From an uncultured delta proteobacterium (GTDB lineage Bacteria; Myxococcota; Myxococcia; Myxococcales; Myxococcaceae): DNA of 64,000 nt. The stretch is taken from contig CAVYSY010000054.1 in assembly GCA_963771175.1 (NCBI GenBank), forward strand, positions 32,001-96,000, given 5' to 3'. The translations under genes and the position numbers were made by a program. The stretch's first letter is position 1, and the number at the start of each line of letters is the position of its first letter. The notes below the pieces were generated by a model, which saw only the letters and a list, made by a program, of their open reading frames with translations, did no database searches and was not told where the DNA came from. Below, piece after piece: positions 1-64,000 of this stretch.

Positions 1-413
1 TTGCGGCCCGGGTTGCGCACCTCGCCGAGTATCGACACCTTGATGGGCTGGGCCTCGTCCACGATGACGGTGACGACGGGGTTGGCCACCATGTCCTTCA
101 GCTTCTGCTCCACCAGCTTCGCGAGCGCGGCCGGCGTCTGCCCGGCGGCCTCCACGTCGTTGATGAGCGGCAGGCTGATGCGGCCGTCTTCGCGCACGCG
201 CAGGCGGGAGGAGATGTCCCGCTGGTTCCACACGTTGACGTTGAGGACGTCGCCCTTGCGGATGAGGTAGCCCTCGTCCTGCTGCGTCTGGGGCTCGCGG
301 TAGTCGTCCACCCAGATGAAGCGGCCCGGCTGGTAGCAGGCGGACAACAGCAGGAGCGCGGCCAGCAGGGACCAGCGGCGCGGCGAGAGGGAGCGGAGGG
401 AGGGTCGGCTCAT
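1..413 (-). CDS. epsY: Polysaccharide export OPX/Wza-family lipoprotein (EpsY-like), partial, runs off window start
   Basis: Manual translation MSRPSLRSLSPRRWSLLAALLLLSAC (lipobox)...YLIRKGDVLNVNVW...RVREDGRISLPLINDVEAAGQTP...PIKVSILGEVRNPG is the polysaccharide export motif; gene order epsZ-wzx-epsY as recalled for the M. xanthus eps locus. Confidence 0.8.
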   Translation of the reverse strand, partial: MSRPSLRSLSPRRWSLLAALLLLSACYQPGRFIWVDDYREPQTQQDEGYLIRKGDVLNVNVWNQRDISSRLRVREDGRISLPLINDVEAAGQTPAALAKLVEQKLKDMVANPVVTVIVDEAQPIKVSILGEVRNPGR

Positions 414-421
414 GGAAGGCT

Positions 422-1942
422 TCATGCGGCGCGGACCTCGGCGGGAGGCGGCTCGGTGGAGACCTGGGGCTTGCGGCGGTCGCGCACCTTGCGCACCAGT
501 GCGAGCACCTCGTCCTTGCGCACCGCGCCGGTGAGGAGGGTGAGGGACACGTAGAGGAGGCCGTCCAACACCAGGCGGGCGAGGCCGCGCGCCAGGTCGC
601 GCGAGTCCAGCCCCAGTCGGCCCAGCATCAGGTGGACGGCGGTGACGGCGGCGCACACCCCGAGCGTCTTGCCCAGCACGGAGAGGGCCCGCGCATCCCA
701 GGCGCGGTTGCCGATGGCGGTGACGAGGATGACGGTGACGATGATCTCGCAGGTGGCCAGCGTGAGGGCGGTGGCGCTCGCGCCGCCCGTCGGGCCCAGC
801 CACTTCAGGCAGAGCGGGATGAGCACGAGGTTGAGCACGGGGTTGAGCACCGCGGCCAGGATGGAGGTGCGCGTCACCGTCCAGGGGCGGTTGGCGGCCA
901 TGAGCCAGCTCCCGCACACGGTGGCCACGTAGGTGAGCACGAAGATGGGCGCGAGCAGCCGCAGCACCGGCGCGGCCGGCAGGTAGGCCTGGCCGATCAT
1001 CAGCTGCACCCACGTCTCCGCGCCCAGCGCCAGCGCGAGCGTCACGGGCACGGACAGGGAGACGATGCCCTCGAGCCCCCGGCGGAGGAGGCGGGTGAAC
1101 TCCTCGGGGGAGCTCGCCGCCGCGCGCGACATCATCGGCAGCAGCACCCAGCTCAGGATGGGAGAGAGCAGCATCGTCATGCCGGCGATGCCCCAGACGG
1201 CGCCGTAGTAGCCCACCTCGGTCTTGTTGGCGACCATGCCGAGGATGCTGACGTCCACGCGGCCGTTGGTGGCCAGCGCCGCCTCGTTGATGAAGAAGGG
1301 CAGGGCGGCCAGCAGGGCGGTGACGGTGGAGCGCACGTCCAGCCGCAGCTTCAGCCCGGCGTGCTGGCGCGTGAGGCGGAAGAGGAACGCGGCCTTGACG
1401 ACCTCGGCGCCGATGAAGGGCGCGGCCATCCACGGCAGCGGTGCGCCCAGCAGCAGCACCAGCACCAGCCCGCCGCCCCAGATGCACTTCATGAGGACGT
1501 GGGCCACCGACAGGCCGTCCACTTGCTCGCGGGCGTGCAGCACCGCGGCGAGGATGGCGTTGAGGCGGAAGAAGAACTGGTAGACGCCCAGCAGCAGCAC
1601 CAGGGCCTGCACCTCGGGCGGCTCGCCACTGGCGCGCATCACCCACAGCATGGCGCCGCTCAGCCCCAGCGCGAGCCCCACCTGCAGGAGCAGCGTGCCG
1701 CCGAAGAACTCGCTGGCGTGCTCGCGACGGAGGGCCACTTCCTTGCGGATGTAGACGTCCAGGCCCATGGCGCTGAGCACGAAGAACGCGCCGGAGAAAC
1801 CGTTGGCCCAGTTGTACTGGCCGAAGCTCGTCGGGCCGAGGATGCGCGGCACCAGCATCTGCAGGACGAGCGAGATGCCGTACGTCACCAGCAGCGACCC
1901 GCCCAGCTTGACGGCATTGCGCAGGGAGGTGTGGGCGTCCAC
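422..1942 (-). CDS. wzx: Wzx-type oligosaccharide flippase
   Basis: 506 aa, many TM segments, ...RILGPTSFGQYNWA...EVGYYGAV... flippase signatures; between a sugar transferase and an OPX gene. Confidence 0.9.
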   Translation of the reverse strand: MDAHTSLRNAVKLGGSLLVTYGISLVLQMLVPRILGPTSFGQYNWANGFSGAFFVLSAMGLDVYIRKEVALRREHASEFFGGTLLLQVGLALGLSGAMLWVMRASGEPPEVQALVLLLGVYQFFFRLNAILAAVLHAREQVDGLSVAHVLMKCIWGGGLVLVLLLGAPLPWMAAPFIGAEVVKAAFLFRLTRQHAGLKLRLDVRSTVTALLAALPFFINEAALATNGRVDVSILGMVANKTEVGYYGAVWGIAGMTMLLSPILSWVLLPMMSRAAASSPEEFTRLLRRGLEGIVSLSVPVTLALALGAETWVQLMIGQAYLPAAPVLRLLAPIFVLTYVATVCGSWLMAANRPWTVTRTSILAAVLNPVLNLVLIPLCLKWLGPTGGASATALTLATCEIIVTVILVTAIGNRAWDARALSVLGKTLGVCAAVTAVHLMLGRLGLDSRDLARGLARLVLDGLLYVSLTLLTGAVRKDEVLALVRKVRDRRKPQVSTEPPPAEVRAA

Positions 1943-2195
1943 CTGGGCGGGCTCGGCCCGCGGTTCGGCCGCCGTGCTCGTCTGGGACGTTTCGATGACT
2001 CGGTACCTCGACAGGGAAGGCTGCGCGCAGTGAACGACAGAGGTGCCCCCCCGTCAAATACAAGGCTACATGTCTGTAGAGTGGCCGAGCCGGCTTCTTG
2101 AGGCGGTGGGAGGCCCCAGGACCCGAGGGGTCCCGTTCCGGTGGGGAGCCATGGGGGCGAGGGGTCGGCCCCTGCCGCCCGAGGAGATGCGCGCC

Positions 2196-2941
2196 ATGTA
2201 CGAGTTGAGACGCTGGGGAGTGGTGCTCGGGTTGCTGCTGGCCGGCTGCGCGGCCTCGGGCCCTTCGCTGCGCGAGGAAGCGGCGCCCGACGCTTCATTC
2301 CAGGAGGCGGAGCGGGACGAGGCGGACACATGCCTCGCGCTCCTGTGTGACGAGGAGGTGTGCGGCTTCCTGCGCTGCGAGGACGTGGCGGAGGCGGTGG
2401 CCGAGCGGGTCGGCTCGGACGCGGCGCCCGGCCGCGTGGTGAAGGCGTGGGCGAACCCGAGCGCGGTGAGCATCTACCCGCCGGGCTACAACCCCCACCT
2501 GCGGCACTGGGGGAGGCCGTTGTTGCTGCCGGAGGAGCGGGGCGCCGTCTTCATCATCCCGTGGAGGAACCACCACCACCGCCACCTGCTACCGAGCCAG
2601 AAGCAGCTCCTCGCCGAGGCCAACGAGAGGCTGAACCGGCCTCACGAGAAGCACCACATCTTCCCGCAGGAGTTCCTGGAGTGGTTCAAGAGCAAGGGGA
2701 TCGACATCCATCAATGGACGATGTTCATCGAAACAGCCCTGCACAAGAGCATCCATCGCGGAGAGAAGGGGGGTCCCTGGAATGCGGCGTGGCGGCAGTT
2801 CATTGCGAGAAGGCGATAAAATGCGCGACGAAGGAGGACATCTGGAAGCACGCCTGGGAGTTGTGCGTACGCTTCGGTCTGATGGCGCCACTGCAGCCGT
2901 ACTATGGCAAGACGCGGCTGCCGCCCCCCATCGAGTTCTGA
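2196..2941 (+). CDS. TIGR02269/DUF2380-family lipoprotein (SitA6-like polymorphic toxin), frameshift near 2812-2820
   Basis: GAGGAG RBS, lipobox LLLAGC, Cys cluster CLALLCDEEVCGFLRCED, HEKHHIFPQEF...HKSIH...WNAAWRQFI motif; C-terminus (TKEDIWKHAWEL...PYY) continues in another frame to 2941. Confidence 0.8.
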
Positions 2942-2948
2942 GGTGCAG

Positions 2949-3672
2949 ATGAGGTTCTACAGGCTGGATTCCGTCCCGTACGAGAGCTTGCGCTACACGG
3001 GCGAGTACAACGCCGACCGCAAGTGGGGCCTGCCCGGGCTGCAATGCCCCACCTGCAATGTCCCCTATGTCGATATGTCGGAGGCCTACCCGGGCGTGGA
3101 TTTATCGGGCGTGCCGGAGGCGAAGCAGCTCGAAGAGGCCTGGCTGGAAGAGGACGTCGAGAGGTTCAAGCGCCTGCGGGAATTGGTGCGGCCCCTGGTT
3201 CCGGCGGGAGCGCCACTGGCTCCCGGCTGCCGGCTTCGGCCCGCTCGTGGGCTCGGCCCGTGGCAACTTCGCGCAGCTTGACATGCTGTACGCCGACAGG
3301 GTCATCATCCGCCGCGACGCGCTGGAGCGCTCCAGGCGGAGGGCCTGCGGGGATTGAAGGGGCACCGCACCGGGCTGCGCTTCCGGCAGAGGAACGCGCC
3401 GGAGTTGATGGAGCTCGAGCCGGAGATGCTCGGCCTGCTCCACCCGGACTGCATCCCACCGGGCAAGGCCGCCCCGTGCAAGACGTGCGGTGGCTATGTC
3501 TTACTCCCTGCCGAAGGAGCCGCTGCTCGACCGGGCCTCGCTGCCGGAGCACCTGGACGTGTTCCGGCTGCGCAACTGCACCAGCTTCATCGTCATCAGC
3601 GAGCGCTTCGCGGACACCCTGCGCCGGCTCGGCTTCGAGGAGTTCTCCCTCCGCGAGCTGCCCGTGCGCTGA
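2949..3672 (+). CDS. Double-CXXCG motif protein (TIGR02264, SitI6-like immunity), frameshifted
   Basis: [40 protein letters not shown]...CKTCG, LDVFRL...IVISERF spread over several frames, directly behind the TIGR02269 gene. Confidence 0.8.
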
Positions 3673-3711
3673 GCCCCGCGAAGCGGCGGGGCCCCTTGTC
3701 TCTCGCGCCGT

Positions 3712-5284
3712 CTAGCTCGCGCCGCTGCCCGTGAGCACCACCGGCACCGTCTTGAGGATCAGGTTGATGTCGTTCTTGAGGCTCCAGTGGTCGATGTACT
3801 GCATGTCCAGGTACATCCACTCCTCGAACGAAATCTGATTGCGGCCGGAGACCTGCCAGATGCAGGTGAGCCCCGGGCGCACCGACAGGCGGCGCCGCTG
3901 CCAGGCCTCGTACTTCTCCACCTCGCTCGGGCATGGGCGGCCGCGGCCCCACCACGCTCATGTCGCCGCGCAGCACGTTGATGAGCTGGGGCAGCTCGTC
4001 GATGGAGTACTTGCGGATGAAGCGCCCGATGCGGGTGATGCGCGGGTCGTTCTTCATCTTGAAGACGGGGCCCGTCTGCTCGTTGAGCGTCTCCAGCTTC
4101 GCCTTCAGCTCCTCGGCGTTGACCACCATGGAGCGGAACTTGAGCATGTGGAACGGCTTGCCGTGCAGGCCCACGCGCTTCTGCTTGAAGAAGATGGGCC
4201 CGCGGCTGGTGAACTTCACTCCCAGCGCCACCCCCACCAGCAGCGGCGACAGCATCGCCAGTGCCGCCGCCGAGCTGCAGATGTCGAACAGCCGCTTGAG
4301 CGCCATCTGGTGCGGCCGGAACGCGTGCGTCAGGAAGTGCAGGTACCCATCCGAGACCGCGTGGTCGTCGATGGGCCGCGCCCGATCGAACCGGATGTGG
4401 TACGCCGGCAGCGCGAAGGGAAGCCCGAAGTTCTCGCACAGCTTCACGGCGGCCTGCATCTCCGCCGAGTGCTTCAGCATGTTCCCGGCGATGTACACCT
4501 CGTCCACCGGCACCGTGCACAGGATGTGCTCCAGGTCCTTCACCGTCCCCATCACCGGCGCGGGCGGCGTGGACGAGGCCGCCTCGTTGCTGAAGCTCAG
4601 GTAGCCAATCACCCGCCGGCGGTGCTTGGTGTTGAGGTCCTCGCCCGTGAGCCGGCCCATCGCTCCCACACCGACGATGAGCACCTCGTCCAGCGGCTGC
4701 TCCTGCCCGGACAGTCGCCGGAAGAGGTACATGCGCAGCAGCACCACCGAGGGCCACAGCAGCGGGGGGAACAGGCTGAGCGCGACGATCCACGACTCGG
4801 TGCCCAGCACCAGTCGGGTGAGGAAGAGCACCACCGTGACGACCATCACCTGGATGGACACCAGCGCCAGGTCATCCAGCCGCTCGCGGTCCGCGAAGCG
4901 CACGTCGTAGAGGCACAGCGCCGTGCCCACGAACAGCCACGAGATGATTCCCACCCCCATCAGCACCCAGACGTCGGTGCGCTCCAGGTGTAGATCGTGC
5001 CCCATCATCGTCGTGGAGATGATCAGCGCCGCCACCACCAGCACCAGGTCCACCGTCAGGTTCAGCTTGGCGGCGAACCCCGGGGCGAAGCGTGAGGGCG
5101 GGGTCGCGGCGGCGGCCGGCGGGGTGAGCACCGTGAGCGGCTTCTCCGCGGCGGCCGGCGTACTCGTCCCCATCACCGGGGCCTCGGACGAGGCCGCCCC
5201 GTTGGGTAGGGTGTCCGAACCGGTCTGGGAGGTGGTGGAGGTGGACTCGCTGGATGTCACGTCAACTTGAGCTGCGGGTCGCAA
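3712..5284 (-). CDS. epsZ: Polyisoprenyl-phosphate hexose-1-phosphate transferase (EpsZ/WcaJ-like), frameshift near 3925-3935; start uncertain
   Basis: N-terminal TMs, VLIVGVG Rossmann segment, KRLFDI...KFRSM...[37 protein letters not shown]; tail [19 protein letters not shown] in the second frame. Confidence 0.9.
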
Positions 5285-5541
5285 TCTGGACGCTCCGGGA
5301 TTTCGACATCCGACGACCCCCGCATGATAGGGGACCGCGATGCCTGCCAGAAGCGGGGGATGACCAACTGTTAAGGCGCTTCATCCCCCCGTTTTCTGTG
5401 CCCCGCAGGGTAGAAGGACGGCCCGCGCACCGTCAACCTCCCCTGTATTTTTGTTCCGACGGTGTAACTGTTGCCTGACACAACTCCGCCCCACCGGGTC
5501 GGAGCGCATGTGTGTCGCCACTGTAGGGGCACGGCGCATGC

Positions 5542-6336
5542 ATGGCGTGGACTGGACGTAATGGGTCCTCCAACGGAGTCACCGCCATGGCCTCGCCCGC
5601 CCCGCCCGTGTCCGCCGCCGTCGTCCTGTCGCGCCGGGAGCTCGACGCGGCCCTGTTGGATTTGGACGGCGTGGTGACTCGGACGGCCGAGGTGCATGCC
5701 GCGGCGTGGAAGCGGCTGTTCGACCCGTACCTGACCCAGCCCTTCTCGGCGGAGGACTACCGGCGGTACGTGGACGGACGGCCGCGACTCGACGGCATCC
5801 GCTGCTTCCTGGCCAGCCGGGGCCTCTCCCTGCCCGAGGGCTCGCCGGAGGACGGCGCCGGGGCGGAGACGGTGTGGGGACTGGGGCAGCGGAAGAACGC
5901 GGCCTTCCTCGAGGCGCTGGAGCGACAGGGGGTGGCGGTCTTCCCGGCGGCGGTGGGGCTGCTCGAGCGGCTGCGGGCGGCGGGCTTCCGCACGGCGGTG
6001 GTGACCGCGAGCCGCAACGGCGCGGCGGTGCTGAAGGCGGCGGGGCTGGAGCATCTCTTCGACGCTCGGGTGGACGGTGTGGAGGCGGGGCGGCTGGGGT
6101 TGCCGGGCAAGCCGGCCCCGGACACGTTCCTGGAAGCAGCACGGCGGTTGGGCGTGCCGCCGACGCGGGCGGTGGTGCTGGAGGATGCCCAGGCCGGAGT
6201 GGAGGCGGGGCGGCGAGGGGGTTTCGGGCGCGTGCTCGGCGTGCGCCGCTCGGGGCCCGAGGGCGCGCTGGTGGCGGCCGGGGCCGACGTGGAGGTGACG
6301 GACCTCTCCACCGTGAGGGTGGAGGAAGGAGGGTGA
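5542..6336 (+). CDS. HAD-family hydrolase, beta-phosphoglucomutase-like
   Basis: LLDLDGVVT motif I, VVTAS, GKPAPDTF, VVLEDAQAGVEAG; first gene of trehalose cluster (start may be 5587). Confidence 0.88.
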   Translation: MAWTGRNGSSNGVTAMASPAPPVSAAVVLSRRELDAALLDLDGVVTRTAEVHAAAWKRLFDPYLTQPFSAEDYRRYVDGRPRLDGIRCFLASRGLSLPEGSPEDGAGAETVWGLGQRKNAAFLEALERQGVAVFPAAVGLLERLRAAGFRTAVVTASRNGAAVLKAAGLEHLFDARVDGVEAGRLGLPGKPAPDTFLEAARRLGVPPTRAVVLEDAQAGVEAGRRGGFGRVLGVRRSGPEGALVAAGADVEVTDLSTVRVEEGG

Positions 6337-6337
6337 G

Positions 6338-7198
6338 GTGCGGGAAAGCGGGCCGGAAGTGCGACCGATGCGGGAGGTGCCCTCGGCGCTGGAGCGGTGG
6401 GAGGAGTTGCGGCGGCGGATGGAGGGCCATGAGGTGGCCGTCTTCCTGGACTACGACGGCACGCTGACGCCCATCGTCCCCCAACCCGAGGACGCGCGCC
6501 TGTCGGACGCGATGCGGGCCACGGTGGCGGCGCTCGCGCGGCGCTGCCCGGTGGCCCTCGTGAGTGGGAGGGATTTGCCGGTGTTGAAGGACTTCGTGCG
6601 GCTGGAGGGCCCGTACTACGTGGGCAGCCACGGCTTCGACATCGAGGGGCCGGGCGGGCGGGCGTTCCAGCAGCCGGAAGGGCTGGCGCTGCTGCCCGAG
6701 CTGGACGCGGCGGAGCGGGAGCTGGCGGCCGGCCTCGCGGGCCTTCCCGGTGCTCGGCTGGAGCGCAAGCGCTTCAGCGTGGCGGTGCATTGGCGGCATG
6801 TGGAGGAGGCGAGGGTGCCGGAGGTGGAGCGCGTCGTGGCCGGGGTGCTGGCGCGCCACCCGCGGCTGCGCCGGAGCGGGGGGAAGAAGGTGTTCGAGGT
6901 GCGGCCGGACCTCGACTGGGACAAGGGCCGGGCGGTGGAGTGGCTGTTGCGCGAGCTGGGACTGGCGCGCGAGGGCGTGCTGCCGGTGTTCGTGGGGGAC
7001 GACCTCACGGACGAGGACGCCTTCGCGGTGCTGAAGGGGCGGGGCCTCGGGCTGGTGGTGCGAGGCGACGAGGCTCGGCCCACGGCGGCGGATTACGCGT
7101 TGGAGGACGTGGAGGAGGTGCGCCAGTTGCTGGAGCGGCTCACCGCCCGCGTGGAGGGACGCAGCGATGACGCTGGAACACTGGTTGTTCAGCCATGA
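6338..7198 (+). CDS. otsB: Trehalose-6-phosphate phosphatase
   Basis: FLDYDGTLTPIV, VSGR, YVGSHG, KKVFEVRP, DKGRAV, FVGDDLTDEDAF. Confidence 0.92.
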   Translation: MRESGPEVRPMREVPSALERWEELRRRMEGHEVAVFLDYDGTLTPIVPQPEDARLSDAMRATVAALARRCPVALVSGRDLPVLKDFVRLEGPYYVGSHGFDIEGPGGRAFQQPEGLALLPELDAAERELAAGLAGLPGARLERKRFSVAVHWRHVEEARVPEVERVVAGVLARHPRLRRSGGKKVFEVRPDLDWDKGRAVEWLLRELGLAREGVLPVFVGDDLTDEDAFAVLKGRGLGLVVRGDEARPTAADYALEDVEEVRQLLERLTARVEGRSDDAGTLVVQP

Positions 7199-9638
7199 GG
7201 GCTTCGAACCGGCGAAGGAGGGCCTGCGCGAGGCGCTGTGCACGCTGGGCAACGGCTACTTCGCCACGCGCGGGGCGGCGCCAGAGGCCACGGCGGACGA
7301 GACGCACTACCCGGGCACGTACCTGGCGGGCGGCTACAACCGGCTGAAGACGGACCTGGCCGGGCGGGTGGTGGAGAACGAGGACCTGGTCAACATGCCC
7401 AACTGGCTGCCGCTCACCTTCCGGCTGGAGGGCGGCGACTGGTTCAACGTGCGAGCGGTGAAGCTGCTGGAGTACCGGCAGGAGTTGGACATGGCGCGGG
7501 GGCTGCTGCTGCGCACGGTGCGCTTCGAGGACAAGCAGGGGCGTCGCACGCGGGTGGAGCAGCGGCGCTTCGTCCACATGCGGGACAAGCACCTGGCGGG
7601 GCAGGAACTGGTGCTGGCGCCGGAGAACTGGGCGGGCGCGTGCGACCTGCGCTCGGCGCTGGACGGGCGGGTAGTGAATGGGGGCGTGCCTCGCTACCAG
7701 CAGCTCAACTGCAAGCACCTGCGCTGCCCTGGTGACGGAGGAGGTGGACGCGGAGACGCTGCTGCTGGAGGTGGAGACGGTGCAATCGCGCCTGGAGGTG
7801 GCGGAGGCGGCGCGCACGCGGCTGTACGCGAACGGCCGGCCCGTGGTGGTGGGGCGCGGGCTCGCCGTGGAGGAGGGCTTCCTCGCGCACGAGTTCACGG
7901 TGGACGCGCGCGCGGGCGAGCGCCTCTCGGTGGAGAAGGTGGTGGCGCTGTACTCGTCGAGGGACCTCGCGGTGTCGGAGCCCGCGCTGGAGGCCCGGCA
8001 CGCGGTGGAGGTGGCGCCCGCGCGCTTCGAGGAGCTGGTGGCCACGCACGCGCTGGCGTGGACGCACCTGTGGCGCCGGTGTGACCTGGACCTGGAGCTG
8101 GCCGAGCCGGACCACATCCATCGGACGCTGCGGCTGCACATCTTCCACCTGCTGCAGACGGTGTCGCCGCACACCATCGACCTCGACGTCGGCGTGCCGG
8201 CGCGCGGCTGGCACGGCGAGGCGTACCGCGGCCACGTCTTCTGGGACGAGCTGTTCGTCTTCCCGTTCCTCAACCTGCGCGTTCCCGGATCTGACGCGCG
8301 CGCTGCTGCTCTACCGCTACCGGCGGCTGCGGCGAGGCGCGCGAGGCAGCGCGGGCAGGCGGGCTTCCGCGGGGCGATGTATCCCTGGCAGAGCGGCAGC
8401 GACGGGCGCGAGGAGAGCCAGCGGCTGCACCTCAACCCGCGCTCGGGGCGCTGGCTTCCGGACGACATCGCGGCTGCAGCGGCACGTCAACGCGGCCATC
8501 GCCTACAACGTCTGGCAGTACTACCAGGCCACCGGCGACTCGGAGTTCCTGTCCTACTACGGCGCGGAGATGCTGCTCGAGATCGCCCGCTTCTGGGCGA
8601 GCATCGCCAGCTACGAACCCGGCGCTGCGGCCGCTACGAGATCCGCGGCGTGATGGGCCCGGACGAGTACCACGACGCGCTACCCGGACCGCGCCGAGCC
8701 CGGGCTCGACAACAACGCCTACACCAACGTGATGGCGGTCTGGGTGCTGTGCACGCGCCTGGAGGTGCTCGAGCTGCTGCCGCGCGAGCGGCGCCGACGA
8801 GCTGCTGCGAGCGGCTGCGCGCTGCGGCCGCGAGGAGCTGGCGCGCTGGGACGACGTCAGCCGGCAAGACTGCGGCTGCCGTTCCACGAGGACGGCGTCA
8901 TCAGCCAGTTCGAGGGCTACGAGCAGCTCCGGGAGCTCGACTGGGAGGCGCTACCGCGCAGCGCTACGGCGACATCCAGCGGCTGGATCGCATCCTCGAG
9001 GCCGAGGGCGACACGCCCAACCGCTACAAGCTGTCGAAGCAGGCCGACGTGCTGATGCTGTTCTACCTGTTCTCGGCCGAGGAGCTGCGCGGAGCTCTTC
9101 GAGCGGCTGGGCTACCCGTTCGACGCCGGAGATGATCCCGCGGACCGTCGACTACTACCTGCAGCGCACCTCCCACGGCTCGACGCTGAGCGGCGTCGTT
9201 CACTCGTGGGTGCTGGCGCGCAGCGACCGCCCGCGCTCATGGACGCTGTTTGGCGAGGCGCTGCGCAGCGACATCTCGGACGTCCAGGGCGGCACGACGC
9301 CGGAGGGCATCCACCTGGGCGCCATGGCGGGGACGGTCGACCTGATGCAGCGTGCGTTCACCGGCATCGAGGTGCGAGGGGACGTGCTGCACTTCAACCC
9401 CAACCTGCCCGAGGGGCTGGTGCGGCTGAAGTTCCAGCTGCGCTACCGCAGGCACCTGGTGGAGGTGGAGATCACCCAGGACAAGCTGGTGCTCAACAGC
9501 CGGTGGAGGAGCCCGGAGCCGCTGGAGTTCGCGCTGCGCGGCGTGCGCCTCCAGCTCCTTCCCTGCGAGACGCGGGAGTTCCCCATCTCCCGGCCCCCCA
9601 TCACGGCTGACTCGGACCTGCACGGCGCGGGTCCGTGA
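7167..9638 (+). CDS. Glycoside hydrolase family 65 (trehalose/maltose phosphorylase-like), multiple frameshifts
   Basis: REALCTLGNGYFATRG, PARGWHGEAYRGHVFWDE, GVMGPDEYH, KQADVLMLFYL, HGSTLS, EGIHLGAMAG across several frames. Confidence 0.88.
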
Positions 9639-10881
9639 GGACCCCGGACTTCCAACGGACGGGCAGGGACTCGAAGCCGCGGAAGAGCAGGCTGTGGCAC
9701 TTGAGCTGCGGGAGCTGCTCCTCGTCCAGGTGCAGGTCCGGCAGGCGCTCGAGCAGCACCGAGAAGGCGATTTCCAGCTCGCGCCGGGCCAGGCCGGCAC
9801 CCAGGCAGTGGTGGGGCCCGAAGGCGAAGCTCAGGTGCTTCTGGTGGTGGTCTCGGCTGATGTCGAAGCGCTCCGGCTGCGGGAAGACCTCCGGGTCGCG
9901 GTTGGCGGCCGCCATGCCCAGGAAGACCATGTCGCCCTGGCGGAGGGTGCGTCCCCGCAGCTCGAAGGTCTCCACCGCCACCCGGTGAATCCACGGGATG
10001 GGCGGGTCGTAGCGCAGCATCTCCTCCACGGCCGAGCGCACCAGCCCCGGGTCCTCCTGGAGCTTGCGCAGCTCTGAGGGGTGCGTCAGCAGCGCGTGGA
10101 GGCCATTGCTGAGCTGGTCCGTGGTGGTGAGGTGCCCGGCCGAGAGGATGAGCAGGGCGTTGGCGACAATCTCCTCCACGCTCGCGCCGCCCGCCTCCTG
10201 GCGCTGGACCATCTGGCTGAGCATGTCGTCGCCGGGCGCGCGCATCCGCTCCTCGACGAGCGCCGTCATGAAGTCGCGGGACTCCACCATGGCCTGGTTG
10301 GCGCGGCGGGCCAGCGCCACCATGTCCACCCCCATCGCGGGGCTGAAGAACTCGGCGATGGGATGGGTCCACGCCACGAAGCGCGTGCGCTCCTCGGCCG
10401 GAATGCCGAAGAGCTCGGCGATGACGAGCGGGGGGAGCTGGTAGGCGATGTCCGTCGCGAAGTCCATGCGGCCCTGGGAGAGGGCCCCGTCCACCAGCCG
10501 GTTCATCGTGCGGCGGATGGCCGGCAGCCACGCGTCGAGCGCCTGGGGCGTGAAGCCCGGGCTGCTGGCGCGGCGCAGGCGCAGGTGCTCCTTGCCATCC
10601 TTCATCACCATCTCGTTGCGGATGACGTCGAGGATGTCGCGGGCCGCGTCACCGACCTGGCTCCGCATCTGGAACTCGGCCAGCCGTGCCCGGTCGGCGC
10701 TCAGGCGCGAGTCGCGGAAGGCGTTCATCACGTCGTCATGACGGGTGAGGAACCAGGCATTCACCCCGCTCGACCAGTGCACCGGATCGCTCTTTCTCAG
10801 CTCCTCGTAAAGCGGGACCGGGTTGAGCATGTTCTCGGGCGCAACGGGGTTGAGGGGGTGCTTCCGGGCTGCGCTCGACAT
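9601..10881 (-). CDS. Cytochrome P450
   Basis: LILSAGHLTT I-helix, EEMLRYD ExxR, FAFGPHHCLGA heme ligand. Confidence 0.95.
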   Translation of the reverse strand: MSSAARKHPLNPVAPENMLNPVPLYEELRKSDPVHWSSGVNAWFLTRHDDVMNAFRDSRLSADRARLAEFQMRSQVGDAARDILDVIRNEMVMKDGKEHLRLRRASSPGFTPQALDAWLPAIRRTMNRLVDGALSQGRMDFATDIAYQLPPLVIAELFGIPAEERTRFVAWTHPIAEFFSPAMGVDMVALARRANQAMVESRDFMTALVEERMRAPGDDMLSQMVQRQEAGGASVEEIVANALLILSAGHLTTTDQLSNGLHALLTHPSELRKLQEDPGLVRSAVEEMLRYDPPIPWIHRVAVETFELRGRTLRQGDMVFLGMAAANRDPEVFPQPERFDISRDHHQKHLSFAFGPHHCLGAGLARRELEIAFSVLLERLPDLHLDEEQLPQLKCHSLLFRGFESLPVRWKSGVLTDPRRAGPSQP

Positions 10882-11188
10882 GGTTCTCTCTCCTCGGACG
10901 ACGCATCCTGATGTGCGGGTCTGACGCGATAATCAGCTCTGACCCTCTTGTCTGGAACTGGATTGCAGTTGCCGAGCCAAGCCATGCAAACCCACGGCTC
11001 ACGCAGCGGAGCTGGAAAGCTGTGGGCCGAGGCTCACTCCTTGGGTAGGCACAAGTGAGCCCCACGGTGAGAATCACCCTTTTTCGTCACCCGGCCGTCC
11101 CCGGGGATGGGGTGGGGTGCTACCCGGCGGGTCAGGTCTCACCCGTGCTGGCGAGCGGGGCCGCCGCGGCCATGGTAGAGGCCGGCGC

Positions 11189-11713
11189 ATGAGCACGGAG
11201 TCATTGGAACGGGTGGTCATCCGCGAGGCGAGGCCCGAGGACGACGCGGCCATCGGCGAGCTGCTGGTGGAGGCCTACCTCACCCAGTACGCGAAGAAGC
11301 TGCCGGAGGTGGTGTACACGGAGGAGCGCAAGCGGAGCCTGCGGGACACGGCGAGCAAGCGCGAGGTGGCGAAGGTGCTGGTGGCGGAGCTGGAGGGCCG
11401 GGTGGTGGGCTCGGTGGCGGTGTGGCCGCCGGGAGCGCCGGGCACGGAGGCGTGGCTGCCGAACGCGGCGGACCTGCGCCACCTGGCCACGGCGGTGGAG
11501 TTCCAGGGCAAGGGCCTGTCCAAGCCCCTGCTGGACGAGGCCGAGCGCATGGCGCGCGCCTGGGGCGTGTCGGCCGTCTGCCTGCACGTGCGCCGGGGCG
11601 CGGAGGGGGTGATGCGCATGTACCAGCGCCGCGGTTACGTGCGCGAGCCGGCGGGCGACCTGGAATTGCCCAGCGTCTCCCTCGTGGCCTTCGTGCTGCG
11701 CTTCCAGGGCTGA
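11189..11713 (+). CDS. GNAT family N-acetyltransferase
   Basis: IREARPED, LATAVEFQGKGL acetyl-CoA motif, MYQRRGY. Confidence 0.88.
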   Translation: MSTESLERVVIREARPEDDAAIGELLVEAYLTQYAKKLPEVVYTEERKRSLRDTASKREVAKVLVAELEGRVVGSVAVWPPGAPGTEAWLPNAADLRHLATAVEFQGKGLSKPLLDEAERMARAWGVSAVCLHVRRGAEGVMRMYQRRGYVREPAGDLELPSVSLVAFVLRFQG

Positions 11714-11778
11714 GCCCCCGCACGGGGCGCCTCCCCTCGCGTCCGTTCCTAGATTCATGGGCAACGGGGGACATCTCC

Positions 11779-13632
11779 ATGCGCGCGCCGCCCATCTCCG
11801 ACTATGCCCTGCTGTCCGACTGCAACTCGGCCGTGCTCGTGAGCCGTGCGGGCTCGGTGGACTGGTTCTGCTGCCCCCGCTTCGACTCGCCCGCCGTGTT
11901 CAGCCGGCTGCTGGACGCGGAGGCGGGGCACTGGGTGCTGCGCCCGGTGAGGGGCCGCTCGCACCGGCGCTACCTCGAACGCACGCTGGTGCTGGAGACG
12001 CTGCACCACACGCCCACGGGCATCGCGGTGCAGGTGGATGCGCTGGCGCTGGGGCGGGGCACGCGCGAGCACGGGCTGGGAGCGGACGTGCCCGGGGTGC
12101 TGCTGCGCCGGGTGGCGTGCGTCGAGGGCCAGGTGGAGTTCGAGACGGACTTCCGCCCCCGGCCCGAGTACGGGCTGGTGCACCCGATGCTGCGCGAGGT
12201 GGAGGGCGGAGTGTGGGCGCAGGGCGGCGCGTCCGTGCTGCTCCTGTCCTCGCCAATGCCCCTGGGATTCGGGGACTGTGAGGCCCACGGGCGCTTCACC
12301 TTGAAGGCGGGGGAGTCGGTGGGGTTCGCCCTGCAGCACCGCTCGTGGTGGCAGTCCCCGGTGCGGCCCTGGAGTCAGGAGGCCATCGACGTGGCGCTCG
12401 GGGACACGGTGGAGGCGTGGCGGAGCTGGTCGGACATGCACCAGCGCTATGAGGGCCCCTGGCGCGAGCTCGTCCACCACAGCGGCCGGGTGCTGCAGGC
12501 GCTCACCTTCTACCCGACGGGTGCCATCGTGGCCGCGCCCACCACGTCCCTGCCAGAGTCGGTGGGCGGCGAGCGCAACTGGGACTACCGCTACTCGTGG
12601 CTGCGTGACGCGAGCCTCACGCTGGAGGCCCTCTGGGTGGCGGCCTGCCCCGACGAGGCCTGGCGCTTCTTCAACTTCCTCTCCTCGACGGTGACGCAGC
12701 TGCAACGGGGGGAGGACGCGCGAATCATGTCTGGCATTGGCGGCGAGCACGACTTGAGCGAGCGCGTGCTGCCGCACCTGTCGGGCTGGAGGGGCAGTCG
12801 GCCCGTGCGGGTGGGGAACGCGGCGTGGACGCAGCGGCAGTTGGATGTCTATGGCGAGGTGCTCGCGGCGGCGCACCGGCTGAAGGAGCAGCTCGGAGGG
12901 CTCGACAGCGAGGGGCGGCGGTTCCTGGTGGCGCTGGCGGACTCGGCGGCGGACCGGTGGGGGGAGCCGGACCAGGGCATCTGGGAGATGCGGGACGCGC
13001 CCCAGCACCACCTCTACTCGAAGCTGATGTGCTGGGTGGCGGTGGACCGGGCGCTGGCGCTGAAGGACCTGCTCGTGGCGGATGCCGAGCGCGTGGCTCG
13101 CTGGGCGCGGGTGCGGCGTGAGCTCCGCTCGGCCATCCTGGAGCACGGGTGGAACGCTCGGGTGGGGGCCTTCACGCAGGCGTTCGACTCGGACGTGCTG
13201 GACGCGTCGGCGCTGATGCTGCCCATCGTCGGCTTCCTGCCGGCGAGGGACCCGCGGATGCTGGCCACGCTGGAGGCCATCTCCACGGACCTCACGGACG
13301 ACCGGGGGATGGTGTACCGCTACCGGAGCGCGGACGGGCTGTCAGGGGAGGAGGGTACCTTCTTCCTGTGCACCTTCTGGTTGGCGCACGCGTACGCGCT
13401 GGCGGGCGAGGTGGAGCGGGCGCGCGAGACGTTCACACGGACCGTGGAGTACGTGAACGACGTGGGGCTGCTGTCCGAGGAGGTGGAGCCGGAGAGCGGG
13501 GAGCTCCTGGGCAACTTCCCGCAGGCCTTCAGCCACATCGGCCTGGTGAACGCGGCGTGGGCCATCACCCAGGCGGAGGAGCGGAGGCGGAGCTCCGCGC
13601 CCGCGCACACCCCCGAGCCTCTCGGCGGCTGA
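11779..13632 (+). CDS. Glycoside hydrolase family 15 (trehalase/glucoamylase-like)
   Basis: [22 protein letters not shown]...[38 protein letters not shown]. Confidence 0.93.
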
Positions 13633-13730
13633 AACCTGCCGTCATGTCTTCAAAAGTGAATTGTCATTGGGCTGTAATCAAAGACAATTCGTAAAGGCAA
13701 GAATAAGCAATTCGGGCGGCTTGGGCGTGC

Positions 13731-13760
13731 TTGACAGGGAGTGTTTGGAGATTCTAGTTT
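13731..13760 (+). promoter_or_regulatory. Putative sigma70-type promoter for the methyltransferase-terpene synthase pair
   Basis: TTGACA-N18-TAGTTT in an AT-rich intergenic stretch about 210 nt upstream of the ATG at 13972. Confidence 0.45.
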
Positions 13761-13971
13761 TCAGGAGTTCCCGCGAGAGGAAGAGTTGCATGGTGGGTTG
13801 CAGCTCGCGGTAGGACTTCTGGAAATCACTCAAGCGGAACGCCACCGGCGGTGCCTCGGTGGGGCCAGCTTGTCTCTCGCGTGTTTCACGTGCTCCGCGA
13901 GGAGCACATCTGATGAGCCGGGACACCCACCCGGAGTTCAGTGCTTCAACGTAAGCCTCGGGAGACGTTGA

Positions 13972-14916
13972 ATGGCTGCTTTGATCTGGTCTCTGCCTGT
14001 CACCCAGCACCACACGCACGTCCGGCGCGTGCAGTCTTCTCCACCCGCGATTTCGAGGCTGGAGGCGACCGGTACCAACCGGGAGGTCGTTGCCAGCTAT
14101 TACGACTGGAAGACGGCCTCCATCCTCAAGAAGTACGGGCCGGGTCCGCGCGTCCATTTCCACCTCGGCTACTTCGAGGAGCCGCTGGACACCGCGGTGG
14201 AGGCGGACGAACTGCGCGAGCGCGTCCGCCGGGCGCAGGAGGAGGTGGTCGCGCGCGCGGCCCGCGCGTGGGATGCGCCGCGCGAGTTCGCGGGTCGACT
14301 CCTGGACGTCGGCTGCGGCCTGGGGGGCGGCGCCATCTACTGGGCGCAGCACTGCCCCACGGAGGTGACGGCGGTGACCATCGCGCGGGAGCACCTCCCG
14401 CTCATCTCCAACTTCGCCCGGCAGGCGGGGGTGGGGAAGCGCGTCCAGCCGGTGCTGTCCGACGCGTGCGAGGTCCAGTCGGAAGAGCCCTTCGACGCCG
14501 TGGTGGCGATGGAGAGCTCGTGCTACTTCCCGCGCGATCGCTGGTTCCAGCACCTGCGCGGCCTGGTGCGTCCCGGGGGCGTCGTGTGCATCGAGGACAC
14601 CTTCCTGGGCAGCCCGGACTGCCGCGAGCCCTTCGACCAGTACTGGCACACGCACATCGAAACGGTCGCCGAGTACGTGCGCTGTGCGCGCGCGGCGGGC
14701 TTCGAGCTCGAGAACAACGTCGACCTGACGGAGGGGACGACGGACTTCTGGCGCCATAGCATCGAGTGGAGCCGGCGCACCCTGGCGGCCGGGGACGTGG
14801 AGCCCGGCGAGGCCGAGCGCCTGAAGAAGTCCATCCTCTGGCACGGGTACTTCCACGAGGCGTGGTTGCGGCGGGGCATCGAGGTCTGGCTGTTGAAGTT
14901 CCGGCGCGTCAGCTAG
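13972..14916 (+). CDS. SAM-dependent C-methyltransferase, prenyl-diphosphate (FPP/GPP) methyltransferase-like
   Basis: YYDWKTASILKKYGPGPRVHFHLG, RAQE, LLDVGCGLGG, AMESSCY; adjacent to a terpene synthase. Confidence 0.85.
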   Translation: MAALIWSLPVTQHHTHVRRVQSSPPAISRLEATGTNREVVASYYDWKTASILKKYGPGPRVHFHLGYFEEPLDTAVEADELRERVRRAQEEVVARAARAWDAPREFAGRLLDVGCGLGGGAIYWAQHCPTEVTAVTIAREHLPLISNFARQAGVGKRVQPVLSDACEVQSEEPFDAVVAMESSCYFPRDRWFQHLRGLVRPGGVVCIEDTFLGSPDCREPFDQYWHTHIETVAEYVRCARAAGFELENNVDLTEGTTDFWRHSIEWSRRTLAAGDVEPGEAERLKKSILWHGYFHEAWLRRGIEVWLLKFRRVS

Positions 14917-14968
14917 CGTCAGGTAGTCGGTAGTCAGGTAGTGGGGGGGTTCCTTGGGTGCACGCGAG

Positions 14969-15844
14969 ATGAGCAGGGTCCGCAATCAACAGGTTCTCGA
15001 GGCCACGCTGGAATGGGGGCGCGAGCTCCCCGGCTTCGTCCCCGCGCATGCGCTCCATGGGGTGGTGCTCACCGAGGCGTTCGCGGGTGGTGTCCAGGGC
15101 GCGGAGGGCGAGTGGATCGCCGGGCTCGGCGAGGACGAGCCGGCCCTGCTGCTGGCGGCCATGGACCTGGCCTGCATCCTGTGGGTCGACGACTGGTTCG
15201 ACACGAGGGAGCACACCGGGCGGGAGGCGGAGCCGGGAGAGTCGCTCGTGAAGGTCCTCCTGGGCGGGTCGGCGACCACTCCCGAGGCGAGAGGTCTCGC
15301 GCTGCTGCGCGACAGGTTCCGTGCCGCGGCGCGAGGCCCGGATGACAATCGCCTGTGGGCCGAGACGCTCATCGACGTCGTGCGCGCCTCGCAGGAGGAC
15401 TGGCGCGTCTCGCGCGGGGAGCGCTCGCGCACCTGGGGCGAGTACCTGCGCAATGGTGAGCACAACATCGCCGCCGCCCACCTGGCCTTCACCTTGTCGC
15501 TCGCGTACGACCTCGGGCTCTCGTCGAGGGCCTCGGAGCCCCGGTTCCGCCGCGCGCTGAGCCACCTGTGCCTCGCCATGCGGCTGCGCAACGACCTGGC
15601 CAGCGCGGAGAAGGAGCGCCGGGAGGGCAACCTCGCCAACGGGCTCTTCATCATGGAGCGCTACCTGCCTCCCGCGCAGGCCTTCGCCTTCGTCGACGCG
15701 GAGCGGCTCGGCTACGAGCGGATGCTGGCCCGGGATGTCGAGGCACTCGGGCCCTACCACCCCTTCCCGCGAATCGCGCGGGTGATGATCGCCGCTGTGG
15801 AGCGCTTCTACCAGGTGCCCGATTCCCGCTACGCCGGCACCTGA
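14969..15844 (+). CDS. Class I terpene synthase
   Basis: Asp-rich WVDDWFD, EYLRNG, NSE-type RLRNDLASAEKE, C-terminal RY. Confidence 0.85.
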   Translation: MSRVRNQQVLEATLEWGRELPGFVPAHALHGVVLTEAFAGGVQGAEGEWIAGLGEDEPALLLAAMDLACILWVDDWFDTREHTGREAEPGESLVKVLLGGSATTPEARGLALLRDRFRAAARGPDDNRLWAETLIDVVRASQEDWRVSRGERSRTWGEYLRNGEHNIAAAHLAFTLSLAYDLGLSSRASEPRFRRALSHLCLAMRLRNDLASAEKERREGNLANGLFIMERYLPPAQAFAFVDAERLGYERMLARDVEALGPYHPFPRIARVMIAAVERFYQVPDSRYAGT

Positions 15845-15978
15845 TGCACCAGGGGTGATGAAGTCATCCCCTCACGCCTTCCGAGAAAAAGCGCATTCCA
15901 TGGAAGTGTCGTTTTCATGACGGTATCGGTATAGACTGGAAGGTACCCACCCGAAGTCCCTCGAAGAGGGGAATCTCC

Positions 15979-16227
15979 ATGTCCAAGCTCGTTGCGTTCA
16001 TCGTCGCCGCCATCGCGGCCGCTGGCGTTCTCGTTCCGGTCGTTGCGTATGCCTACGGCGTGAAGACCGGTCCCTGCTCGGTCTCCGTGACCTGCATCGG
16101 TGGCCAGGTTGTCTCGTGCAGCGGCGCGCAGGTTTGTTATTGGAAGGTCGATGGCTCCACGAGCCGCGGCTTCGTGGAGTGTGACAGCTACGGCCGCGAA
16201 TACTGCGGCGCCATCGTGGCCGATTGA
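15979..16227 (+). CDS. Small secreted cysteine-rich protein
   Basis: 82 aa, GAGGGG RBS, signal peptide ending AYA, 6 Cys in the mature part, hairpin downstream. Confidence 0.7.
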   Translation: MSKLVAFIVAAIAAAGVLVPVVAYAYGVKTGPCSVSVTCIGGQVVSCSGAQVCYWKVDGSTSRGFVECDSYGREYCGAIVAD

Positions 16228-16387
16228 CGGTCGCACCTCGGTGGGCCCTCCTCTCCAGGTGAGGAGGGTCCCCCATCTGCTCGCTCCTGGATATCTCGCC
16301 CGACCCACTGGGGAGGGGCGTCAGGTGGGCGTGTCATAATCCAGGGGACTCACTGGCCCTCGGGCCGGTTCCCCCGGTGCGCCCCTC

Positions 16388-17110
16388 ATGTCCCGCTTCC
16401 GTCTCTCGCAGAGCGATGCCGTCGAGTGGCTCCGCGCCCTGCCGTCCGCATCGGTGGACCTCGTCATCACCGACCCCGCCTACGAATCGCTCGAGAAGCA
16501 CCGCGCCATCGGCACCACGACGCGCCTCAAGCACAGCAAGGCGTCGAGCAACCACTGGTTTCAAATCTTCCCCAACGCGCGCTTCCCCGAGCTGTTCTCG
16601 GAAATCTGGCGGGTGCTGAAGCGGGACGCGCACTTCTACCTGTTCTGCGATCCCGAGACGATGTTCGTCGCGAAGCCGCTCGCGGAGGCGGCGGGCTTCC
16701 GGTTCTGGAAGCCCCTCGTCTGGGACAAGCAGCACATCGGCATGGGCTACCACTACCGCTCCCGCTACGAGTTCATCCTCTTCTTCGAGAAGGGCCGGCG
16801 GCGGTTGAGCGACCTGGGCGTGGCGGACGTGCTCCCGGTGCCACGCGTGTACCGGGGCTATCCGGCGGAGAAGCCCACGGGGCTGAGCGAGGTGCTCATC
16901 CGGCAGAGCAGCGAGCCCGGCGACGTGGTGGTGGACCCATTCCTGGGCTCGGGCTCGGTGGGCGTGGCGGCGGTGCGGCTCGGGCGGGACTTCCGGGGCA
17001 CCGACATCTGTGACGAGGCGCTGGCGGTCTCCGAGGCGCGGCTGCGCGCCGAGGGCGCGGTGCCGGAGGAGGCGGAGGAGACGCGAGTGCGCATGGCCCG
17101 GAGCGGGTGA
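16388..17110 (+). CDS. Site-specific DNA methyltransferase (N4-C/N6-A, beta class)
   Basis: VDLVITDPAY catalytic motif N-terminal, YPAEKP, VVDPFLGSGS SAM motif C-terminal. Confidence 0.92.
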   Translation: MSRFRLSQSDAVEWLRALPSASVDLVITDPAYESLEKHRAIGTTTRLKHSKASSNHWFQIFPNARFPELFSEIWRVLKRDAHFYLFCDPETMFVAKPLAEAAGFRFWKPLVWDKQHIGMGYHYRSRYEFILFFEKGRRRLSDLGVADVLPVPRVYRGYPAEKPTGLSEVLIRQSSEPGDVVVDPFLGSGSVGVAAVRLGRDFRGTDICDEALAVSEARLRAEGAVPEEAEETRVRMARSG

Positions 17111-17598
17111 GGGGGAACGAGAGCCGGACGCAGGAGGCGCGGATGACTGGACACGAATACGCGGAGCTGGTGGCCAGATACATCGTGAAGAACTTCGCCT
17201 CGCGCGGGGTGAAGGTGTACCGCGAGGTGAACGTCGGCAAGACGCTCACCGGGAAGGGGCGGCGCGTCGACGTCTTCGTGCTCGAGCCCACCACGGGCAC
17301 GGCGCTCGCCATCGAGTGCAAGTACCAGGGAAGCGTCGGCACCGTGGACGAGAAGATTCCCTTCGCCCTGCAGGACCTGGAGAGCATGCGGATTCCGGTG
17401 TGCGTCGCCTACGCCGGAGACGGCTTCTCCCAGGGCATCCTCCACATCCTCTCCGCGTCGCCCATCGCCACCTACTGCCTGCCTGGGGCGAAGACGCTCG
17501 CGCCCTCCCAGGAGACTCGCGAGCTGGACTGCCTCCTGGCCATGACCTTCAAGTGGTGGGACGTGCTCGTGCGCGGCAAGAAGCGTGTAGCGCTGTGA
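17107..17598 (+). CDS. PD-(D/E)XK nuclease superfamily protein (restriction-endonuclease-like); start 17107 or 17143
   Basis: GHEYAELV...RRVDVFV...LAIECKYQ...GTVDEKIP; overlaps or abuts the MTase stop. Confidence 0.8.
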   Translation: MRGNESRTQEARMTGHEYAELVARYIVKNFASRGVKVYREVNVGKTLTGKGRRVDVFVLEPTTGTALAIECKYQGSVGTVDEKIPFALQDLESMRIPVCVAYAGDGFSQGILHILSASPIATYCLPGAKTLAPSQETRELDCLLAMTFKWWDVLVRGKKRVAL

Positions 17599-17622
17599 AC
17601 CCGGGCGAGGCCTTACCGCATG

Positions 17623-18468
17623 TCACGGCTGGGAGAAGCCCCGCGCTGGCATCGCGGGAGAGCGGTGCAGCCAGTTGTCCTCGGGGTAGCGGGCGGTGCC
17701 GTCGATGAGGTGGACCGCGTAGGCGTGGCGGCTCTTGGGTGAGGTATTGGCGCCGCTCTTGTGGGGCAGCAACCCGTGGAGCACGACCAGGGAGCCCTTC
17801 TTCACCTCCAACGGCACCATGCCCTCCTCGGGCAGGGGCGTGGGGTCCAGCACCTGGAACGCCGTGCCGCCTCCCGGGGCGCGGACGAAGCGCTTCTTCA
17901 GGCCCAGCGTGTGCCCGCCGGGCAGCGCCCACAGGCACCCGTTCTCCAGCGTCGCGTCCTCCAGGGCGAACCAGAAGCCCATGCAGGTCGGCGGCTCCGT
18001 GTACAGGAACGTCGAGTCCTGGTGGCTGTTGACCTCGCCGCCGATGAAGGGCTGCTTGAAGATGTACATCGACTGGATCAGCAGCGGCTGCTTCATGCCC
18101 AGCTCCGCGGCCAGGGCCGCCAGCTCGGGCGTGCGGGAGAACCGGTCGAAGACGGGGTCCAGGTCGTGCAGCGCGTGGCCGATCTTGTTGATCGACAGCG
18201 CCTTGTCCTGGCGCAGCGAGCCGTCCGGCTTGAAGGCGTTCTCCTCGAAGAAGAACCGGAGCTGATCCCCCGAGGACAGGAAGTACTCGTCCGAGGTCCG
18301 GGTCTGCTCGTGCGTGGTGAAGATGGAGACCGTCTCCGGCTGGAAGTCGGCCACCAGCTCCTCGGCCCGGGCCTTCAACGCATCGCAGGAGGCCGCCGGG
18401 ACGAACCCGGGCAGTACGAGGAACCCCTGTCGCGAGAACTCTTCGGCACGATTCATGTCCGCTCCCAT
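17623..18468 (-). CDS. Phytanoyl-CoA dioxygenase family (PHYHD1-like 2OG/Fe oxygenase)
   Basis: QSMYIFKQP, HQD, WFALEDATLENGCLW, LLPHKSGANTS.KSRHAY. Confidence 0.92.
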   Translation of the reverse strand: MGADMNRAEEFSRQGFLVLPGFVPAASCDALKARAEELVADFQPETVSIFTTHEQTRTSDEYFLSSGDQLRFFFEENAFKPDGSLRQDKALSINKIGHALHDLDPVFDRFSRTPELAALAAELGMKQPLLIQSMYIFKQPFIGGEVNSHQDSTFLYTEPPTCMGFWFALEDATLENGCLWALPGGHTLGLKKRFVRAPGGGTAFQVLDPTPLPEEGMVPLEVKKGSLVVLHGLLPHKSGANTSPKSRHAYAVHLIDGTARYPEDNWLHRSPAMPARGFSQP

Positions 18469-18517
18469 GCGCGGCTGCGACCGGCAGCCTATTCGAGCGG
18501 GCGGGGACTGCGAAGAG

Positions 18518-18588
18518 CGCTCCTGCTGGGAATCGAACCCAGTTCACACGGTAGACGGCCGTGCTGCGATCCAATCGCATCCAGGAGC
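18518..18588 (-). tRNA. Atypical tRNA-Asp(GTC)-like gene
   Basis: Cloverleaf GCTCCTG/CAGGAGC, D arm TGCG-ATTGGAT-CGCA, anticodon arm CACGG-CCGTCTA-CCGTG, T arm CTGGG-TTCGATT-CCCAG, discriminator G; non-canonical G8, C33, T37; no encoded CCA. Confidence 0.75.
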
Positions 18589-18600
18589 TTGTGCTGCGAG

Positions 18601-18673
18601 TACCCCGTACGGGAGTCGAACCCGTCTTTCCGCGGTGAGAGTGCGGTGTCCTTCGCCGATAGACGAACGGGGC
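18601..18673 (-). tRNA. tRNA-Glu(CTC)
   Basis: GCCCCGT TC GTCTATCGGCGAAGGAC A CCGCA CTCTCAC CGCGG AAAG ACGGG TTCGACT CCCGT ACGGGGT A; Glu-type D arm; A31-C39 mismatch; no encoded CCA. Confidence 0.9.
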
Positions 18674-18690
18674 AGGAAGTCGGGACCCGG

Positions 18691-18731
18691 AAAAGCAAGA
18701 GGCCGGGTCCCTTCTTGGGAGCCCGGCCTCT
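18691..18731 (-). terminator. Intrinsic terminator (attenuator) just upstream of the tRNA genes
   Basis: Minus strand AGAGGCCGGGCTCCC-AAGAA-GGGACCCGGCCTCT followed by TGCTTTT, 17 nt before the tRNA-Glu 5' end. Confidence 0.8.
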
Positions 18732-18770
18732 GAGTCCCGTGCCTCGTCATGGGACGAGGACGCGGAAGGT

Positions 18771-18920
18771 TCAGAATCCGGGCGGTTGGCCGCCAGTCAG
18801 CTCGAGGCCGAGCAGGAGGTCCAGAGCGGTATCCAGGCCGGTACGCGAGAGCGCGTCGATGCCAGTATCAGTGTCGTTCAGGGACTCGAGGTTCATCGGG
18901 CTCTGCTTCGTCACCGTCAT
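18771..18920 (-). CDS. Putative leader peptide (49 aa)
   Basis: GAAAGGAG RBS 8 nt before ATG; MTVTKQSPMNLESLNDTDTGIDALSRTGLDTALDLLLGLELTGGQPPGF*; 3' end complementary to the terminator 5' arm; not in the supplied ORF track. Confidence 0.7.
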   Translation of the reverse strand: MTVTKQSPMNLESLNDTDTGIDALSRTGLDTALDLLLGLELTGGQPPGF

Positions 18921-18944
18921 GGTCACCGCTCCTTTCATCGAGAA

Positions 18945-18973
18945 AAGACGTGGCTGGAATCCATTCCTGACAA
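18945..18973 (-). promoter_or_regulatory. Putative promoter of the leader/tRNA transcript with a palindromic spacer
   Basis: Minus strand TTGTCA-N17-CGTCTT; spacer contains the inverted repeat GGAAT-GG-ATTCC. Confidence 0.45.
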
Positions 18974-19027
18974 CGCACCGCGCGGCTCGACAAGTGCCCG
19001 GCGCGTGAGCGCCAAGGATGCGTGAGG

Positions 19028-19645
19028 CTAACCGAGGTCTTTCTGTCGGACCCCGAGCCCCGCGGCGATGCCCGGCACGGCAAGGCGTCGGAAGAGCTCG
19101 TCCACCTCCGCGGGGGGTCGTGGGTTGGGGCTATCCAGCCACCAGATGAGGAGGCCGAGGAACGCGCCCACCACGAAGTGGACCACGCCCTCGAAGGCGC
19201 CACCCGGTGCCCTGCTGTCCGGTGGGGCGAGCGAGGCGAGATCGTCCCGTGTGAGCTGGGTGACCAGCCGGCGCATCTTGTTCTGCAGCGCCGCACCGCT
19301 CTCCCGGCCCACCATGGCCTGGTAGAGGTGGCGATGCGAGTGGGCATGCTCGAAGAGGGCCAGTCCGAAGTCGAGCCGGCCTGAGTCCGTCCCCTTGCGT
19401 CCTCCGCGCGCCGCTCGCCGCTGCGCGACAATGGCGCTCTTGAGCTCGTCGAAGCCGCTTACCAGCAGCTCCTCCTTGTCGGAGAAGTGGGCGTAGAAGG
19501 TGGACCGCCCCACGTTGGCCCGGTCGGTGATGTCCTGCACCGTCACCGCCTCGTAGCCCTTCTCCAGGATGAGCTCCACGAGCGCATGCCTCAGGAGCTG
19601 CCGCGTCCGTTGGACTCGTCGATCCTCGCGCTTCTCCTCCGCCAT
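19028..19645 (-). CDS. TetR/AcrR family transcriptional regulator
   Basis: DRRVQRTRQLL...GYEAVTVQDITDRANVGRSTFYAHF. Confidence 0.93.
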   Translation of the reverse strand: MAEEKREDRRVQRTRQLLRHALVELILEKGYEAVTVQDITDRANVGRSTFYAHFSDKEELLVSGFDELKSAIVAQRRAARGGRKGTDSGRLDFGLALFEHAHSHRHLYQAMVGRESGAALQNKMRRLVTQLTRDDLASLAPPDSRAPGGAFEGVVHFVVGAFLGLLIWWLDSPNPRPPAEVDELFRRLAVPGIAAGLGVRQKDLG

Positions 19646-19761
19646 CGAGCACCTCGCAATCCGGAACAAATCCCCCTGCGTGTCCCGAAACACACAGGCT
19701 CCGCGGGGCCGTTCATTGTGAAGACCGGCCGCGGCTCGCATTCTGAACAAAGAAGCCATTA

Positions 19762-19778
19762 CTGGACAAGGTGTCCAG
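19762..19778. promoter_or_regulatory. Candidate TetR operator
   Basis: Perfect inverted repeat CTGGACA-AGG-TGTCCAG between divergent tetR and ABC genes. Confidence 0.55.
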
Positions 19779-19797
19779 CATTCAGGGAGAGCCGCGA

Positions 19798-20574
19798 ATG
19801 TCGAACGAGTCCTCATCACCCGCCGCCCCGCTCGGCGGGGAGCCCCTCATCCGGGTCCGGGGCGTGGTCAAGACGTACCGCACCCCAGCGGGCCCCTTCC
19901 CCGCGCTGCGAGGGGTGAGCTTCGAGGTGAGCCAGGGCGAGATGGTGGCGGTGGTGGGCAAGTCCGGCAGCGGCAAGTCGACGCTCCTCCACCTGATGAG
20001 CGGAATCGACCACCCCTCGGCGGGAGAGGTTCACGTGGCCGGGACGCCCGTGCACTCCCTGTCCGAGGGGCGCCTGGCCCGCTGGCGCGGGCGCAATGTG
20101 GGCGTCGTGTTCCAGTTCTTCCAACTGCTGCCCACCCTGACGGTGGCCGAGAACGTCATGCTGCCGATGGACTTCTGTTCCACGTTCCCGGCGAGGGAGC
20201 GCCGCGCCCGGGCACTCGCCCTGCTCGAGCAGGTGGGCATCGCGGAGCAGGCGGACAAGCTGCCCTCGGCGCTCTCGGGCGGGCAGCAGCAGCGGGCGGC
20301 GATCGCTCGGGCGCTGGCCAACGACCCGCCGCTCCTCGTGGCCGACGAGCCCACCGGCAACCTGGACTCCAGCACCACCGAGGCCGTGTTGCAGCTCTTC
20401 ACCGAGCTCTCTCGCCGCGGCAAGACCGTGGTCATCGTCACCCACGAGCGCGAGGTCGCTCGCGTCTTCGACCGGGTGCTGACGCTGGCGGATGGGGTGC
20501 TCGTCTCGGAAGCCCCTGGACAGCGCCGGGCCCGGGCCGGGGTGCTCGCCGAGGTGGCCCATGGCCAGGCCTAG
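19798..20574 (+). CDS. ABC transporter ATP-binding protein (LolD/MacB-like)
   Basis: [30 protein letters not shown]. Confidence 0.95.
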
Positions 20575-22975
20575 GTGGCGAAAGCTGTGGCGCGACCTGT
20601 GGATGGAGCGTGGGCGCGCGGCGCTGATGGTGGTGGCGGTCGCGGTGAGCCTGCTGGGCATCGGGGCGGTGCTGGGGGCCTACGCCATCCTCTCGCGCGA
20701 GATGGCGGGCAACTATCTGGGCACCCGTCCCGCCTCGGCCACGCTCGAGCTGGATGCCGTGGACCGCGCGCTGGTGGAGGAGGTGCGCCAGCGTCCGGGA
20801 GTGCTCGAGGCCGAGGCGCGCAAGACGCTCCTGGCCCGGGTGAAGGTGGGGGCGGATTGGATGCCCCTCCTGCTGTTCGTTATCGACGACCTCGACTTCC
20901 CGAGACTCAACCGCTTCCGGCTCGAAGACGGCGCCTGGCCCCCGCCGGAGGGCACCCTGCTCATCGAGCGCACCGCCCAGCGCGTGCTCCAGGCCGGACC
21001 GGGCCAGTCCATTCGCGTGAAGGCGCCTGCTGGACAGGCTCGGGAGATGACCATCCGCGGCCTGGTGCACGACCCGAGCCTCTCGCCCGCCTGGCAGGAG
21101 CGAGAGGGCTACGGTTACATCACCCGGGAGACCCTCGCGTGGCTCGGTGAGGCGCCGGTGCTGGATGAGCTCCGGGTGGAGCTCGCGGCGGCCAGGGAGC
21201 CCCTGGAGGCCCCCGCGGTCGATGCTGCTGCTCGCGAGCTGGGCGCCTGGCTCCAGCAGCGCGGGTATGGCGTGCATCATATCGAGGTGCCGCCCCCGCG
21301 CAGGCACCCCCATCAGACCCAGATGATGGCCGTCCTCTTCATGATGCTCGCCTTCAGTGGGATGGCCCTCGTCCTGAGCGCCATCCTGGTGGCCACGACG
21401 CTCGCCGGCATCCTGGCCCGACAGGTGCGCGAGATAGGCGTGATGAAGGCCGTGGGCGCGGGCACCGGGCAGATCGCCGGTCTGTATGCGGTGATGACGC
21501 TCCTGCTCGGGAGCGGCTCGACCTTGCTGGCGGTGCCTCCGAGCATCTTCGCCGCACGGGCCTTGTCCCACATGGTCGCGCGGATGCTGAACCTCGAGCT
21601 CGTCAGTGAGGCGATTCCCGGCTGGGTCCTCGCGCTGCAGGTGGCCGCTGGCGTGCTGGTCCCCCTGGTGGTTGCGGCCATCCCCCTCCTCCGGGGCAGC
21701 CGCGTGAGCGTGCGGCAGGCCCTTGATGACCACGGCATCACTCAGGAGACGCCGGGCGCGCGCGAGCCCTCCGGGGTGCTCCGCGTCCTGGGCGGGCTCG
21801 ACCGGATGCTCCTGCTGGCGCTTCGCAACACCTCGAGGCGGCGCGGGCGCCTCGTGCTGACCGTAGGGCTCCTGGCGGCCGGAGGCGGGATGTTCATGAT
21901 GGCCCTCAACGTGATGGAGGGATGGGAGCGCTATGTCGGGGAGGTGCCCCGGACGCGCCACTACGACGTGGAACTGCGCTTCGGGCAGCCCCAGCCGACA
22001 GCGCGCATCGTGAGCCTGCTTCAAGGCGTCCAGGGAGTCCGGTCCGTGGAGGCCTGGGGCTACCTTCCGACGGCCTTCTCGAAGCCGGCTCTCCTCGACG
22101 TGAGCCGCGTGTACCCGGACGGCGGCCACGGCGGCTTCATCCTCCGCGCTCCGCCGGCGGAGACCTCCCTCGTTCGGTTCCCGCTCAGGTCCGGGCGCTG
22201 GCTCGCGACGGGTGACGTGGATGCGGTGGTGCTCAACCACATGGCGCTCGTGCAGGCGCCTCACGTCCAGGTGGGTGACAGGGTCTCCTTGTCCGTGGAG
22301 GGCAAGCCGACGGTGTGGCAGGTGGTCGGCATCGTGGAGGAGGTCGGGTCGCCCGCGACGGCCTACGTGACGGACGAGGCGCTGGCCCGCGTCGCCGGCA
22401 CGGTGGGGCGCACTCAGTCGGTGCGGCTCGCCACGACGACGGCGGACCCAGGTGTTCGGGAGGAGGTCCTCCGCGCGGTCGAGCGCACGCTGGAGCAGGC
22501 CAACGTGGGCGTCGAAGTGGCCATTCCGCTGTCCGAGTTGCGCACCGCCGTGGGGGACCACGTCCTCGTCCTCGTTCGGATGCTCATCGCGATGGCCGTG
22601 CTCATGGCGACGGTCGGTGCCATCGGGCTCACGTCGGCCATGGGCATGAGCGTGCTGGAGCGGACACGGGAGCTGGGGGTGATGCAGGCCATTGGCGCGA
22701 CACCGGGCGTGGTGCTGCGGCTCATCGTCACCGAGGGCGTCTTCGTCGGCGCGTTGAGTTGGGGGGCGGCCCTGCTCCTCTCGGTGCCACTGACAGCGCT
22801 CGTCGGCAGCATCGTGGGCACGCTCGCCTTCAGGCTTCCGCTTCCCCTCGTGCTGTCTCCGTGGGCGATGCTGCTGTGGCTCGCCCTGGTGCTGGTGGGG
22901 TCCATGGGGGCCACGGCGCTGCCCGCCTGGCGTGCCTCGAGGCTGACCGTTCGCGAGGCCCTCGCGCAGGTCTGA
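20561..22975 (+). CDS. ABC transporter permease (FtsX/MacB-like, duplicated)
   Basis: Two FtsX halves ([22 protein letters not shown]) with large periplasmic loops. Confidence 0.92.
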
Positions 22976-23013
22976 TGGAGGACGGAGGACTGCTCTCCAG
23001 GGTTGGCCGGCAC

Positions 23014-24747
23014 CTACTCGGGTGTCAGGGGCGCGTTCGTGTGGCGCAGGGGCCGCTCCGGCAGGAACAGCGTCAGCAGGAAGCTCAGCAGCGAGATGAC
23101 GATGGCGATGCGGTAGATGGCCGAGATGGCCCGGGTGAAGCCGTCCTTCAGCGCCTGCTCGACTTCACCCACCGCCGCCACCGCTCGCGCCTTCTCTGCT
23201 TCGAGTTGGCCCAAGGCCTCGGTCCTCGCGGGGCCTTCGAGCGTCGCCTCCACCTCTCGCTCCCGCGCCGCGAAGCCGCTCCGCAGGCTTCGTTCAATCC
23301 GCTCCGCCGGGAAGGCCTGTCCAACCACCATGCCCTCGCCCCCGCTGCCCCCGCTTCCGGAGGAGTGGAGTTGCTCGCGCACCTCGGGAGGCAGGTTGGC
23401 GGTGGCCCTCGCCGTACCCGTGGTCACCGAGGAGGCGAGGGTGGAGGCGAACACCGTTCCCAGCAGCGCCACGCCAATGGTGGCGCCCATCTGCCGGAAG
23501 AAGGTCACGGACGCGGTGGCCACGCCCACCTGCCCCGGGGGCACCGCGTTCTGGATGGCCAGCGTGTAGAGCGGCAGCGAGGGCCCCAGCCCCACGCCCA
23601 CCAGGATCATCTTCACCGTCACCTCGGCCTGGGTGGACTCGGGCGTGAGGGTGAAGCCCATGATGGCGTAACCCACGGTGAGCACCACCAGCGAGCCGAG
23701 CATCAGCAGCCGGTAGCGCCCGAGGTGCGAGACGAGCTGGCCCGCCAGTACGTTGCCGGCCACCACGCCCAGGGTGAGCGGCGTCAGGGTGAGCCCCGAG
23801 CGCGTGGCGGACAGGCCCACCACGTTCACCATGAAGAGCGGCAGGAAGACGACGGCCGACAGGAAGCCCGCTCCGAGGATGCAGACGGTGAGGTTGCCCA
23901 GCGTGAAGATGCGGTTGCGGAACAGGCCGAGGTCGAGCAGGGGCTCGCTGGCGCGGCGCTCGGCGAGGACGAAGAGCACGTGGCCCGCGGCCGACAGCGC
24001 GAAGAGGCCGAGGATGGGCGCGGAGCCCCAGGCGAAACCGCTCTCGCTGGAGGGGGCGGAGTGGCCGAGGCTCAGGGCGAGCAGCAGCGGCACCACGGCG
24101 AGCACCAGCGCGAGCGCTCCGGCCAGGTCGAGCCGGGGGCGCATTTCTCCGGCGCGCGGGTGGAGCGCGGGCATGCGCAGGAGGATGAAGGTGAGCGCCA
24201 CCACGCCCACGGGCAGGTTGATGAAGAAGACCCAGTGCCAGCTATAGCGGTCGGTGAGGTAGCCGCCGAGCAGCGGGCCCACCACGCTGGAGAGCGCGAA
24301 GACGGCGCCGGTGAGCCCCTGGTACTTGCCTCGGACGGCGGGTGGGAACAGGTCCGCGACGACGGTGAAGGCCGAGGTGAAGAGCGAGGCGCTGCCCAGG
24401 CCCTGCACCACCCGGGAGAGGATGACGTGGAGGGTGCTCCGTGACAGTCCGCACAGCACGCTGCCGACGACGAAGAGGATGATGCCGACGACGAGGATGG
24501 GCTTGCGGCCGAAGATGTCGGACAGCTTGCCGTAGATGGGGAGCATCACCGTGGAGGCCACCAGGTAGGAGGTGGTGAGCCACGGGTAGTGGGCGGGGTC
24601 GATGTGGAGCTCCGCCTGCATGGCGGGGCCGGCGGTGGCGACGATGGTCTGGTCGAGCGCCGCGAGCAGCAGGGCCATCAGCACACCGAGCAGCGTGAGG
24701 GCCTTCTGGGACTGGGAGAGCTCGTGGGCCTGGGTGGGCGGTGCCAT
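23014..24747 (-). CDS. DHA2/MDR family MFS efflux transporter
   Basis: LLLAALDQTIVATA, GKLSDIFGRK, WHWVFFINLPVG; 14-TM-type layout. Confidence 0.93.
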   Translation of the reverse strand: MAPPTQAHELSQSQKALTLLGVLMALLLAALDQTIVATAGPAMQAELHIDPAHYPWLTTSYLVASTVMLPIYGKLSDIFGRKPILVVGIILFVVGSVLCGLSRSTLHVILSRVVQGLGSASLFTSAFTVVADLFPPAVRGKYQGLTGAVFALSSVVGPLLGGYLTDRYSWHWVFFINLPVGVVALTFILLRMPALHPRAGEMRPRLDLAGALALVLAVVPLLLALSLGHSAPSSESGFAWGSAPILGLFALSAAGHVLFVLAERRASEPLLDLGLFRNRIFTLGNLTVCILGAGFLSAVVFLPLFMVNVVGLSATRSGLTLTPLTLGVVAGNVLAGQLVSHLGRYRLLMLGSLVVLTVGYAIMGFTLTPESTQAEVTVKMILVGVGLGPSLPLYTLAIQNAVPPGQVGVATASVTFFRQMGATIGVALLGTVFASTLASSVTTGTARATANLPPEVREQLHSSGSGGSGGEGMVVGQAFPAERIERSLRSGFAAREREVEATLEGPARTEALGQLEAEKARAVAAVGEVEQALKDGFTRAISAIYRIAIVISLLSFLLTLFLPERPLRHTNAPLTPE

Positions 24748-24913
24748 CGTCGCGAGCGAGGGTAAGCACGGGTGGGTCCGGGTGGCGGGGAAGGCGTTGG
24801 TTGGAGGACACCGGGACGCGTGCAATGCGTTGTTCTGCGCGAAGGTGGAGCGGGCTAGCGTCCGGAACCCCTACCTGGGCGGCCCGCGTGGGCGGGTCCG
24901 AGGAGACGACGAC

Positions 24914-25888
24914 ATGCGCGCGGTGCAGCTCGAGCGGTTGGAGGGTCCCGAGGGTCTGAAGCTGGTGGACATGCCGGAGCCGGAAGCCGGGGACCAGGTG
25001 CTCATCGACGTGGTGGCGGCGGGAGTGAGCTTCCCGGACCTGCTGCTGAGCAAGGGCCAGTACCAGATGAAGCCGCCCGTGCCGTTCGTGCCGGGCGTCG
25101 AGGTGGCGGGCGTGGTGCGCAGCGCTCCGGCGGGCGCGGCGGTGAAGGCGGGGGACCGGGTGATGGCCTTCACGATGCTCGGGGGCTGGGCCGAGGTGGT
25201 GGCGGCACCGCCGAACATGACGTTCCGCGTGCCCGAGGGCTGGAGCTTCGAGGCGGCCGCGGGGACGGTGATGAACTACCACACGGCGCACTTCGCGCTG
25301 CACCGGCGGGGCCGGCTCAAGGCGGGCGAGACGGTGCTGGTGCACGGCGCGGCGGGCGGGGTGGGGACGGCGACGATTCAGGTGGCGCGCGGCGCGGGTG
25401 CGCGGGTGCTCGCGGTGGTGAGCAGCGAGGAGAAGGCGGAGGTGGCTCGGAGCGCGGGCGCGGACGCGGCGCTGCTGTCCACGGGGGACTGGGTGTCGCA
25501 GGTGAAGGAGAAGACGCAGGGACGGGGCGTGGACGTGGTGATGGACCCGGTGGGCGGGGACATCTTCGACCTGAGCCTCAAGTGCCTGGCGCCCGAGGGC
25601 CGGCTGCTGGTGGTGGGCTTCGCGGGCGGCCGGATTCCCGAGGTGAAGGTGAACCGGCTGCTGCTGAAGAACATCGACGTGGTGGGCGTGGCCTGGGGCG
25701 CCTTCATCATGCAGGAGCCCCAGCTCACCGGGGAGATCGCCAAGGGCCTGGCCGAGCTGGCGGAGAAGGGCTTCGTGGAGCCGCTGGTGGGCTCGGTGTT
25801 CCCCCTGGAGCAGGCGGCCCAGGCGCTGCGCGAGCTGGATTCACGCAAGGCCACCGGCAAGGTGGTGCTGCGGGTGCGACAGGGCTGA
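24914..25888 (+). CDS. NADPH:quinone oxidoreductase (zeta-crystallin MDR family)
   Basis: AAGVSFPD, PFVPGVE, VLVHGAAGGVG, KATGKVVL; AGGAG RBS. Confidence 0.92.
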   Translation: MRAVQLERLEGPEGLKLVDMPEPEAGDQVLIDVVAAGVSFPDLLLSKGQYQMKPPVPFVPGVEVAGVVRSAPAGAAVKAGDRVMAFTMLGGWAEVVAAPPNMTFRVPEGWSFEAAAGTVMNYHTAHFALHRRGRLKAGETVLVHGAAGGVGTATIQVARGAGARVLAVVSSEEKAEVARSAGADAALLSTGDWVSQVKEKTQGRGVDVVMDPVGGDIFDLSLKCLAPEGRLLVVGFAGGRIPEVKVNRLLLKNIDVVGVAWGAFIMQEPQLTGEIAKGLAELAEKGFVEPLVGSVFPLEQAAQALRELDSRKATGKVVLRVRQG

Positions 25889-26046
25889 GGCGGTGTGAAT
25901 CAGCCGCTCAGGGCGGGAATTCGCACGAATTCGAGCGCGTGTGAGCGGCTTCACAGCCAGGGTTTTCTCCGGGGGTGTATCAGCGTCTCGAAAATCGAGA
26001 GGCCCACTTGGAGTTCGAAGTGGGCGCACCGAGGGGGGATTCCTGA

Positions 26047-27223
26047 ATGATGGGACGTGAGTGGCAGGCATGGCGACAGGCGTTGGTGCTTGTCCTGTTC
26101 GTAACCGCTGCCTGTGGAGGGAGCGGTCCTGTCTGGAACGTGACGCTCGAAGGTGAGGCGTCCGCGCCTGTGCTGTCTCCGCGAGGCAGCCTCGTCGTCG
26201 TCACCTCCGCTCCAGCGCTGTACTCCATCGATGAGAGCGGCAAGACCGAGTGGCGTGTATCCCTCGACGGGGTGTCCCCGGGCTCGGAGAGCACGGATGG
26301 GCCAGGGGGCCCGGTCGTCTTCGAGAATGGCGACATCGTGGTGCCAGCGGGCCCCGCAGCGCTCGCGCGCTATTCGGCGGATGGGGAGTTGCTGTGGCAG
26401 ATGTCGCTCCCGGTCAACATCAACGCGGAGCTGGCGGCGTTGCCGGATGGCTCGGTGGCCGTGCCTGGGACTTCGGGCACACTCCTCGTCGTTCGCGCCG
26501 ATGGCTCCACGGGCATGGAATTCCGCGAGACGACCATCACCTCCCTGCTCTCTTGGACTGCGGCCCCTGTCGTGACGGCGGACGGTGCGCTGGTGGGCAT
26601 TCTGGGTGATGGCTTCATCATTCGCATCGAGAAGGACGGCACGCGTGGGTGGCTGCACGAGACTCAGAGCTCGACTTTGGCTCTTGCACTCGGGGCGGGT
26701 GGCAGCGTGCTGTACCTGTCACGCAGCGGCTCGGAGGATGTGGCCGAGATGAGGGGTCTCCTTTCACTGGGCGCGGATGGGCAGGTGCGCTGGCACGAGC
26801 TGCTCTCCGAAGGGGCTTTGTACGAGCCAGCGGTGGAGGCGGATGGCACCGTCCATGTCGTGTCCGGAAGCTATGGCCGTGGGCCTCTGCTTCTGCGCTA
26901 CAAGGAGGGCCGTGCCCGCGAGGAGGTCGTATTGCCTGAGCCAGCGGTATGCGGGCCCCTGCTCGCTTCAGGAGGCGAGCGCATCGTCCGGCTCAAGGGG
27001 GACCGACTCCGGGTCTACGATGCTCGAGGAAAGCTCCTCCAAGAAGAGGCGCTTCCTAGCTGGAGGACCGCGCCCGTGCTCGCTCCGGGTGGCGCACTGT
27101 ATGCCACCTCAGGCAACACCCTTCACCGGATCGACCTGGAAGTCGAGGGCCTGGCGGATGCGCTCTGGGCTCGGCCACGCGCTGACAACCGAGCCTCCGG
27201 AGCTCCTTCCTCCGTCACCCTGA
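26047..27223 (+). CDS. PQQ-like beta-propeller lipoprotein (end approximate; as assembled it reads through to 28722)
   Basis: Lipobox VTAAC, repeated xxDGxxxW blades (ESGKTEW, ADGELLW, KDGTRGW, ADGQVRW), terminal W...RADNRASG motif. Confidence 0.7.
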
Positions 27224-27319
27224 AATTTCCTGACACGCGCTCGCGAGAGAGCGCGTCTGTTCAACCGGTCGCTCCGGACGGGGCCGGTATTGCCAAGAAT
27301 CACTTGAAAGGAGAATGTC

Positions 27320-27631
27320 GTGAACCGAGTCATCAGCCTGGGGCTGATGCTGCTGGGAGTGGCTTGTCAGAAGACACCCGAAAGCAGCACCACGCCCACC
27401 GAGACGACCACTTCCCCTGGTTTCTTCCAGAAGGCCCTCAGTCCCTCTTGTCAGGCTGTCTACTCCTGCTGCGAGGAGTTCTCCGCGCGTGTCGCGAAGG
27501 GCGGCAAGGCGCCTTTCAACTGCACGGCGCTCGCTACGCAAGGGCCCGAGGGCTGCGAGCAGTCGCTGCAGACCTTCCGTGCGTTGTCACCCAAGGTGAA
27601 GGCCCAGCTTCCTTCCGCCTGCACCCAGTGA
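27320..27631 (+). CDS. Small Cys-rich lipoprotein
   Basis: AAGGAG RBS before GTG, lipobox LLGVAC, Thr/Ser linker, CxxxxxCC...C...C...C pattern. Confidence 0.75.
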   Translation: MNRVISLGLMLLGVACQKTPESSTTPTETTTSPGFFQKALSPSCQAVYSCCEEFSARVAKGGKAPFNCTALATQGPEGCEQSLQTFRALSPKVKAQLPSACTQ

Positions 27632-27642
27632 GAGTTCCCGTC

Positions 27643-28722
27643 ATGAGATATCCCTTCGTCATTACCGTTTCGCTGTTATTCGCGGCCACTGCTGCCGCTC
27701 AATCTCCTTATCCCAACCCAGACCGCTGTATGCCCATTTCGATTGGGGACAGATTCAACAAGGTCGTGAGCGGTGTGCTCAGCGCGGGGGAGAACAACGA
27801 GAACTACCAGATGCCGGTGGCGGGTGCTCAGATCCACATCGACTCGCGAGATGTGCGCTCTGGGGGCCTGCCCGAGGGTGCCTTCATCAAGGCTCCGGAC
27901 TCGTGGCCGCTGGAGTACACGGACGAATTCAATCGCCGGCCCATCCCGCCAGCCATGTCGCCGCTGCTTGGCGATGACATGCTCGGTATCACCTATCGGA
28001 TCAATCACCTCGCGGCAGCGAGCTTCGAGCTGAACTTCAACTGCAACCCGGATGCTTTCGGTGGCAAGTTGAAGGATGGGGCGTTGAAGCTGCAGGTCGA
28101 GTTTGCCCCCAGCAAGGATGAGGCGGACGACGAGCTGCAGGTGCAGCTCGTCGTCCAGACCTTCGCTGGGAAGATCGCCCTGGACCTGGTCGACGTCGAC
28201 CTGGACGAGACGTTCAAGGTCCACGTGGCCGCCGTGCCCACGGTGAATCCCAATGGCAACGACGTGGACCTCGACTTCTATTACGACTTCAACGAGCTCT
28301 TCAAACACGCCATCATCGGCGAGCTCGTCGATGAAATCGTCACCGTGGCCGCCTCGGCGTCTCTGCTCATGGGACAGACCGCCGCGCTGACCTTCTGTGT
28401 GGGTGACCCCGTGTGCGTCGCCGCGACCTCCACCGCGACCGGCATCATCGTCACCGCGGGGGTGCTGGCGTACGAGCAGGAGATGCGGCAGGCCTCGGCG
28501 GACATGATGGCCTCGGCGCTCGATGAGTTCACCCAGCCCTACCGCCGCAACAATGGGATGCTGAAGAAAGTCCGGGAAGAGTTCCGAAGCCAGGTGCTCG
28601 CCCACAAGGTCTACGAGGGAATGAACCTCCTGGAGGCCGTGGACGCCCTGCCCGTACCGGAGTTCGACATCGAGAAGTTCGAGCCCGTGGACATTCCCGC
28701 CACCTGCAAGGAGGCGCCGTGA
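27643..28722 (+). CDS. Secreted hypothetical protein with internal hydrophobic hairpin
   Basis: Signal peptide MRYPFVITVSLLFAATAAA; acidic beta-rich core; hydrophobic stretch IVTVAASASLL...GIIVTAGVLAY; stop overlaps next GTG. Confidence 0.7.
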   Translation: MRYPFVITVSLLFAATAAAQSPYPNPDRCMPISIGDRFNKVVSGVLSAGENNENYQMPVAGAQIHIDSRDVRSGGLPEGAFIKAPDSWPLEYTDEFNRRPIPPAMSPLLGDDMLGITYRINHLAAASFELNFNCNPDAFGGKLKDGALKLQVEFAPSKDEADDELQVQLVVQTFAGKIALDLVDVDLDETFKVHVAAVPTVNPNGNDVDLDFYYDFNELFKHAIIGELVDEIVTVAASASLLMGQTAALTFCVGDPVCVAATSTATGIIVTAGVLAYEQEMRQASADMMASALDEFTQPYRRNNGMLKKVREEFRSQVLAHKVYEGMNLLEAVDALPVPEFDIEKFEPVDIPATCKEAP

Positions 28723-31161
28723 AGATTTCGTTCCTGCACGCACGGCTCATGTTGCTCCTGGCCCTGCTGGTGCTGCCCGGCTCCGCGCTCGCGTGGACGC
28801 TGAAGCTGCACCTGTTCGCCGCCAACGAGGTCCTCAAGGATGTCACCGAGGACGGCACGGTGGACCTCGGGCCCTACAACGAGCATCCACTTTCCCCGGA
28901 GGTCGTCCAGGCCTTGCGCGAGTACCCGGAGTACTTCCGCGCCGGCGCTCTCGGTCCGGATGGCTACCCGGACATCTTCACCGGTCAGGTCTTCACCCAT
29001 GGTGATCAGAGTGAAGGACTGGTGAACTCCCTCATCCAGGAGAACTTCCTGACCTGTGCCGAGGCGGAGGCCCGTGGTTGGTGTCGCTCGTCGGATGGAA
29101 CTCCCGCGTGCGTGATGGGCAGTGGCGGCAAGGCGGTTTGCGGGGAAAAGAAGGCCGAGGACTCGGCCGTTCCCTACATCATCAACGGTCGTTACGGTTT
29201 CAAGCGCCCCAAGCGCTTCTGGCGCTCCATCGATTGGGCCCGCTTCCTCCTCGACTCCGCCTACGAGGAGCTTCGCCTCGCGAAGGGGGAGGGGCATGAG
29301 GCGCAGACGCGTGCCTATCAGGCCCTGGCTTTCGCCTATGGCTACCTCACCCACTACTCCGGGGATGGTTTCGGCCATGCCTGGGTGAATCTCTACGCCG
29401 GTGGCGCGTGGGACTATTACGACGAGCACCCGGAGTTCGAGTATCGCCACGTCATCGTGGAGGGCTATGTGCAGCACGTCTTCGAGACCAGTTCGCGGGC
29501 CTGGCCGTCCTATCCGGCCGAGCTGCGCGATACCGAGATCGCCGCGCCCGCATGGTTCGTGGAGAAGTACCTCATGCGGGAGGCCATCGCTGGCGATGAC
29601 TCCGCGGGCCCCGGGGCACGTCACATCCGGCTGTTGTACGGCTACAAGGCGCTGCTCGAGCAGTTGCGCGAGCGCACGAAGTTGTCCCCGGGAGAACTGG
29701 CCGATTTCGGCGGGGCCAACTTCGACGTGCGCGACCCACAGAACTACAGCAGCATGTGGTCATACCTGCTCAATCGGTGCGCGAGTGATGTGGTGTTCGG
29801 GGCGGCGACCGTCCTCCTGCTACAACCGCCTGTACCGGCTGGCCCTGTCGAAGTACCTCGACACGCGAATCCAGAAGGTGGACGAGGCGCTGCTGGCATG
29901 GGCGCAGCTCAGCACGGACATCCTCCAGCAGGGCTTTCTCTCGCCGGACGGCTTCGAGCCCGGCGCCATCCGGGCCCTGCTCACCCAGTACTTCGAGACG
30001 CGGGTGAAGCCTCTGGTGGTTCCTGCCGAGGACGAGCCGCTGCGGCAATTCTTCGCCGGGGTGTCTTGTGTCGACGTGGGCCCGCGCAACTTCCAGCAAG
30101 TCTGCGAGGCGGTGTTCGCCCAGGTGAACGTGGCCATCCAAGAGCTCCAGACCGAGCTCGAGAGCAAGCTCCAGACGAAGCTGGTGAAGTACTACGAGGC
30201 CTTCGACATCTATCTCTGCACTCTCGAGTACTACCTGGGCCGGTTCACGGATCCCGTCGTCCGGATGAACTTCGCCTACTGCGGCACGGAGACCGCCTGC
30301 CCACAGTCCGTCACCCGTAGGTCCCAGGTGGAGGATGACGTGTTCATGGTCTCCTCGGACCCACGCACGTTCATCCCCTTCCAGAACACGGTGCGGATGT
30401 CGAAGCTGAGCCTGTTGAACCAGGAGGAGATGCGCCTCGTGGCCATGATGGCCAATCTCATGCCGATGGCGGAAGTGGACCCCATCCAGTTGGAGCTGGC
30501 GCGGTTCCTCAATGACGACCTGTACGAGCAGGCCATCTATGAGAGCATCGCGACACTGGATGGCTCCGTACCCATCGAAGAGAACGACCTGCTGAGCCAG
30601 CGGCGTGTGCTCTTCGACCAGTTCCGCAAGACGCCCGTGTTCGGAGTCATGAAGGATGTGGCTGCCCGGGAGCGGCTGCACTGGCCCCTTTTTGAGATCC
30701 GCAAGATGGATCCGGACGGAGATCAGATCACCCTCTCGTATGACCTGTGCCCGTGCTGGCCCGAGATACGCACCCAGAACGCGATGGACGACGATGGAGA
30801 CCGCGTCGGTAACAGTTGCGATGGGGACTGGCTGTTCCCCCACGCGGCGGAGGTGGTGACGTCCATGGATGACGCGGGCTTCGGCCCGCCGGCACTGGGT
30901 ATCAAGCAGAGCTTCGTGAACCGGTTGGACAACACGGTGAAGGTGGCCTGCGAGCGTCACTCCACGGCGGAGGCCATCAACCTGCTGGACAACATGCTCG
31001 CGGAGATTCGCGCCCATACGGACAATGCCATGATGCGGCCGGACACCGCCCAGGCCATGAAGGCCGTGGTGGATGAGCTGCTCGCGAAATTCCATGCCGG
31101 TGCGATGCGGTGTGTGGACTCTCCGCCCGTTGGAACGGTGATGGCGTGCGGTGGTTACTGA
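28719..31161 (+). CDS. Secreted Zn-dependent phospholipase C/S1-P1-fold protein with TSP3-like and FIMAH-like C-terminus, frameshift near 29815
   Basis: Signal peptide then WTLKLH, GALGPD, GYLTHYSGDGFGHAWVN, RHVIVE; later DPDGD...DLCP...DDDGDRVGNSCD and AINLLDNML...PDTAQAM. Confidence 0.78.
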
Positions 31162-31181
31162 CCTGGATTGAAGGAGCGGAA

Positions 31182-31640
31182 ATGATGAAGCGCGCATGCC
31201 TGCTGTTTGGACTGTTGCTCACGGGTTGTCTGGGTGGGGAGAGCGAGACTTCCGACGCGGGGTCCTCCGTGGCGACCCTGATATTCATTGTGCCTCCGCC
31301 GAAGACGGTGGCCCCAGGGTGTCCCTCACCCGCGGTGCGGCTCTATGTGGATGGGGTGATGCGGTCCTGCCCCATCGCCACGTTCGAGCCCAATGACGGC
31401 GGGGCGGCCACTACCCTCATCTCCTGCAACGAGTCCAAGGGACTCCAGCCTGGCGTGGGGTACCTGCTGGAGGCCGTGTACCTGCAAGACTCGAAAATCA
31501 TCGCGAGGGGGGCGCTCTCTTCCGAGGCGATTACCCTCAGTGCCGGGAGCAACCGCCGGGATCTGCCCCCCGCCAACGTCACCACCATGCTGGATGCCAA
31601 CAGCAATGGCACCTCGGATATCCATGAAGCCTGCCCGTAG
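31182..31640 (+). CDS. Hypothetical lipoprotein
   Basis: AAGGAG RBS, lipobox LLLTGC, C-terminal DANSNGTSD Ca-binding-like loop. Confidence 0.75.
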   Translation: MMKRACLLFGLLLTGCLGGESETSDAGSSVATLIFIVPPPKTVAPGCPSPAVRLYVDGVMRSCPIATFEPNDGGAATTLISCNESKGLQPGVGYLLEAVYLQDSKIIARGALSSEAITLSAGSNRRDLPPANVTTMLDANSNGTSDIHEACP

Positions 31641-31674
31641 GAGGAGCTCTTCCTCTTCCAATTGCTAGGTTTCA

Positions 31675-31713
31675 CCCTGGGAGCGCCGTCTCGTCGGAGG
31701 GGCGCTCCCGGGG
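31675..31713. terminator. GC-rich hairpin after the secreted-protein operon
   Basis: CCCTGGGAGCGCC...GGCGCTCCCGGGG. Confidence 0.45.
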
Positions 31714-31806
31714 CCTGTGTCCAGCATGCGACCACTTCCGTGAGTGCGCTTCGGTGCGCCGACCCGCTAGCATCGGTGCCCGTACTCGACGCAGGGGGAC
31801 GCACCG

Positions 31807-33439
<1,633 letters not shown>

Positions 33440-33467
33440 AGCAACTGGAGCAGGGGGACGAGGTGGC

Positions 33468-34382
33468 TCAACCGGCGGCGCCGTAGCGGAGCGCGTCCCG
33501 GCCCACCTGGGTGATGGCCTCGTCTCCCACGCTCGGCCCGTACTGGAGCAGCGCCACTCCGTAGTGGAACGCCCGGAAGCGCGCGCGGTCCCACGTGGCC
33601 TCGTCGATGTCGCCGTAGGCCTCGCGGAACGCTCCGCGGGCCTCCGGCGGCAGGAAGGTGAAGGCGATGCTCAGGTCCACCGCCGGGTCTCCCAGGTGCA
33701 CGTCTCCCCAGTCAATCACCCCCGTCAGCGTTTGGTTCTCGTCCACCAGCAGGTGCCTCGCGTAGAGGTCTCCGTGTACCCAGCAGGCCCGCCGGGTCCA
33801 CGGTGGCGTGTCCACCAGCCGTGATACCCAGGCGCGGATCGTCCCTCCATCCACCTCCGGGTGGAGTGCTTCCACCTTCGCGAGCCGCTCCAGGATGATG
33901 GGGGCTCGTTTGTGAAGGTCGGCACGGGCAAGCTCGTCTCCCGGGCCCCTCGCCAGGGTCTCGTCGTCCACGGGAATGCGGTGCAGCGCCGCCAGGAACC
34001 TCCCGAGGATGGAGGCGTTTCGAAGGCGTTCCTCGGGCGTCAAGGCCACCGTGCACGCGGTGACTCCGGGCAGCATCTCGTAGCCGACGAACGGGTAGGG
34101 GTAGTCCCCTTCGGGGCGACCGAGCCACTCCGGCACGGGAATGCGCAGCGGCAGGTGGGGCGCCAGCCGGGGCAGGATACGTGCCTCGTTCTCCAGCAGC
34201 CCCGCGGCAATCTTGCGGCGCGGGAAGCGGAACACCCAGCATCCGTCCACCACATAGGCCGCGTTGTCCCAGCCCTTGCCCAGCGGCTCCAGCCTCTGCG
34301 GAGCGATCTCCGGGAACTGCCGCTCCACCAATCCAGTGGCGGCCTCTTCCGTCAGGGTGACGTCCGCGTCCCACACAGGCAT
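33468..34382 (-). CDS. Aminoglycoside phosphotransferase (APH/kinase-like) family protein
   Basis: LGKGWDN, VFRFPRR, WVHGDLYARHLL, GVIDWGD...GDPAVD. Confidence 0.88.
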   Translation of the reverse strand: MPVWDADVTLTEEAATGLVERQFPEIAPQRLEPLGKGWDNAAYVVDGCWVFRFPRRKIAAGLLENEARILPRLAPHLPLRIPVPEWLGRPEGDYPYPFVGYEMLPGVTACTVALTPEERLRNASILGRFLAALHRIPVDDETLARGPGDELARADLHKRAPIILERLAKVEALHPEVDGGTIRAWVSRLVDTPPWTRRACWVHGDLYARHLLVDENQTLTGVIDWGDVHLGDPAVDLSIAFTFLPPEARGAFREAYGDIDEATWDRARFRAFHYGVALLQYGPSVGDEAITQVGRDALRYGAAG

Positions 34383-34417
34383 GGCTCTTCCTCTCCCTCG
34401 GCTCGGTGTGGCGTATC

Positions 34418-36065
34418 CTAGTCCGGGATGAGCAGTCGGTGGTGGCGCAGCGCCTTCGCCACGTTCTTCACCGGCGTCTCCGTCAGCGGGCCATAGCCGA
34501 GCGAGCGGATGAATTCGTCCTCGCTCCCCTCCAGCGCCTGCTTCACCGAGTCCATCACCAGCGTCTCCCGGAAGCCCGCCAGCGATTGCAGCCGCGCCGT
34601 CTGGTTCATCCCCGTGGAGAAGCCGGTGTAGTCCGGTTCGGTCCGAAGAGGCCGCAGCATCGTGTGCGCCAGGTTCAGTCCGATCGCCACGCCCAGCCCC
34701 GGCATGCCCCACCCGCTCGCAGATGCTCCGGACCTCCGGGTCCGTGCTCATCGCCGCCGTGGTGCGCCTGGATGTCCAGCGCCGCCGCGCACCAGCGCGC
34801 TCCGCCCGCTCGCGCCGGCCGCTCCGGAAGAAGGGCGGGCCGAACAGGCCGATGACGCAGTCGCCGACCATCTTGTCGAACACGCCTCCGTGCTCGCCAC
34901 AGCAGCTCCACCACCGCTCGCTCCAGCCGTCCACGAAGCGGCCGATGCGCGCCGGGCTCTCCAGACCTGCTCGCACAGCCGGGTGAAGCCGTTGATGTCC
35001 GCGAAGAGGATGCCCACCTCCTCGTCGCGGCTCGTCAGGTAGTGCGTCGCGTAGTCCGGCGATCCTGCAGCAGCTCGTCGATGACGTCCGCGGAGAAGAA
35101 CTGCGAGAGGTGCGATGCGCTCGCGGTTGTAGTCCATCGAGCCGCTGGCTCAGCGTCGAGGCCAGCACCCGCATCAGGTCCATCGTGTAGCTGGAGAAAC
35201 CCGTCCTCGCCCGACCACAGCAGGATCCGGCCCAGCGGCGCGCTGTGCCGGTGGCCGGCGATGAGCACCGCCTCCATCACCGCGAGGCTCTCGCAGCGCC
35301 TCGCTTCAGCCGCTCGTCTCCGCGCGCCAGCAGTTCCGGGCCGTGCGCGCGCAGCACCGCGTCCAGCACCGGCAGGGTCTGCTCGCCCGACTCGTGCTCC
35401 AGGTGCCCGTTGCGGTACGAGCGGTAGTGCAGCACCGAGGGCCTCACCGCGTCCCGGTACACCAGCAGGAAGCCCGGCACCCGCACCCGCTGCGGCCAGC
35501 GCCAGCACCGCCTCGTCCATGCCCGCCTCGAAGACGGGGTTGGCCAGCAGGTGGTTGAGGTGGAGGATGAGCTCCTGCTTCTCGCTCGCGGTGTGCACCA
35601 GCAGCAGCACGGTGTCGAGCTGCTCGGCCACCGTGTCCAGCATGCGCTCCAGCGAGCCCCGGCCTGCTCGGGCGGGTGTGGTCGCCCACCAGGAACAGGC
35701 CGAGGCGCCCCACCGACTGGCCCACCACGTCCAGCGTCCTGGCTCACCACCGTGCCCTCGCCCTCGCGCCGCGTCGCCCAGCGAGTCGGCCAGCAGCGTG
35801 CCCGGGTAGACGCCGCCGAAGTCCCCCGCGTGGAAGGTCTGCTGCGACGAGCTCCTCGTTGCGCGTGGTGACGGCGACGCCCTGCGCCCCCGTCTCCCGC
35901 AGCACCAACGGGCAGCAACCGGTGGAACGTCTGCGCCAGCGAGGCCCGCTCCCGCACGCACTCCTCCAGCAGCGAGTCCACCTCGCGGTTGAGTGCGTGC
36001 AGCATGCGGAGCTCCTCGAGCTCCGACCCGGCGGTGGCCACCGGCGTGGCCCGTGCGACTGTCAT
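34418..36065 (-). CDS. Class III adenylate/guanylate cyclase domain protein, heavily frameshifted
   Basis: VGILFADINGFT, VFDKMVGDCVIGLFG, VAIGLN, DYTGFSTGMNQTARLQSLA; GGGAG RBS before ATG 36065. Confidence 0.8.
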
Positions 36066-36089
36066 GACTTCTCCCTGTGGGGCTCCGCC

Positions 36090-38556
36090 TCAGCGGCAGT
36101 TCTGGTTGGCGTCGAGCGCCTCGCGCAGGTTCTGCGGCGGCGGCAGCTTGCGCGCGGCCATCAGCTCCGCGAACTCCTGTGCGTTGGCCACCTGCAGCCG
36201 CGGGTTGGTGCGCTTCTCCCGGCCAATGGTGCTCGCCCGCTGGCCCTGGTAGTCGTGCGAGGGCAGCACCACCGTGTCCTCCGGCAGCGCCATCAGCCGC
36301 TGGAGGCTCTCGTAGAGCTTCGCCGAGCTGCCCGAGGGCAGGTCCGTCCGGCCGCACGCGCCGATCAGCAGCGTGTCCCCGGTCAGCACCCGACCCGGCA
36401 GCACGAGGCACAGCGCGTCCTCGGTGTGGCCCGGCGTGCGCCATCACCTCGATGCGCAGCTTGCCCAGCTGCAGCGTGTCCCCGTCCTGCAGCCGCTTGT
36501 CCACGCACGGCGGAGTCGCCGCCGCGTGCATCACCATCTGCGCCCCCGTCAGCTCCTTGAGGCGCATGCGAGCCCGACAGGTGGTCCGCGTGGGTGTGCG
36601 TCTCCAGCGTGTAGCGCAGCCGCAGCCGCTTGGACTTGAGCAGGTCCAGGTAGTGGTCCACGTGCTCGCGCAGCGGGTCGACCAGCATCGCCTCGCCCGA
36701 GTCCTTGGTCCGCGATGAGGTAGCTGCGGCACGCCCCGTCCGGCTGGAGCACCTCGAACTCGTAGCCGTGGATGTCTCCGTCCGGCTGCGTGGTGTTGCT
36801 CTCCTGGCGTGGACTCCATCCAGCGGTCCGCGCAGCGGCCGGCGAACTCGGCGCTCACCGCGTCGCCCTTCACCTGGTAGTGGCCGCGCCACTTGCGGTC
36901 GCGCACCCGCTGCACGTACTCCAGCAGCCGGTCCACGTCGCTCTCGTCGTTGTAGAGGCCCACGCTCGCGCGCACCGCGCCCGTGGGAGGCGTCGTCTGG
37001 CCCGCGGCTCTTCGCCTTCGCCGCCAGCAGCTTGTCCATGTAGATGTGCGCGCAGAAGCGGCCGTTGCGCACCGCGATGGCGCCCTCCTCGGAGAGCACC
37101 GCCGCCGCCAGCAGGTCCGACACCCCGTCCACGTTGAAGGTGACCACGCCCAGGCGCTTGCTCGCGTCCGGCGGCCCGTAGAGCGGTGATGCCGCCCATC
37201 TCCTGGAGGCCCTTCAGCATGCGCTCCATGAGCGCGCACCTCGTGGGCGCGCACCTCCTCCATGCCGATGGACTGGAGGAACGAGAGCGCGCGCGCCATG
37301 CCCACCACGCCCGCGATGTTCGGCGTGCCGCCATGGTGCCGGTCCGGCGCCGGCGAGGTACTCGGCATCGCGCGGCGTCACCTTCGAGGCCGTGCCGCCA
37401 CCCGGGAGGTACGGCGGCGCCTGGCTCATCAGCGCGCGCGGCCCGTAGAGGAAGCCCGCGCCGAACGGGGCGTAGGCCTTGTGGCCCGCGCCCGCGAGGA
37501 AGTCGATGTGCTCGGCGTCGTCCGGGTCGCTTCACGTCGATGCGGCATGCGCGCCAGCGCCTGCGCCGCGTCGACCAGGATGAGCGCGCCGTTCTCGTGC
37601 GCCATGCGCGCGATCTTCCGCAGGTCCGGCATCGACGCCGGTGACGTTGGAGCCGGCCGTCACCGCCACCAGCTTCACGTCGTTCTTGCGCAGCAGCTCT
37701 TCCAGGTGGTCGAGGTCCAGCTCACCGTCGTCCGTCGACGCGGGCGCGCAGCACGGGGCCGCGGCGGCGGTGGGGCAGCTCGTTGGAGTGGTGCTCCAGC
37801 TCCGTGGTGACGACCTTGCCGGGCCGGTCCGCCATCACGTGGCTGCACAGGTCGATCGCCTGCGTGGTGTTGTTGGTGAAGCACGACGCGCCCCGCGGCG
37901 CAGCTCGGCGTCGAGGTAGTCCGCGACGATGTAGTAGCACTCCTCGAAGCGCTCGGTGGCCTTGCGCGACAGGTGGTGCGTGCCGCGGTGGATGTTGGCG
38001 TACTCGCGCGCCACGAACTCGGTGTAGGCGCTGAGGACCGAGGCCGGCGCGTGCGTGCTGGCCGCGTGGTCCATGTACACCAGCGGCGCTCCCCCGAGCC
38101 GAGCACCGGCACGCAGCGCGCCACGATGGCGAACTCGTGCCGCACGTCGTCCCAGTTGAGCTTCGCGCCGGGAAGCCGGCACACCACCGCGCCGCCGGAG
38201 ATGGGCAGCCCGAGGTGGCGCCAGCGCTCGATGCCGCCGGCGAGGCTGCGCACGTTGGAGTAGCCCATCTTCAGCAGCACGTCGCCCACCATCGCCGAGC
38301 GGTTGCCGGTGGCGCAGTAGACGACGACGGGCGTGTCCCGCTTCGCCACGTGCTCGTGGACGTGCTTCTCCAGCAGTCCACGCGGCAGGCGCACCGCGCC
38401 CTCCAGGGTGCCGTCGGCCATCTCGTCCGACTCGCGGACATCGAGCAGCACCACGTGGTGGCGCGCCTCGGCGCGGCTGAGCTCCTCGGCGGAGATCTCC
38501 GGCACGCGGCTCAAGGCATCCTTGACGAAGTCCTTGTACGTCCAGGCCTGTGACAT
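36090..38556 (-). CDS. Fusion: rhodanese + SufS/CsdA-type cysteine desulfurase + MBL-fold persulfide dioxygenase (ETHE1-like), frameshifted
   Basis: LLDVRE...VYCATGNRS...LAGG; YMDHAAS, VDAAQ, GHKAYAPFG, GTPNIAG, AVRNGRFCAH; ETHTHADHLSG, GHTED, LTGDTLLIGACGRTD, PSHDY. Confidence 0.8.
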
Positions 38557-38875
38557 CCTGCCTCCCTGTGGGTGTGGGCTCGTGGTGGCCCGCTCCTCCC
38601 GTGTCGCGGGCACGCACGGAAGGGGGAGCCGGGGCCCCTGATACCACGCCGGGCGCGAAGGGCCACCGGGCATGGAGGGGGCCGGGCGCCAACCCACACC
38701 CGGGGTTGAGGGAGACCTGACGGACGGCTCGCCATGGCTCCCGGGGACGCGGGGATTTCCCGGCTCTTGACGCGGTGTGCGATGCAAGGGGCCCCCTCTG
38801 TCCCCGTGATGTCTTCGAGTACGGCGCTGGTGGCAGCCGCCCGCAGTGCCTACACTCCGGGAAGGGCGGACGACC

Positions 38876-39173
38876 ATGACCCTTTCTCAGCACCGACCTG
38901 AGGGATGAGATCGCCATCCCCTATTTCCTCTGGGACGACCCGATGACCGTGGGCGAGCTGCGCGAGCGGCTGCTCACGGCTTCCGAGCCGGAGCGCGTAC
39001 GCTTGATTGGCACCATCCTCCGCGAGGCGCGGGACACGGACGTCTGGGAGTGGGTTGCGCTCGAAGAGGTGGTCCAACTCTGGCCACAGCTCCAGCGCCA
39101 CCTGGGCCGTCGGCGAGCCTTCTGGGAGTTCCTCCTCTCGCGCTGGCGTCGGCAAGGACTCCTGCATGGCTGA
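38876..39173 (+). CDS. Small putative antitoxin (PYFLWD-type), apparent 5' frameshift
   Basis: IPYFLWDDPMTV...LIGTILREARDTDVW...LGRRRAFWEFL; overlaps the downstream nucleotidyltransferase gene. Confidence 0.6.
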
Positions 39174-39817
39174 TGCACTCAGCCCCTTTCAGCGGGAACT
39201 CCTCGAAGCCTTCTTTCGCCGCGCACCGGCGTTCTATCTCACCGGTGGCGCGGCCCTGGCGGGCTTCTACCTCGGGCACCGGCGGACGGAGGATCTCGAC
39301 CTCTTCACCACCGAAGATGCCTTGGAGTCCGGGGAGCGCGCTCTCCAGGAGGCAGCGGACGAGCTGGGCTCCTCCGTGGAGCGCCTCCAGACAGCACCGG
39401 ACTTTCGCCGCCGCCTCGTGAGGCGGAGTCATGAGTCGTTGGTGGCGGACCTGGTGCGTGAACGCGTCACGGCGGGTCAGCGCACCAAGGTTCAGCGCGG
39501 CGTCGTCAGGCTGGACTCCGCGGAGGAGATCCTCGCCAACAAGCTCTGTGCACTCCTCTCGCGCGCGGAACTGCGAGATTCTGGTGGACGTCATGGCCCT
39601 GGAGAAAACGGGACTGCGCATCGAGGAGGTTCTCCCGGACGCCATGCGGAAGGACGGGGGGCTGACGCCGGCGCAGCTCGCGTGGGTCCTGTCGGAGTTG
39701 CGCATCGGCGATGACGCGCGCATTCCCGGGCGCCTGTCCGCTGCCGAGGTCCGCACAGGGATCGAGTCCCTTATCGAGCGGCTGACCCGCCTCGCGGCCC
39801 CAGCCAATGGCAAGTAA
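39166..39817 (+). CDS. AbiEii/AbiGii-family nucleotidyltransferase toxin, frameshift near 39580
   Basis: FYLTGGAALAGFYLGHRRTEDLDLF, ILANKLCALLSRAELRD.VD. Confidence 0.85.
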
Positions 39818-39945
39818 CGCCGTGTCGTCCAGCACGGGCTCGGCCGAGTAGCGCCGCTCCCAGAAGCCGCCACTCCAGTCCTCCAGCCGCCCCACCTTCC
39901 TGGAGAGGTTGGCGCGCAGGTACTGCATGAAGCCGGCGAGCGCGG
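39815..39945 (-). pseudogene. Fragment of an IS200/RAYT-like (Y1 HuH) transposase
   Basis: LAGFMQYLRANLSRKVGRLEDWSGGFWERRYSAEPVLDDTAL, FWxxRY motif; no intact start or end. Confidence 0.7.
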
Positions 39946-40098
39946 CCCTCCTGCAGGCGGGGATTTCCCGACTCTGGACGCGGCGTGCGATGCTCCTTGG
40001 CCGCCCGTTCGGTGGGCCACCAGGAGTCCGATGGAGGCTCCAGCAGGTCGCTCGCCGAGCGCGGAAACCACCCTCTCATTGCTCCAGGAGACTTCTCG

Positions 40099-40647
40099 AT
40101 GCGAACCCACTTCTCCCTCATGACGGCCGCGGCCGTGGCCCTGACGTTCGTGCTCGCTTCGCCCGCCCTCGCGGAGTCAGCCAAGGCCCACGCCGCGGAC
40201 GAGGCCACCATCCGCAAGCAGGTGGCCGATCAGACCGAGGCCTGGAACCGCTCCGACGCGGCGGCCTGGAGCAAGGACTTCGCCCCGGACGCGGCGTTCA
40301 TCAACATCGTCGGAAGCGTCTTCAATGGCCGGGCTGAAATCGAGAAGCGGCACGCCTTCGTCTTCGACACCCTCTTCAAGGGCAGCCGGACCCAGGTGAC
40401 GGTGACGCGGCTCGTCTTCGTCGATGCGAACGTGGCGGTGGTCGACATGGAGCACGTGGTGACCGGGTTCACCGGGCTGCCTCCCGGTGTTCAGTCCACG
40501 GAGCCGGGCGTGCTGAAGACCCGAATGCGGTACGTGATGAAGAAGGCCGGCAAGAAGTGGGAAATCGCCGCCGGCCAGAACACGGACGTGAAGCCCGCGC
40601 CGGCTCCCGCCGTCACTCCGGCCAAGGACGCTCCCGCCGGCAGGTAG
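40099..40647 (+). CDS. Secreted SgcJ/EcaC-like NTF2-fold (DUF4440-type) protein
   Basis: AGGAG RBS, signal peptide, EAWNRSDA...FAPDAAFINIVG...GRAEI...WEIAAGQNT. Confidence 0.85.
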   Translation: MRTHFSLMTAAAVALTFVLASPALAESAKAHAADEATIRKQVADQTEAWNRSDAAAWSKDFAPDAAFINIVGSVFNGRAEIEKRHAFVFDTLFKGSRTQVTVTRLVFVDANVAVVDMEHVVTGFTGLPPGVQSTEPGVLKTRMRYVMKKAGKKWEIAAGQNTDVKPAPAPAVTPAKDAPAGR

Positions 40648-40663
40648 CATGCGGAGTGCCGGC

Positions 40664-40727
40664 TCAGAAGCTCAGGCCGAGGCCGGCGAACGGGTCGCCC
40701 ATCCTGTCCCGGTGCCGCTCCCCGTCC
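40664..40727. repeat. 64-bp direct repeat, copy 1 (duplicate of the 3' end of gene 50770..51675)
   Basis: 61/64 identical to 50770..50833 by manual alignment. Confidence 0.9.
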
Positions 40728-40735
40728 TCCGGGAA

Positions 40736-40792
40736 GGTGTCGAAGGACTCGTTTCGACACCGCGTCCCCTACGAATCGTCTGACACCCTGCC
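40736..40792 (+). repeat. REP-like palindromic element, copy 1
   Basis: GGTGTCGAA-GGACTCGT-TTCGACACC followed by CCCCTACGAATCGTCTGACACCCTGCC; related copies at 42880 (inverted) and 45237. Confidence 0.7.
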
Positions 40793-40895
40793 TGCCTGGC
40801 GCACAGCCCGGGCGGCACCCGTCAGCGGCCCTCCTCGGCCCCTCGGCACCAGCCCGCCACCCTCAAAAGTGCCCCCATCTTTCCTTGGCTCCTTG

Positions 40896-40958
40896 AGTTT
40901 GTGCCGGGTTTGCGGGAACCCTTCACTGTGAAGGGTAGTCACAAACCCGGCACAAACT
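40896..40958. promoter_or_regulatory. Long palindrome directly upstream of the AlbA_2 gene
   Basis: AGTTTGTGCCGGGTTTG-N5-ACCCTTCAC-T-GTGAAGGGT-N5-CAAACCCGGCACAAACT. Confidence 0.7.
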
Positions 40959-40980
40959 TCTGGGTGAGGCACCAGCGGCC

Positions 40981-42814
40981 ATGCAGCGGATTCGAGAGGA
41001 AGTCGAGGTGGCGCTCAGCGGGGTGCTGGCGGGAACGGCCGCACACAAGCTGGAGTCCCCCACCTTGGACTTCAAGGAGCAGGGCCAGGGCGGGCTCAAG
41101 GATTTCATGCCGGGACATCGCGGGCGATGCCGTTTGCTTCGCGAACGCGGGTGGTGGAGCCATCATCATTGGGGTCGACAACAAGCAGGCGGGCCCGCAG
41201 GCATTCAAGGGAACCGACCTCGATTCCGAAGACGTCCGTAGGCGCGTCTACGAACTGAGCAACCCGCCCCTGCTCGTCGAGGCCGAGAACCGGCAATTCG
41301 CGGGTGCTCGTCTGCTCATCCTCTTCGTGCAGCAGAGCATCGATGTCCATGCGGACACTCAAGGGCGGGCCCGGCGCCGTGTGTCGACGGACTGCCTTCC
41401 CATGAGCCCCGACGAGGTGGCCCGTCTGCGAGAGGAGCGCCGGGACTTCGACTGGTCGAGCCAGCCTGGTGAGCGCACGCTCAGCGACGTGTCCCCGATA
41501 GCGCTCGAGGCGGCGCGCCGAAGCCTCGCCACCCTCACGGATGAGACGCGCCGCAAGTATGCGCGTCTCAGCGATCACGACTTGTTGAAGGCGCTCGGGG
41601 TTGTCTCGGAGAAGGGCGCTCTCCTTCGTGCTGGGGAACTGCTCTTCTGCGAAACATCCTGGTCTCCCTTGCTCCAGTACCACTACCGCCAGACACCGGG
41701 TGGCGAGCCTCGTGCCATCGAGCGCATCGAGACACCCCTCGTCCTTGCATTTGAAAAGGTGTTGGGGCTGGTGCAGGCCCGGCTCAATCAGACGCCGATA
41801 TCGCTTCCCAATGGCCAGCAGATCGAAATCGCGGACTTCCCCCAACTGGCTATTCGCGAGGCTATTGCCAACGCCCTCGTCCACCAGGACTTCCGCCTGC
41901 GTCGACCCGTCTTCATCGACCACTCCCCCGAGGTCTTCGTGGTCACCTCACCGGGACCGCTCGTCTCTGGAGTGACTCCTGAGAACATCCTGACGCATCC
42001 ACCCAGGCCGCGTAATCGCACCCTGGCCAAAGCTGCACGCACCCTGGGGTTCGCCGAGGAAGCCGGGCGAGGCGTGGATCGCATGTACCGGGAGATGATC
42101 CGTTCCGGGCGTGACCTTCCCCGAATCGAGGCTTCCTTCGAGCAGGTTCAGGTGAAGCTGGTTGGAGGTGCGCCCAGAACGCAGATCACCCGATTCGTTG
42201 CCCAACTCCCAGAACACGAGCGCGATGACACGGATACCCTGCTGATTCTCTTCCGCCTCTGTCGGAGCAAGACGGTCACGGCGTTGGAGATGGCACCCAT
42301 GCTGCAGAGGTCGGTGGACGAGGCCGAGGCGAGCTTGCGGCGACTCACGAACGACGAGTTGGCCATCCTGGAAGCCACTCGACAGACCGCACGCCTCGCT
42401 CATCCCGCATACCGACTGCGGGGCGAGGTGCTCAAGCGGCTCGGCTCGGCCGTGGATTACCAACGCCGAACCACGGACGAGTTGGATCGAAAAATCATTA
42501 CGCACGTCCGTGAATACGGAAAGGTGAACAATCGTACTCTGCAGAACTTCTTCGACGTGGATGTGCAGCGTGCACGCGACATCCTCTCGGACATGGTGGA
42601 GCGGCAGCTTCTGGTGAAGATTTCCGAGCAGCAACGGGGGCCCTCCGTGGAGTATGGTCCTGGGCCCAAGTTCCCCGGCAAGCGCAAGTCTCGCGCGAAG
42701 GGAACTCGGATGGACAAGCAGCGTGTCCGTTCCGCATCGCAAAAGAAAGACACCAAGACGCTGCCTCTGCCACTCAAGCCTCGCAGGCGAAGCAAGCCAC
42801 GTGGTAGCTCCTGA
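40981..42814 (+). CDS. Schlafen/AlbA_2 domain + HATPase_c_4 (RecG C-terminal-like) + wHTH protein, frameshift near 41105-41115
   Basis: LESPTLDFKE, VCFANAGGGAIIIGVDN; AIREAIANALVHQDF, VTSPG, PRNRTLA, EEAGRGVDRM; wHTH VREYGKVNNRTLQNFF. Confidence 0.85.
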
Positions 42815-42879
42815 CGTGGTGCTTTGGGCTCAGCGGGTGAACCGTTCCGCCGCCGGAGCGCCGCCATCCTCGATCCGCT

Positions 42880-43037
42880 GGCAGGGTGTCGGACGAGTCG
42901 TAGGGGGCGAGGTGTTGGAACAAGTCCTTTGACTCGACTTTCACCATTTTTGACCGGCTCCCTCTGGCCTCCCTCTGGGAAGACGCCTCGTTCTTCCCTC
43001 TGAGGCGCCCAAAATGGCGAAAGTCGAGTTTGACACC
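42880..43037 (-). repeat. REP-like element copy 2 (inverted) plus adjoining long hairpin
   Basis: Reverse complement GAGTCAAAGGACTTGTTCCAACACCTCGCCCCCTACGACTCGTCCGACACCCTGCC matches copy 1; CTCGACTTTCACCATTTT...AAAATGGCGAAAGTCGAG stem; TTTGACACC at the end. Confidence 0.65.
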
Positions 43038-43079
43038 TGATACTGATACTGGGGACGTGGCCTCGAACCGAGCGCCAAG

Positions 43080-43150
43080 AGGGCCGTGCGCGCTCACGCA
43101 GTAGCCGCATCCATTCAGCTCGGACACGTGGAAGGTCTTGAGCGCGCTGG
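43080..43150 (-). pseudogene. AhpD/carboxymuconolactone decarboxylase-like remnant
   Basis: VSELNGCGYCVSAH motif only, truncated by the repeat region. Confidence 0.55.
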
Positions 43151-43174
43151 ACATTACAGCGCCCTCATCCCTCT

Positions 43175-43363
43175 TCAGCAGCAGGCCCCGCCGACCTCCC
43201 GAACCGTGCTCCGGTACTGCACGGCAGCCATGGTCGGACCACACGGGTACACGCCGAAGTGCGTGGTGCGTGAGCCCAGGACCGAGGCAAGCAGCTTGCC
43301 GTAGTACTCGCTCACGAACGCCTGAAGGTTCTGCTGGCCTGGTTCCGCCGGGTTTTCCTTCAT
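43175..43363 (-). pseudogene. Internally deleted arsenite-methyltransferase-like remnant
   Basis: AAGGAG RBS; N-terminal VSEYYGK joined directly to C-terminal HFGVYPCG...GGACC with no SAM-binding core. Confidence 0.45.
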
Positions 43364-43432
43364 GTGGGACCGCTCCTTGGAAGGCACGGTCTCCAAGCCA
43401 CGCGGTTCGTTACACGGGGCGCGCCACGCGCT

Positions 43433-43675
43433 TCATTTCTGCTCCGGAGGCGCCATCCCGCGCAAGCGCCTGAGGAGCTCGGCCTTCACCTCCGGAGGCA
43501 CCTGCTCCTGAGGGAGCTGGCCGAGCGTGCGCGCCGTCATCTTCATCTGCCGCAGGTAGGCCCGACAGTGCCGGCACATGCCCAGGTGCATCAGAAATTG
43601 GACTCGCCGCCAAAGGGACATGCGTCCCTCGAGGTATTCGGTAACGAGTTCTGTGAGCTGCTGGCAGGTGAGCAT
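43433..43675 (-). CDS. zf-HC2 anti-sigma factor
   Basis: MLTCQQLTELVTEYLEG...HLGMCRHCRAY (HxxxCxxC). Confidence 0.9.
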   Translation of the reverse strand: MLTCQQLTELVTEYLEGRMSLWRRVQFLMHLGMCRHCRAYLRQMKMTARTLGQLPQEQVPPEVKAELLRRLRGMAPPEQK

Positions 43676-43681
43676 GAGCGT

Positions 43682-44374
43682 CTACTTTCGTTCCACGTAC
43701 TCTTCAAGCACCGCCCGCAGCTTCGAGCGCGCCCGATGCAGGAGCACGCGCTGGTTGGTCTCGGAGATGCCCAACACGCTACACACCTCATTGGAGTCGA
43801 GACCGTCGATGTCCCGAAGGGTCACCACGACGCGCTGGTTCGCAGGCAGCGCCGCGATCTCCTCCTCCAATCGCCGCAGCGCCTGTTTTCTTATCAAGAT
43901 CTTGTCCGACGTGTCGTCTTCCCACCGACCCGGTGGGAGTCTCCACATCCCATTCGACTGAAACCGCGCTGGATCTACGGCGGGCTCGTACTCGCCAGAG
44001 GGATCCGCCAGGCCCGAGAACGACACCGTGCGACTCTCGCGCTCCCCGCGCGTCTTCGCCCGGTTGGTGAGGATGCGGAAGATCCACGTCTTGAGCGTCG
44101 AGCGGCCCTCGAACGTAGCCAGTCCGTCGAGGACGCCCACCCAGGTTTCCTGAACGACCTCCTCGGCCACTGCGCGGTTGGGGGTGAAGACGAGGGCCAG
44201 ACGAAGGAGGGGCCCATGGTAGCGATCGATCAACTCCGAGAATGCCCGCTCGTCTCGCGCACGAAGACGCTCGACCAGGGCAAGGTCGCCCGCGGCCGGA
44301 ACGTCCGCCATGGGCACCGTGTCCTGCTCGGTGGCGACACCGCCGGGAGCGGCCATTTTCGCTCGGTCACTCAT
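43682..44374 (-). CDS. ECF RNA polymerase sigma factor (start uncertain)
   Basis: DERAFSELI, AEEVVQETW, STLKTWIFRILTNRA, region 4 ISETNQRVLLHRARSKLR. Confidence 0.92.
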   Translation of the reverse strand: MSDRAKMAAPGGVATEQDTVPMADVPAAGDLALVERLRARDERAFSELIDRYHGPLLRLALVFTPNRAVAEEVVQETWVGVLDGLATFEGRSTLKTWIFRILTNRAKTRGERESRTVSFSGLADPSGEYEPAVDPARFQSNGMWRLPPGRWEDDTSDKILIRKQALRRLEEEIAALPANQRVVVTLRDIDGLDSNEVCSVLGISETNQRVLLHRARSKLRAVLEEYVERK

Positions 44375-44471
44375 GCAAGCCTCACAGGCCCGCCAGGACC
44401 GTCCTCCTTCTAAAGACCGTGTGGCCCAGGCTAGCGCGAAGCGTGCGCTCTCGTCCATGTTCCCCTCCCCA

Positions 44472-44590
44472 TGTAACGGACGGCGCGTTGCCGTGACTGT
44501 GCGGCATGAACACGAGCGTGCGGGGGCGCGGGCCGCGCCGGCGCTTGAGATGCTTACGTGTGTAACGGTTGGAGGGCTCCGAGGACAGTG
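44472..44590 (+). promoter_or_regulatory. Two candidate ECF promoters TGTAAC-N17-GACNGTG (44472-44501, 44561-44590); third copy on the minus strand at 43385-43414
   Basis: Three copies with identical 17-nt spacing flanking the ECF/anti-sigma pair. Confidence 0.65.
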
Positions 44591-44668
44591 AGGTGTGGCC
44601 CAATTCCTGAGCCGCTCGTTGTCGCCTCTCGGCGATGAACCAATGCCAGTTCCATCAGATAGGACATC

Positions 44669-45157
44669 ATGAAGAATTTCGTGCGACGCAGTGTTCTCCC
44701 CCTGCTGCTTGCAGTCACGCCAATGGTGGGTTGTGGTCCCAGCCAAGGCGCGCCGGACATGGGCGAAAGCGGCGATGACCTCGCCGAGCTCGGGGCTGCC
44801 CTGGTTACCCAGAATCAGGTCCCGGGCATCTACAACGCCACGTTGAAGCGCGTTCGAATCAAGACGTGCACCGCGGGAGGCTTCTGCTCCGTCACCACCG
44901 AGGAGAGAGCCGCATCCGCGGTCTTCACCCTCAACACGGATGGGACCTATTCCTGCACCGGTGCGGACTGCTTCCTGACCTCGGGGACCTGGGCGTTCCC
45001 GCCCTTCGGTGACTGGCGGTACCTCTCCTTCTCCAACGGGGGAGCCAAGGTGGGCGAGGCGCTCCTCGGGGTGCCGTCCCTGACGGTCTACTCGGGGACG
45101 ACCGCACCGAACATCACCGGGGTGTACGTGGACTACGTGTACGCCGTCCACCGCTAA
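44669..45157 (+). CDS. Hypothetical lipoprotein
   Basis: AGGA RBS, MKNFVRRSVLPLLLAVTPMVGC lipobox, acidic linker, beta-rich Cys-paired domain. Confidence 0.75.
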   Translation: MKNFVRRSVLPLLLAVTPMVGCGPSQGAPDMGESGDDLAELGAALVTQNQVPGIYNATLKRVRIKTCTAGGFCSVTTEERAASAVFTLNTDGTYSCTGADCFLTSGTWAFPPFGDWRYLSFSNGGAKVGEALLGVPSLTVYSGTTAPNITGVYVDYVYAVHR

Positions 45158-45236
45158 GGGTTGCCACACCGGGTTCCCCCACGGCCTCTACACCGGCCCT
45201 GCCTCGGCACCTGGCATGACGCGATCGCCCCGGACA

Positions 45237-45296
45237 GGTGTCAAAGGACTCCTTCCGTTTCGAAGCCTTTGACACCCTATTTCGACACCCTATTTC
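45237..45296. repeat. REP-like element copy 3
   Basis: GGTGTCAAAGG...CCTTTGACACC 11-bp inverted repeat plus tandem GACACCCTATTTC x2. Confidence 0.65.
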
Positions 45297-46702
45297 TTCA
45301 GGTCGAGCAGGAAGATGTCGCTCTCCCCGTGCGGGGTCAGCATGCCCGTTCCGAAGTCCACCGGTGCGTGGAAGTCCCCGAGGACGGTGCTCTCTCCCTT
45401 GCGATTCACGGCGATGTCCATGGGACGCACGAAGTCCGAGGCGTAGCCACGCACCCACCGGAGGTCTCCGTCGTCACTGTCGAACCGGGCGACGAACAGG
45501 TTGTCCTTGCTGCCCGGCCGGCCCTCCGGGCGTTTCGAGCCGATGCGGTCACCGGTCTCGTAGGTGCCCGTCACCACCACCCCGTTGCCATCATCCATGC
45601 CGAGGGCGCGCCCCGTATGCCCGAAGTGTCTCACCCAGCACTCGTCGCCATCCCGCTCGTAGGCGACGAGGAAGGCGTCATCCCCGCGGCCCGCACGCAC
45701 CGTGTGCCCGCGGAACGGGAAGCTCTCGAAGAAGGAGCCGGTCATCACCACTCGGTTGTCCTGGACGGCCACGTCCGCCGCCACCCCCTTGGCGCCCACC
45801 AGACGCCGTGTCCAGCGGAGGGCGCCTCGTGGCGAGTACTTGCGCAGGAGCGGATCCCCCACCGCCTCGATGGTGACGTGGGTGCCGCTGACGTAGAGGT
45901 TGTCATGTTCGTCCACCGCCAGACCGACATCCAAGGTGCCCAGCTCGCGGTCGAGGGTGCTCCAGAGCGACTCACCCTCGGACGAGAGCTTCACGAGGAA
46001 GCCCGAGGAGCCCTCGGCGTCAAGGGGCCCCTGTCCGAAATCCACGACTCCGTTGTACCAGCCGGTCACGGCGATGTTGCCGGCCCTGTCCGTCACGACC
46101 CGTGTCGCATTGAGGAAGCCCGTGCCGGGGAATCCGCGCGCCCAGAGGAAGCGGCCCTCGCTGTCGAGCTTCACTACGTAGCGCTCGAATGACAGAGGGC
46201 CACCGCCGTAATCGATGGTCGAGTCATTGCCGAGGTAGCCCGCGAGCACGATGTTGCGCTCCTTGTCGACCGCCACCGTCCTCACGTTCGTGAAGGCGCT
46301 GATGAAGGGACCGGGTGGCACAGGAGTGAAGATGCGGAACCACAGCAGCCCGCCATCGGGGCGGTACTTCGCCAGTGCGATGCTGAAGGTTCCATCGGGC
46401 GGCCCGAGGATGGGACCGGTGCCGAAGTCGATGCTCCCGGAGAACTCTGTCAGCACCACGAGGTTCCCATCCGCGTCCCGGACGACGGCGATGGCACGCT
46501 CGTCACCCGTCCCGTCGATGACCCGGACCCAACGGGTCGCGCCGCGCTGGGACGGTGTGGCCCGGCTGGCTTCGAGCTCGGGCTCCTGCTCCGGGAGTGC
46601 TCCGGTTTCCAGGGGCCCTCCGGTTTCCAGGGGCCCTCCGCACGCCAGGCCCACCGCGACCACCCATCCCCATACACCCATCCACCTGGCCCACCGTTTC
46701 AT
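45290..46702 (-). CDS. Beta-propeller (SBBP-like repeat) lipoprotein
   Basis: GGAGG RBS, lipobox GLAC, repeats of AVDxxGNxxxxG...FLVKLxxxGxxLW. Confidence 0.82.
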   Translation of the reverse strand: MKRWARWMGVWGWVVAVGLACGGPLETGGPLETGALPEQEPELEASRATPSQRGATRWVRVIDGTGDERAIAVVRDADGNLVVLTEFSGSIDFGTGPILGPPDGTFSIALAKYRPDGGLLWFRIFTPVPPGPFISAFTNVRTVAVDKERNIVLAGYLGNDSTIDYGGGPLSFERYVVKLDSEGRFLWARGFPGTGFLNATRVVTDRAGNIAVTGWYNGVVDFGQGPLDAEGSSGFLVKLSSEGESLWSTLDRELGTLDVGLAVDEHDNLYVSGTHVTIEAVGDPLLRKYSPRGALRWTRRLVGAKGVAADVAVQDNRVVMTGSFFESFPFRGHTVRAGRGDDAFLVAYERDGDECWVRHFGHTGRALGMDDGNGVVVTGTYETGDRIGSKRPEGRPGSKDNLFVARFDSDDGDLRWVRGYASDFVRPMDIAVNRKGESTVLGDFHAPVDFGTGMLTPHGESDIFLLDLKK

Positions 46703-47061
46703 CCTTCCTCCCTCCTCGACGGGCCCGAAGCAGGCCCATGCAAGGGTTGTGCACGGCCAGGAGGCAGAGAAGTGGACGCGAGGGAGGTACAAACGCCGCA
46801 TCCAAGACCCGAGCCGGGTCTGAAGATGGGGAGGGAGCCCACCTTCCTATCCTGGCAAGCATCGGCCGGCCCGGGGCAGGCAGGCTCACGGGACAGGGTG
46901 AACGCTCTCCTCTCGCATCCCTGACTGGGCAGGGAGCGTCCGTCATCGTTGAGATTCAGGCTGACCGGAGTCGGCGCCTCGGCGCGGAGCAGCCGGCATG
47001 CAGGCCATGAGACCTGAACGCCAGAGGCGCTTCCCTCAGCTCATGCTCGAGCGCGGAGCAA

Positions 47062-47685
47062 CTAGCAGGGGCCGGGGCCGGCGTGGACGCCGGTCTTCAC
47101 GCGCCCCTTGAAGATGCCGAGCGCCGCCGCGAAGCCGGTCACGCGCACCTTGCTGTAGCCGCTGACCTGTCCGCCGACGTTGAACCGGAGCGAGCAGTAG
47201 GCCGGCCAGCAGAGCCCGTTGCAGACGGCGGGGTGCCAGACGCCGGTGGTGGAGACGCTCCCCAGCGGCACCCACGAGCCGTTGTAGCCCCAGGCGTAGC
47301 CGGTGATGGCGATGCCCTCGCAGGAGCTCTCGGTCGTGATCGTCGAGGCCGGTACCGCCTCGACGAAGGCCTGGAAGGGCCGGCCGTTGACCTGCTGCAC
47401 CTCGGTGACGAACTTGTTGGCGCACAGCGGCTGGTCATAGGTGCCGTCGTTGGACGTGGCCGCGCTGTCCGCGTAGCCGCAGTTGGGGCTGTAGAAGGTG
47501 ACCGCCGCGCCGTCGGGCTGGGCCAGGCTCACCGCGCTGTCGGTGCAGGACTCGTAGAGGGCCTGCTCCCGGGTCTCCAGGAGCTCGTCCTGGGCCAGGA
47601 GCTGCTCCTCCTCCGTGGGCGCGCCGCACGCGGCCAGGAGCTGGGTTGCTGCGAGGAGGAGGAGGGAGGGGAGGGTGCGCTTCAT
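47062..47685 (-). CDS. Hypothetical Cys-rich lipoprotein
   Basis: AAGGAG RBS, LLAAC lipobox, ETREQAL linker typical of myxobacterial lipoproteins. Confidence 0.78.
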   Translation of the reverse strand: MKRTLPSLLLLAATQLLAACGAPTEEEQLLAQDELLETREQALYESCTDSAVSLAQPDGAAVTFYSPNCGYADSAATSNDGTYDQPLCANKFVTEVQQVNGRPFQAFVEAVPASTITTESSCEGIAITGYAWGYNGSWVPLGSVSTTGVWHPAVCNGLCWPAYCSLRFNVGGQVSGYSKVRVTGFAAALGIFKGRVKTGVHAGPGPC

Positions 47686-47814
47686 GTGGGCAACTCCTTC
47701 GTCATGTCGGGTAGTGAGTGGCTGCACCCTGGTAACGGAGTGGGTCGCGCATCTTCCCGCGCCCATTTTCGGGCGGATTTTCCCGGGCCGGCGCTTCATC
47801 GCCCTCGTTTAGAC

Positions 47815-50612
47815 TCAGGGCATGCTGTTGGGATCCGCTGGGTTGCTGCCCGCGGCCCGCTCGTCTCCGTCGAGCACCCCGTCGAGGTCACGATCTACGC
47901 CGATGCGCTGTCCAGACCCCAGGGGCGTGCAGGTATAGGTCAGCACCCCTTTGCCCGCGACAACGAGCGTGCTCAGGGCCGCGTCGGAGATCGGGGGCAC
48001 GGCCTCTCGGTCGCTCTTGAACTGCCCGCCTCCCAGGTAGAGGAACCCCACCTCGTGCTGGGCGAGGCGGCCCTTGGCGACCAGCTCGCACTCGCCCGCC
48101 TCCGCGCGGTCCTTCAGCAAGTGGATGCGGGGCGCCGCGGCCGCATGGTTGTCAGCCGTGAGCGTCACCTGCTGGCCGACGATGGGCGCCAGGTTGCTGT
48201 CGAACGCCAGCATGAACTGCTCCATGTCCCGCTTGGCTTGGACGCCCGCGGGCGTGTGCGGGATGCCGACGGGGTTCAGTGGGCTCTCATCGAACAGGCT
48301 GTTGAACCGGAACAGGTCCGGGATGGTGCCGTCGTGGTTGAAGCCAAAGCCGCGGATCTGCTCCCCGAGGAAGGGATCGGGCCCGAGCGTGTTGGTGGTG
48401 AAGCCCGCGCCGAACATGCCGACCTTCTGGTACATGTTGCGCAGGTGCGGGACCTTGAGGAACTGCGGCTCCCCGTCGAAGGACGAGCGGCCGTCCGTCC
48501 CGAAGAAGCCGGCGAAAGCTCCCTCCCCTGGGTTGGCATGTGGATCGACCCGGTGGCAGGTCTCGCACGAGCCCTGCGGATCGACCGTGGTCCCGAAGAA
48601 GAAGTCCCGCCCTGCCTGCTGAGCAGGTGTGAGCGAGTTATCGAGGTTCCGGATCGGGTTGGGCGGGTAGGTGAGCTGGAGGATGAAGTCGGTGAACTGC
48701 TGCATCTCCGCGTCGGAGAGCTGCGCGGACCGCCCGAGCAAGCTCACGAAGGTGGGGTTGAACTTCTTGAACGCGGCGGCCTCGTCGAAGGCCCCGCTGT
48801 TCGGCTGGGAGCTGGGCGCATCGTTGCCACCGGTGCGGTCGCCGCGCCAGTGCATCGGGCCGTGGTTGGCCATGCCACGCAGGCTCTGCGTCGTCATCGG
48901 CCCCTTCAGCGGGTGGAAATCGGGGTCAAAGCCGAACAGGGGATCGTCGCCGAACGGAGGCAGCGGCGGGACGAAGGGGCCCGGGTTGTTCAGCACGGCG
49001 CCGTCCGGATCGCCCAGGTCCCACGCCAGGCTGTCGAAGTCGCCGAAGATGTGGCAGCTGCCGCAGGACGAGTCACCGTGGCTGGAGCTGCGCCGCGCGT
49101 CGTACAGGAAGGGCCGCCCCGCCACCACGCTGGGGGGCTCGGGGTTGTACATCGGCACGTGAGCCAGCTCGCCGCGCGTGGCGGTGTCGATGATGGAGAT
49201 GGCGTTGTCGAAGCGCGTCAGCACGTACAGGCGCCCGCGGGCCTCGTCCAGCACCATGCCGGTAGGGCCGCCGCCGCTCAGGAGAATCTGGTTGGCCGGG
49301 CCAGGCACGAAGGTGTCGGCCTCGAGCGCGGCGGTGGAGTAGACGCCCAGCCTGGACGAGCCGAAGGCGGCTACGTAGAGGGTGGCGCCGTCTGGAAGTG
49401 ACCGCCATGCCGAGCGGCTGCGCCAGGCTCTTCTCACTCTCCGCATTGGGGAGCGGGGCGCAGCACGTGCCGTAGTCGATGTGCTTGTTGAGGTGGCGCG
49501 GGGTGACGCCCGCGGGGCTCAGCACGGTGATGCGGCTCTCGTGCAGATGCCCCCGGAGCGTGCTGCCGCCGAAGAGGCCCGCGCCCTCGAAGCGCAAGTC
49601 GTTACGCGCCTCGGTATTGCTGACGTACACCTTCCCGTTCACCGGGTTGACGACCATGTTGAACAGCACCGTGCCCACGCCGGAGTAGAAACCACCTGGG
49701 CCCGCGAGCTGCGCCGGCGGATTGGCGTTGGCGTCGATGACGAACACGTCCTTGTCCGGCAGGGAGAACTTCACCTGGTCATCCCACGGGCGGTTCAGCA
49801 CGTCGACCCAGTGCTCGCCGTTGAACTTGACGATGAGCCCCACCTCGGGCGCTGGCACCCCCGCGAGGTTGGTGTTCGGTCCGGGCACGCCGCCGGCTGC
49901 CTCGCCGCCATCGGGCACCTGCAATTCGCTGAGCACCGTGGTGCGATTTCCAGAGTGGAACGCGGCTGCGTAGACACGCGAGCCGTCCGGCGTCACCGCG
50001 AGTGCTCGGGGCGTGTCGCTGAAGAGGGTGAGGATCGTGAGCGGGCTGCCCCCGAGCGAGGTGCCCAGGTGGGCGGCATCGAATATCCAGACATCGGCCC
50101 GGCCGATGCCCGGCGTGGTGAGCTGCGGATCAAAGGGAGCGTTCTGGCCACGGTGGGCGGTCGTGATGAAGGCGCGGCTCTTCCCGGGCCCGGCGAAGAC
50201 GATGTCCCGAGGCTCGTCGCCCACGAGCAGGGTCCGCACGACGCGTCCGCTTCTCTCCGCTCGGGCTGAGCCGCACGACGCTGACGCTGTCGGACAGGTG
50301 ATTGACAACCCAGACCTCCTCGTTGCTCCGGGCCGCGACGGCGACCGGCTCGAGCCCGACGGGCACCGAGGCGCGGTGACGGAGGCCTGGGGTTCCGACC
50401 TGGAAGACCTCGAGGCGGTTGTCGGGTGTATTGACGGCGAAGAGGAGCTTGCCATCCGGCGAGAGCGCGAGCGGGCGGACCTGGCCGCTCTCGAAGAGCG
50501 TGAAGGACGGTGCCACCGAGGGCACACCGCTCGCTGAAGAGCAGATGAATAACGCCGCGATGAGAATGGATTTGGAGATGGCCTGGCTGGCCATCCTCGT
50601 CAGTGCTGTCAT
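47815..50612 (-). CDS. Secreted YncE/YVTN-like beta-propeller + di-heme cytochrome c (peroxidase-like) protein, frameshifts near 50250 and 49395
   Basis: [69 protein letters not shown]-terminal DRDLDGVLD. Confidence 0.85.
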
Positions 50613-50769
50613 GATTTCCCCCGTGGCGTTGGTCACTGAGAAGCTCAGTCACCTGCGATGCTGCTGGCCACCTGGGGACGTCTACCGGATGCAAGGTTCG
50701 GAGGGACCAGCCCCTCGGGGCAGGTCCATTCACGATGTTGGCCGTGAAGCGGAATCCTTGGAGCGCAGT

Positions 50770-51675
50770 TCAGAAGCTCAAGCCGATGCCGGCGAACGGG
50801 CCGCCCATCCTGTCCCGGTGCCGCTCCCCGTCCAGGAGGCCGCGATCATCCAGCAGTAGCCCGCGCCAGCCTCCGCGCAGGGTCAGCATGCCCAGGTGGA
50901 CCGCCAGGCCGAGCTGTCCGTCCAGTTGCAGGTGGGGGAAGGGCACCCACTGCATTCGGCCCTCCAGGTCCAGCGCGCCGAACAGGCACCGCTCGAAGGA
51001 CAGGGCCATGTTGGGGCCGATGAAGATGGCGTCCGGTGCGCGCGCCCAGGCGAGACCACCTTCGACCCGGAGTCGGCCCCGCTCGCTCGCGTACGCCGCG
51101 AGTGTCACGTTCGCCTCCGCCAACTGGAGGTGGTCCGTCTCGTCCGAGCCGTCATCCGCGCGCAGGTTCATCGCCGTCAGCCGCGTGGAGACGCCCCAGC
51201 GGCGCCCCTCGAGGCCCAGGCCGAACCCCAGCGCCCCGCCTTCCTTGAGGGCGAGCCCCTCCACTCCCATCCGCACCAGCAACGAGTGGTTGGGCTCATC
51301 CGCCTCCTGCGTCGTCACCCAACGCGAGCGGCGGTAGTACGCGCCCGCGACGGCGGGAACCCATACAGGGCGCGGAATGATGACGGGCCTCACGGAGTCG
51401 GGGTCCGGGTTCTCGTCACCGTTGTTCGAAGGGGCACCGTCCGGCTCCTGTCCCACCGGCGTGGCGCGATGGACCCGACGGCGGGGACTGTCGGTGCGGT
51501 AGGCGTGGAACCTCCACCCCATGGAGCCGCCGGAGACGCGGGCGCCACCGGAAGAAGACGAGCCCCCCGAGGAGCGGGAGCCCCCCGACTTGCCGAAGCG
51601 GGCATCGGCGGCGGCGGGGGTGAAGAAGCACCCGGCCGCCAGCGCGGCACACATCATCTGCCTGGGGGTTGGCAC
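50770..51675 (-). CDS. Hypothetical secreted/outer-membrane beta-barrel-like protein
   Basis: AGGAG RBS before GTG, signal peptide ...AAADARFGK, Gly/Ser linker, alternating beta strands, terminal GIGLSF. Confidence 0.7.
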   Translation of the reverse strand: MPTPRQMMCAALAAGCFFTPAAADARFGKSGGSRSSGGSSSSGGARVSGGSMGWRFHAYRTDSPRRRVHRATPVGQEPDGAPSNNGDENPDPDSVRPVIIPRPVWVPAVAGAYYRRSRWVTTQEADEPNHSLLVRMGVEGLALKEGGALGFGLGLEGRRWGVSTRLTAMNLRADDGSDETDHLQLAEANVTLAAYASERGRLRVEGGLAWARAPDAIFIGPNMALSFERCLFGALDLEGRMQWVPFPHLQLDGQLGLAVHLGMLTLRGGWRGLLLDDRGLLDGERHRDRMGGPFAGIGLSF

Positions 51676-51927
51676 AGGGAGGTCTCCTGGGAAAACGTGC
51701 CAGCTCATCCCAGCATGTTCCCCGCCCGCGTTCCTCCGCTCCTCCGAGGGGTGACACCTGCCCGACAGGTTGATGGCCGGTTCATGAACACAGCCGCGCC
51801 AGTGTTTTCGCAACGTGACGGCTCCGAGGGGATTCCCATTCGCTGAGAAATAATCAGGCCTCGGGTCCCTCCTGACTCGCGCGGCGCGGACGCCCGTGAG
51901 AGCATGGGCGATGGCGGAGGCCCGGCG

Positions 51928-53622
51928 ATGACGATTCGCGCCAAGGTGTTGTTGTTCGCGGCGATGGCCATCGCGCTCGTATGCCTCATGGGCGTTCACC
52001 TCTTCGTCGGCGCTCGCAACGGCCGGGTGATTCGCGAGCATCTCACGGCCACCCAGGGGCAGCTCGACGGCCTGGGCCGGGTGAGTGCCATGGCCTGGCC
52101 CTACCTCAACGAGCTGGTCCAACTGCGGCATGTGACGGGGAGCACCGAGCGCGTGCGGCTCGAGTTGCTGGAGCGGCTGGAGGTGGAGCTGGCATCGCTC
52201 GAGGAGAGCATGACTCGGGAGTGGCGGTTGCTGCCGGAGAGGACTCCCGAGGTCGAGCGGCGCGAGCAGGAGGAGCTCCGGAAGGACCTGTGGCGATGGG
52301 CGGAGCGGGCGGAGGCGCGCGTGAGTTCCATCCCACGGGGCTCGCCGGTCGGCTCCGTGGTGGAGTGGTCGCTGTACACGGAGTTCGAACAGACCGTGGG
52401 CCGGCGCATCGAGGAGATGCGGCACGCGGAGCAGGCCGAGATGGACGTGTTGCGTCTACGGTGGGACGAGAGCGAGCGGACCGGCCAGCAGCTCGCGATG
52501 CTCGTCCCCGCCATCTGCATCGTGCTCGTGCTGGTGCTCGGCTTCGCCATCCTCGTCCCCATGCAGCGCTCGCTCCGGAGGCTCACGGAGGTGGCCGAGC
52601 GCATCGGGCGCGGGGACTTCGATATCCGCACCGCGGTGGCGGGCCACGACGAGTTGGGCACGCTCGCGCGCGCCTTCGACCGCATGGCCGGCGAGCTCCG
52701 GACGATGCTCGACGAGAAGCAACGGCTGATACGGGCCGAGGCCGAGTCCTCCGAGCGCGAGGCCCGCCGCTACCACGCCCTGCTGGAGGGGATGGTGCTC
52801 GCGCGCACCGCGGATCTCGGCGAGGCCAACGCCCGGCTGCAGGAGAGCCTCCAGCAGCTCCAGGAGGCCCAGGAGCAGCTCCTCTTCGCGGATCGGCTCG
52901 CCTCCGTGGGGCGGCTCGCCGCGGGCGTGGCGCATGAGATCAACAACCCGCTCTCCTTCATCCTCAGCAACCTGCGCTTCGCCCGGGGCGAGCTGCGGGA
53001 CCTGGTGAGTGCGCCCTCCGAGGAGGACCGGCAGGAGTTGCTGTCGGCGCTCGACGAGGCGCATGAGGGCGCCGAGCGGGTCCGCTTCATCGTGCAGGAC
53101 CTCAAGACGCTGTCGCGGCCGGATGACGTGGCGCTCAGCGCGGTGAGCCTGGAGTCGGTGGTACGCAGCGCGGCCAAGATGGCGCACCACGAGGTGCGCG
53201 ACCGCGCGCGGCTGGTGCAGGAGTGCGACGGGGTGCCTCCGGTGCGCGCCAACGCGGCACGGCTGGGTCAGGTGTTCCTCAACCTCTTCCTCAACGCGGC
53301 GCATGCCATCGACCCGGGCCGCGAGAGGGAGAACGAGATTCGCGTGGTGGCCCGCGTCTCCTCTCCGGGCCGGGTCACCGTGGAGGTGCGCGACACCGGC
53401 TCCGGCATTCCGGCCGAGCACCTCGGGCGCGTCTTCGAACCGTTCTTCACCACCAAGCCCATCGGCATGGGCACGGGGCTGGGGCTGCCGGTGTGCCATC
53501 GCATCATCACCGCGCTCGGCGGGGAGATTCGCGTCGAGAGCGAGGTGGGGCGCGGCACCACCTTCTTCATCACCCTGCCCGCGGCCGAGGACTCCGGCAC
53601 TCCCGCGCAGTCGGCGGCCTGA
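51928..53622 (+). CDS. HAMP-domain sensor histidine kinase (orphan)
   Basis: Two TMs, HAMP (DELGTLARAFDRM), H-box AHEINNPL, N/G boxes, FEPFFTTKP, GTGLGL. Confidence 0.95.
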   Translation: MTIRAKVLLFAAMAIALVCLMGVHLFVGARNGRVIREHLTATQGQLDGLGRVSAMAWPYLNELVQLRHVTGSTERVRLELLERLEVELASLEESMTREWRLLPERTPEVERREQEELRKDLWRWAERAEARVSSIPRGSPVGSVVEWSLYTEFEQTVGRRIEEMRHAEQAEMDVLRLRWDESERTGQQLAMLVPAICIVLVLVLGFAILVPMQRSLRRLTEVAERIGRGDFDIRTAVAGHDELGTLARAFDRMAGELRTMLDEKQRLIRAEAESSEREARRYHALLEGMVLARTADLGEANARLQESLQQLQEAQEQLLFADRLASVGRLAAGVAHEINNPLSFILSNLRFARGELRDLVSAPSEEDRQELLSALDEAHEGAERVRFIVQDLKTLSRPDDVALSAVSLESVVRSAAKMAHHEVRDRARLVQECDGVPPVRANAARLGQVFLNLFLNAAHAIDPGRERENEIRVVARVSSPGRVTVEVRDTGSGIPAEHLGRVFEPFFTTKPIGMGTGLGLPVCHRIITALGGEIRVESEVGRGTTFFITLPAAEDSGTPAQSAA

Positions 53623-53798
53623 GCAGGACGGCGGCGCGGGCCGGCGCGTGTTGGCCGTCGGACGTACGGCGGGTGCAAGGGCTTTCCGAGCGCAAACTGT
53701 TCAACGCTCGCACGCGTGAAATTCCTCACGCCCCCAGCGTCGGGAAACCGGCATCCCCATGCTGTCGTCGCAAGTCGTCCAACACATGGAGGTCACGG

Positions 53799-54200
53799 AT
53801 GCCGCCGCGTGGAGTGAAGAACCCGAAGCGAGTGAGGCAGTACCAGAAGATCAAGCAGTCGGCGCGCAAGCAAGGCGCGAGCGTGGGGCGGGCCGAGGAG
53901 CTCGCCGCCCGCGTGGTGAACAAGCAGCGCCGCAAGGCGGGTGAGACGAAGGGCGCCTCCAAGCGCTCCTCGACGAAGACGGCGGCGAAGAAGCTCGCGT
54001 CCAGTTCGCGCCGTGCGAAGCCGGCCCGCGGCACGCGCAGCACCGGGGCCAAGTCGCGCACCCTCAAGGCGGCGGGCAGGACGGGCCGCAAGACGGGCAC
54101 CACGTCGCGCTCGAGCAGCCGCTCCGGCGCCTCTCGCAAGACGAGCAGCTCGTCGCGCGCCCGCGGCCGGAGCGCCTCCTCGTCGCGCTCGAAGAAGTAG
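53799..54200 (+). CDS. Small basic protein (so-called plasmid stabilization family) with Lys/Arg/Ser-rich tail
   Basis: GGAGG RBS; KRVRQYQKIKQS...RAEELAARVVNKQRRKAGETK. Confidence 0.8.
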   Translation: MPPRGVKNPKRVRQYQKIKQSARKQGASVGRAEELAARVVNKQRRKAGETKGASKRSSTKTAAKKLASSSRRAKPARGTRSTGAKSRTLKAAGRTGRKTGTTSRSSSRSGASRKTSSSSRARGRSASSSRSKK

Positions 54201-54252
54201 CTGAGGGCGCGAGCAGTTGACGGCCGTGCTAGCTTTCGTGCCACGGTCCTCC

Positions 54253-54930
54253 ATGTCTCCTGCTCCGAAGTTGTGCCATGTCTTCGTCTTCGTCGAGCCG
54301 GGTGCTCCCGAGGCTGCGCGGTTGGAAGAGGCGGGCCTCCGGGAGAGCTTCCGGCGTCGACATCCGGGGCAGGGCACGACGAATGTCTGTTATTGCTTCG
54401 ACAACGCCTACCTCGAGCTTCTCTGGGCGGAGGACGAAGCGGCGATGACCGGGCCGGCGATTGCGCGGACCCGGCTCGCTGAACGGGCACGGTGGCGGGA
54501 GACGGGGGCCTCGCCTTTCGGTATCGCGCTGCGCACCGAGGCTCCCGACGAGCCGCTGCCCTTTCCCTCCTGGGATTATCGGCCGCCCTATCTGCCCGCC
54601 GGCATGGCCATTCCCGTGGCCCTCGCGAGCGAAGACCCGAGGCAGCCCTTCCTGTTCCGGTCACCTGGCAGCAGCAGGCCCGATGCCTGGACCGATGGCA
54701 GGGCCGGAGACAGGCAACGGCAAGCGGGTCTGGCGGAGATCATCGGCATCGAGCTCGACCTTCCAGCGCGCGTCCCGCCCAGTGATGCGCTGCGGCTCCT
54801 GGTCGAGATGGGCCTCCTCACGTTCGGTGGTTCCGCCGACGAACAGCCGGGAATGGTGTTGTCGCTGTCGCGTGTCGACGGCGGACCACCGCGCCGCTTG
54901 TCGCTGCCCGGGTTCCGCTGGCTCGAATAG
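54253..54930 (+). CDS. VOC/glyoxalase-like family protein
   Basis: LCHVFV...RRHPGQGTTNVCYCFDNAYLELLW...SPFGIAL. Confidence 0.8.
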   Translation: MSPAPKLCHVFVFVEPGAPEAARLEEAGLRESFRRRHPGQGTTNVCYCFDNAYLELLWAEDEAAMTGPAIARTRLAERARWRETGASPFGIALRTEAPDEPLPFPSWDYRPPYLPAGMAIPVALASEDPRQPFLFRSPGSSRPDAWTDGRAGDRQRQAGLAEIIGIELDLPARVPPSDALRLLVEMGLLTFGGSADEQPGMVLSLSRVDGGPPRRLSLPGFRWLE

Positions 54931-54949
54931 GAGCCCGGCACGAATCGCC

Positions 54950-55095
54950 TGACACCTTCGCTGGGCCACGGGGCGCGCGAGCCCGTTCACCACGTCGAGC
55001 CGCCCGCCAGGCCGGGCTGCGGCGATGAGCTGCTCGGCGTGCTCGCGCACCAGGGTCCGGATGTGCTCCAGGTCCTCCCGGCGCAGCGCATAGCG
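54950..55095 (-). pseudogene. Cytochrome P450-like fragment
   Basis: ALRREDLEHIRTLVREHAEQLIAAARPGGRLDVVNGLARPVAQR resembles P450 helices C-E; no start or heme motif. Confidence 0.45.
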
Positions 55096-55343
55096 TCGTG
55101 CTGTGCTGTGGCGCAGTATGCGCCGACTCCAAACCGACACGGCGGGAACAGCGCCCGAGTCTAGCGAAACCGGCTCGCCATCGCATCGCATGGCGCGAGC
55201 GCTCGGGTTTCCAGACGCCCTTCCGGCCAGCGTCGCTGACGCTCCGACTGTGGCGGGCCCCTGGAAGAGAAGTCCTACGGCCCCCTCGCCATCGCCCGGT
55301 TTTTAGGGTAAATGTGGATTTCCAATTTTCAAAGGAGTTGAGC

Positions 55344-55811
55344 ATGCGTGGATTCGCACTCGTGGGTCTGGTGGCGATGTTGATCGGCTGTGGTCCGGAG
55401 TTCGCGGGAGAGCAGGAGGCGCAGACGCAGGCGCAGGGAGCGCCCGAGTCGTGGTGCAACAGCTACACCACGCAGCAGTTCTGCCCGAAGAACGTCTGTT
55501 TCTGGGATGCCTCGAGGACGCCCTCGTGTACCTCGCAGGCCTCGGCCTCCGCGGTGGTAGTGGCGCAGGGAGCCCCGGAGTCGTGGTGCAACAGCTACAC
55601 CACGCAGCAGTTCTGCCCGAAGAACGTCTGCGTGTGGGACGCCTCGAGGACTCCCTCGTGCACCCTGCCGGCCGCCTCCGTGGTGGCGCAGGGAGCGCCC
55701 GAGTCGTGGTGCAACAGCTACACCACGCAGCAGTTCTGCCCGAAGTACATCTGCGCCTGGGACGCCTCGAAGACGCCCTCATGCACCCTGCCGGCCGCCT
55801 CCCTGCAGTGA
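55344..55811 (+). CDS. Lipoprotein with three near-identical Cys-rich repeats
   Basis: AAGGAG RBS, LIGC lipobox, 3x AQGAPESWCNSYTTQQFCPKxxCxWDASxTPSCT. Confidence 0.85.
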   Translation: MRGFALVGLVAMLIGCGPEFAGEQEAQTQAQGAPESWCNSYTTQQFCPKNVCFWDASRTPSCTSQASASAVVVAQGAPESWCNSYTTQQFCPKNVCVWDASRTPSCTLPAASVVAQGAPESWCNSYTTQQFCPKYICAWDASKTPSCTLPAASLQ

Positions 55812-55899
55812 CGCCGAGGGTGGCCTGGAGCGGAAAGGCATGCTCGCCGTAGAGGACCTGGTGCGGTAGCGGGCCTGGTCGTGGAGGTAAGGGGGCACG

Positions 55900-56030
55900 G
55901 TTCCTTGGCTCGCGCCCGTGCCCGCAGTCCGAGAAGCGGCAGCCAGCAGCCAGCGCGAGGACCTCCGCGAATGCCTGGCTCAGGCCCTCCTCCTCTCCCC
56001 ATAGCCCGAGCTCGCGCATCCCAGGCGAGC
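55900..56030 (-). pseudogene. RsgA (ribosome small subunit GTPase) C-terminal fragment
   Basis: SPGMRELGLW...LAAGCRFSDCGHGREP zinc-finger motif; no GTPase core. Confidence 0.65.
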
Positions 56031-56257
56031 GAAGGCCCCACTGTCCTGTTCGTCCTCGGTGGGTCTCAGCAAGCACTCGCGGGCAGCGAGGGCAGCGTCA
56101 TCGTGATGGGCTGGGGCCTCCCGAGCTGCTCCAGCACCGCCGCCAGTTCCTGCGCATGACTCCGGAGCGCCACCCGTGCCGGAGCCGCGGGCCGACCGTC
56201 TCCCGTGGGCGATGGTCGTCCACCCCGAGAGCCAGTCCGATGGCATAGGATTCCGGC

Positions 56258-57121
56258 GTGACTCTCACCCCGAGCTCCGCCTCGCCCGTGCGCTTCGCCA
56301 CGCGCCGTGCGGAGATGGACAACCCCTCCATTCCCCTGCGGCTCAGGCTGCGCGCGCGTCTGCGCTGGCGGACGCTGGATGTCCTGAGCCGGGCCGTGCG
56401 CCCCTTCCGCCGGCCCCGTCCCGGCGAGGTGCGCATCGCGATGTACCACGCCGTCTTCCCGGACGAGCTTCCCGGCTTCGAGGCCCAGCTCCGCTACTTC
56501 CGCGACCACTTCAAGCCCGTCTCGCTCACCGGGGCGCTGGACGCGCTCGAGCGCGGGCGGGTGGATGAGCCGCTGCTGGCCATCACCTTCGACGATGGCT
56601 TCGAGGACAATCTCACCCTGGCCGCGCCCGCCCTCGAGGCGCACGGCATGCGCGCCACCTTCTTCATTCCCAGCCACTCCCTCCAGCTTCGCGAGGACGA
56701 CCCGGCCGGCCACCAGGCCTTCTCGCGGGAGCGCCTCGGGCTGGGACTCCCGATGAAACACCTCTCCGCCGCGCAGTTGCGGGAGCTGCGCGCACGCGGG
56801 CACGAGATCGGCTCGCACTCCGAGACCCACCGGCCCATGGGCGGCCTGCCACCGCACGAGGCCGAGCGCGAGCTCGCCGACTCCAAGCGCCACCTCGAGC
56901 AGGCCCTGGGCGAGCCCATCCACTACTTCGCATGGCCCTTCGGCTGGCCGAAGGACTTCTCCCCGGAGCTGGCTCGGACGGCGGCGCGCCTGGGCTACCG
57001 AAAGACGCTCTCCGCCTCACGTGGCCCCAACCGGCCGGGAGACCCCCAGCCCTGGCTCCACCGCGACCACGTGGACCCCTTCTGGCCGCTGTCCCACGTG
57101 CGCTACTTCTTCGAGCGCTAG
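56258..57121 (+). CDS. Polysaccharide deacetylase (NodB/CE4)
   Basis: MYHAV, AITFDDG, IGSHSETH, FAWPFG. Confidence 0.9.
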   Translation: MTLTPSSASPVRFATRRAEMDNPSIPLRLRLRARLRWRTLDVLSRAVRPFRRPRPGEVRIAMYHAVFPDELPGFEAQLRYFRDHFKPVSLTGALDALERGRVDEPLLAITFDDGFEDNLTLAAPALEAHGMRATFFIPSHSLQLREDDPAGHQAFSRERLGLGLPMKHLSAAQLRELRARGHEIGSHSETHRPMGGLPPHEAERELADSKRHLEQALGEPIHYFAWPFGWPKDFSPELARTAARLGYRKTLSASRGPNRPGDPQPWLHRDHVDPFWPLSHVRYFFER

Positions 57122-58332
57122 TCGCCGGGCTCGCGCTCGGTGCGCACCCACTCCCGGGGCGCTCCCCGCGCGCGCAGCTTGAGCATGACCTTCCAGGCGA
57201 CATAGGCCGGGGCGGCGGTGACGAGCACCCGCAGCCCCCACGCGCCCAGCCCCGAGAGCACCCAGCCGCGCAGCACGTAGCCCACCAGCGCCACCACCGA
57301 GAGCGCCCAGGGGAAGAGCGAGAGCGCGGGGCCCTCGAGGAGAGCGTCGAGCCCCAGGGCCAGCACCAGTCCAATCCCGGCGGTCAGCGACACGGTGCTC
57401 AGCGGGGGCACGAGCAGATCCACCCCGAGGTCCACCAGGAGCGGCTCGCGGCGGCGCAGGCCCTCCTTCATCAGGGGCAGCCCCAGCCGGCGGGACAGGG
57501 CGCGGCGGCCTCCCTCCCAGCGCAGCCGCTGCGAGCGCGACACCCGCTCGGTGTCGGGGATGGCGCTGCGCACGCTCGCCTCGTGCACGTAGGCCACCCG
57601 GTAGCCCGCGCGGCCCAGGGCGATGCCGTACTCCAGGTCCTCCACCACCGAGTGTGCCTGGTGCGGCACCGCCCGCAGCACCTGGCTCGACAGCCCCATG
57701 CCGTTGCCGCGCAGGCCCACCGACAGCCCCAGCCGGTCGCGCGCCAGCGAGCGCACGCCGTTGAAGAGGGCGAAGGCGATGGTCATCAACCCGGCGCGCC
57801 AGGAGCTGGTGCGGTTGAGCACCTCGTTGCGCGCCTGCAGCGCGTGCGCACCGTGCTCGAAGTGGGCCGCGAAGGCGGAGAGGAGGTTGGGGGAGATCTC
57901 CGTGTCCGCGTCCACCACCACCACCGCGTCCGCGAAGCCGTCCCGCAGGGAGAACTGGAAGGCGTGTTCGAGCGCGTGGCCCTTGCCGCGGTGCTCGGTG
58001 TCCTGGCGCACCAGCACCTTCGCGCCCGCGCGCTCGGCCCGCTCGGCCGTACTGTCCGTGCAGTTGTCCGCCACCACCAGCACCCGGCGCAGCTCGGCCG
58101 GCCAGTCCACCGACAGCAGGTTGCGCACCGTCGACGCGATGCCCTGCTCCTCGTCATGCGCGGGGACGATGATGTCGAAGCGCATCCGCCGCGCCGGGCT
58201 CGGGAGGGGAGCGGGACTCCGGGCCAGCAGGGCCAGGACGAGCAGGTACCCGGTGGTGGCGAGCACCGGCAGCCCGAGCAGGGCGAGGAGGCAATCCAGC
58301 AGGAAGGTCATATCGTCGAGCCGGCCGCTCAC
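57118..58332 (-). CDS. Glycosyltransferase family 2 (processive type)
   Basis: IVPAHDE, VADNCTD, GKGHAL, VDAD, VEDLE, QRLRW. Confidence 0.92.
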   Translation of the reverse strand: MSGRLDDMTFLLDCLLALLGLPVLATTGYLLVLALLARSPAPLPSPARRMRFDIIVPAHDEEQGIASTVRNLLSVDWPAELRRVLVVADNCTDSTAERAERAGAKVLVRQDTEHRGKGHALEHAFQFSLRDGFADAVVVVDADTEISPNLLSAFAAHFEHGAHALQARNEVLNRTSSWRAGLMTIAFALFNGVRSLARDRLGLSVGLRGNGMGLSSQVLRAVPHQAHSVVEDLEYGIALGRAGYRVAYVHEASVRSAIPDTERVSRSQRLRWEGGRRALSRRLGLPLMKEGLRRREPLLVDLGVDLLVPPLSTVSLTAGIGLVLALGLDALLEGPALSLFPWALSVVALVGYVLRGWVLSGLGAWGLRVLVTAAPAYVAWKVMLKLRARGAPREWVRTEREPGD

Positions 58333-58582
58333 TCACCCGAGTCGCTCCGCGCTTCTCCATGTCTTGGGGAGGGCCAGCACGCGTCGCTGGAAGGCAGAAT
58401 AGGGGCCGCCCTCCGAGGGGTCTACTTTACCCGAATCCCCGGCGAGCCGCCCCCTGGCCGAGGCGCGGAGGGGCGCATAGGCGGAATAGAGGCCGTGTTG
58501 ACTGCCCCAGGTTGTTCGCTAGCGGGGGATTGCGCTCTGACAGGCCTTTGGGGCCCCGCAACGCCGTGCCAGTTTGCAGGGC

Positions 58583-59143
58583 ATGGCACGGACCGAGAAG
58601 GAGAAGATGCTCGCGGGCGAGCTGTACGTCGCGGCGGCTCCGGAGCTGGTGGCCGAGCGCGCCCGCGCGCGTAAGCTGTTGCGTGCCTACAACCAGTCCA
58701 CCGAGGACGAGCTGAAGCAACGCGAGAGCCTGCTCTCCCAACTCCTGGGTGCAGTGGGCGCGGGGGCGTGGATCGAACCGCCGTTCTTCTGTGACTACGG
58801 CGAGCACATCCGGCTGGGCGCGCGCGTGTACATGAACTTCCAGTGCGTCATCCTCGACTGCAATCCGGTGACGCTGGGGGATGATGTGTTCCTGGGACCC
58901 GGCGTGCAGATCTACGCGGCCACGCACCCGCTGGACCCGGACGAGCGAATCAAAGGCCCCGAGTTGGGGCGCCCTGTCACCATCGGCGCCAAGGTGTGGA
59001 TTGGTGGCGGGTCCATCATCTGCCCGGGCGTCACCATTGGTGAGGGTTCCACCATTGGTGCCGGCAGCGTGGTGGTGCGGGACATTCCCCCCTACGTCTT
59101 CGCCGCGGGTAACCCCTGCCGCGTCATCCGGCCCCTGCGCTGA
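58583..59143 (+). CDS. maa: Maltose/sugar O-acetyltransferase
   Basis: EKEKMLAGELY, IEPPFFCDYG, ATHP, hexapeptide repeats, GNPCRVIR. Confidence 0.92.
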   Translation: MARTEKEKMLAGELYVAAAPELVAERARARKLLRAYNQSTEDELKQRESLLSQLLGAVGAGAWIEPPFFCDYGEHIRLGARVYMNFQCVILDCNPVTLGDDVFLGPGVQIYAATHPLDPDERIKGPELGRPVTIGAKVWIGGGSIICPGVTIGEGSTIGAGSVVVRDIPPYVFAAGNPCRVIRPLR

Positions 59144-59160
59144 GCGCCTCGTCCGCCGCC

Positions 59161-59820
59161 TCAGGGAGGGGCCGGCTCCTCGGAGAGGTAGAGTTCCCGG
59201 AAGCCGGCCACGTCCTCTCCGATGGGGCCGACCTCGCGCCCATCCGGCTCCAGCAGCCAGTACCAGTCATACGAGCCGCCGCCGAGGAAGTACTTGTGCA
59301 TCTGGACGATGAGCCGGCCCCGGTGCTCGCCGCGCGTGACGACCTCCAGGCTGTTGCCCGGGGCGACGAACTGCTCCTTGCCCGTGGCGACGTCGACCTT
59401 GTGGACGGCGCTCGAGGTCGCCCAGGCCGCGCTCAGGAAGAAGACCGTCTTCCCGTCCGCGGAGAACTGGGGCGACTGGAGTCCTCCCAGGAACTTCTTC
59501 GGCTCCTCGCTCCCGGTCGAGCGCACCAGCCGCCGCGCCTTGCCTCCCGCGAGCTCCATCCACCAGAGCTCATTGGCCTCCACCTCGCCCGTCGCGGACT
59601 CCAGCATGCCGGCGGAGCCCCTCCGCACGAAGACGACGGCCCGGCCATCCGGCGAGAGGCTCGGCTGCGAGTCCTGACCCGAGGACGTCAGTGTGCGCCT
59701 GGCCCCACTCGGCTCCACGAGCACGAGCTGGCCCTTGTCCTCCACGACCCGGGGGCCTCGGGCCCACGCGGGCAGGGCCAGCGCGAGGACGAGGAGCGGC
59801 ACCTTCCAGGCTGTCTTCAT
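59161..59820 (-). CDS. Secreted TolB/PD40-repeat-like protein
   Basis: Signal peptide; DSQPSLSPDGRAVVFVR, SPQFSADGKTVFF. Confidence 0.75.
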   Translation of the reverse strand: MKTAWKVPLLVLALALPAWARGPRVVEDKGQLVLVEPSGARRTLTSSGQDSQPSLSPDGRAVVFVRRGSAGMLESATGEVEANELWWMELAGGKARRLVRSTGSEEPKKFLGGLQSPQFSADGKTVFFLSAAWATSSAVHKVDVATGKEQFVAPGNSLEVVTRGEHRGRLIVQMHKYFLGGGSYDWYWLLEPDGREVGPIGEDVAGFRELYLSEEPAPP

Positions 59821-60194
59821 GCGCCGAACCAGAGCCCCACGCCCCCCAGCAGACCCAGGGTGACGAACATCCCCACGAGCATCCACGTCTGCTGGCGAGA
59901 CCAGCCCAGGGCCTCGCCATACTTGCGGCCACACACCCACGTGAGCGCCGCGAGCCCGAGGCAGATGTTCACGGGCCCCAGGGCGATCAGCCCCCGGCGC
60001 GCCGTGTCGCCCACCTCCAGGAATGCCAGCAGCAGCAGGGGCCCGAAGCCGACGATGAGTCCGCCGAGCACGAACCCGAGCACCCGCAACGTTCCGGGCC
60101 CGGACAGCTCCAGCGCATCCAGCAACTGCCCCCAGAGCGAAGGTGACTCGGGTGCTGGCCGCTCGCGGCGGCGCTGGGGAGAGGCCGGGGCCAT
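59817..60194 (-). CDS. Small integral membrane protein
   Basis: Three hydrophobic segments; coupled to its neighbours. Confidence 0.65.
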   Translation of the reverse strand: MAPASPQRRRERPAPESPSLWGQLLDALELSGPGTLRVLGFVLGGLIVGFGPLLLLAFLEVGDTARRGLIALGPVNICLGLAALTWVCGRKYGEALGWSRQQTWMLVGMFVTLGLLGGVGLWFGA

Positions 60195-60197
60195 GCG

Positions 60198-61223
60198 TCA
60201 GCCCTGCTCGGCGCCTTCGAAGGTCACCTGGGCCTTCGACATGACGTGCTCGACGACCATCAGATACCAGCCGAGATCATGCAGCTGTCGCGTCGTCTCC
60301 TTGGACTCCCGCAGCGCGGCCTTCACGTCGGCCGCCGTGAGGCCGAAGGGCTCGGTGTTCTCCACCAGCAGCTCCTCCAGCTTCTCGGGCGTGAGGGTGA
60401 GCTTGTCCTGCTCCGCCACGGCCTTCAGCGCGAGCCCGATGCGCAGGCGGCGCTCGGCCTCCTGCCGCGTGCTCGGGTCCGTCATCCACGCCTCGAGCGC
60501 TTCCCGCTGCTCGTCCACGTCGAAGTTCCGCTCGACCATGGCGAAGCCTTCCGCCGCCGCCCAGCGCCGACGGATTTCCTCGTCCACCAGCTTGCGGGAC
60601 ACCTCGACGCCGGCGCGGCGAGCCACCTCGTCGAGCACGAGATCGCGCGCTCGCACCCAGAGCTCATCGGCCAGCTCGTTCTCCAGCTCCTCGCGGAGGT
60701 GCTCCATCACCTCGTCGAGCGAGTCTCCGAGCCCCAGCTTCTTCAGGAAGCCGGGCTGCGTCTCGTCCGGCATCTTCACCTCGCGCGCGGCGCGGATGTC
60801 GACGAGGAAGCGGACCGGCTTGCCCCGCAGAGACTCCACCGGGTAGTCGTCCGGGAGCTCCAGCAGGGCCTGGACACTGCCCCCCACCGAGCCTTCGGCC
60901 ACCGCCTCGGCGAAGCCCGGCAGCGCGACGATGGGCGCCAGCTCCATCCACTGCCCGAAGCGCGCCGAGAAGGGGATGAGCTTGCCCTCGGCGTAGCCCA
61001 GCATGTCGAGCTTGACGTCATCCCCCAGCTCGACGCGCTCGCCCTCGGCCCGCTCGCGCACGGTGGCCATCGCCCGCTTCTTCTCGTGGAAGCGGGTGAT
61101 GAGGTCCTCCTCGGTGAAGTCCTCCGCCTCGGGGACCCGGACCGCCAGGCCCTCGAGGGACGGCGCCTTCACCGCCGGCAGGGCGACCGGCTCGGCGGAC
61201 ATCACGCCGGCGATGGGGCTCAT
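60198..61223 (-). CDS. Trigger-factor-like protein (FKBP + C-terminal chaperone domains, no ribosome-binding N-domain)
   Basis: GDDVKLDMLGY...LPGFAEAV...LPDDYPVESLRGKPVRFLV...VDEEI...EAERRLRIGLALKAVAEQDKL; lacks the GFRxGK motif. Confidence 0.8.
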   Translation of the reverse strand: MSPIAGVMSAEPVALPAVKAPSLEGLAVRVPEAEDFTEEDLITRFHEKKRAMATVRERAEGERVELGDDVKLDMLGYAEGKLIPFSARFGQWMELAPIVALPGFAEAVAEGSVGGSVQALLELPDDYPVESLRGKPVRFLVDIRAAREVKMPDETQPGFLKKLGLGDSLDEVMEHLREELENELADELWVRARDLVLDEVARRAGVEVSRKLVDEEIRRRWAAAEGFAMVERNFDVDEQREALEAWMTDPSTRQEAERRLRIGLALKAVAEQDKLTLTPEKLEELLVENTEPFGLTAADVKAALRESKETTRQLHDLGWYLMVVEHVMSKAQVTFEGAEQG

Positions 61224-61373
61224 CTTGAGGAGTCGTTCGACTCCCTGACCTTCTTTTCGGGGACGCTGGTTGCTCACGGGGGCTCCAGGGACGTAGGCCA
61301 GCCCCCGTTCATGCCAGTGGGTGACGAAGGGCCGGCGCGTCATGCGTCGTCTTCTAGCCCAGAGCGTCGCCTA

Positions 61374-62426
61374 TTAGAAGAAGGCGCCCACGATGCTCGA
61401 CACGGTGGAGACGGCCGCGCCCACCTGGCTGACGATGGGGATGTTGGTGGCCGCGGCGATGGAGCCGACGGCGGTGATGACCGACGTCACCTTCTTGCCC
61501 GTGCTGGCGTTGCGGTCCGCCAGCGTCGCCACCGCCTGGGCCGTGTCGACGGCCGCCATGGCCACGTTGAGGCCCGGAGCGAAGCGGGCCGCCGCCTTGG
61601 CCGCCGGACCCGCCGCCGCGCGAGCACCCGCCTTGAGGGCCGCCTCGGCCGCCTCACGGCCCGCGGCGTTCAGCGTCGCCTTGGCCGCCGCGCGCGAGGC
61701 ACTGCCCGCCACGCCCTTGGCCAGCGAGCCTCCCACCTTCGTCGCCGCGTCCTTGGCCGCCTCGGTGATGGCTCGGCGCGCCACCTTGGAGGTCGCACCC
61801 TCGAAGACCTGCTTCAGCGCGTTGTTGGCCGCGGCCTTCGCCACGTCGTCGCTGACCTTGGGGGCCACGCGCTTGAAGGCATCGAGGGCGGCCTTCTCCG
61901 CCCCGAGCATCCCGGACACGGTCTTCGCGTGGAGCAACCCACCGGCGACCTTGCTGCCCTGGATGCCGCCCGAGGCCACATTGAGGGTCGCCTTCGCCGC
62001 GTCCAGCGACGAGCGCGCCGCCTTGGTGATGTCGTCACGGCTGCCCGTGCGCACCGCGTTGCGGATGTCGCCCACCGCCGTGCCCACCGACTTGACGGCC
62101 GTGAAGACGCCGAAGGCGCCCGCGACGCCCTTGGTCTGCGCCATCACCTTCTGCAGCGGGCCGAACTTGCCCGCGGCCACGGTGGGGTTGCTGATGTACC
62201 CAAGCCCCTTGGGCCCGAGGATTCCCTCCACCGGGAGCTTCTTCGTGGCCCGGCTGATCTGCTCGACCGCGTCCTTGCCGAAGGCGATGGCCTTCGAGGA
62301 CTGGGTGACCACCGCCGTGGCCCCCTTGATGGTCTTCTCGTGCTGCTTCACCGTCTGCTTCACATCGGAGACGGTCTTCTTCACCTGCCGGGTGACGTTC
62401 TGGAAGCTCTTCTTGATGGAGGTCAT
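61374..62426 (-). CDS. Ala/Lys-rich hypothetical protein with hydrophobic C-terminal hairpin
   Basis: Amphipathic helical low-complexity sequence; ARFAPGLNVAMAAVD...VITAVGSIAAATNIPIVSQVGAAVSTVSSIVGAFF. Confidence 0.75.
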   Translation of the reverse strand: MTSIKKSFQNVTRQVKKTVSDVKQTVKQHEKTIKGATAVVTQSSKAIAFGKDAVEQISRATKKLPVEGILGPKGLGYISNPTVAAGKFGPLQKVMAQTKGVAGAFGVFTAVKSVGTAVGDIRNAVRTGSRDDITKAARSSLDAAKATLNVASGGIQGSKVAGGLLHAKTVSGMLGAEKAALDAFKRVAPKVSDDVAKAAANNALKQVFEGATSKVARRAITEAAKDAATKVGGSLAKGVAGSASRAAAKATLNAAGREAAEAALKAGARAAAGPAAKAAARFAPGLNVAMAAVDTAQAVATLADRNASTGKKVTSVITAVGSIAAATNIPIVSQVGAAVSTVSSIVGAFF

Positions 62427-62553
62427 GCGCAGCCTCGGATTTGGAGGATTTCCTTGGGGGAATTATCCGCCATCTGTCCGGGAAGTTGCGTCCCCCTTGC
62501 TTAATTACCTTTGCCTACATCTCTCGGATTCTAAAAAGCGCGGAAAAACGGTA

Positions 62554-62581
62554 TTGACATAAAATTACATTATCCTATTCT
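62554..62581 (+). promoter_or_regulatory. sigma70-type promoter of the subtilase gene
   Basis: TTGACA-N16-TATTCT in an AT-rich intergenic region. Confidence 0.7.
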
Positions 62582-62617
62582 TCAGGAGTTCCCCCGTTGT
62601 TCGAGGAAATCGCGCCC

Positions 62618-63757
<1,140 letters not shown>

Positions 63758-63798
63758 TCCTCGCCCCGCTCCTCCCGGGCTGAAGACATAGCCACCTC

Positions 63799-63844
63799 GC
63801 GGCGCCCTCTCTCGTCTCTGGACGGGAGGGGGCGTCGTGTTTTG
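63799..63844 (+). terminator. Intrinsic terminator
   Basis: GCGGCGCCCTCTCTCGTC-TCTG-GACGGGAGGGGGCGTCGT followed by GTTTT. Confidence 0.65.
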
Positions 63845-63859
63845 GGGGCGCTCAGGTGC

Positions 63860-64000
63860 TCAGCGGCCGTCGGGCGGCAGCGCGGCGGCGGCGGTGATGA
63901 GCGCGCGTGTCACCTCGGCGGGGAGCTCGCCCTCGTGCGCGAAGGCGAGACCCACCACGGCGCGCACCTCTCCGGTCGCGTCGAGCACGGGCAGGGCCAC
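63860..64000 (-). CDS. C-terminus of a GAF-like domain protein (partial)
   Basis: VALPVLDATGEVRAVVGLAFAHEGELP...*. Confidence 0.55.
   Translation of the reverse strand: MALPVLDATGEVRAVVGLAFAHEGELPAEVTRALITAAAALPPDGR

Follow-up and report, generated by a model that had tools for sequence, protein, structure and literature searches.

We report that the minus strand of the window (the whole 64,000-nucleotide stretch of DNA that was analysed, from an uncultured delta proteobacterium) carries a compact unit which, judged from its sequence and from predicted RNA folds, is probably a ribosome-mediated, leader-peptide transcription attenuator placed before an accessory array of unusual tRNA genes. 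The regulatory mechanism is already known; what is new is the tRNA genes as its cargo. Conserved alternative RNA folds suggest that the tRNAs of the array would be turned on when the ribosome slows. The original prediction had described ribosome-controlled attenuation of a small tRNA operon at this site, and all of its sequence features were recovered on the minus strand where it had placed them (Table 1). Its reading of them is supported by the conservation of the architecture in relatives, by two predicted folds that switch with the predicted sign and by leader codons that match the anticodons of the array, while the two-gene cassette that it noted proves to be a cut-down form of an array which elsewhere reaches seven genes.

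Table 1. Features of the putative attenuator unit and its tRNA genes, in order of transcription (positions are those of the window)
Feature	Position	Strand	Description
Promoter-like element	18945..18973	-	TTGTCA 18973-18968, 17-nt spacer, CGTCTT 18950-18945
Shine-Dalgarno GAAAGGAG	18929..18936	-	8 nt before the ATG at 18920
Leader ORF MTVTKQSPMNLESLNDTDTGIDALSRTGLDTALDLLLGLELTGGQPPGF	18771..18920	-	49 codons and TGA
Candidate regulatory codon run, codons 33-41	18798..18824	-	CTG GAC CTC CTG CTC GGC CTC GAG CTG (LDLLLGLEL)
Region 1:2 hairpin	18781..18794	-	GGCGG-CCAA-CCGCC; in MFE fold; overlaps the start of region 2
Region 2 GCCCGGATTCTGA	18771..18783	-	final 13 nt of the ORF, stop codon included; antiterminator 5' strand
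Antiterminator, long imperfect hairpin	18721..18783	-	spans the end of the ORF through the 5' arm of the terminator; apex 18759-18742
Intrinsic terminator	18691..18731	-	14-bp GC-rich stem with one bulged C; AGAGGCCGGGCTCCC-AAGAA-GGGACCCGGCCTCT at 18731-18698 (loop AAGAA), then TGCTTTT at 18697-18691
Region 5 CCGGGTCCC	18682..18690	-	exact complement of the terminator 3' arm GGGACCCGG (18711-18703), 9/9 pairs
tRNA-Glu(CTC)	18600..18673	-	ARAGORN; Rfam tRNA 47.1 bits against a gathering score of 29
tRNA-Asp(GTC)-like gene	18517..18588	-	ARAGORN; cloverleaf fold; GTC at the anticodon position

The unit is represented by 15 DNA copies, namely that of the window and those of 12 genome loci, two of which hold two copies each. 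A common order of elements runs through them, with a promoter-like motif, a Shine-Dalgarno sequence, an ORF, a GC-rich hairpin with U-tract (in 14 of the 15) and a closely packed tRNA or tRNA-like array that follows the leader unit in every copy; conservation of this whole order in 15 copies places the arrangement beyond chance. The attenuator architecture is kept in 14 of the 15, in Archangium, Vitiosangium, Cystobacter and Corallococcus, and the unit is intact across differing genomic contexts; the remaining copy, the second one at locus L002, lacks the terminator through a deletion. A leader C-terminus conserved together with a terminator and antiterminator upstream of tRNA genes, which the original prediction had proposed to seek in other members of the phylum, is accordingly found in 14/15 copies.

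The proposed promoter TTGTCA-N17-CGTCTT is present and its core is conserved in relatives, the columns that are invariant in alignment A2 reading TGTCAGGA-N14-CGTC. This core occurs once in the window (at least one occurrence was obtained in 7 of 100 shuffles), and within the 12 loci it stands upstream of all 14 leader copies and nowhere else. In the part of PMC3426412 that was available, the ECF41 promoter signature is given as TGTCACA-n16(+/-1)-CGTC, to which the putative leader promoter, TGTCAGG-n15-CGTC in 15/15 copies, corresponds at 5/7 positions of the -35 element and 4/4 of the -10 element, a resemblance that assigns no sigma factor. The unit is probably transcribed from a promoter of the ECF-sigma type, and a scan of positions 17000-20500 of the window revealed no sigma-70-like site. 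The predicted ribosome-binding site is likewise present, and GAAAGGAGCGGT is invariant in 15/15 copies.

The 49-codon leader ORF lies where it had been reported, whereas the statement that it was missing from the list of open reading frames was incorrect, as it is listed there as a 55-aa ORF (18771-18938); the upstream ATG of this longer version is not kept in relatives. Close homologues of the 49-codon ORF number 31, and the wider leader family comprises 104 proteins, including those of Myxococcus, Corallococcus, Pyxidicoccus and Hyalangium, which are nameless or annotated as 'hypothetical protein'. Across the copies the ORF is 41-52 codons long, insertions and deletions within it are all multiples of three (3, 6, 9 and 27 nt) while those after the stop are of 1-3 nt, and the stop, which falls inside region 2, is TGA in 15/15. 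The leader is predicted to be translated; its dN/dS ratios, which range from 0.28 to 1.65 across comparisons, are not decisive for coding. Over 28 pairs, pS was 0.138 in the leader against 0.277 in the neighbouring FecCD gene, so that synonymous sites are approximately twice as conserved, while pN was similar (0.098 against 0.086), a combination more in keeping with a cis-regulatory leader than with an ordinary protein. Rare codons ending in A or T account for 16-24% of codons in 14 Archangiaceae leaders compared to 9.5% in the background.

Such figures bear on a rival explanation, according to which the ORF encodes a free-standing small protein with an ordinary terminator and the array is merely adjacent or is reached by constitutive leak-through. 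Annotation of the ORF as a hypothetical protein in many genomes would agree with this explanation, as would the resemblance of the hairpin and U-tract to a normal terminator; yet we regard it as very unlikely, given that the tRNA array is linked in 15/15 copies with no room for a promoter, that the conserved alternative fold overlaps the stop codon, that synonymous sites are tighter than in the neighbour gene with a pN that is not lower, that the ORF has no Pfam match and that the unit remains intact in different genomic contexts.

The leader peptide is strongly conserved across genera at its N-terminus (TKQSPMN...GIDALSR) and at its PPGL end, whereas the middle segment of the wider family is highly variable, and simple attenuation gives no explanation for the conservation of the two ends. 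TnaC, ErmCL and SecM are models for arrest peptides, and the leader could be of this kind, its N-terminal segment and PPG-stop acting in the ribosomal tunnel so that a small molecule or antibiotic would arrest or free the ribosome, which in turn would decide termination. The retention of TVT..SPMN(P/L)..LND..GIDAL together with the C-terminal PPGL across Archangium, Hyalangium, Corallococcus, Myxococcus and Pyxidicoccus, around a middle that varies, speaks for this, as do the Ser that is kept in L012 through a switch from AGC to TCC, the invariant UGA and the PPG itself, which is an EF-P-dependent pause motif. However, members of the Archangium group show a pN/pS of ~0.7 together with constraint on synonymous sites, from which it follows that much of the conservation resides at the nucleotide level; the PPG codons, moreover, coincide with the base-paired CCGCCCGGA of region 2, and some members do not retain Pro-Pro (they read LQPGL in L010, and RWPGL, LLPGT and LSPGT). 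Weighing these points, we consider an arrest peptide unlikely.

For the preferred reading, leader-peptide attenuation, the central evidence comes from the predicted folds. A 127-nt stretch of the unit folds with z=-4.79, and none of 200 shuffles folded as well. The strong terminator of the original prediction is present and conserved, being paired in 96.9% of cells, with both partners changed in 2 of its pairs, although a simple consensus terminator scan of the window did not flag the hairpin, in which the stem is bulged and the T run interrupted. The complementarity between the end of the leader and the terminator 5' arm, for which GCCCGGATTCTGA was paired with TCAGAGGCCGGGC (18733-18721), was reproduced in full with 11 Watson-Crick pairs, one G-U pair and one A/G mismatch, and 88% of its cells are paired over 14 copies; within the window alone it is no more than mildly unusual, as 613 of 18,280 sampled 20-mers pair with the arm equally well or better (p ~0.03). 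The small hairpin CCTCGTC-CCAT-GACGAGG was also found, not as the separate element for which it had been taken but as the apex of an antiterminator hairpin of ~63 nt.

In folds of the transcript that end at region 3, this antiterminator forms in 14/14 copies, so that the leader-terminator complementarity is conserved in the homologous loci. Its predicted stability, from -28.8 to -48.5 kcal/mol, exceeds that of the terminator (-21.7 to -30.4 kcal/mol) in 14/14 copies, and it is also the RNAalifold consensus (-54.4 kcal/mol; both partners are changed in 4 of its pairs). Folding with and without masking of the leader, as had been suggested, returned the terminator in 14/14 copies if the end of the ORF was masked and the antiterminator if it was free, which agrees with the claim that the two structures are mutually exclusive. 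With a mask that ended at an A site 8 codons ahead of the stop, the antiterminator was the MFE structure in 9/14 copies and the terminator was kept in 5/14. Two further elements accompany this switch. The region 1:2 hairpin, a weak structure of 0 to -14 kcal/mol with 87% of cells paired in alignment A2, may have a role in pausing or as an anti-antiterminator, while a fifth conserved segment, CCGGGTCC, is predicted, under read-through, to pair with the 3' arm of the terminator; region 5 is conserved in A2 and forms part of both the RNAalifold consensus and the read-through MFE structure.

The copies are closely related, and covariation among them is accordingly sparse. In 2 copies one pair of the region 2/3 helix has both partners changed; in L003 and L011 a U-A pair of the antiterminator has become C-G, and the terminator 3' arm of L003 bears the matching change. 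With 1/13 pairs changed on both sides, the antiterminator helix was not significant in the shuffle control (295/500 for pairs and 68/500 for cells), while the 3 both-side changes observed in the terminator structure set were reached by 9/500 shuffles.

In the full-length fold the stem is extended to ~22 bp and the U-tract is bulged out, and region 5 is conserved though it lies past the termination point, both of which would suit a hairpin that serves for processing or stability, as the site of a double-strand RNase might, within a constitutive leader-tRNA precursor. Against this stand the conserved succession of GC-rich stem and U-tract and the mutually exclusive fold tied to the stop codon, and an ORF, a Shine-Dalgarno sequence and a reading frame would be needless for a processing site alone; we hold such a function to be extremely improbable.

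The arrays downstream of the attenuator hold 2-7 genes of the types Glu-CTC, Asp-GTC-like, Gly-GCC, Leu-GAG and Leu-CAG, separated by spacers of 7-40 nt save for one of 93 nt. This 93-nt spacer was observed to hold a decayed copy. A separate promoter for the tRNAs was considered and rejected, as there is no sigma-70-like site and no room between the terminator and the tRNAs. The claimed tRNA-Glu(CTC) is confirmed by ARAGORN and by an Rfam score above gathering; it possesses a Glu-type D arm, a G1-U72 pair and an A31/C39 mismatch but no encoded CCA, and its loop CUCUCAC has the U33 and the purine at 37 of a canonical elongator tRNA (RF00005), while its relatives, in a comparison of ten copies, have A, U or C at position 37. 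The tRNA-Asp-like gene was likewise called by ARAGORN in the predicted place and is non-canonical: it is absent from the matches of the Rfam tRNA model even at E<=10, and among the loci 0/8 Asp-like copies reach the Rfam gathering score compared to 44/44 of the other ARAGORN tRNAs. Its G8, C33 and U37 (loop CCGUCUA) depart from the RF00005 criteria for a canonical elongator tRNA, and a compensatory A-U to G-C change is seen in its anticodon stem (nine copies).

C33 recurs in three of the five array tRNA types. Bacterial tRNA-Leu belongs to class II, with a long variable arm and a total length of ~85 nt; the Leu(GAG) and Leu(CAG) genes of the arrays, neither of which occurs in the window, lack the long arm that defines this class, measuring 76 nt with a 5-nt variable loop in 23/23 copies. 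The tRNA array of Sinorhizobium phage Phosso contains a 78-nt tRNA-Leu(gag), likewise devoid of a long arm, that shares 81% identity with the array Leu gene. An origin of the unit from a phage or plasmid was rejected, as 19 phage and 6 plasmid records yielded only similarities to single tRNAs (77-83%); none of these covers the leader, neither the leader nor the complete unit turned up in the phage and plasmid collections, and tblastn with two leader peptides produced nothing credible. Our model assumes that the array tRNAs decode, but since they are atypical (the Asp-like gene fails Rfam, C33 is common and the Leu genes have no long arm) they may prove to be non-decoding.

A possible link between the leader and its array lies in the candidate codon run, which is followed by one Thr codon and then by GGC GGC. 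All nine run codons, or 11/12 with the next three, would be read by the five array tRNA species. Codons cognate to the array anticodons make up 26.4% of the background, where the longest such run is 6 (26 window genes, 10,701 codons) and where 0 of 10,493 nine-codon windows contain at least 8; in the whole leader of the window 22/49 codons are cognate (binomial P=0.004 against the same background share). The run, which contains putative stalling sites, is kept in the long-form Archangiaceae leaders.

It is nevertheless possible, if on balance doubtful, that the same attenuator acts as a general gauge of translation speed, answering to antibiotics or global stress without tRNA specificity, with the L/D/G/E run reflecting no more than what the peptide is made of and which codons are commonest in a GC-rich genome. 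The antiterminator would be the default fold, so that any delay of the ribosome gives read-through, and the five codon classes already constitute more than a quarter of background codons at the share given above. The run is, furthermore, untied to the content of single arrays, being the same in the window (Glu and Asp-like genes only) and in L011 (two Leu genes only) and absent from L007 (12/41 codons cognate) and L012 (8/52); the very variable middle segment of the wider family points the same way, and according to the available part of PMC8421152 the tRNA operon of Anabaena answers general translational stress. A gauge of this kind would leave unexplained a nine-codon cognate run that is absent from the background windows, its placement where a stalled ribosome would, on footprint geometry, free region 2, and a match between the run and the family-wide anticodons that was not built into the test.

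Under leader-peptide attenuation responsive to these codons, transcription would start at the conserved promoter, probably of ECF-sigma type, and a ribosome would load at the strong Shine-Dalgarno sequence to translate the 49-codon leader. Should this ribosome be at the last codons or UGA while RNA polymerase makes the next ~80 nt, it would cover region 2 (the covered stretch being the last 13 nt of the ORF and ~10 nt beyond), the terminator hairpin would form and transcription would stop at the U-tract, which is 17 nt away from the first tRNA. Should it be late, or be held at an earlier point, for which the LDLLLGLEL(T)GG run is the most plausible place, region 2 would be free to form the long antiterminator with the terminator 5' arm, a structure stabler than the terminator; polymerase would then enter the tRNAs, and region 5 would capture the terminator 3' arm. 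Such two-state folding would hence keep the array off in fast translation and on in slow translation. Because the run uses codons read by the array's own anticodons, the outcome would be a feedback loop in which the capacity to decode GAG, GAY, GGY, CUY and CUG is replenished. That inducible extra tRNA operons are known (the Anabaena trn operon, as described in the accessible text of PMC8421152) was counted as a precedent for the attenuator model.

A more speculative extension, which we advance with considerable reservation, is that the array represents a reserve of tRNA supply, made up of tRNAs whose altered loops resist anticodon nucleases, silenced by a cognate-codon leader and induced by stalls in that leader when housekeeping tRNAs are cut or depleted. 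C33, the variable position 37 and the Leu tRNAs without a long arm may be the features that confer resistance. If this were true, the housekeeping tRNAs for GAG, GAY, GGY, CUY and CUG would be those that are cut or depleted, through kin-exchanged myxobacterial tRNase toxins, phage-defence nucleases or the cell's own toxins; the Archangium/Myxococcus lineage would possess a self-correcting tRNA-supply circuit, and the variable middle of the leader would act as a swappable codon 'address' matched to its own downstream tRNA or tRNA-like genes.

The surroundings of the unit were examined for other functions. The 2OG dioxygenase gene that had been noted ~50 nt after the last tRNA is indeed there, a PhyH-family gene (Pfam E=9.6e-50) starting 49 nt downstream, but its suggested membership in the read-through transcript did not stand: neither it nor the upstream TetR gene is a conserved neighbour, and both are therefore placed outside the unit. 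A RiPP precursor reading, to which a GG-like motif before QPPGF, the adjoining PhyH gene and a LanC-like gene beside L007 had given rise, was rejected because the peptide travels with tRNAs and not with modifying enzymes, PhyH and LanC occurring in one context each. A link to Y-RNA, RtcB or TROVE was discarded, as no such domains occur in the 35 window ORFs scanned and no Y-RNA hits were obtained, and the search for another known RNA family returned only sub-threshold miRNA and mascRNA matches at chance level.

Several known systems share part of this arrangement. The T-box riboswitch binds uncharged tRNA directly and needs no ORF; as in the T-box, the choice between terminator and antiterminator would here report tRNA status, but unlike it the choice would depend on an ORF, and no T-box was matched by Rfam in the window or the 12 loci. 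The trn operon (L-array) of Anabaena sp. PCC 7120 is described, in the part of PMC8421152 that was available, as 'cryptic' and induced by translational stress; this supernumerary tRNA operon stays silent during normal growth and responds to impaired translation, as is proposed for the arrays considered here, and it is thought to have spread horizontally. According to the same text, it differs in holding 23 tRNAs as opposed to 2-7, in belonging to another phylum and in its control, which involves direct repeats, presumed to be a repressor site, that cover the -10 box and the start site, and the available text makes no mention of attenuat-, leader or terminator. The tRNA arrays of phages and plasmids in which anticodon loops are altered (PMC10264068, in the portion available) and the tRNA array units surveyed in PMC4758250 and PMC5966550 (likewise in part) resemble the present arrays in their clustered extra tRNAs and deviant anticodon loops, whereas the unit described here is chromosomal, much shorter and located behind a putatively translated attenuator. 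A tRNA array unit or L-array is defined, in the accessible section of PMC4758250, by at least 20 tRNA genes at a density of at least 2 per kb, a definition outside which the myxobacterial arrays fall.

The leader family described here is widespread in a model group of social, predatory and antibiotic-producing bacteria, and attenuation may explain why these genomes retain short arrays of odd tRNAs. Leader attenuators that sense antibiotics include those of vmlR and bmrCD. Upstream ORFs that sense ribosome-targeting antibiotics are also presented for whiB7/wblC and topAI in the available parts of PMC7157823 and PMC12121999. In all of these, as proposed for the present unit, a short upstream ORF reports stalling and switches off premature termination; they differ in that they control resistance or regulator genes, some with the participation of Rho, and none has been reported for tRNA genes. 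The leader shows no sequence similarity to them (Pfam gave no match and Rfam no leader family), and a full-text search of the literature found no report of a leader-peptide attenuator before tRNA genes; the one inducible tRNA operon studied in depth, that of Anabaena, is controlled at its promoter.

The architecture is most readily compared with that of the leader-peptide attenuators of the trp, his, leu, thr, ilv and pheA operons of enterobacteria. Attenuation at pheL is treated in PMC3082878, as far as its available text goes. With these attenuators the present unit shares a short ORF with a Shine-Dalgarno sequence, hairpins 1:2, 2:3 and 3:4 that overlap and end in an intrinsic terminator and, as predicted from the folds and from a candidate cluster of codons that may correspond to what is regulated, a ribosome at the stop codon that masks region 2 to bring about termination while an upstream stall favours the antiterminator. 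It departs from them in that tRNAs and not enzymes would be regulated, in a run that mixes four amino acids and five anticodons, in a fifth segment that pairs with region 4, in a leader N-terminus conserved across genera and in a promoter of ECF appearance. The antiterminator is also far stabler than the 1:2 hairpin, so that an untranslated leader should read through and not super-attenuate. tRNA genes are usually treated as housekeeping genes controlled by growth rate; if the model is true, classic attenuation is inverted, and the speed of the ribosome on given codons controls the supply of their decoders in place of the supply of amino acids.

Inspection of the minus strand from 19300 to 18200 recovered every element that the original prediction had listed (see table).

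Elements of the attenuator locus in the window
Feature	Coordinates	Strand	Remarks
TTGTCA	18973-18968	-	then 17 nt, then CGTCTT 18950-18945
GAAAGGAG	18936-18929	-	8 nt 5' of ATG at 18920
Leader ORF, 49 codons	ATG 18920; TGA stop 18773-18771	-	sequence reading
7-bp hairpin (small hairpin)	18759-18742	-	sequence reading
14-bp GC-rich hairpin, one bulged C	18731-18698	-	TGCTTTT next
tRNA-Glu(CTC)	18673-18600	-	starts 17 nt after TGCTTTT
Second cloverleaf, Asp-like gene	18588-18517	-	3' of tRNA-Glu(CTC)
PhyH-family dioxygenase gene			starts 49 nt beyond second cloverleaf

The 127 nt between the ORF end and the first tRNA fold with a z-score of -4.79 (0 of 200 shuffles were as good). The complementarity between ORF end and terminator arm is only mildly unusual in the window alone, with 613 of 18,280 sampled 20-mers pairing equally well or better. 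A simple promoter/terminator scan of 17000-20500 returned no sigma-70-like site and missed the 14-bp terminator hairpin. The tRNA-Glu(CTC) scored 47.1 bits against Rfam, and the Asp-like gene was absent from the Rfam tRNA-model matches even at E<=10.

The leader peptide has 31 homologues of 41-74 aa, all annotated as 'hypothetical', the named ones being from Archangium and Cystobacter fuscus, with one labelled Longimicrobiaceae. Scanning one genome per species with a sequence pattern yielded 12 loci from Archangium, Vitiosangium, Cystobacter fuscus and Corallococcus interemptor which, with the window and two loci bearing two copies each, gave 15 leader copies; the proposed search for a conserved leader among relatives thus succeeded, and the order from promoter to array is shared as well. 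tRNA-type genes lie within about 100-130 nt 3' of the leader in 15/15 copies, a figure which, as loci were selected for carrying the leader, means that leaders precede tRNAs and not that all such tRNAs have leaders. The 14 Archangiaceae copies are followed by arrays of 2-7 genes drawn, in variable content and order, from a fixed set of Glu(CTC), Asp(GTC)-like, Gly(GCC), Leu(GAG) and Leu(CAG), and the Corallococcus copy by a single tRNA-like element instead. Since intra-array spacers measure 7-40 nt, with one exception of 93 nt that contains a decayed Asp-like copy, each array, judged by this spacing, can only be one transcript.

In the alignment of leader copies from promoter to first tRNA, the TGTCAGGA and CGTC boxes and GAAAGGAGCGGT are invariant, and the ORF end, both hairpins and CCGGGTCC 3' of the U-tract are nearly so. 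We count one promoter core in the window and 14 in the loci, all of them ahead of a leader. The invariant TGTCAGG-n15-CGTC of this core resembles the ECF41 signature, given in parts of PMC3426412 as TGTCACA-n16(+/-1)-CGTC, with CGTC as the usual ECF -10 motif, which suggests that a stress sigma factor may drive the leader promoter. The second copy at locus L002 (L002:4995-5320) is a natural terminator-less copy: its small hairpin is missing through a deletion that also took the terminator and the Glu gene, and the intact ORF runs directly into the Asp-like gene, the leader 3' flank being joined to the spacer before it.

When the transcript was folded only up to the terminator 5' arm (region 3), that arm paired with region 2, the 13 nt that end the ORF, in 14/14 terminator-bearing copies, and the sequence between them also zipped up. 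The originally predicted 13-nt pairing and small hairpin are therefore both present, the former as the base of a much longer antiterminator hairpin and the latter as its apex (14/14 copies), neither being a structure in its own right. Antiterminators range from -28.8 to -48.5 kcal/mol as against -21.7 to -30.4 kcal/mol for the terminator (3:4) of the same copy, and a weak hairpin between regions 1 and 2 (GGCGG/CCGCC; 0 to -14 kcal/mol) overlaps region 2. With no structure supplied, the RNAalifold consensus (-54.4 kcal/mol, 34 pairs) comprised the antiterminator and a second hairpin, in which CCGGGTCC (region 5), conserved further downstream, is the pairing partner of the terminator 3' arm GGGACCCGG. 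In the alignment, 93.4% of cells were paired for the terminator-state structure (slid controls 36-56%) and 91.4% for the antiterminator state (30-46%). Covariation is limited and its statistics weak because the copies are close relatives: three pairs of the terminator-state set show two-sided changes, a count reached by 9 of 500 shuffles, and a single pair of the antiterminator helix does so (U-A to C-G, L003 and L011), without significance against shuffling. L003 also has the terminator 3' arm altered at this position, so that all three strands changed together.

The masked folding that had been proposed was performed with two ribosome-mimicking masks. Masking the ORF end plus 10 nt, to represent a ribosome that has reached the stop codon, gave the terminator in 14/14 copies; masking up to an A site eight codons before the stop gave the antiterminator as minimum free energy fold in nine copies, and in the other five the terminator persisted, with region 2 paired to region 5. 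A pure processing hairpin is an unlikely reading of these nearly invariant hairpins, for which two alternative states are predicted. Ribosome-mediated attenuation ahead of a tRNA array, as originally predicted, is our best reading of the two-state folds and of the expected sign under the stop-codon mask in all 14 copies, and on this entirely computational evidence we consider it probable. The antiterminator would be the default fold; a ribosome arriving at the last codons in time would mask its 5' strand, the terminator would form and the tRNAs would be off, and a delayed or stalled ribosome would let polymerase pass into the array.

Family-wide, the array anticodons read GAG, GAY, GGY, CUY and CUG. 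In the window leader 22 of the 49 codons are of this type; over 26 window genes, totalling 10,701 codons, the share is 26.4% (binomial P=0.004). Every codon of the LDLLLGLEL stretch (codons 33-41) is array-cognate, as are 11 of 12 over codons 33-44; the longest run in the 26 background genes is six, and none of 10,493 nine-codon windows holds eight or more. A ribosome covers about 12 nt beyond the first A-site nucleotide; by the placement we infer from this, one held on codons 33-41 would leave region 2 free and, from codon 39 onward, would cover region 1. The run is kept in most long-form Archangiaceae leaders (18-23 cognate codons of 47-51), cognate codons numbering 12/41 in the short L007 form and 8/52 in Corallococcus, and it does not track individual array content. 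A/T-ending rare codons make up 16-24% of the 14 Archangiaceae leaders against 9.5% in the background. Stalling specific to array-read codons, which would create a feedback loop on tRNA supply, is a tentative proposal, the main alternative being that the attenuator is a general translation-stress sensor. The conserved N-terminus and PPG-stop end are explained by neither, and room should be left for an arrest-peptide component.

Gaps within the ORF measure 3, 6, 9 or 27 nt and those after the stop 1-3 nt, TGA is the stop in 15/15 copies, and a conserved Ser changes codon from AGC to TCC in Corallococcus, features of a leader that is probably translated. A free-standing small protein is an unlikely explanation of this frame: over a 30-codon block the leader has a mean pS of 0.138 and pN of 0.098, versus 0.277 and 0.086 for the adjacent FecCD gene (28 pairs), and thus its silent sites are unusually conserved and its replacement sites not especially so, a pattern that points to a cis-acting leader more than to an ordinary small protein.

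Among 1.84 billion cluster representatives, a profile search picked out 19 that belong to the leader family, and a word-seeded profile search gave 104 proteins, all 'hypothetical', with Archangium, Cystobacter, Hyalangium, Corallococcus, Myxococcus and Pyxidicoccus among the named genera. From protein sequences alone, the wider family has an N-terminal M.TVT..SPMN(P/L)..LND..GIDAL, a highly variable middle and a PPGL end. Longer database versions start ..RLFSLKGAVTM, a translation of the -10/Shine-Dalgarno DNA, whose conservation therefore extends to the wider family. Unexpectedly for this family, the record of one member (P0104) names the genus Comamonas ('Comamonas sp. JC664'), and two different members (P0045 and P0112) lie nine locus tags apart on one Corallococcus terminator contig. 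The divergent Corallococcus interemptor leader (L012:4936-5340; …TAPSTCRWRGFASLRLALPGS) has the same promoter, Shine-Dalgarno, antiterminator and terminator, and precedes a 68-nt tRNA-like RNA with an 11-nt anticodon loop containing CCA, followed by an HNH endonuclease gene. The leader has one Trp codon, which, as a single case, may be coincidental.

The array 'Leu' genes (GAG, CAG) are 76 nt long with a 5-nt variable loop in 23/23 copies (L001-L011 arrays, e.g. L001:5511-5688), whereas bacterial tRNA-Leu is expected to have a long variable arm. C33 replaces U33 in Asp-like (9/9), Gly (12/12) and Leu(GAG) (10/10) copies; further departures in the Asp-like gene are G8 and U37. In the Glu gene, copies differ at position 37 (A, U or C), and CCA is encoded by none of the array genes. 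Compensatory changes preserve the stems, and each type has its own conserved loops, which marks these genes as maintained RNAs as opposed to pseudogenes in decay. Retained in the Gly gene are G1-C72, C2-G71, G3-C70, U73, C35 and C36, which we take to be the GlyRS identity set. For Gly(GCC), Leu tRNAs and a canonical tRNA-Asp, the window genome must rely on other sources. At window 18500-18517 (minus strand) TCTTCGCAGTCC comes after the Asp-like gene; in other arrays this sequence trails the Gly gene (cf. L002:5316-5330), which suggests that recombination between similar tRNA 3' ends may have shortened the window array.

On the upstream side, 9/12 loci have a FecCD permease gene, and on the downstream side 7/12 (L001, L002, L003, L007, L008, L009, L010) have a cobalamin riboswitch, a context with the appearance of the unit's ancestral insertion site. 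The riboswitch (86-95 bits, e.g. L008:5715-5934) is directly 3' of the last tRNA and has its own promoter-like TTGACA. Other neighbours include LanC-like, GH97, ADH and HNH genes, and, compared with the 12 loci, TetR and PhyH neighbours were found at the window only. Since flanking genes differ between loci, the conserved unit, as delimited by sequence comparison, extends from promoter to array and no further, with the flanking genes outside it; the PhyH 2OG dioxygenase gene, which the original prediction suggested may share the read-through transcript, is a neighbour unique to the window and so no part of the unit. At window 19028-22975 the TetR-family regulator gene (minus strand) diverges from genes for an ABC ATPase and an FtsX-type permease of 827 aa (MacB-like). 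The leader promoter follows immediately downstream of the TetR gene, and no obvious terminator separates it from the TetR stop. At 16388-17598 (plus strand) an N6_N4_Mtase DNA methyltransferase gene overlaps a PD-(D/E)XK nuclease gene; the two, likely a restriction-modification pair, converge on the PhyH gene. Cytochrome P450, GH15/trehalase-like, SAM methyltransferase and family-2 terpene synthase genes grouped at 9601-15844 may form a small terpenoid cluster, and the region at about 25900-45000, with few long ORFs of the high third-position GC typical of the remaining window, may be foreign or non-coding-rich.

Among known systems, the Sinorhizobium phage Phosso tRNA cluster Glu(ttc)-Leu(gag)-Glu(ttc)-Phe(gaa) (record 422828-423188) includes a 78-nt tRNA-Leu(gag) 81% identical to the array Leu gene, and short-arm Leu tRNAs therefore occur in phage arrays too; the leader was absent from the phage and plasmid records searched. 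Parts of PMC10264068 propose that phage tRNAs with altered anticodon loops escape anticodon nucleases, and parts of PMC5562445 describe exchange among myxobacteria of at least one tRNase toxin, SitA3, because of which it is plausible, by analogy, that the array tRNAs form a nuclease-resistant reserve set. Searches of openly available full-text literature yielded no relevant report of leader-peptide or attenuator control of tRNA genes. According to passages of PMC8421152, the Anabaena L-array supplies inducible extra tRNAs that aid survival under translational stress, but its control is by promoter repeats. The trp/his/leu-type leaders and antibiotic-sensing uORF attenuators share the mechanism proposed here; the attenuator mechanism is thus known, and the tRNA cargo is new.
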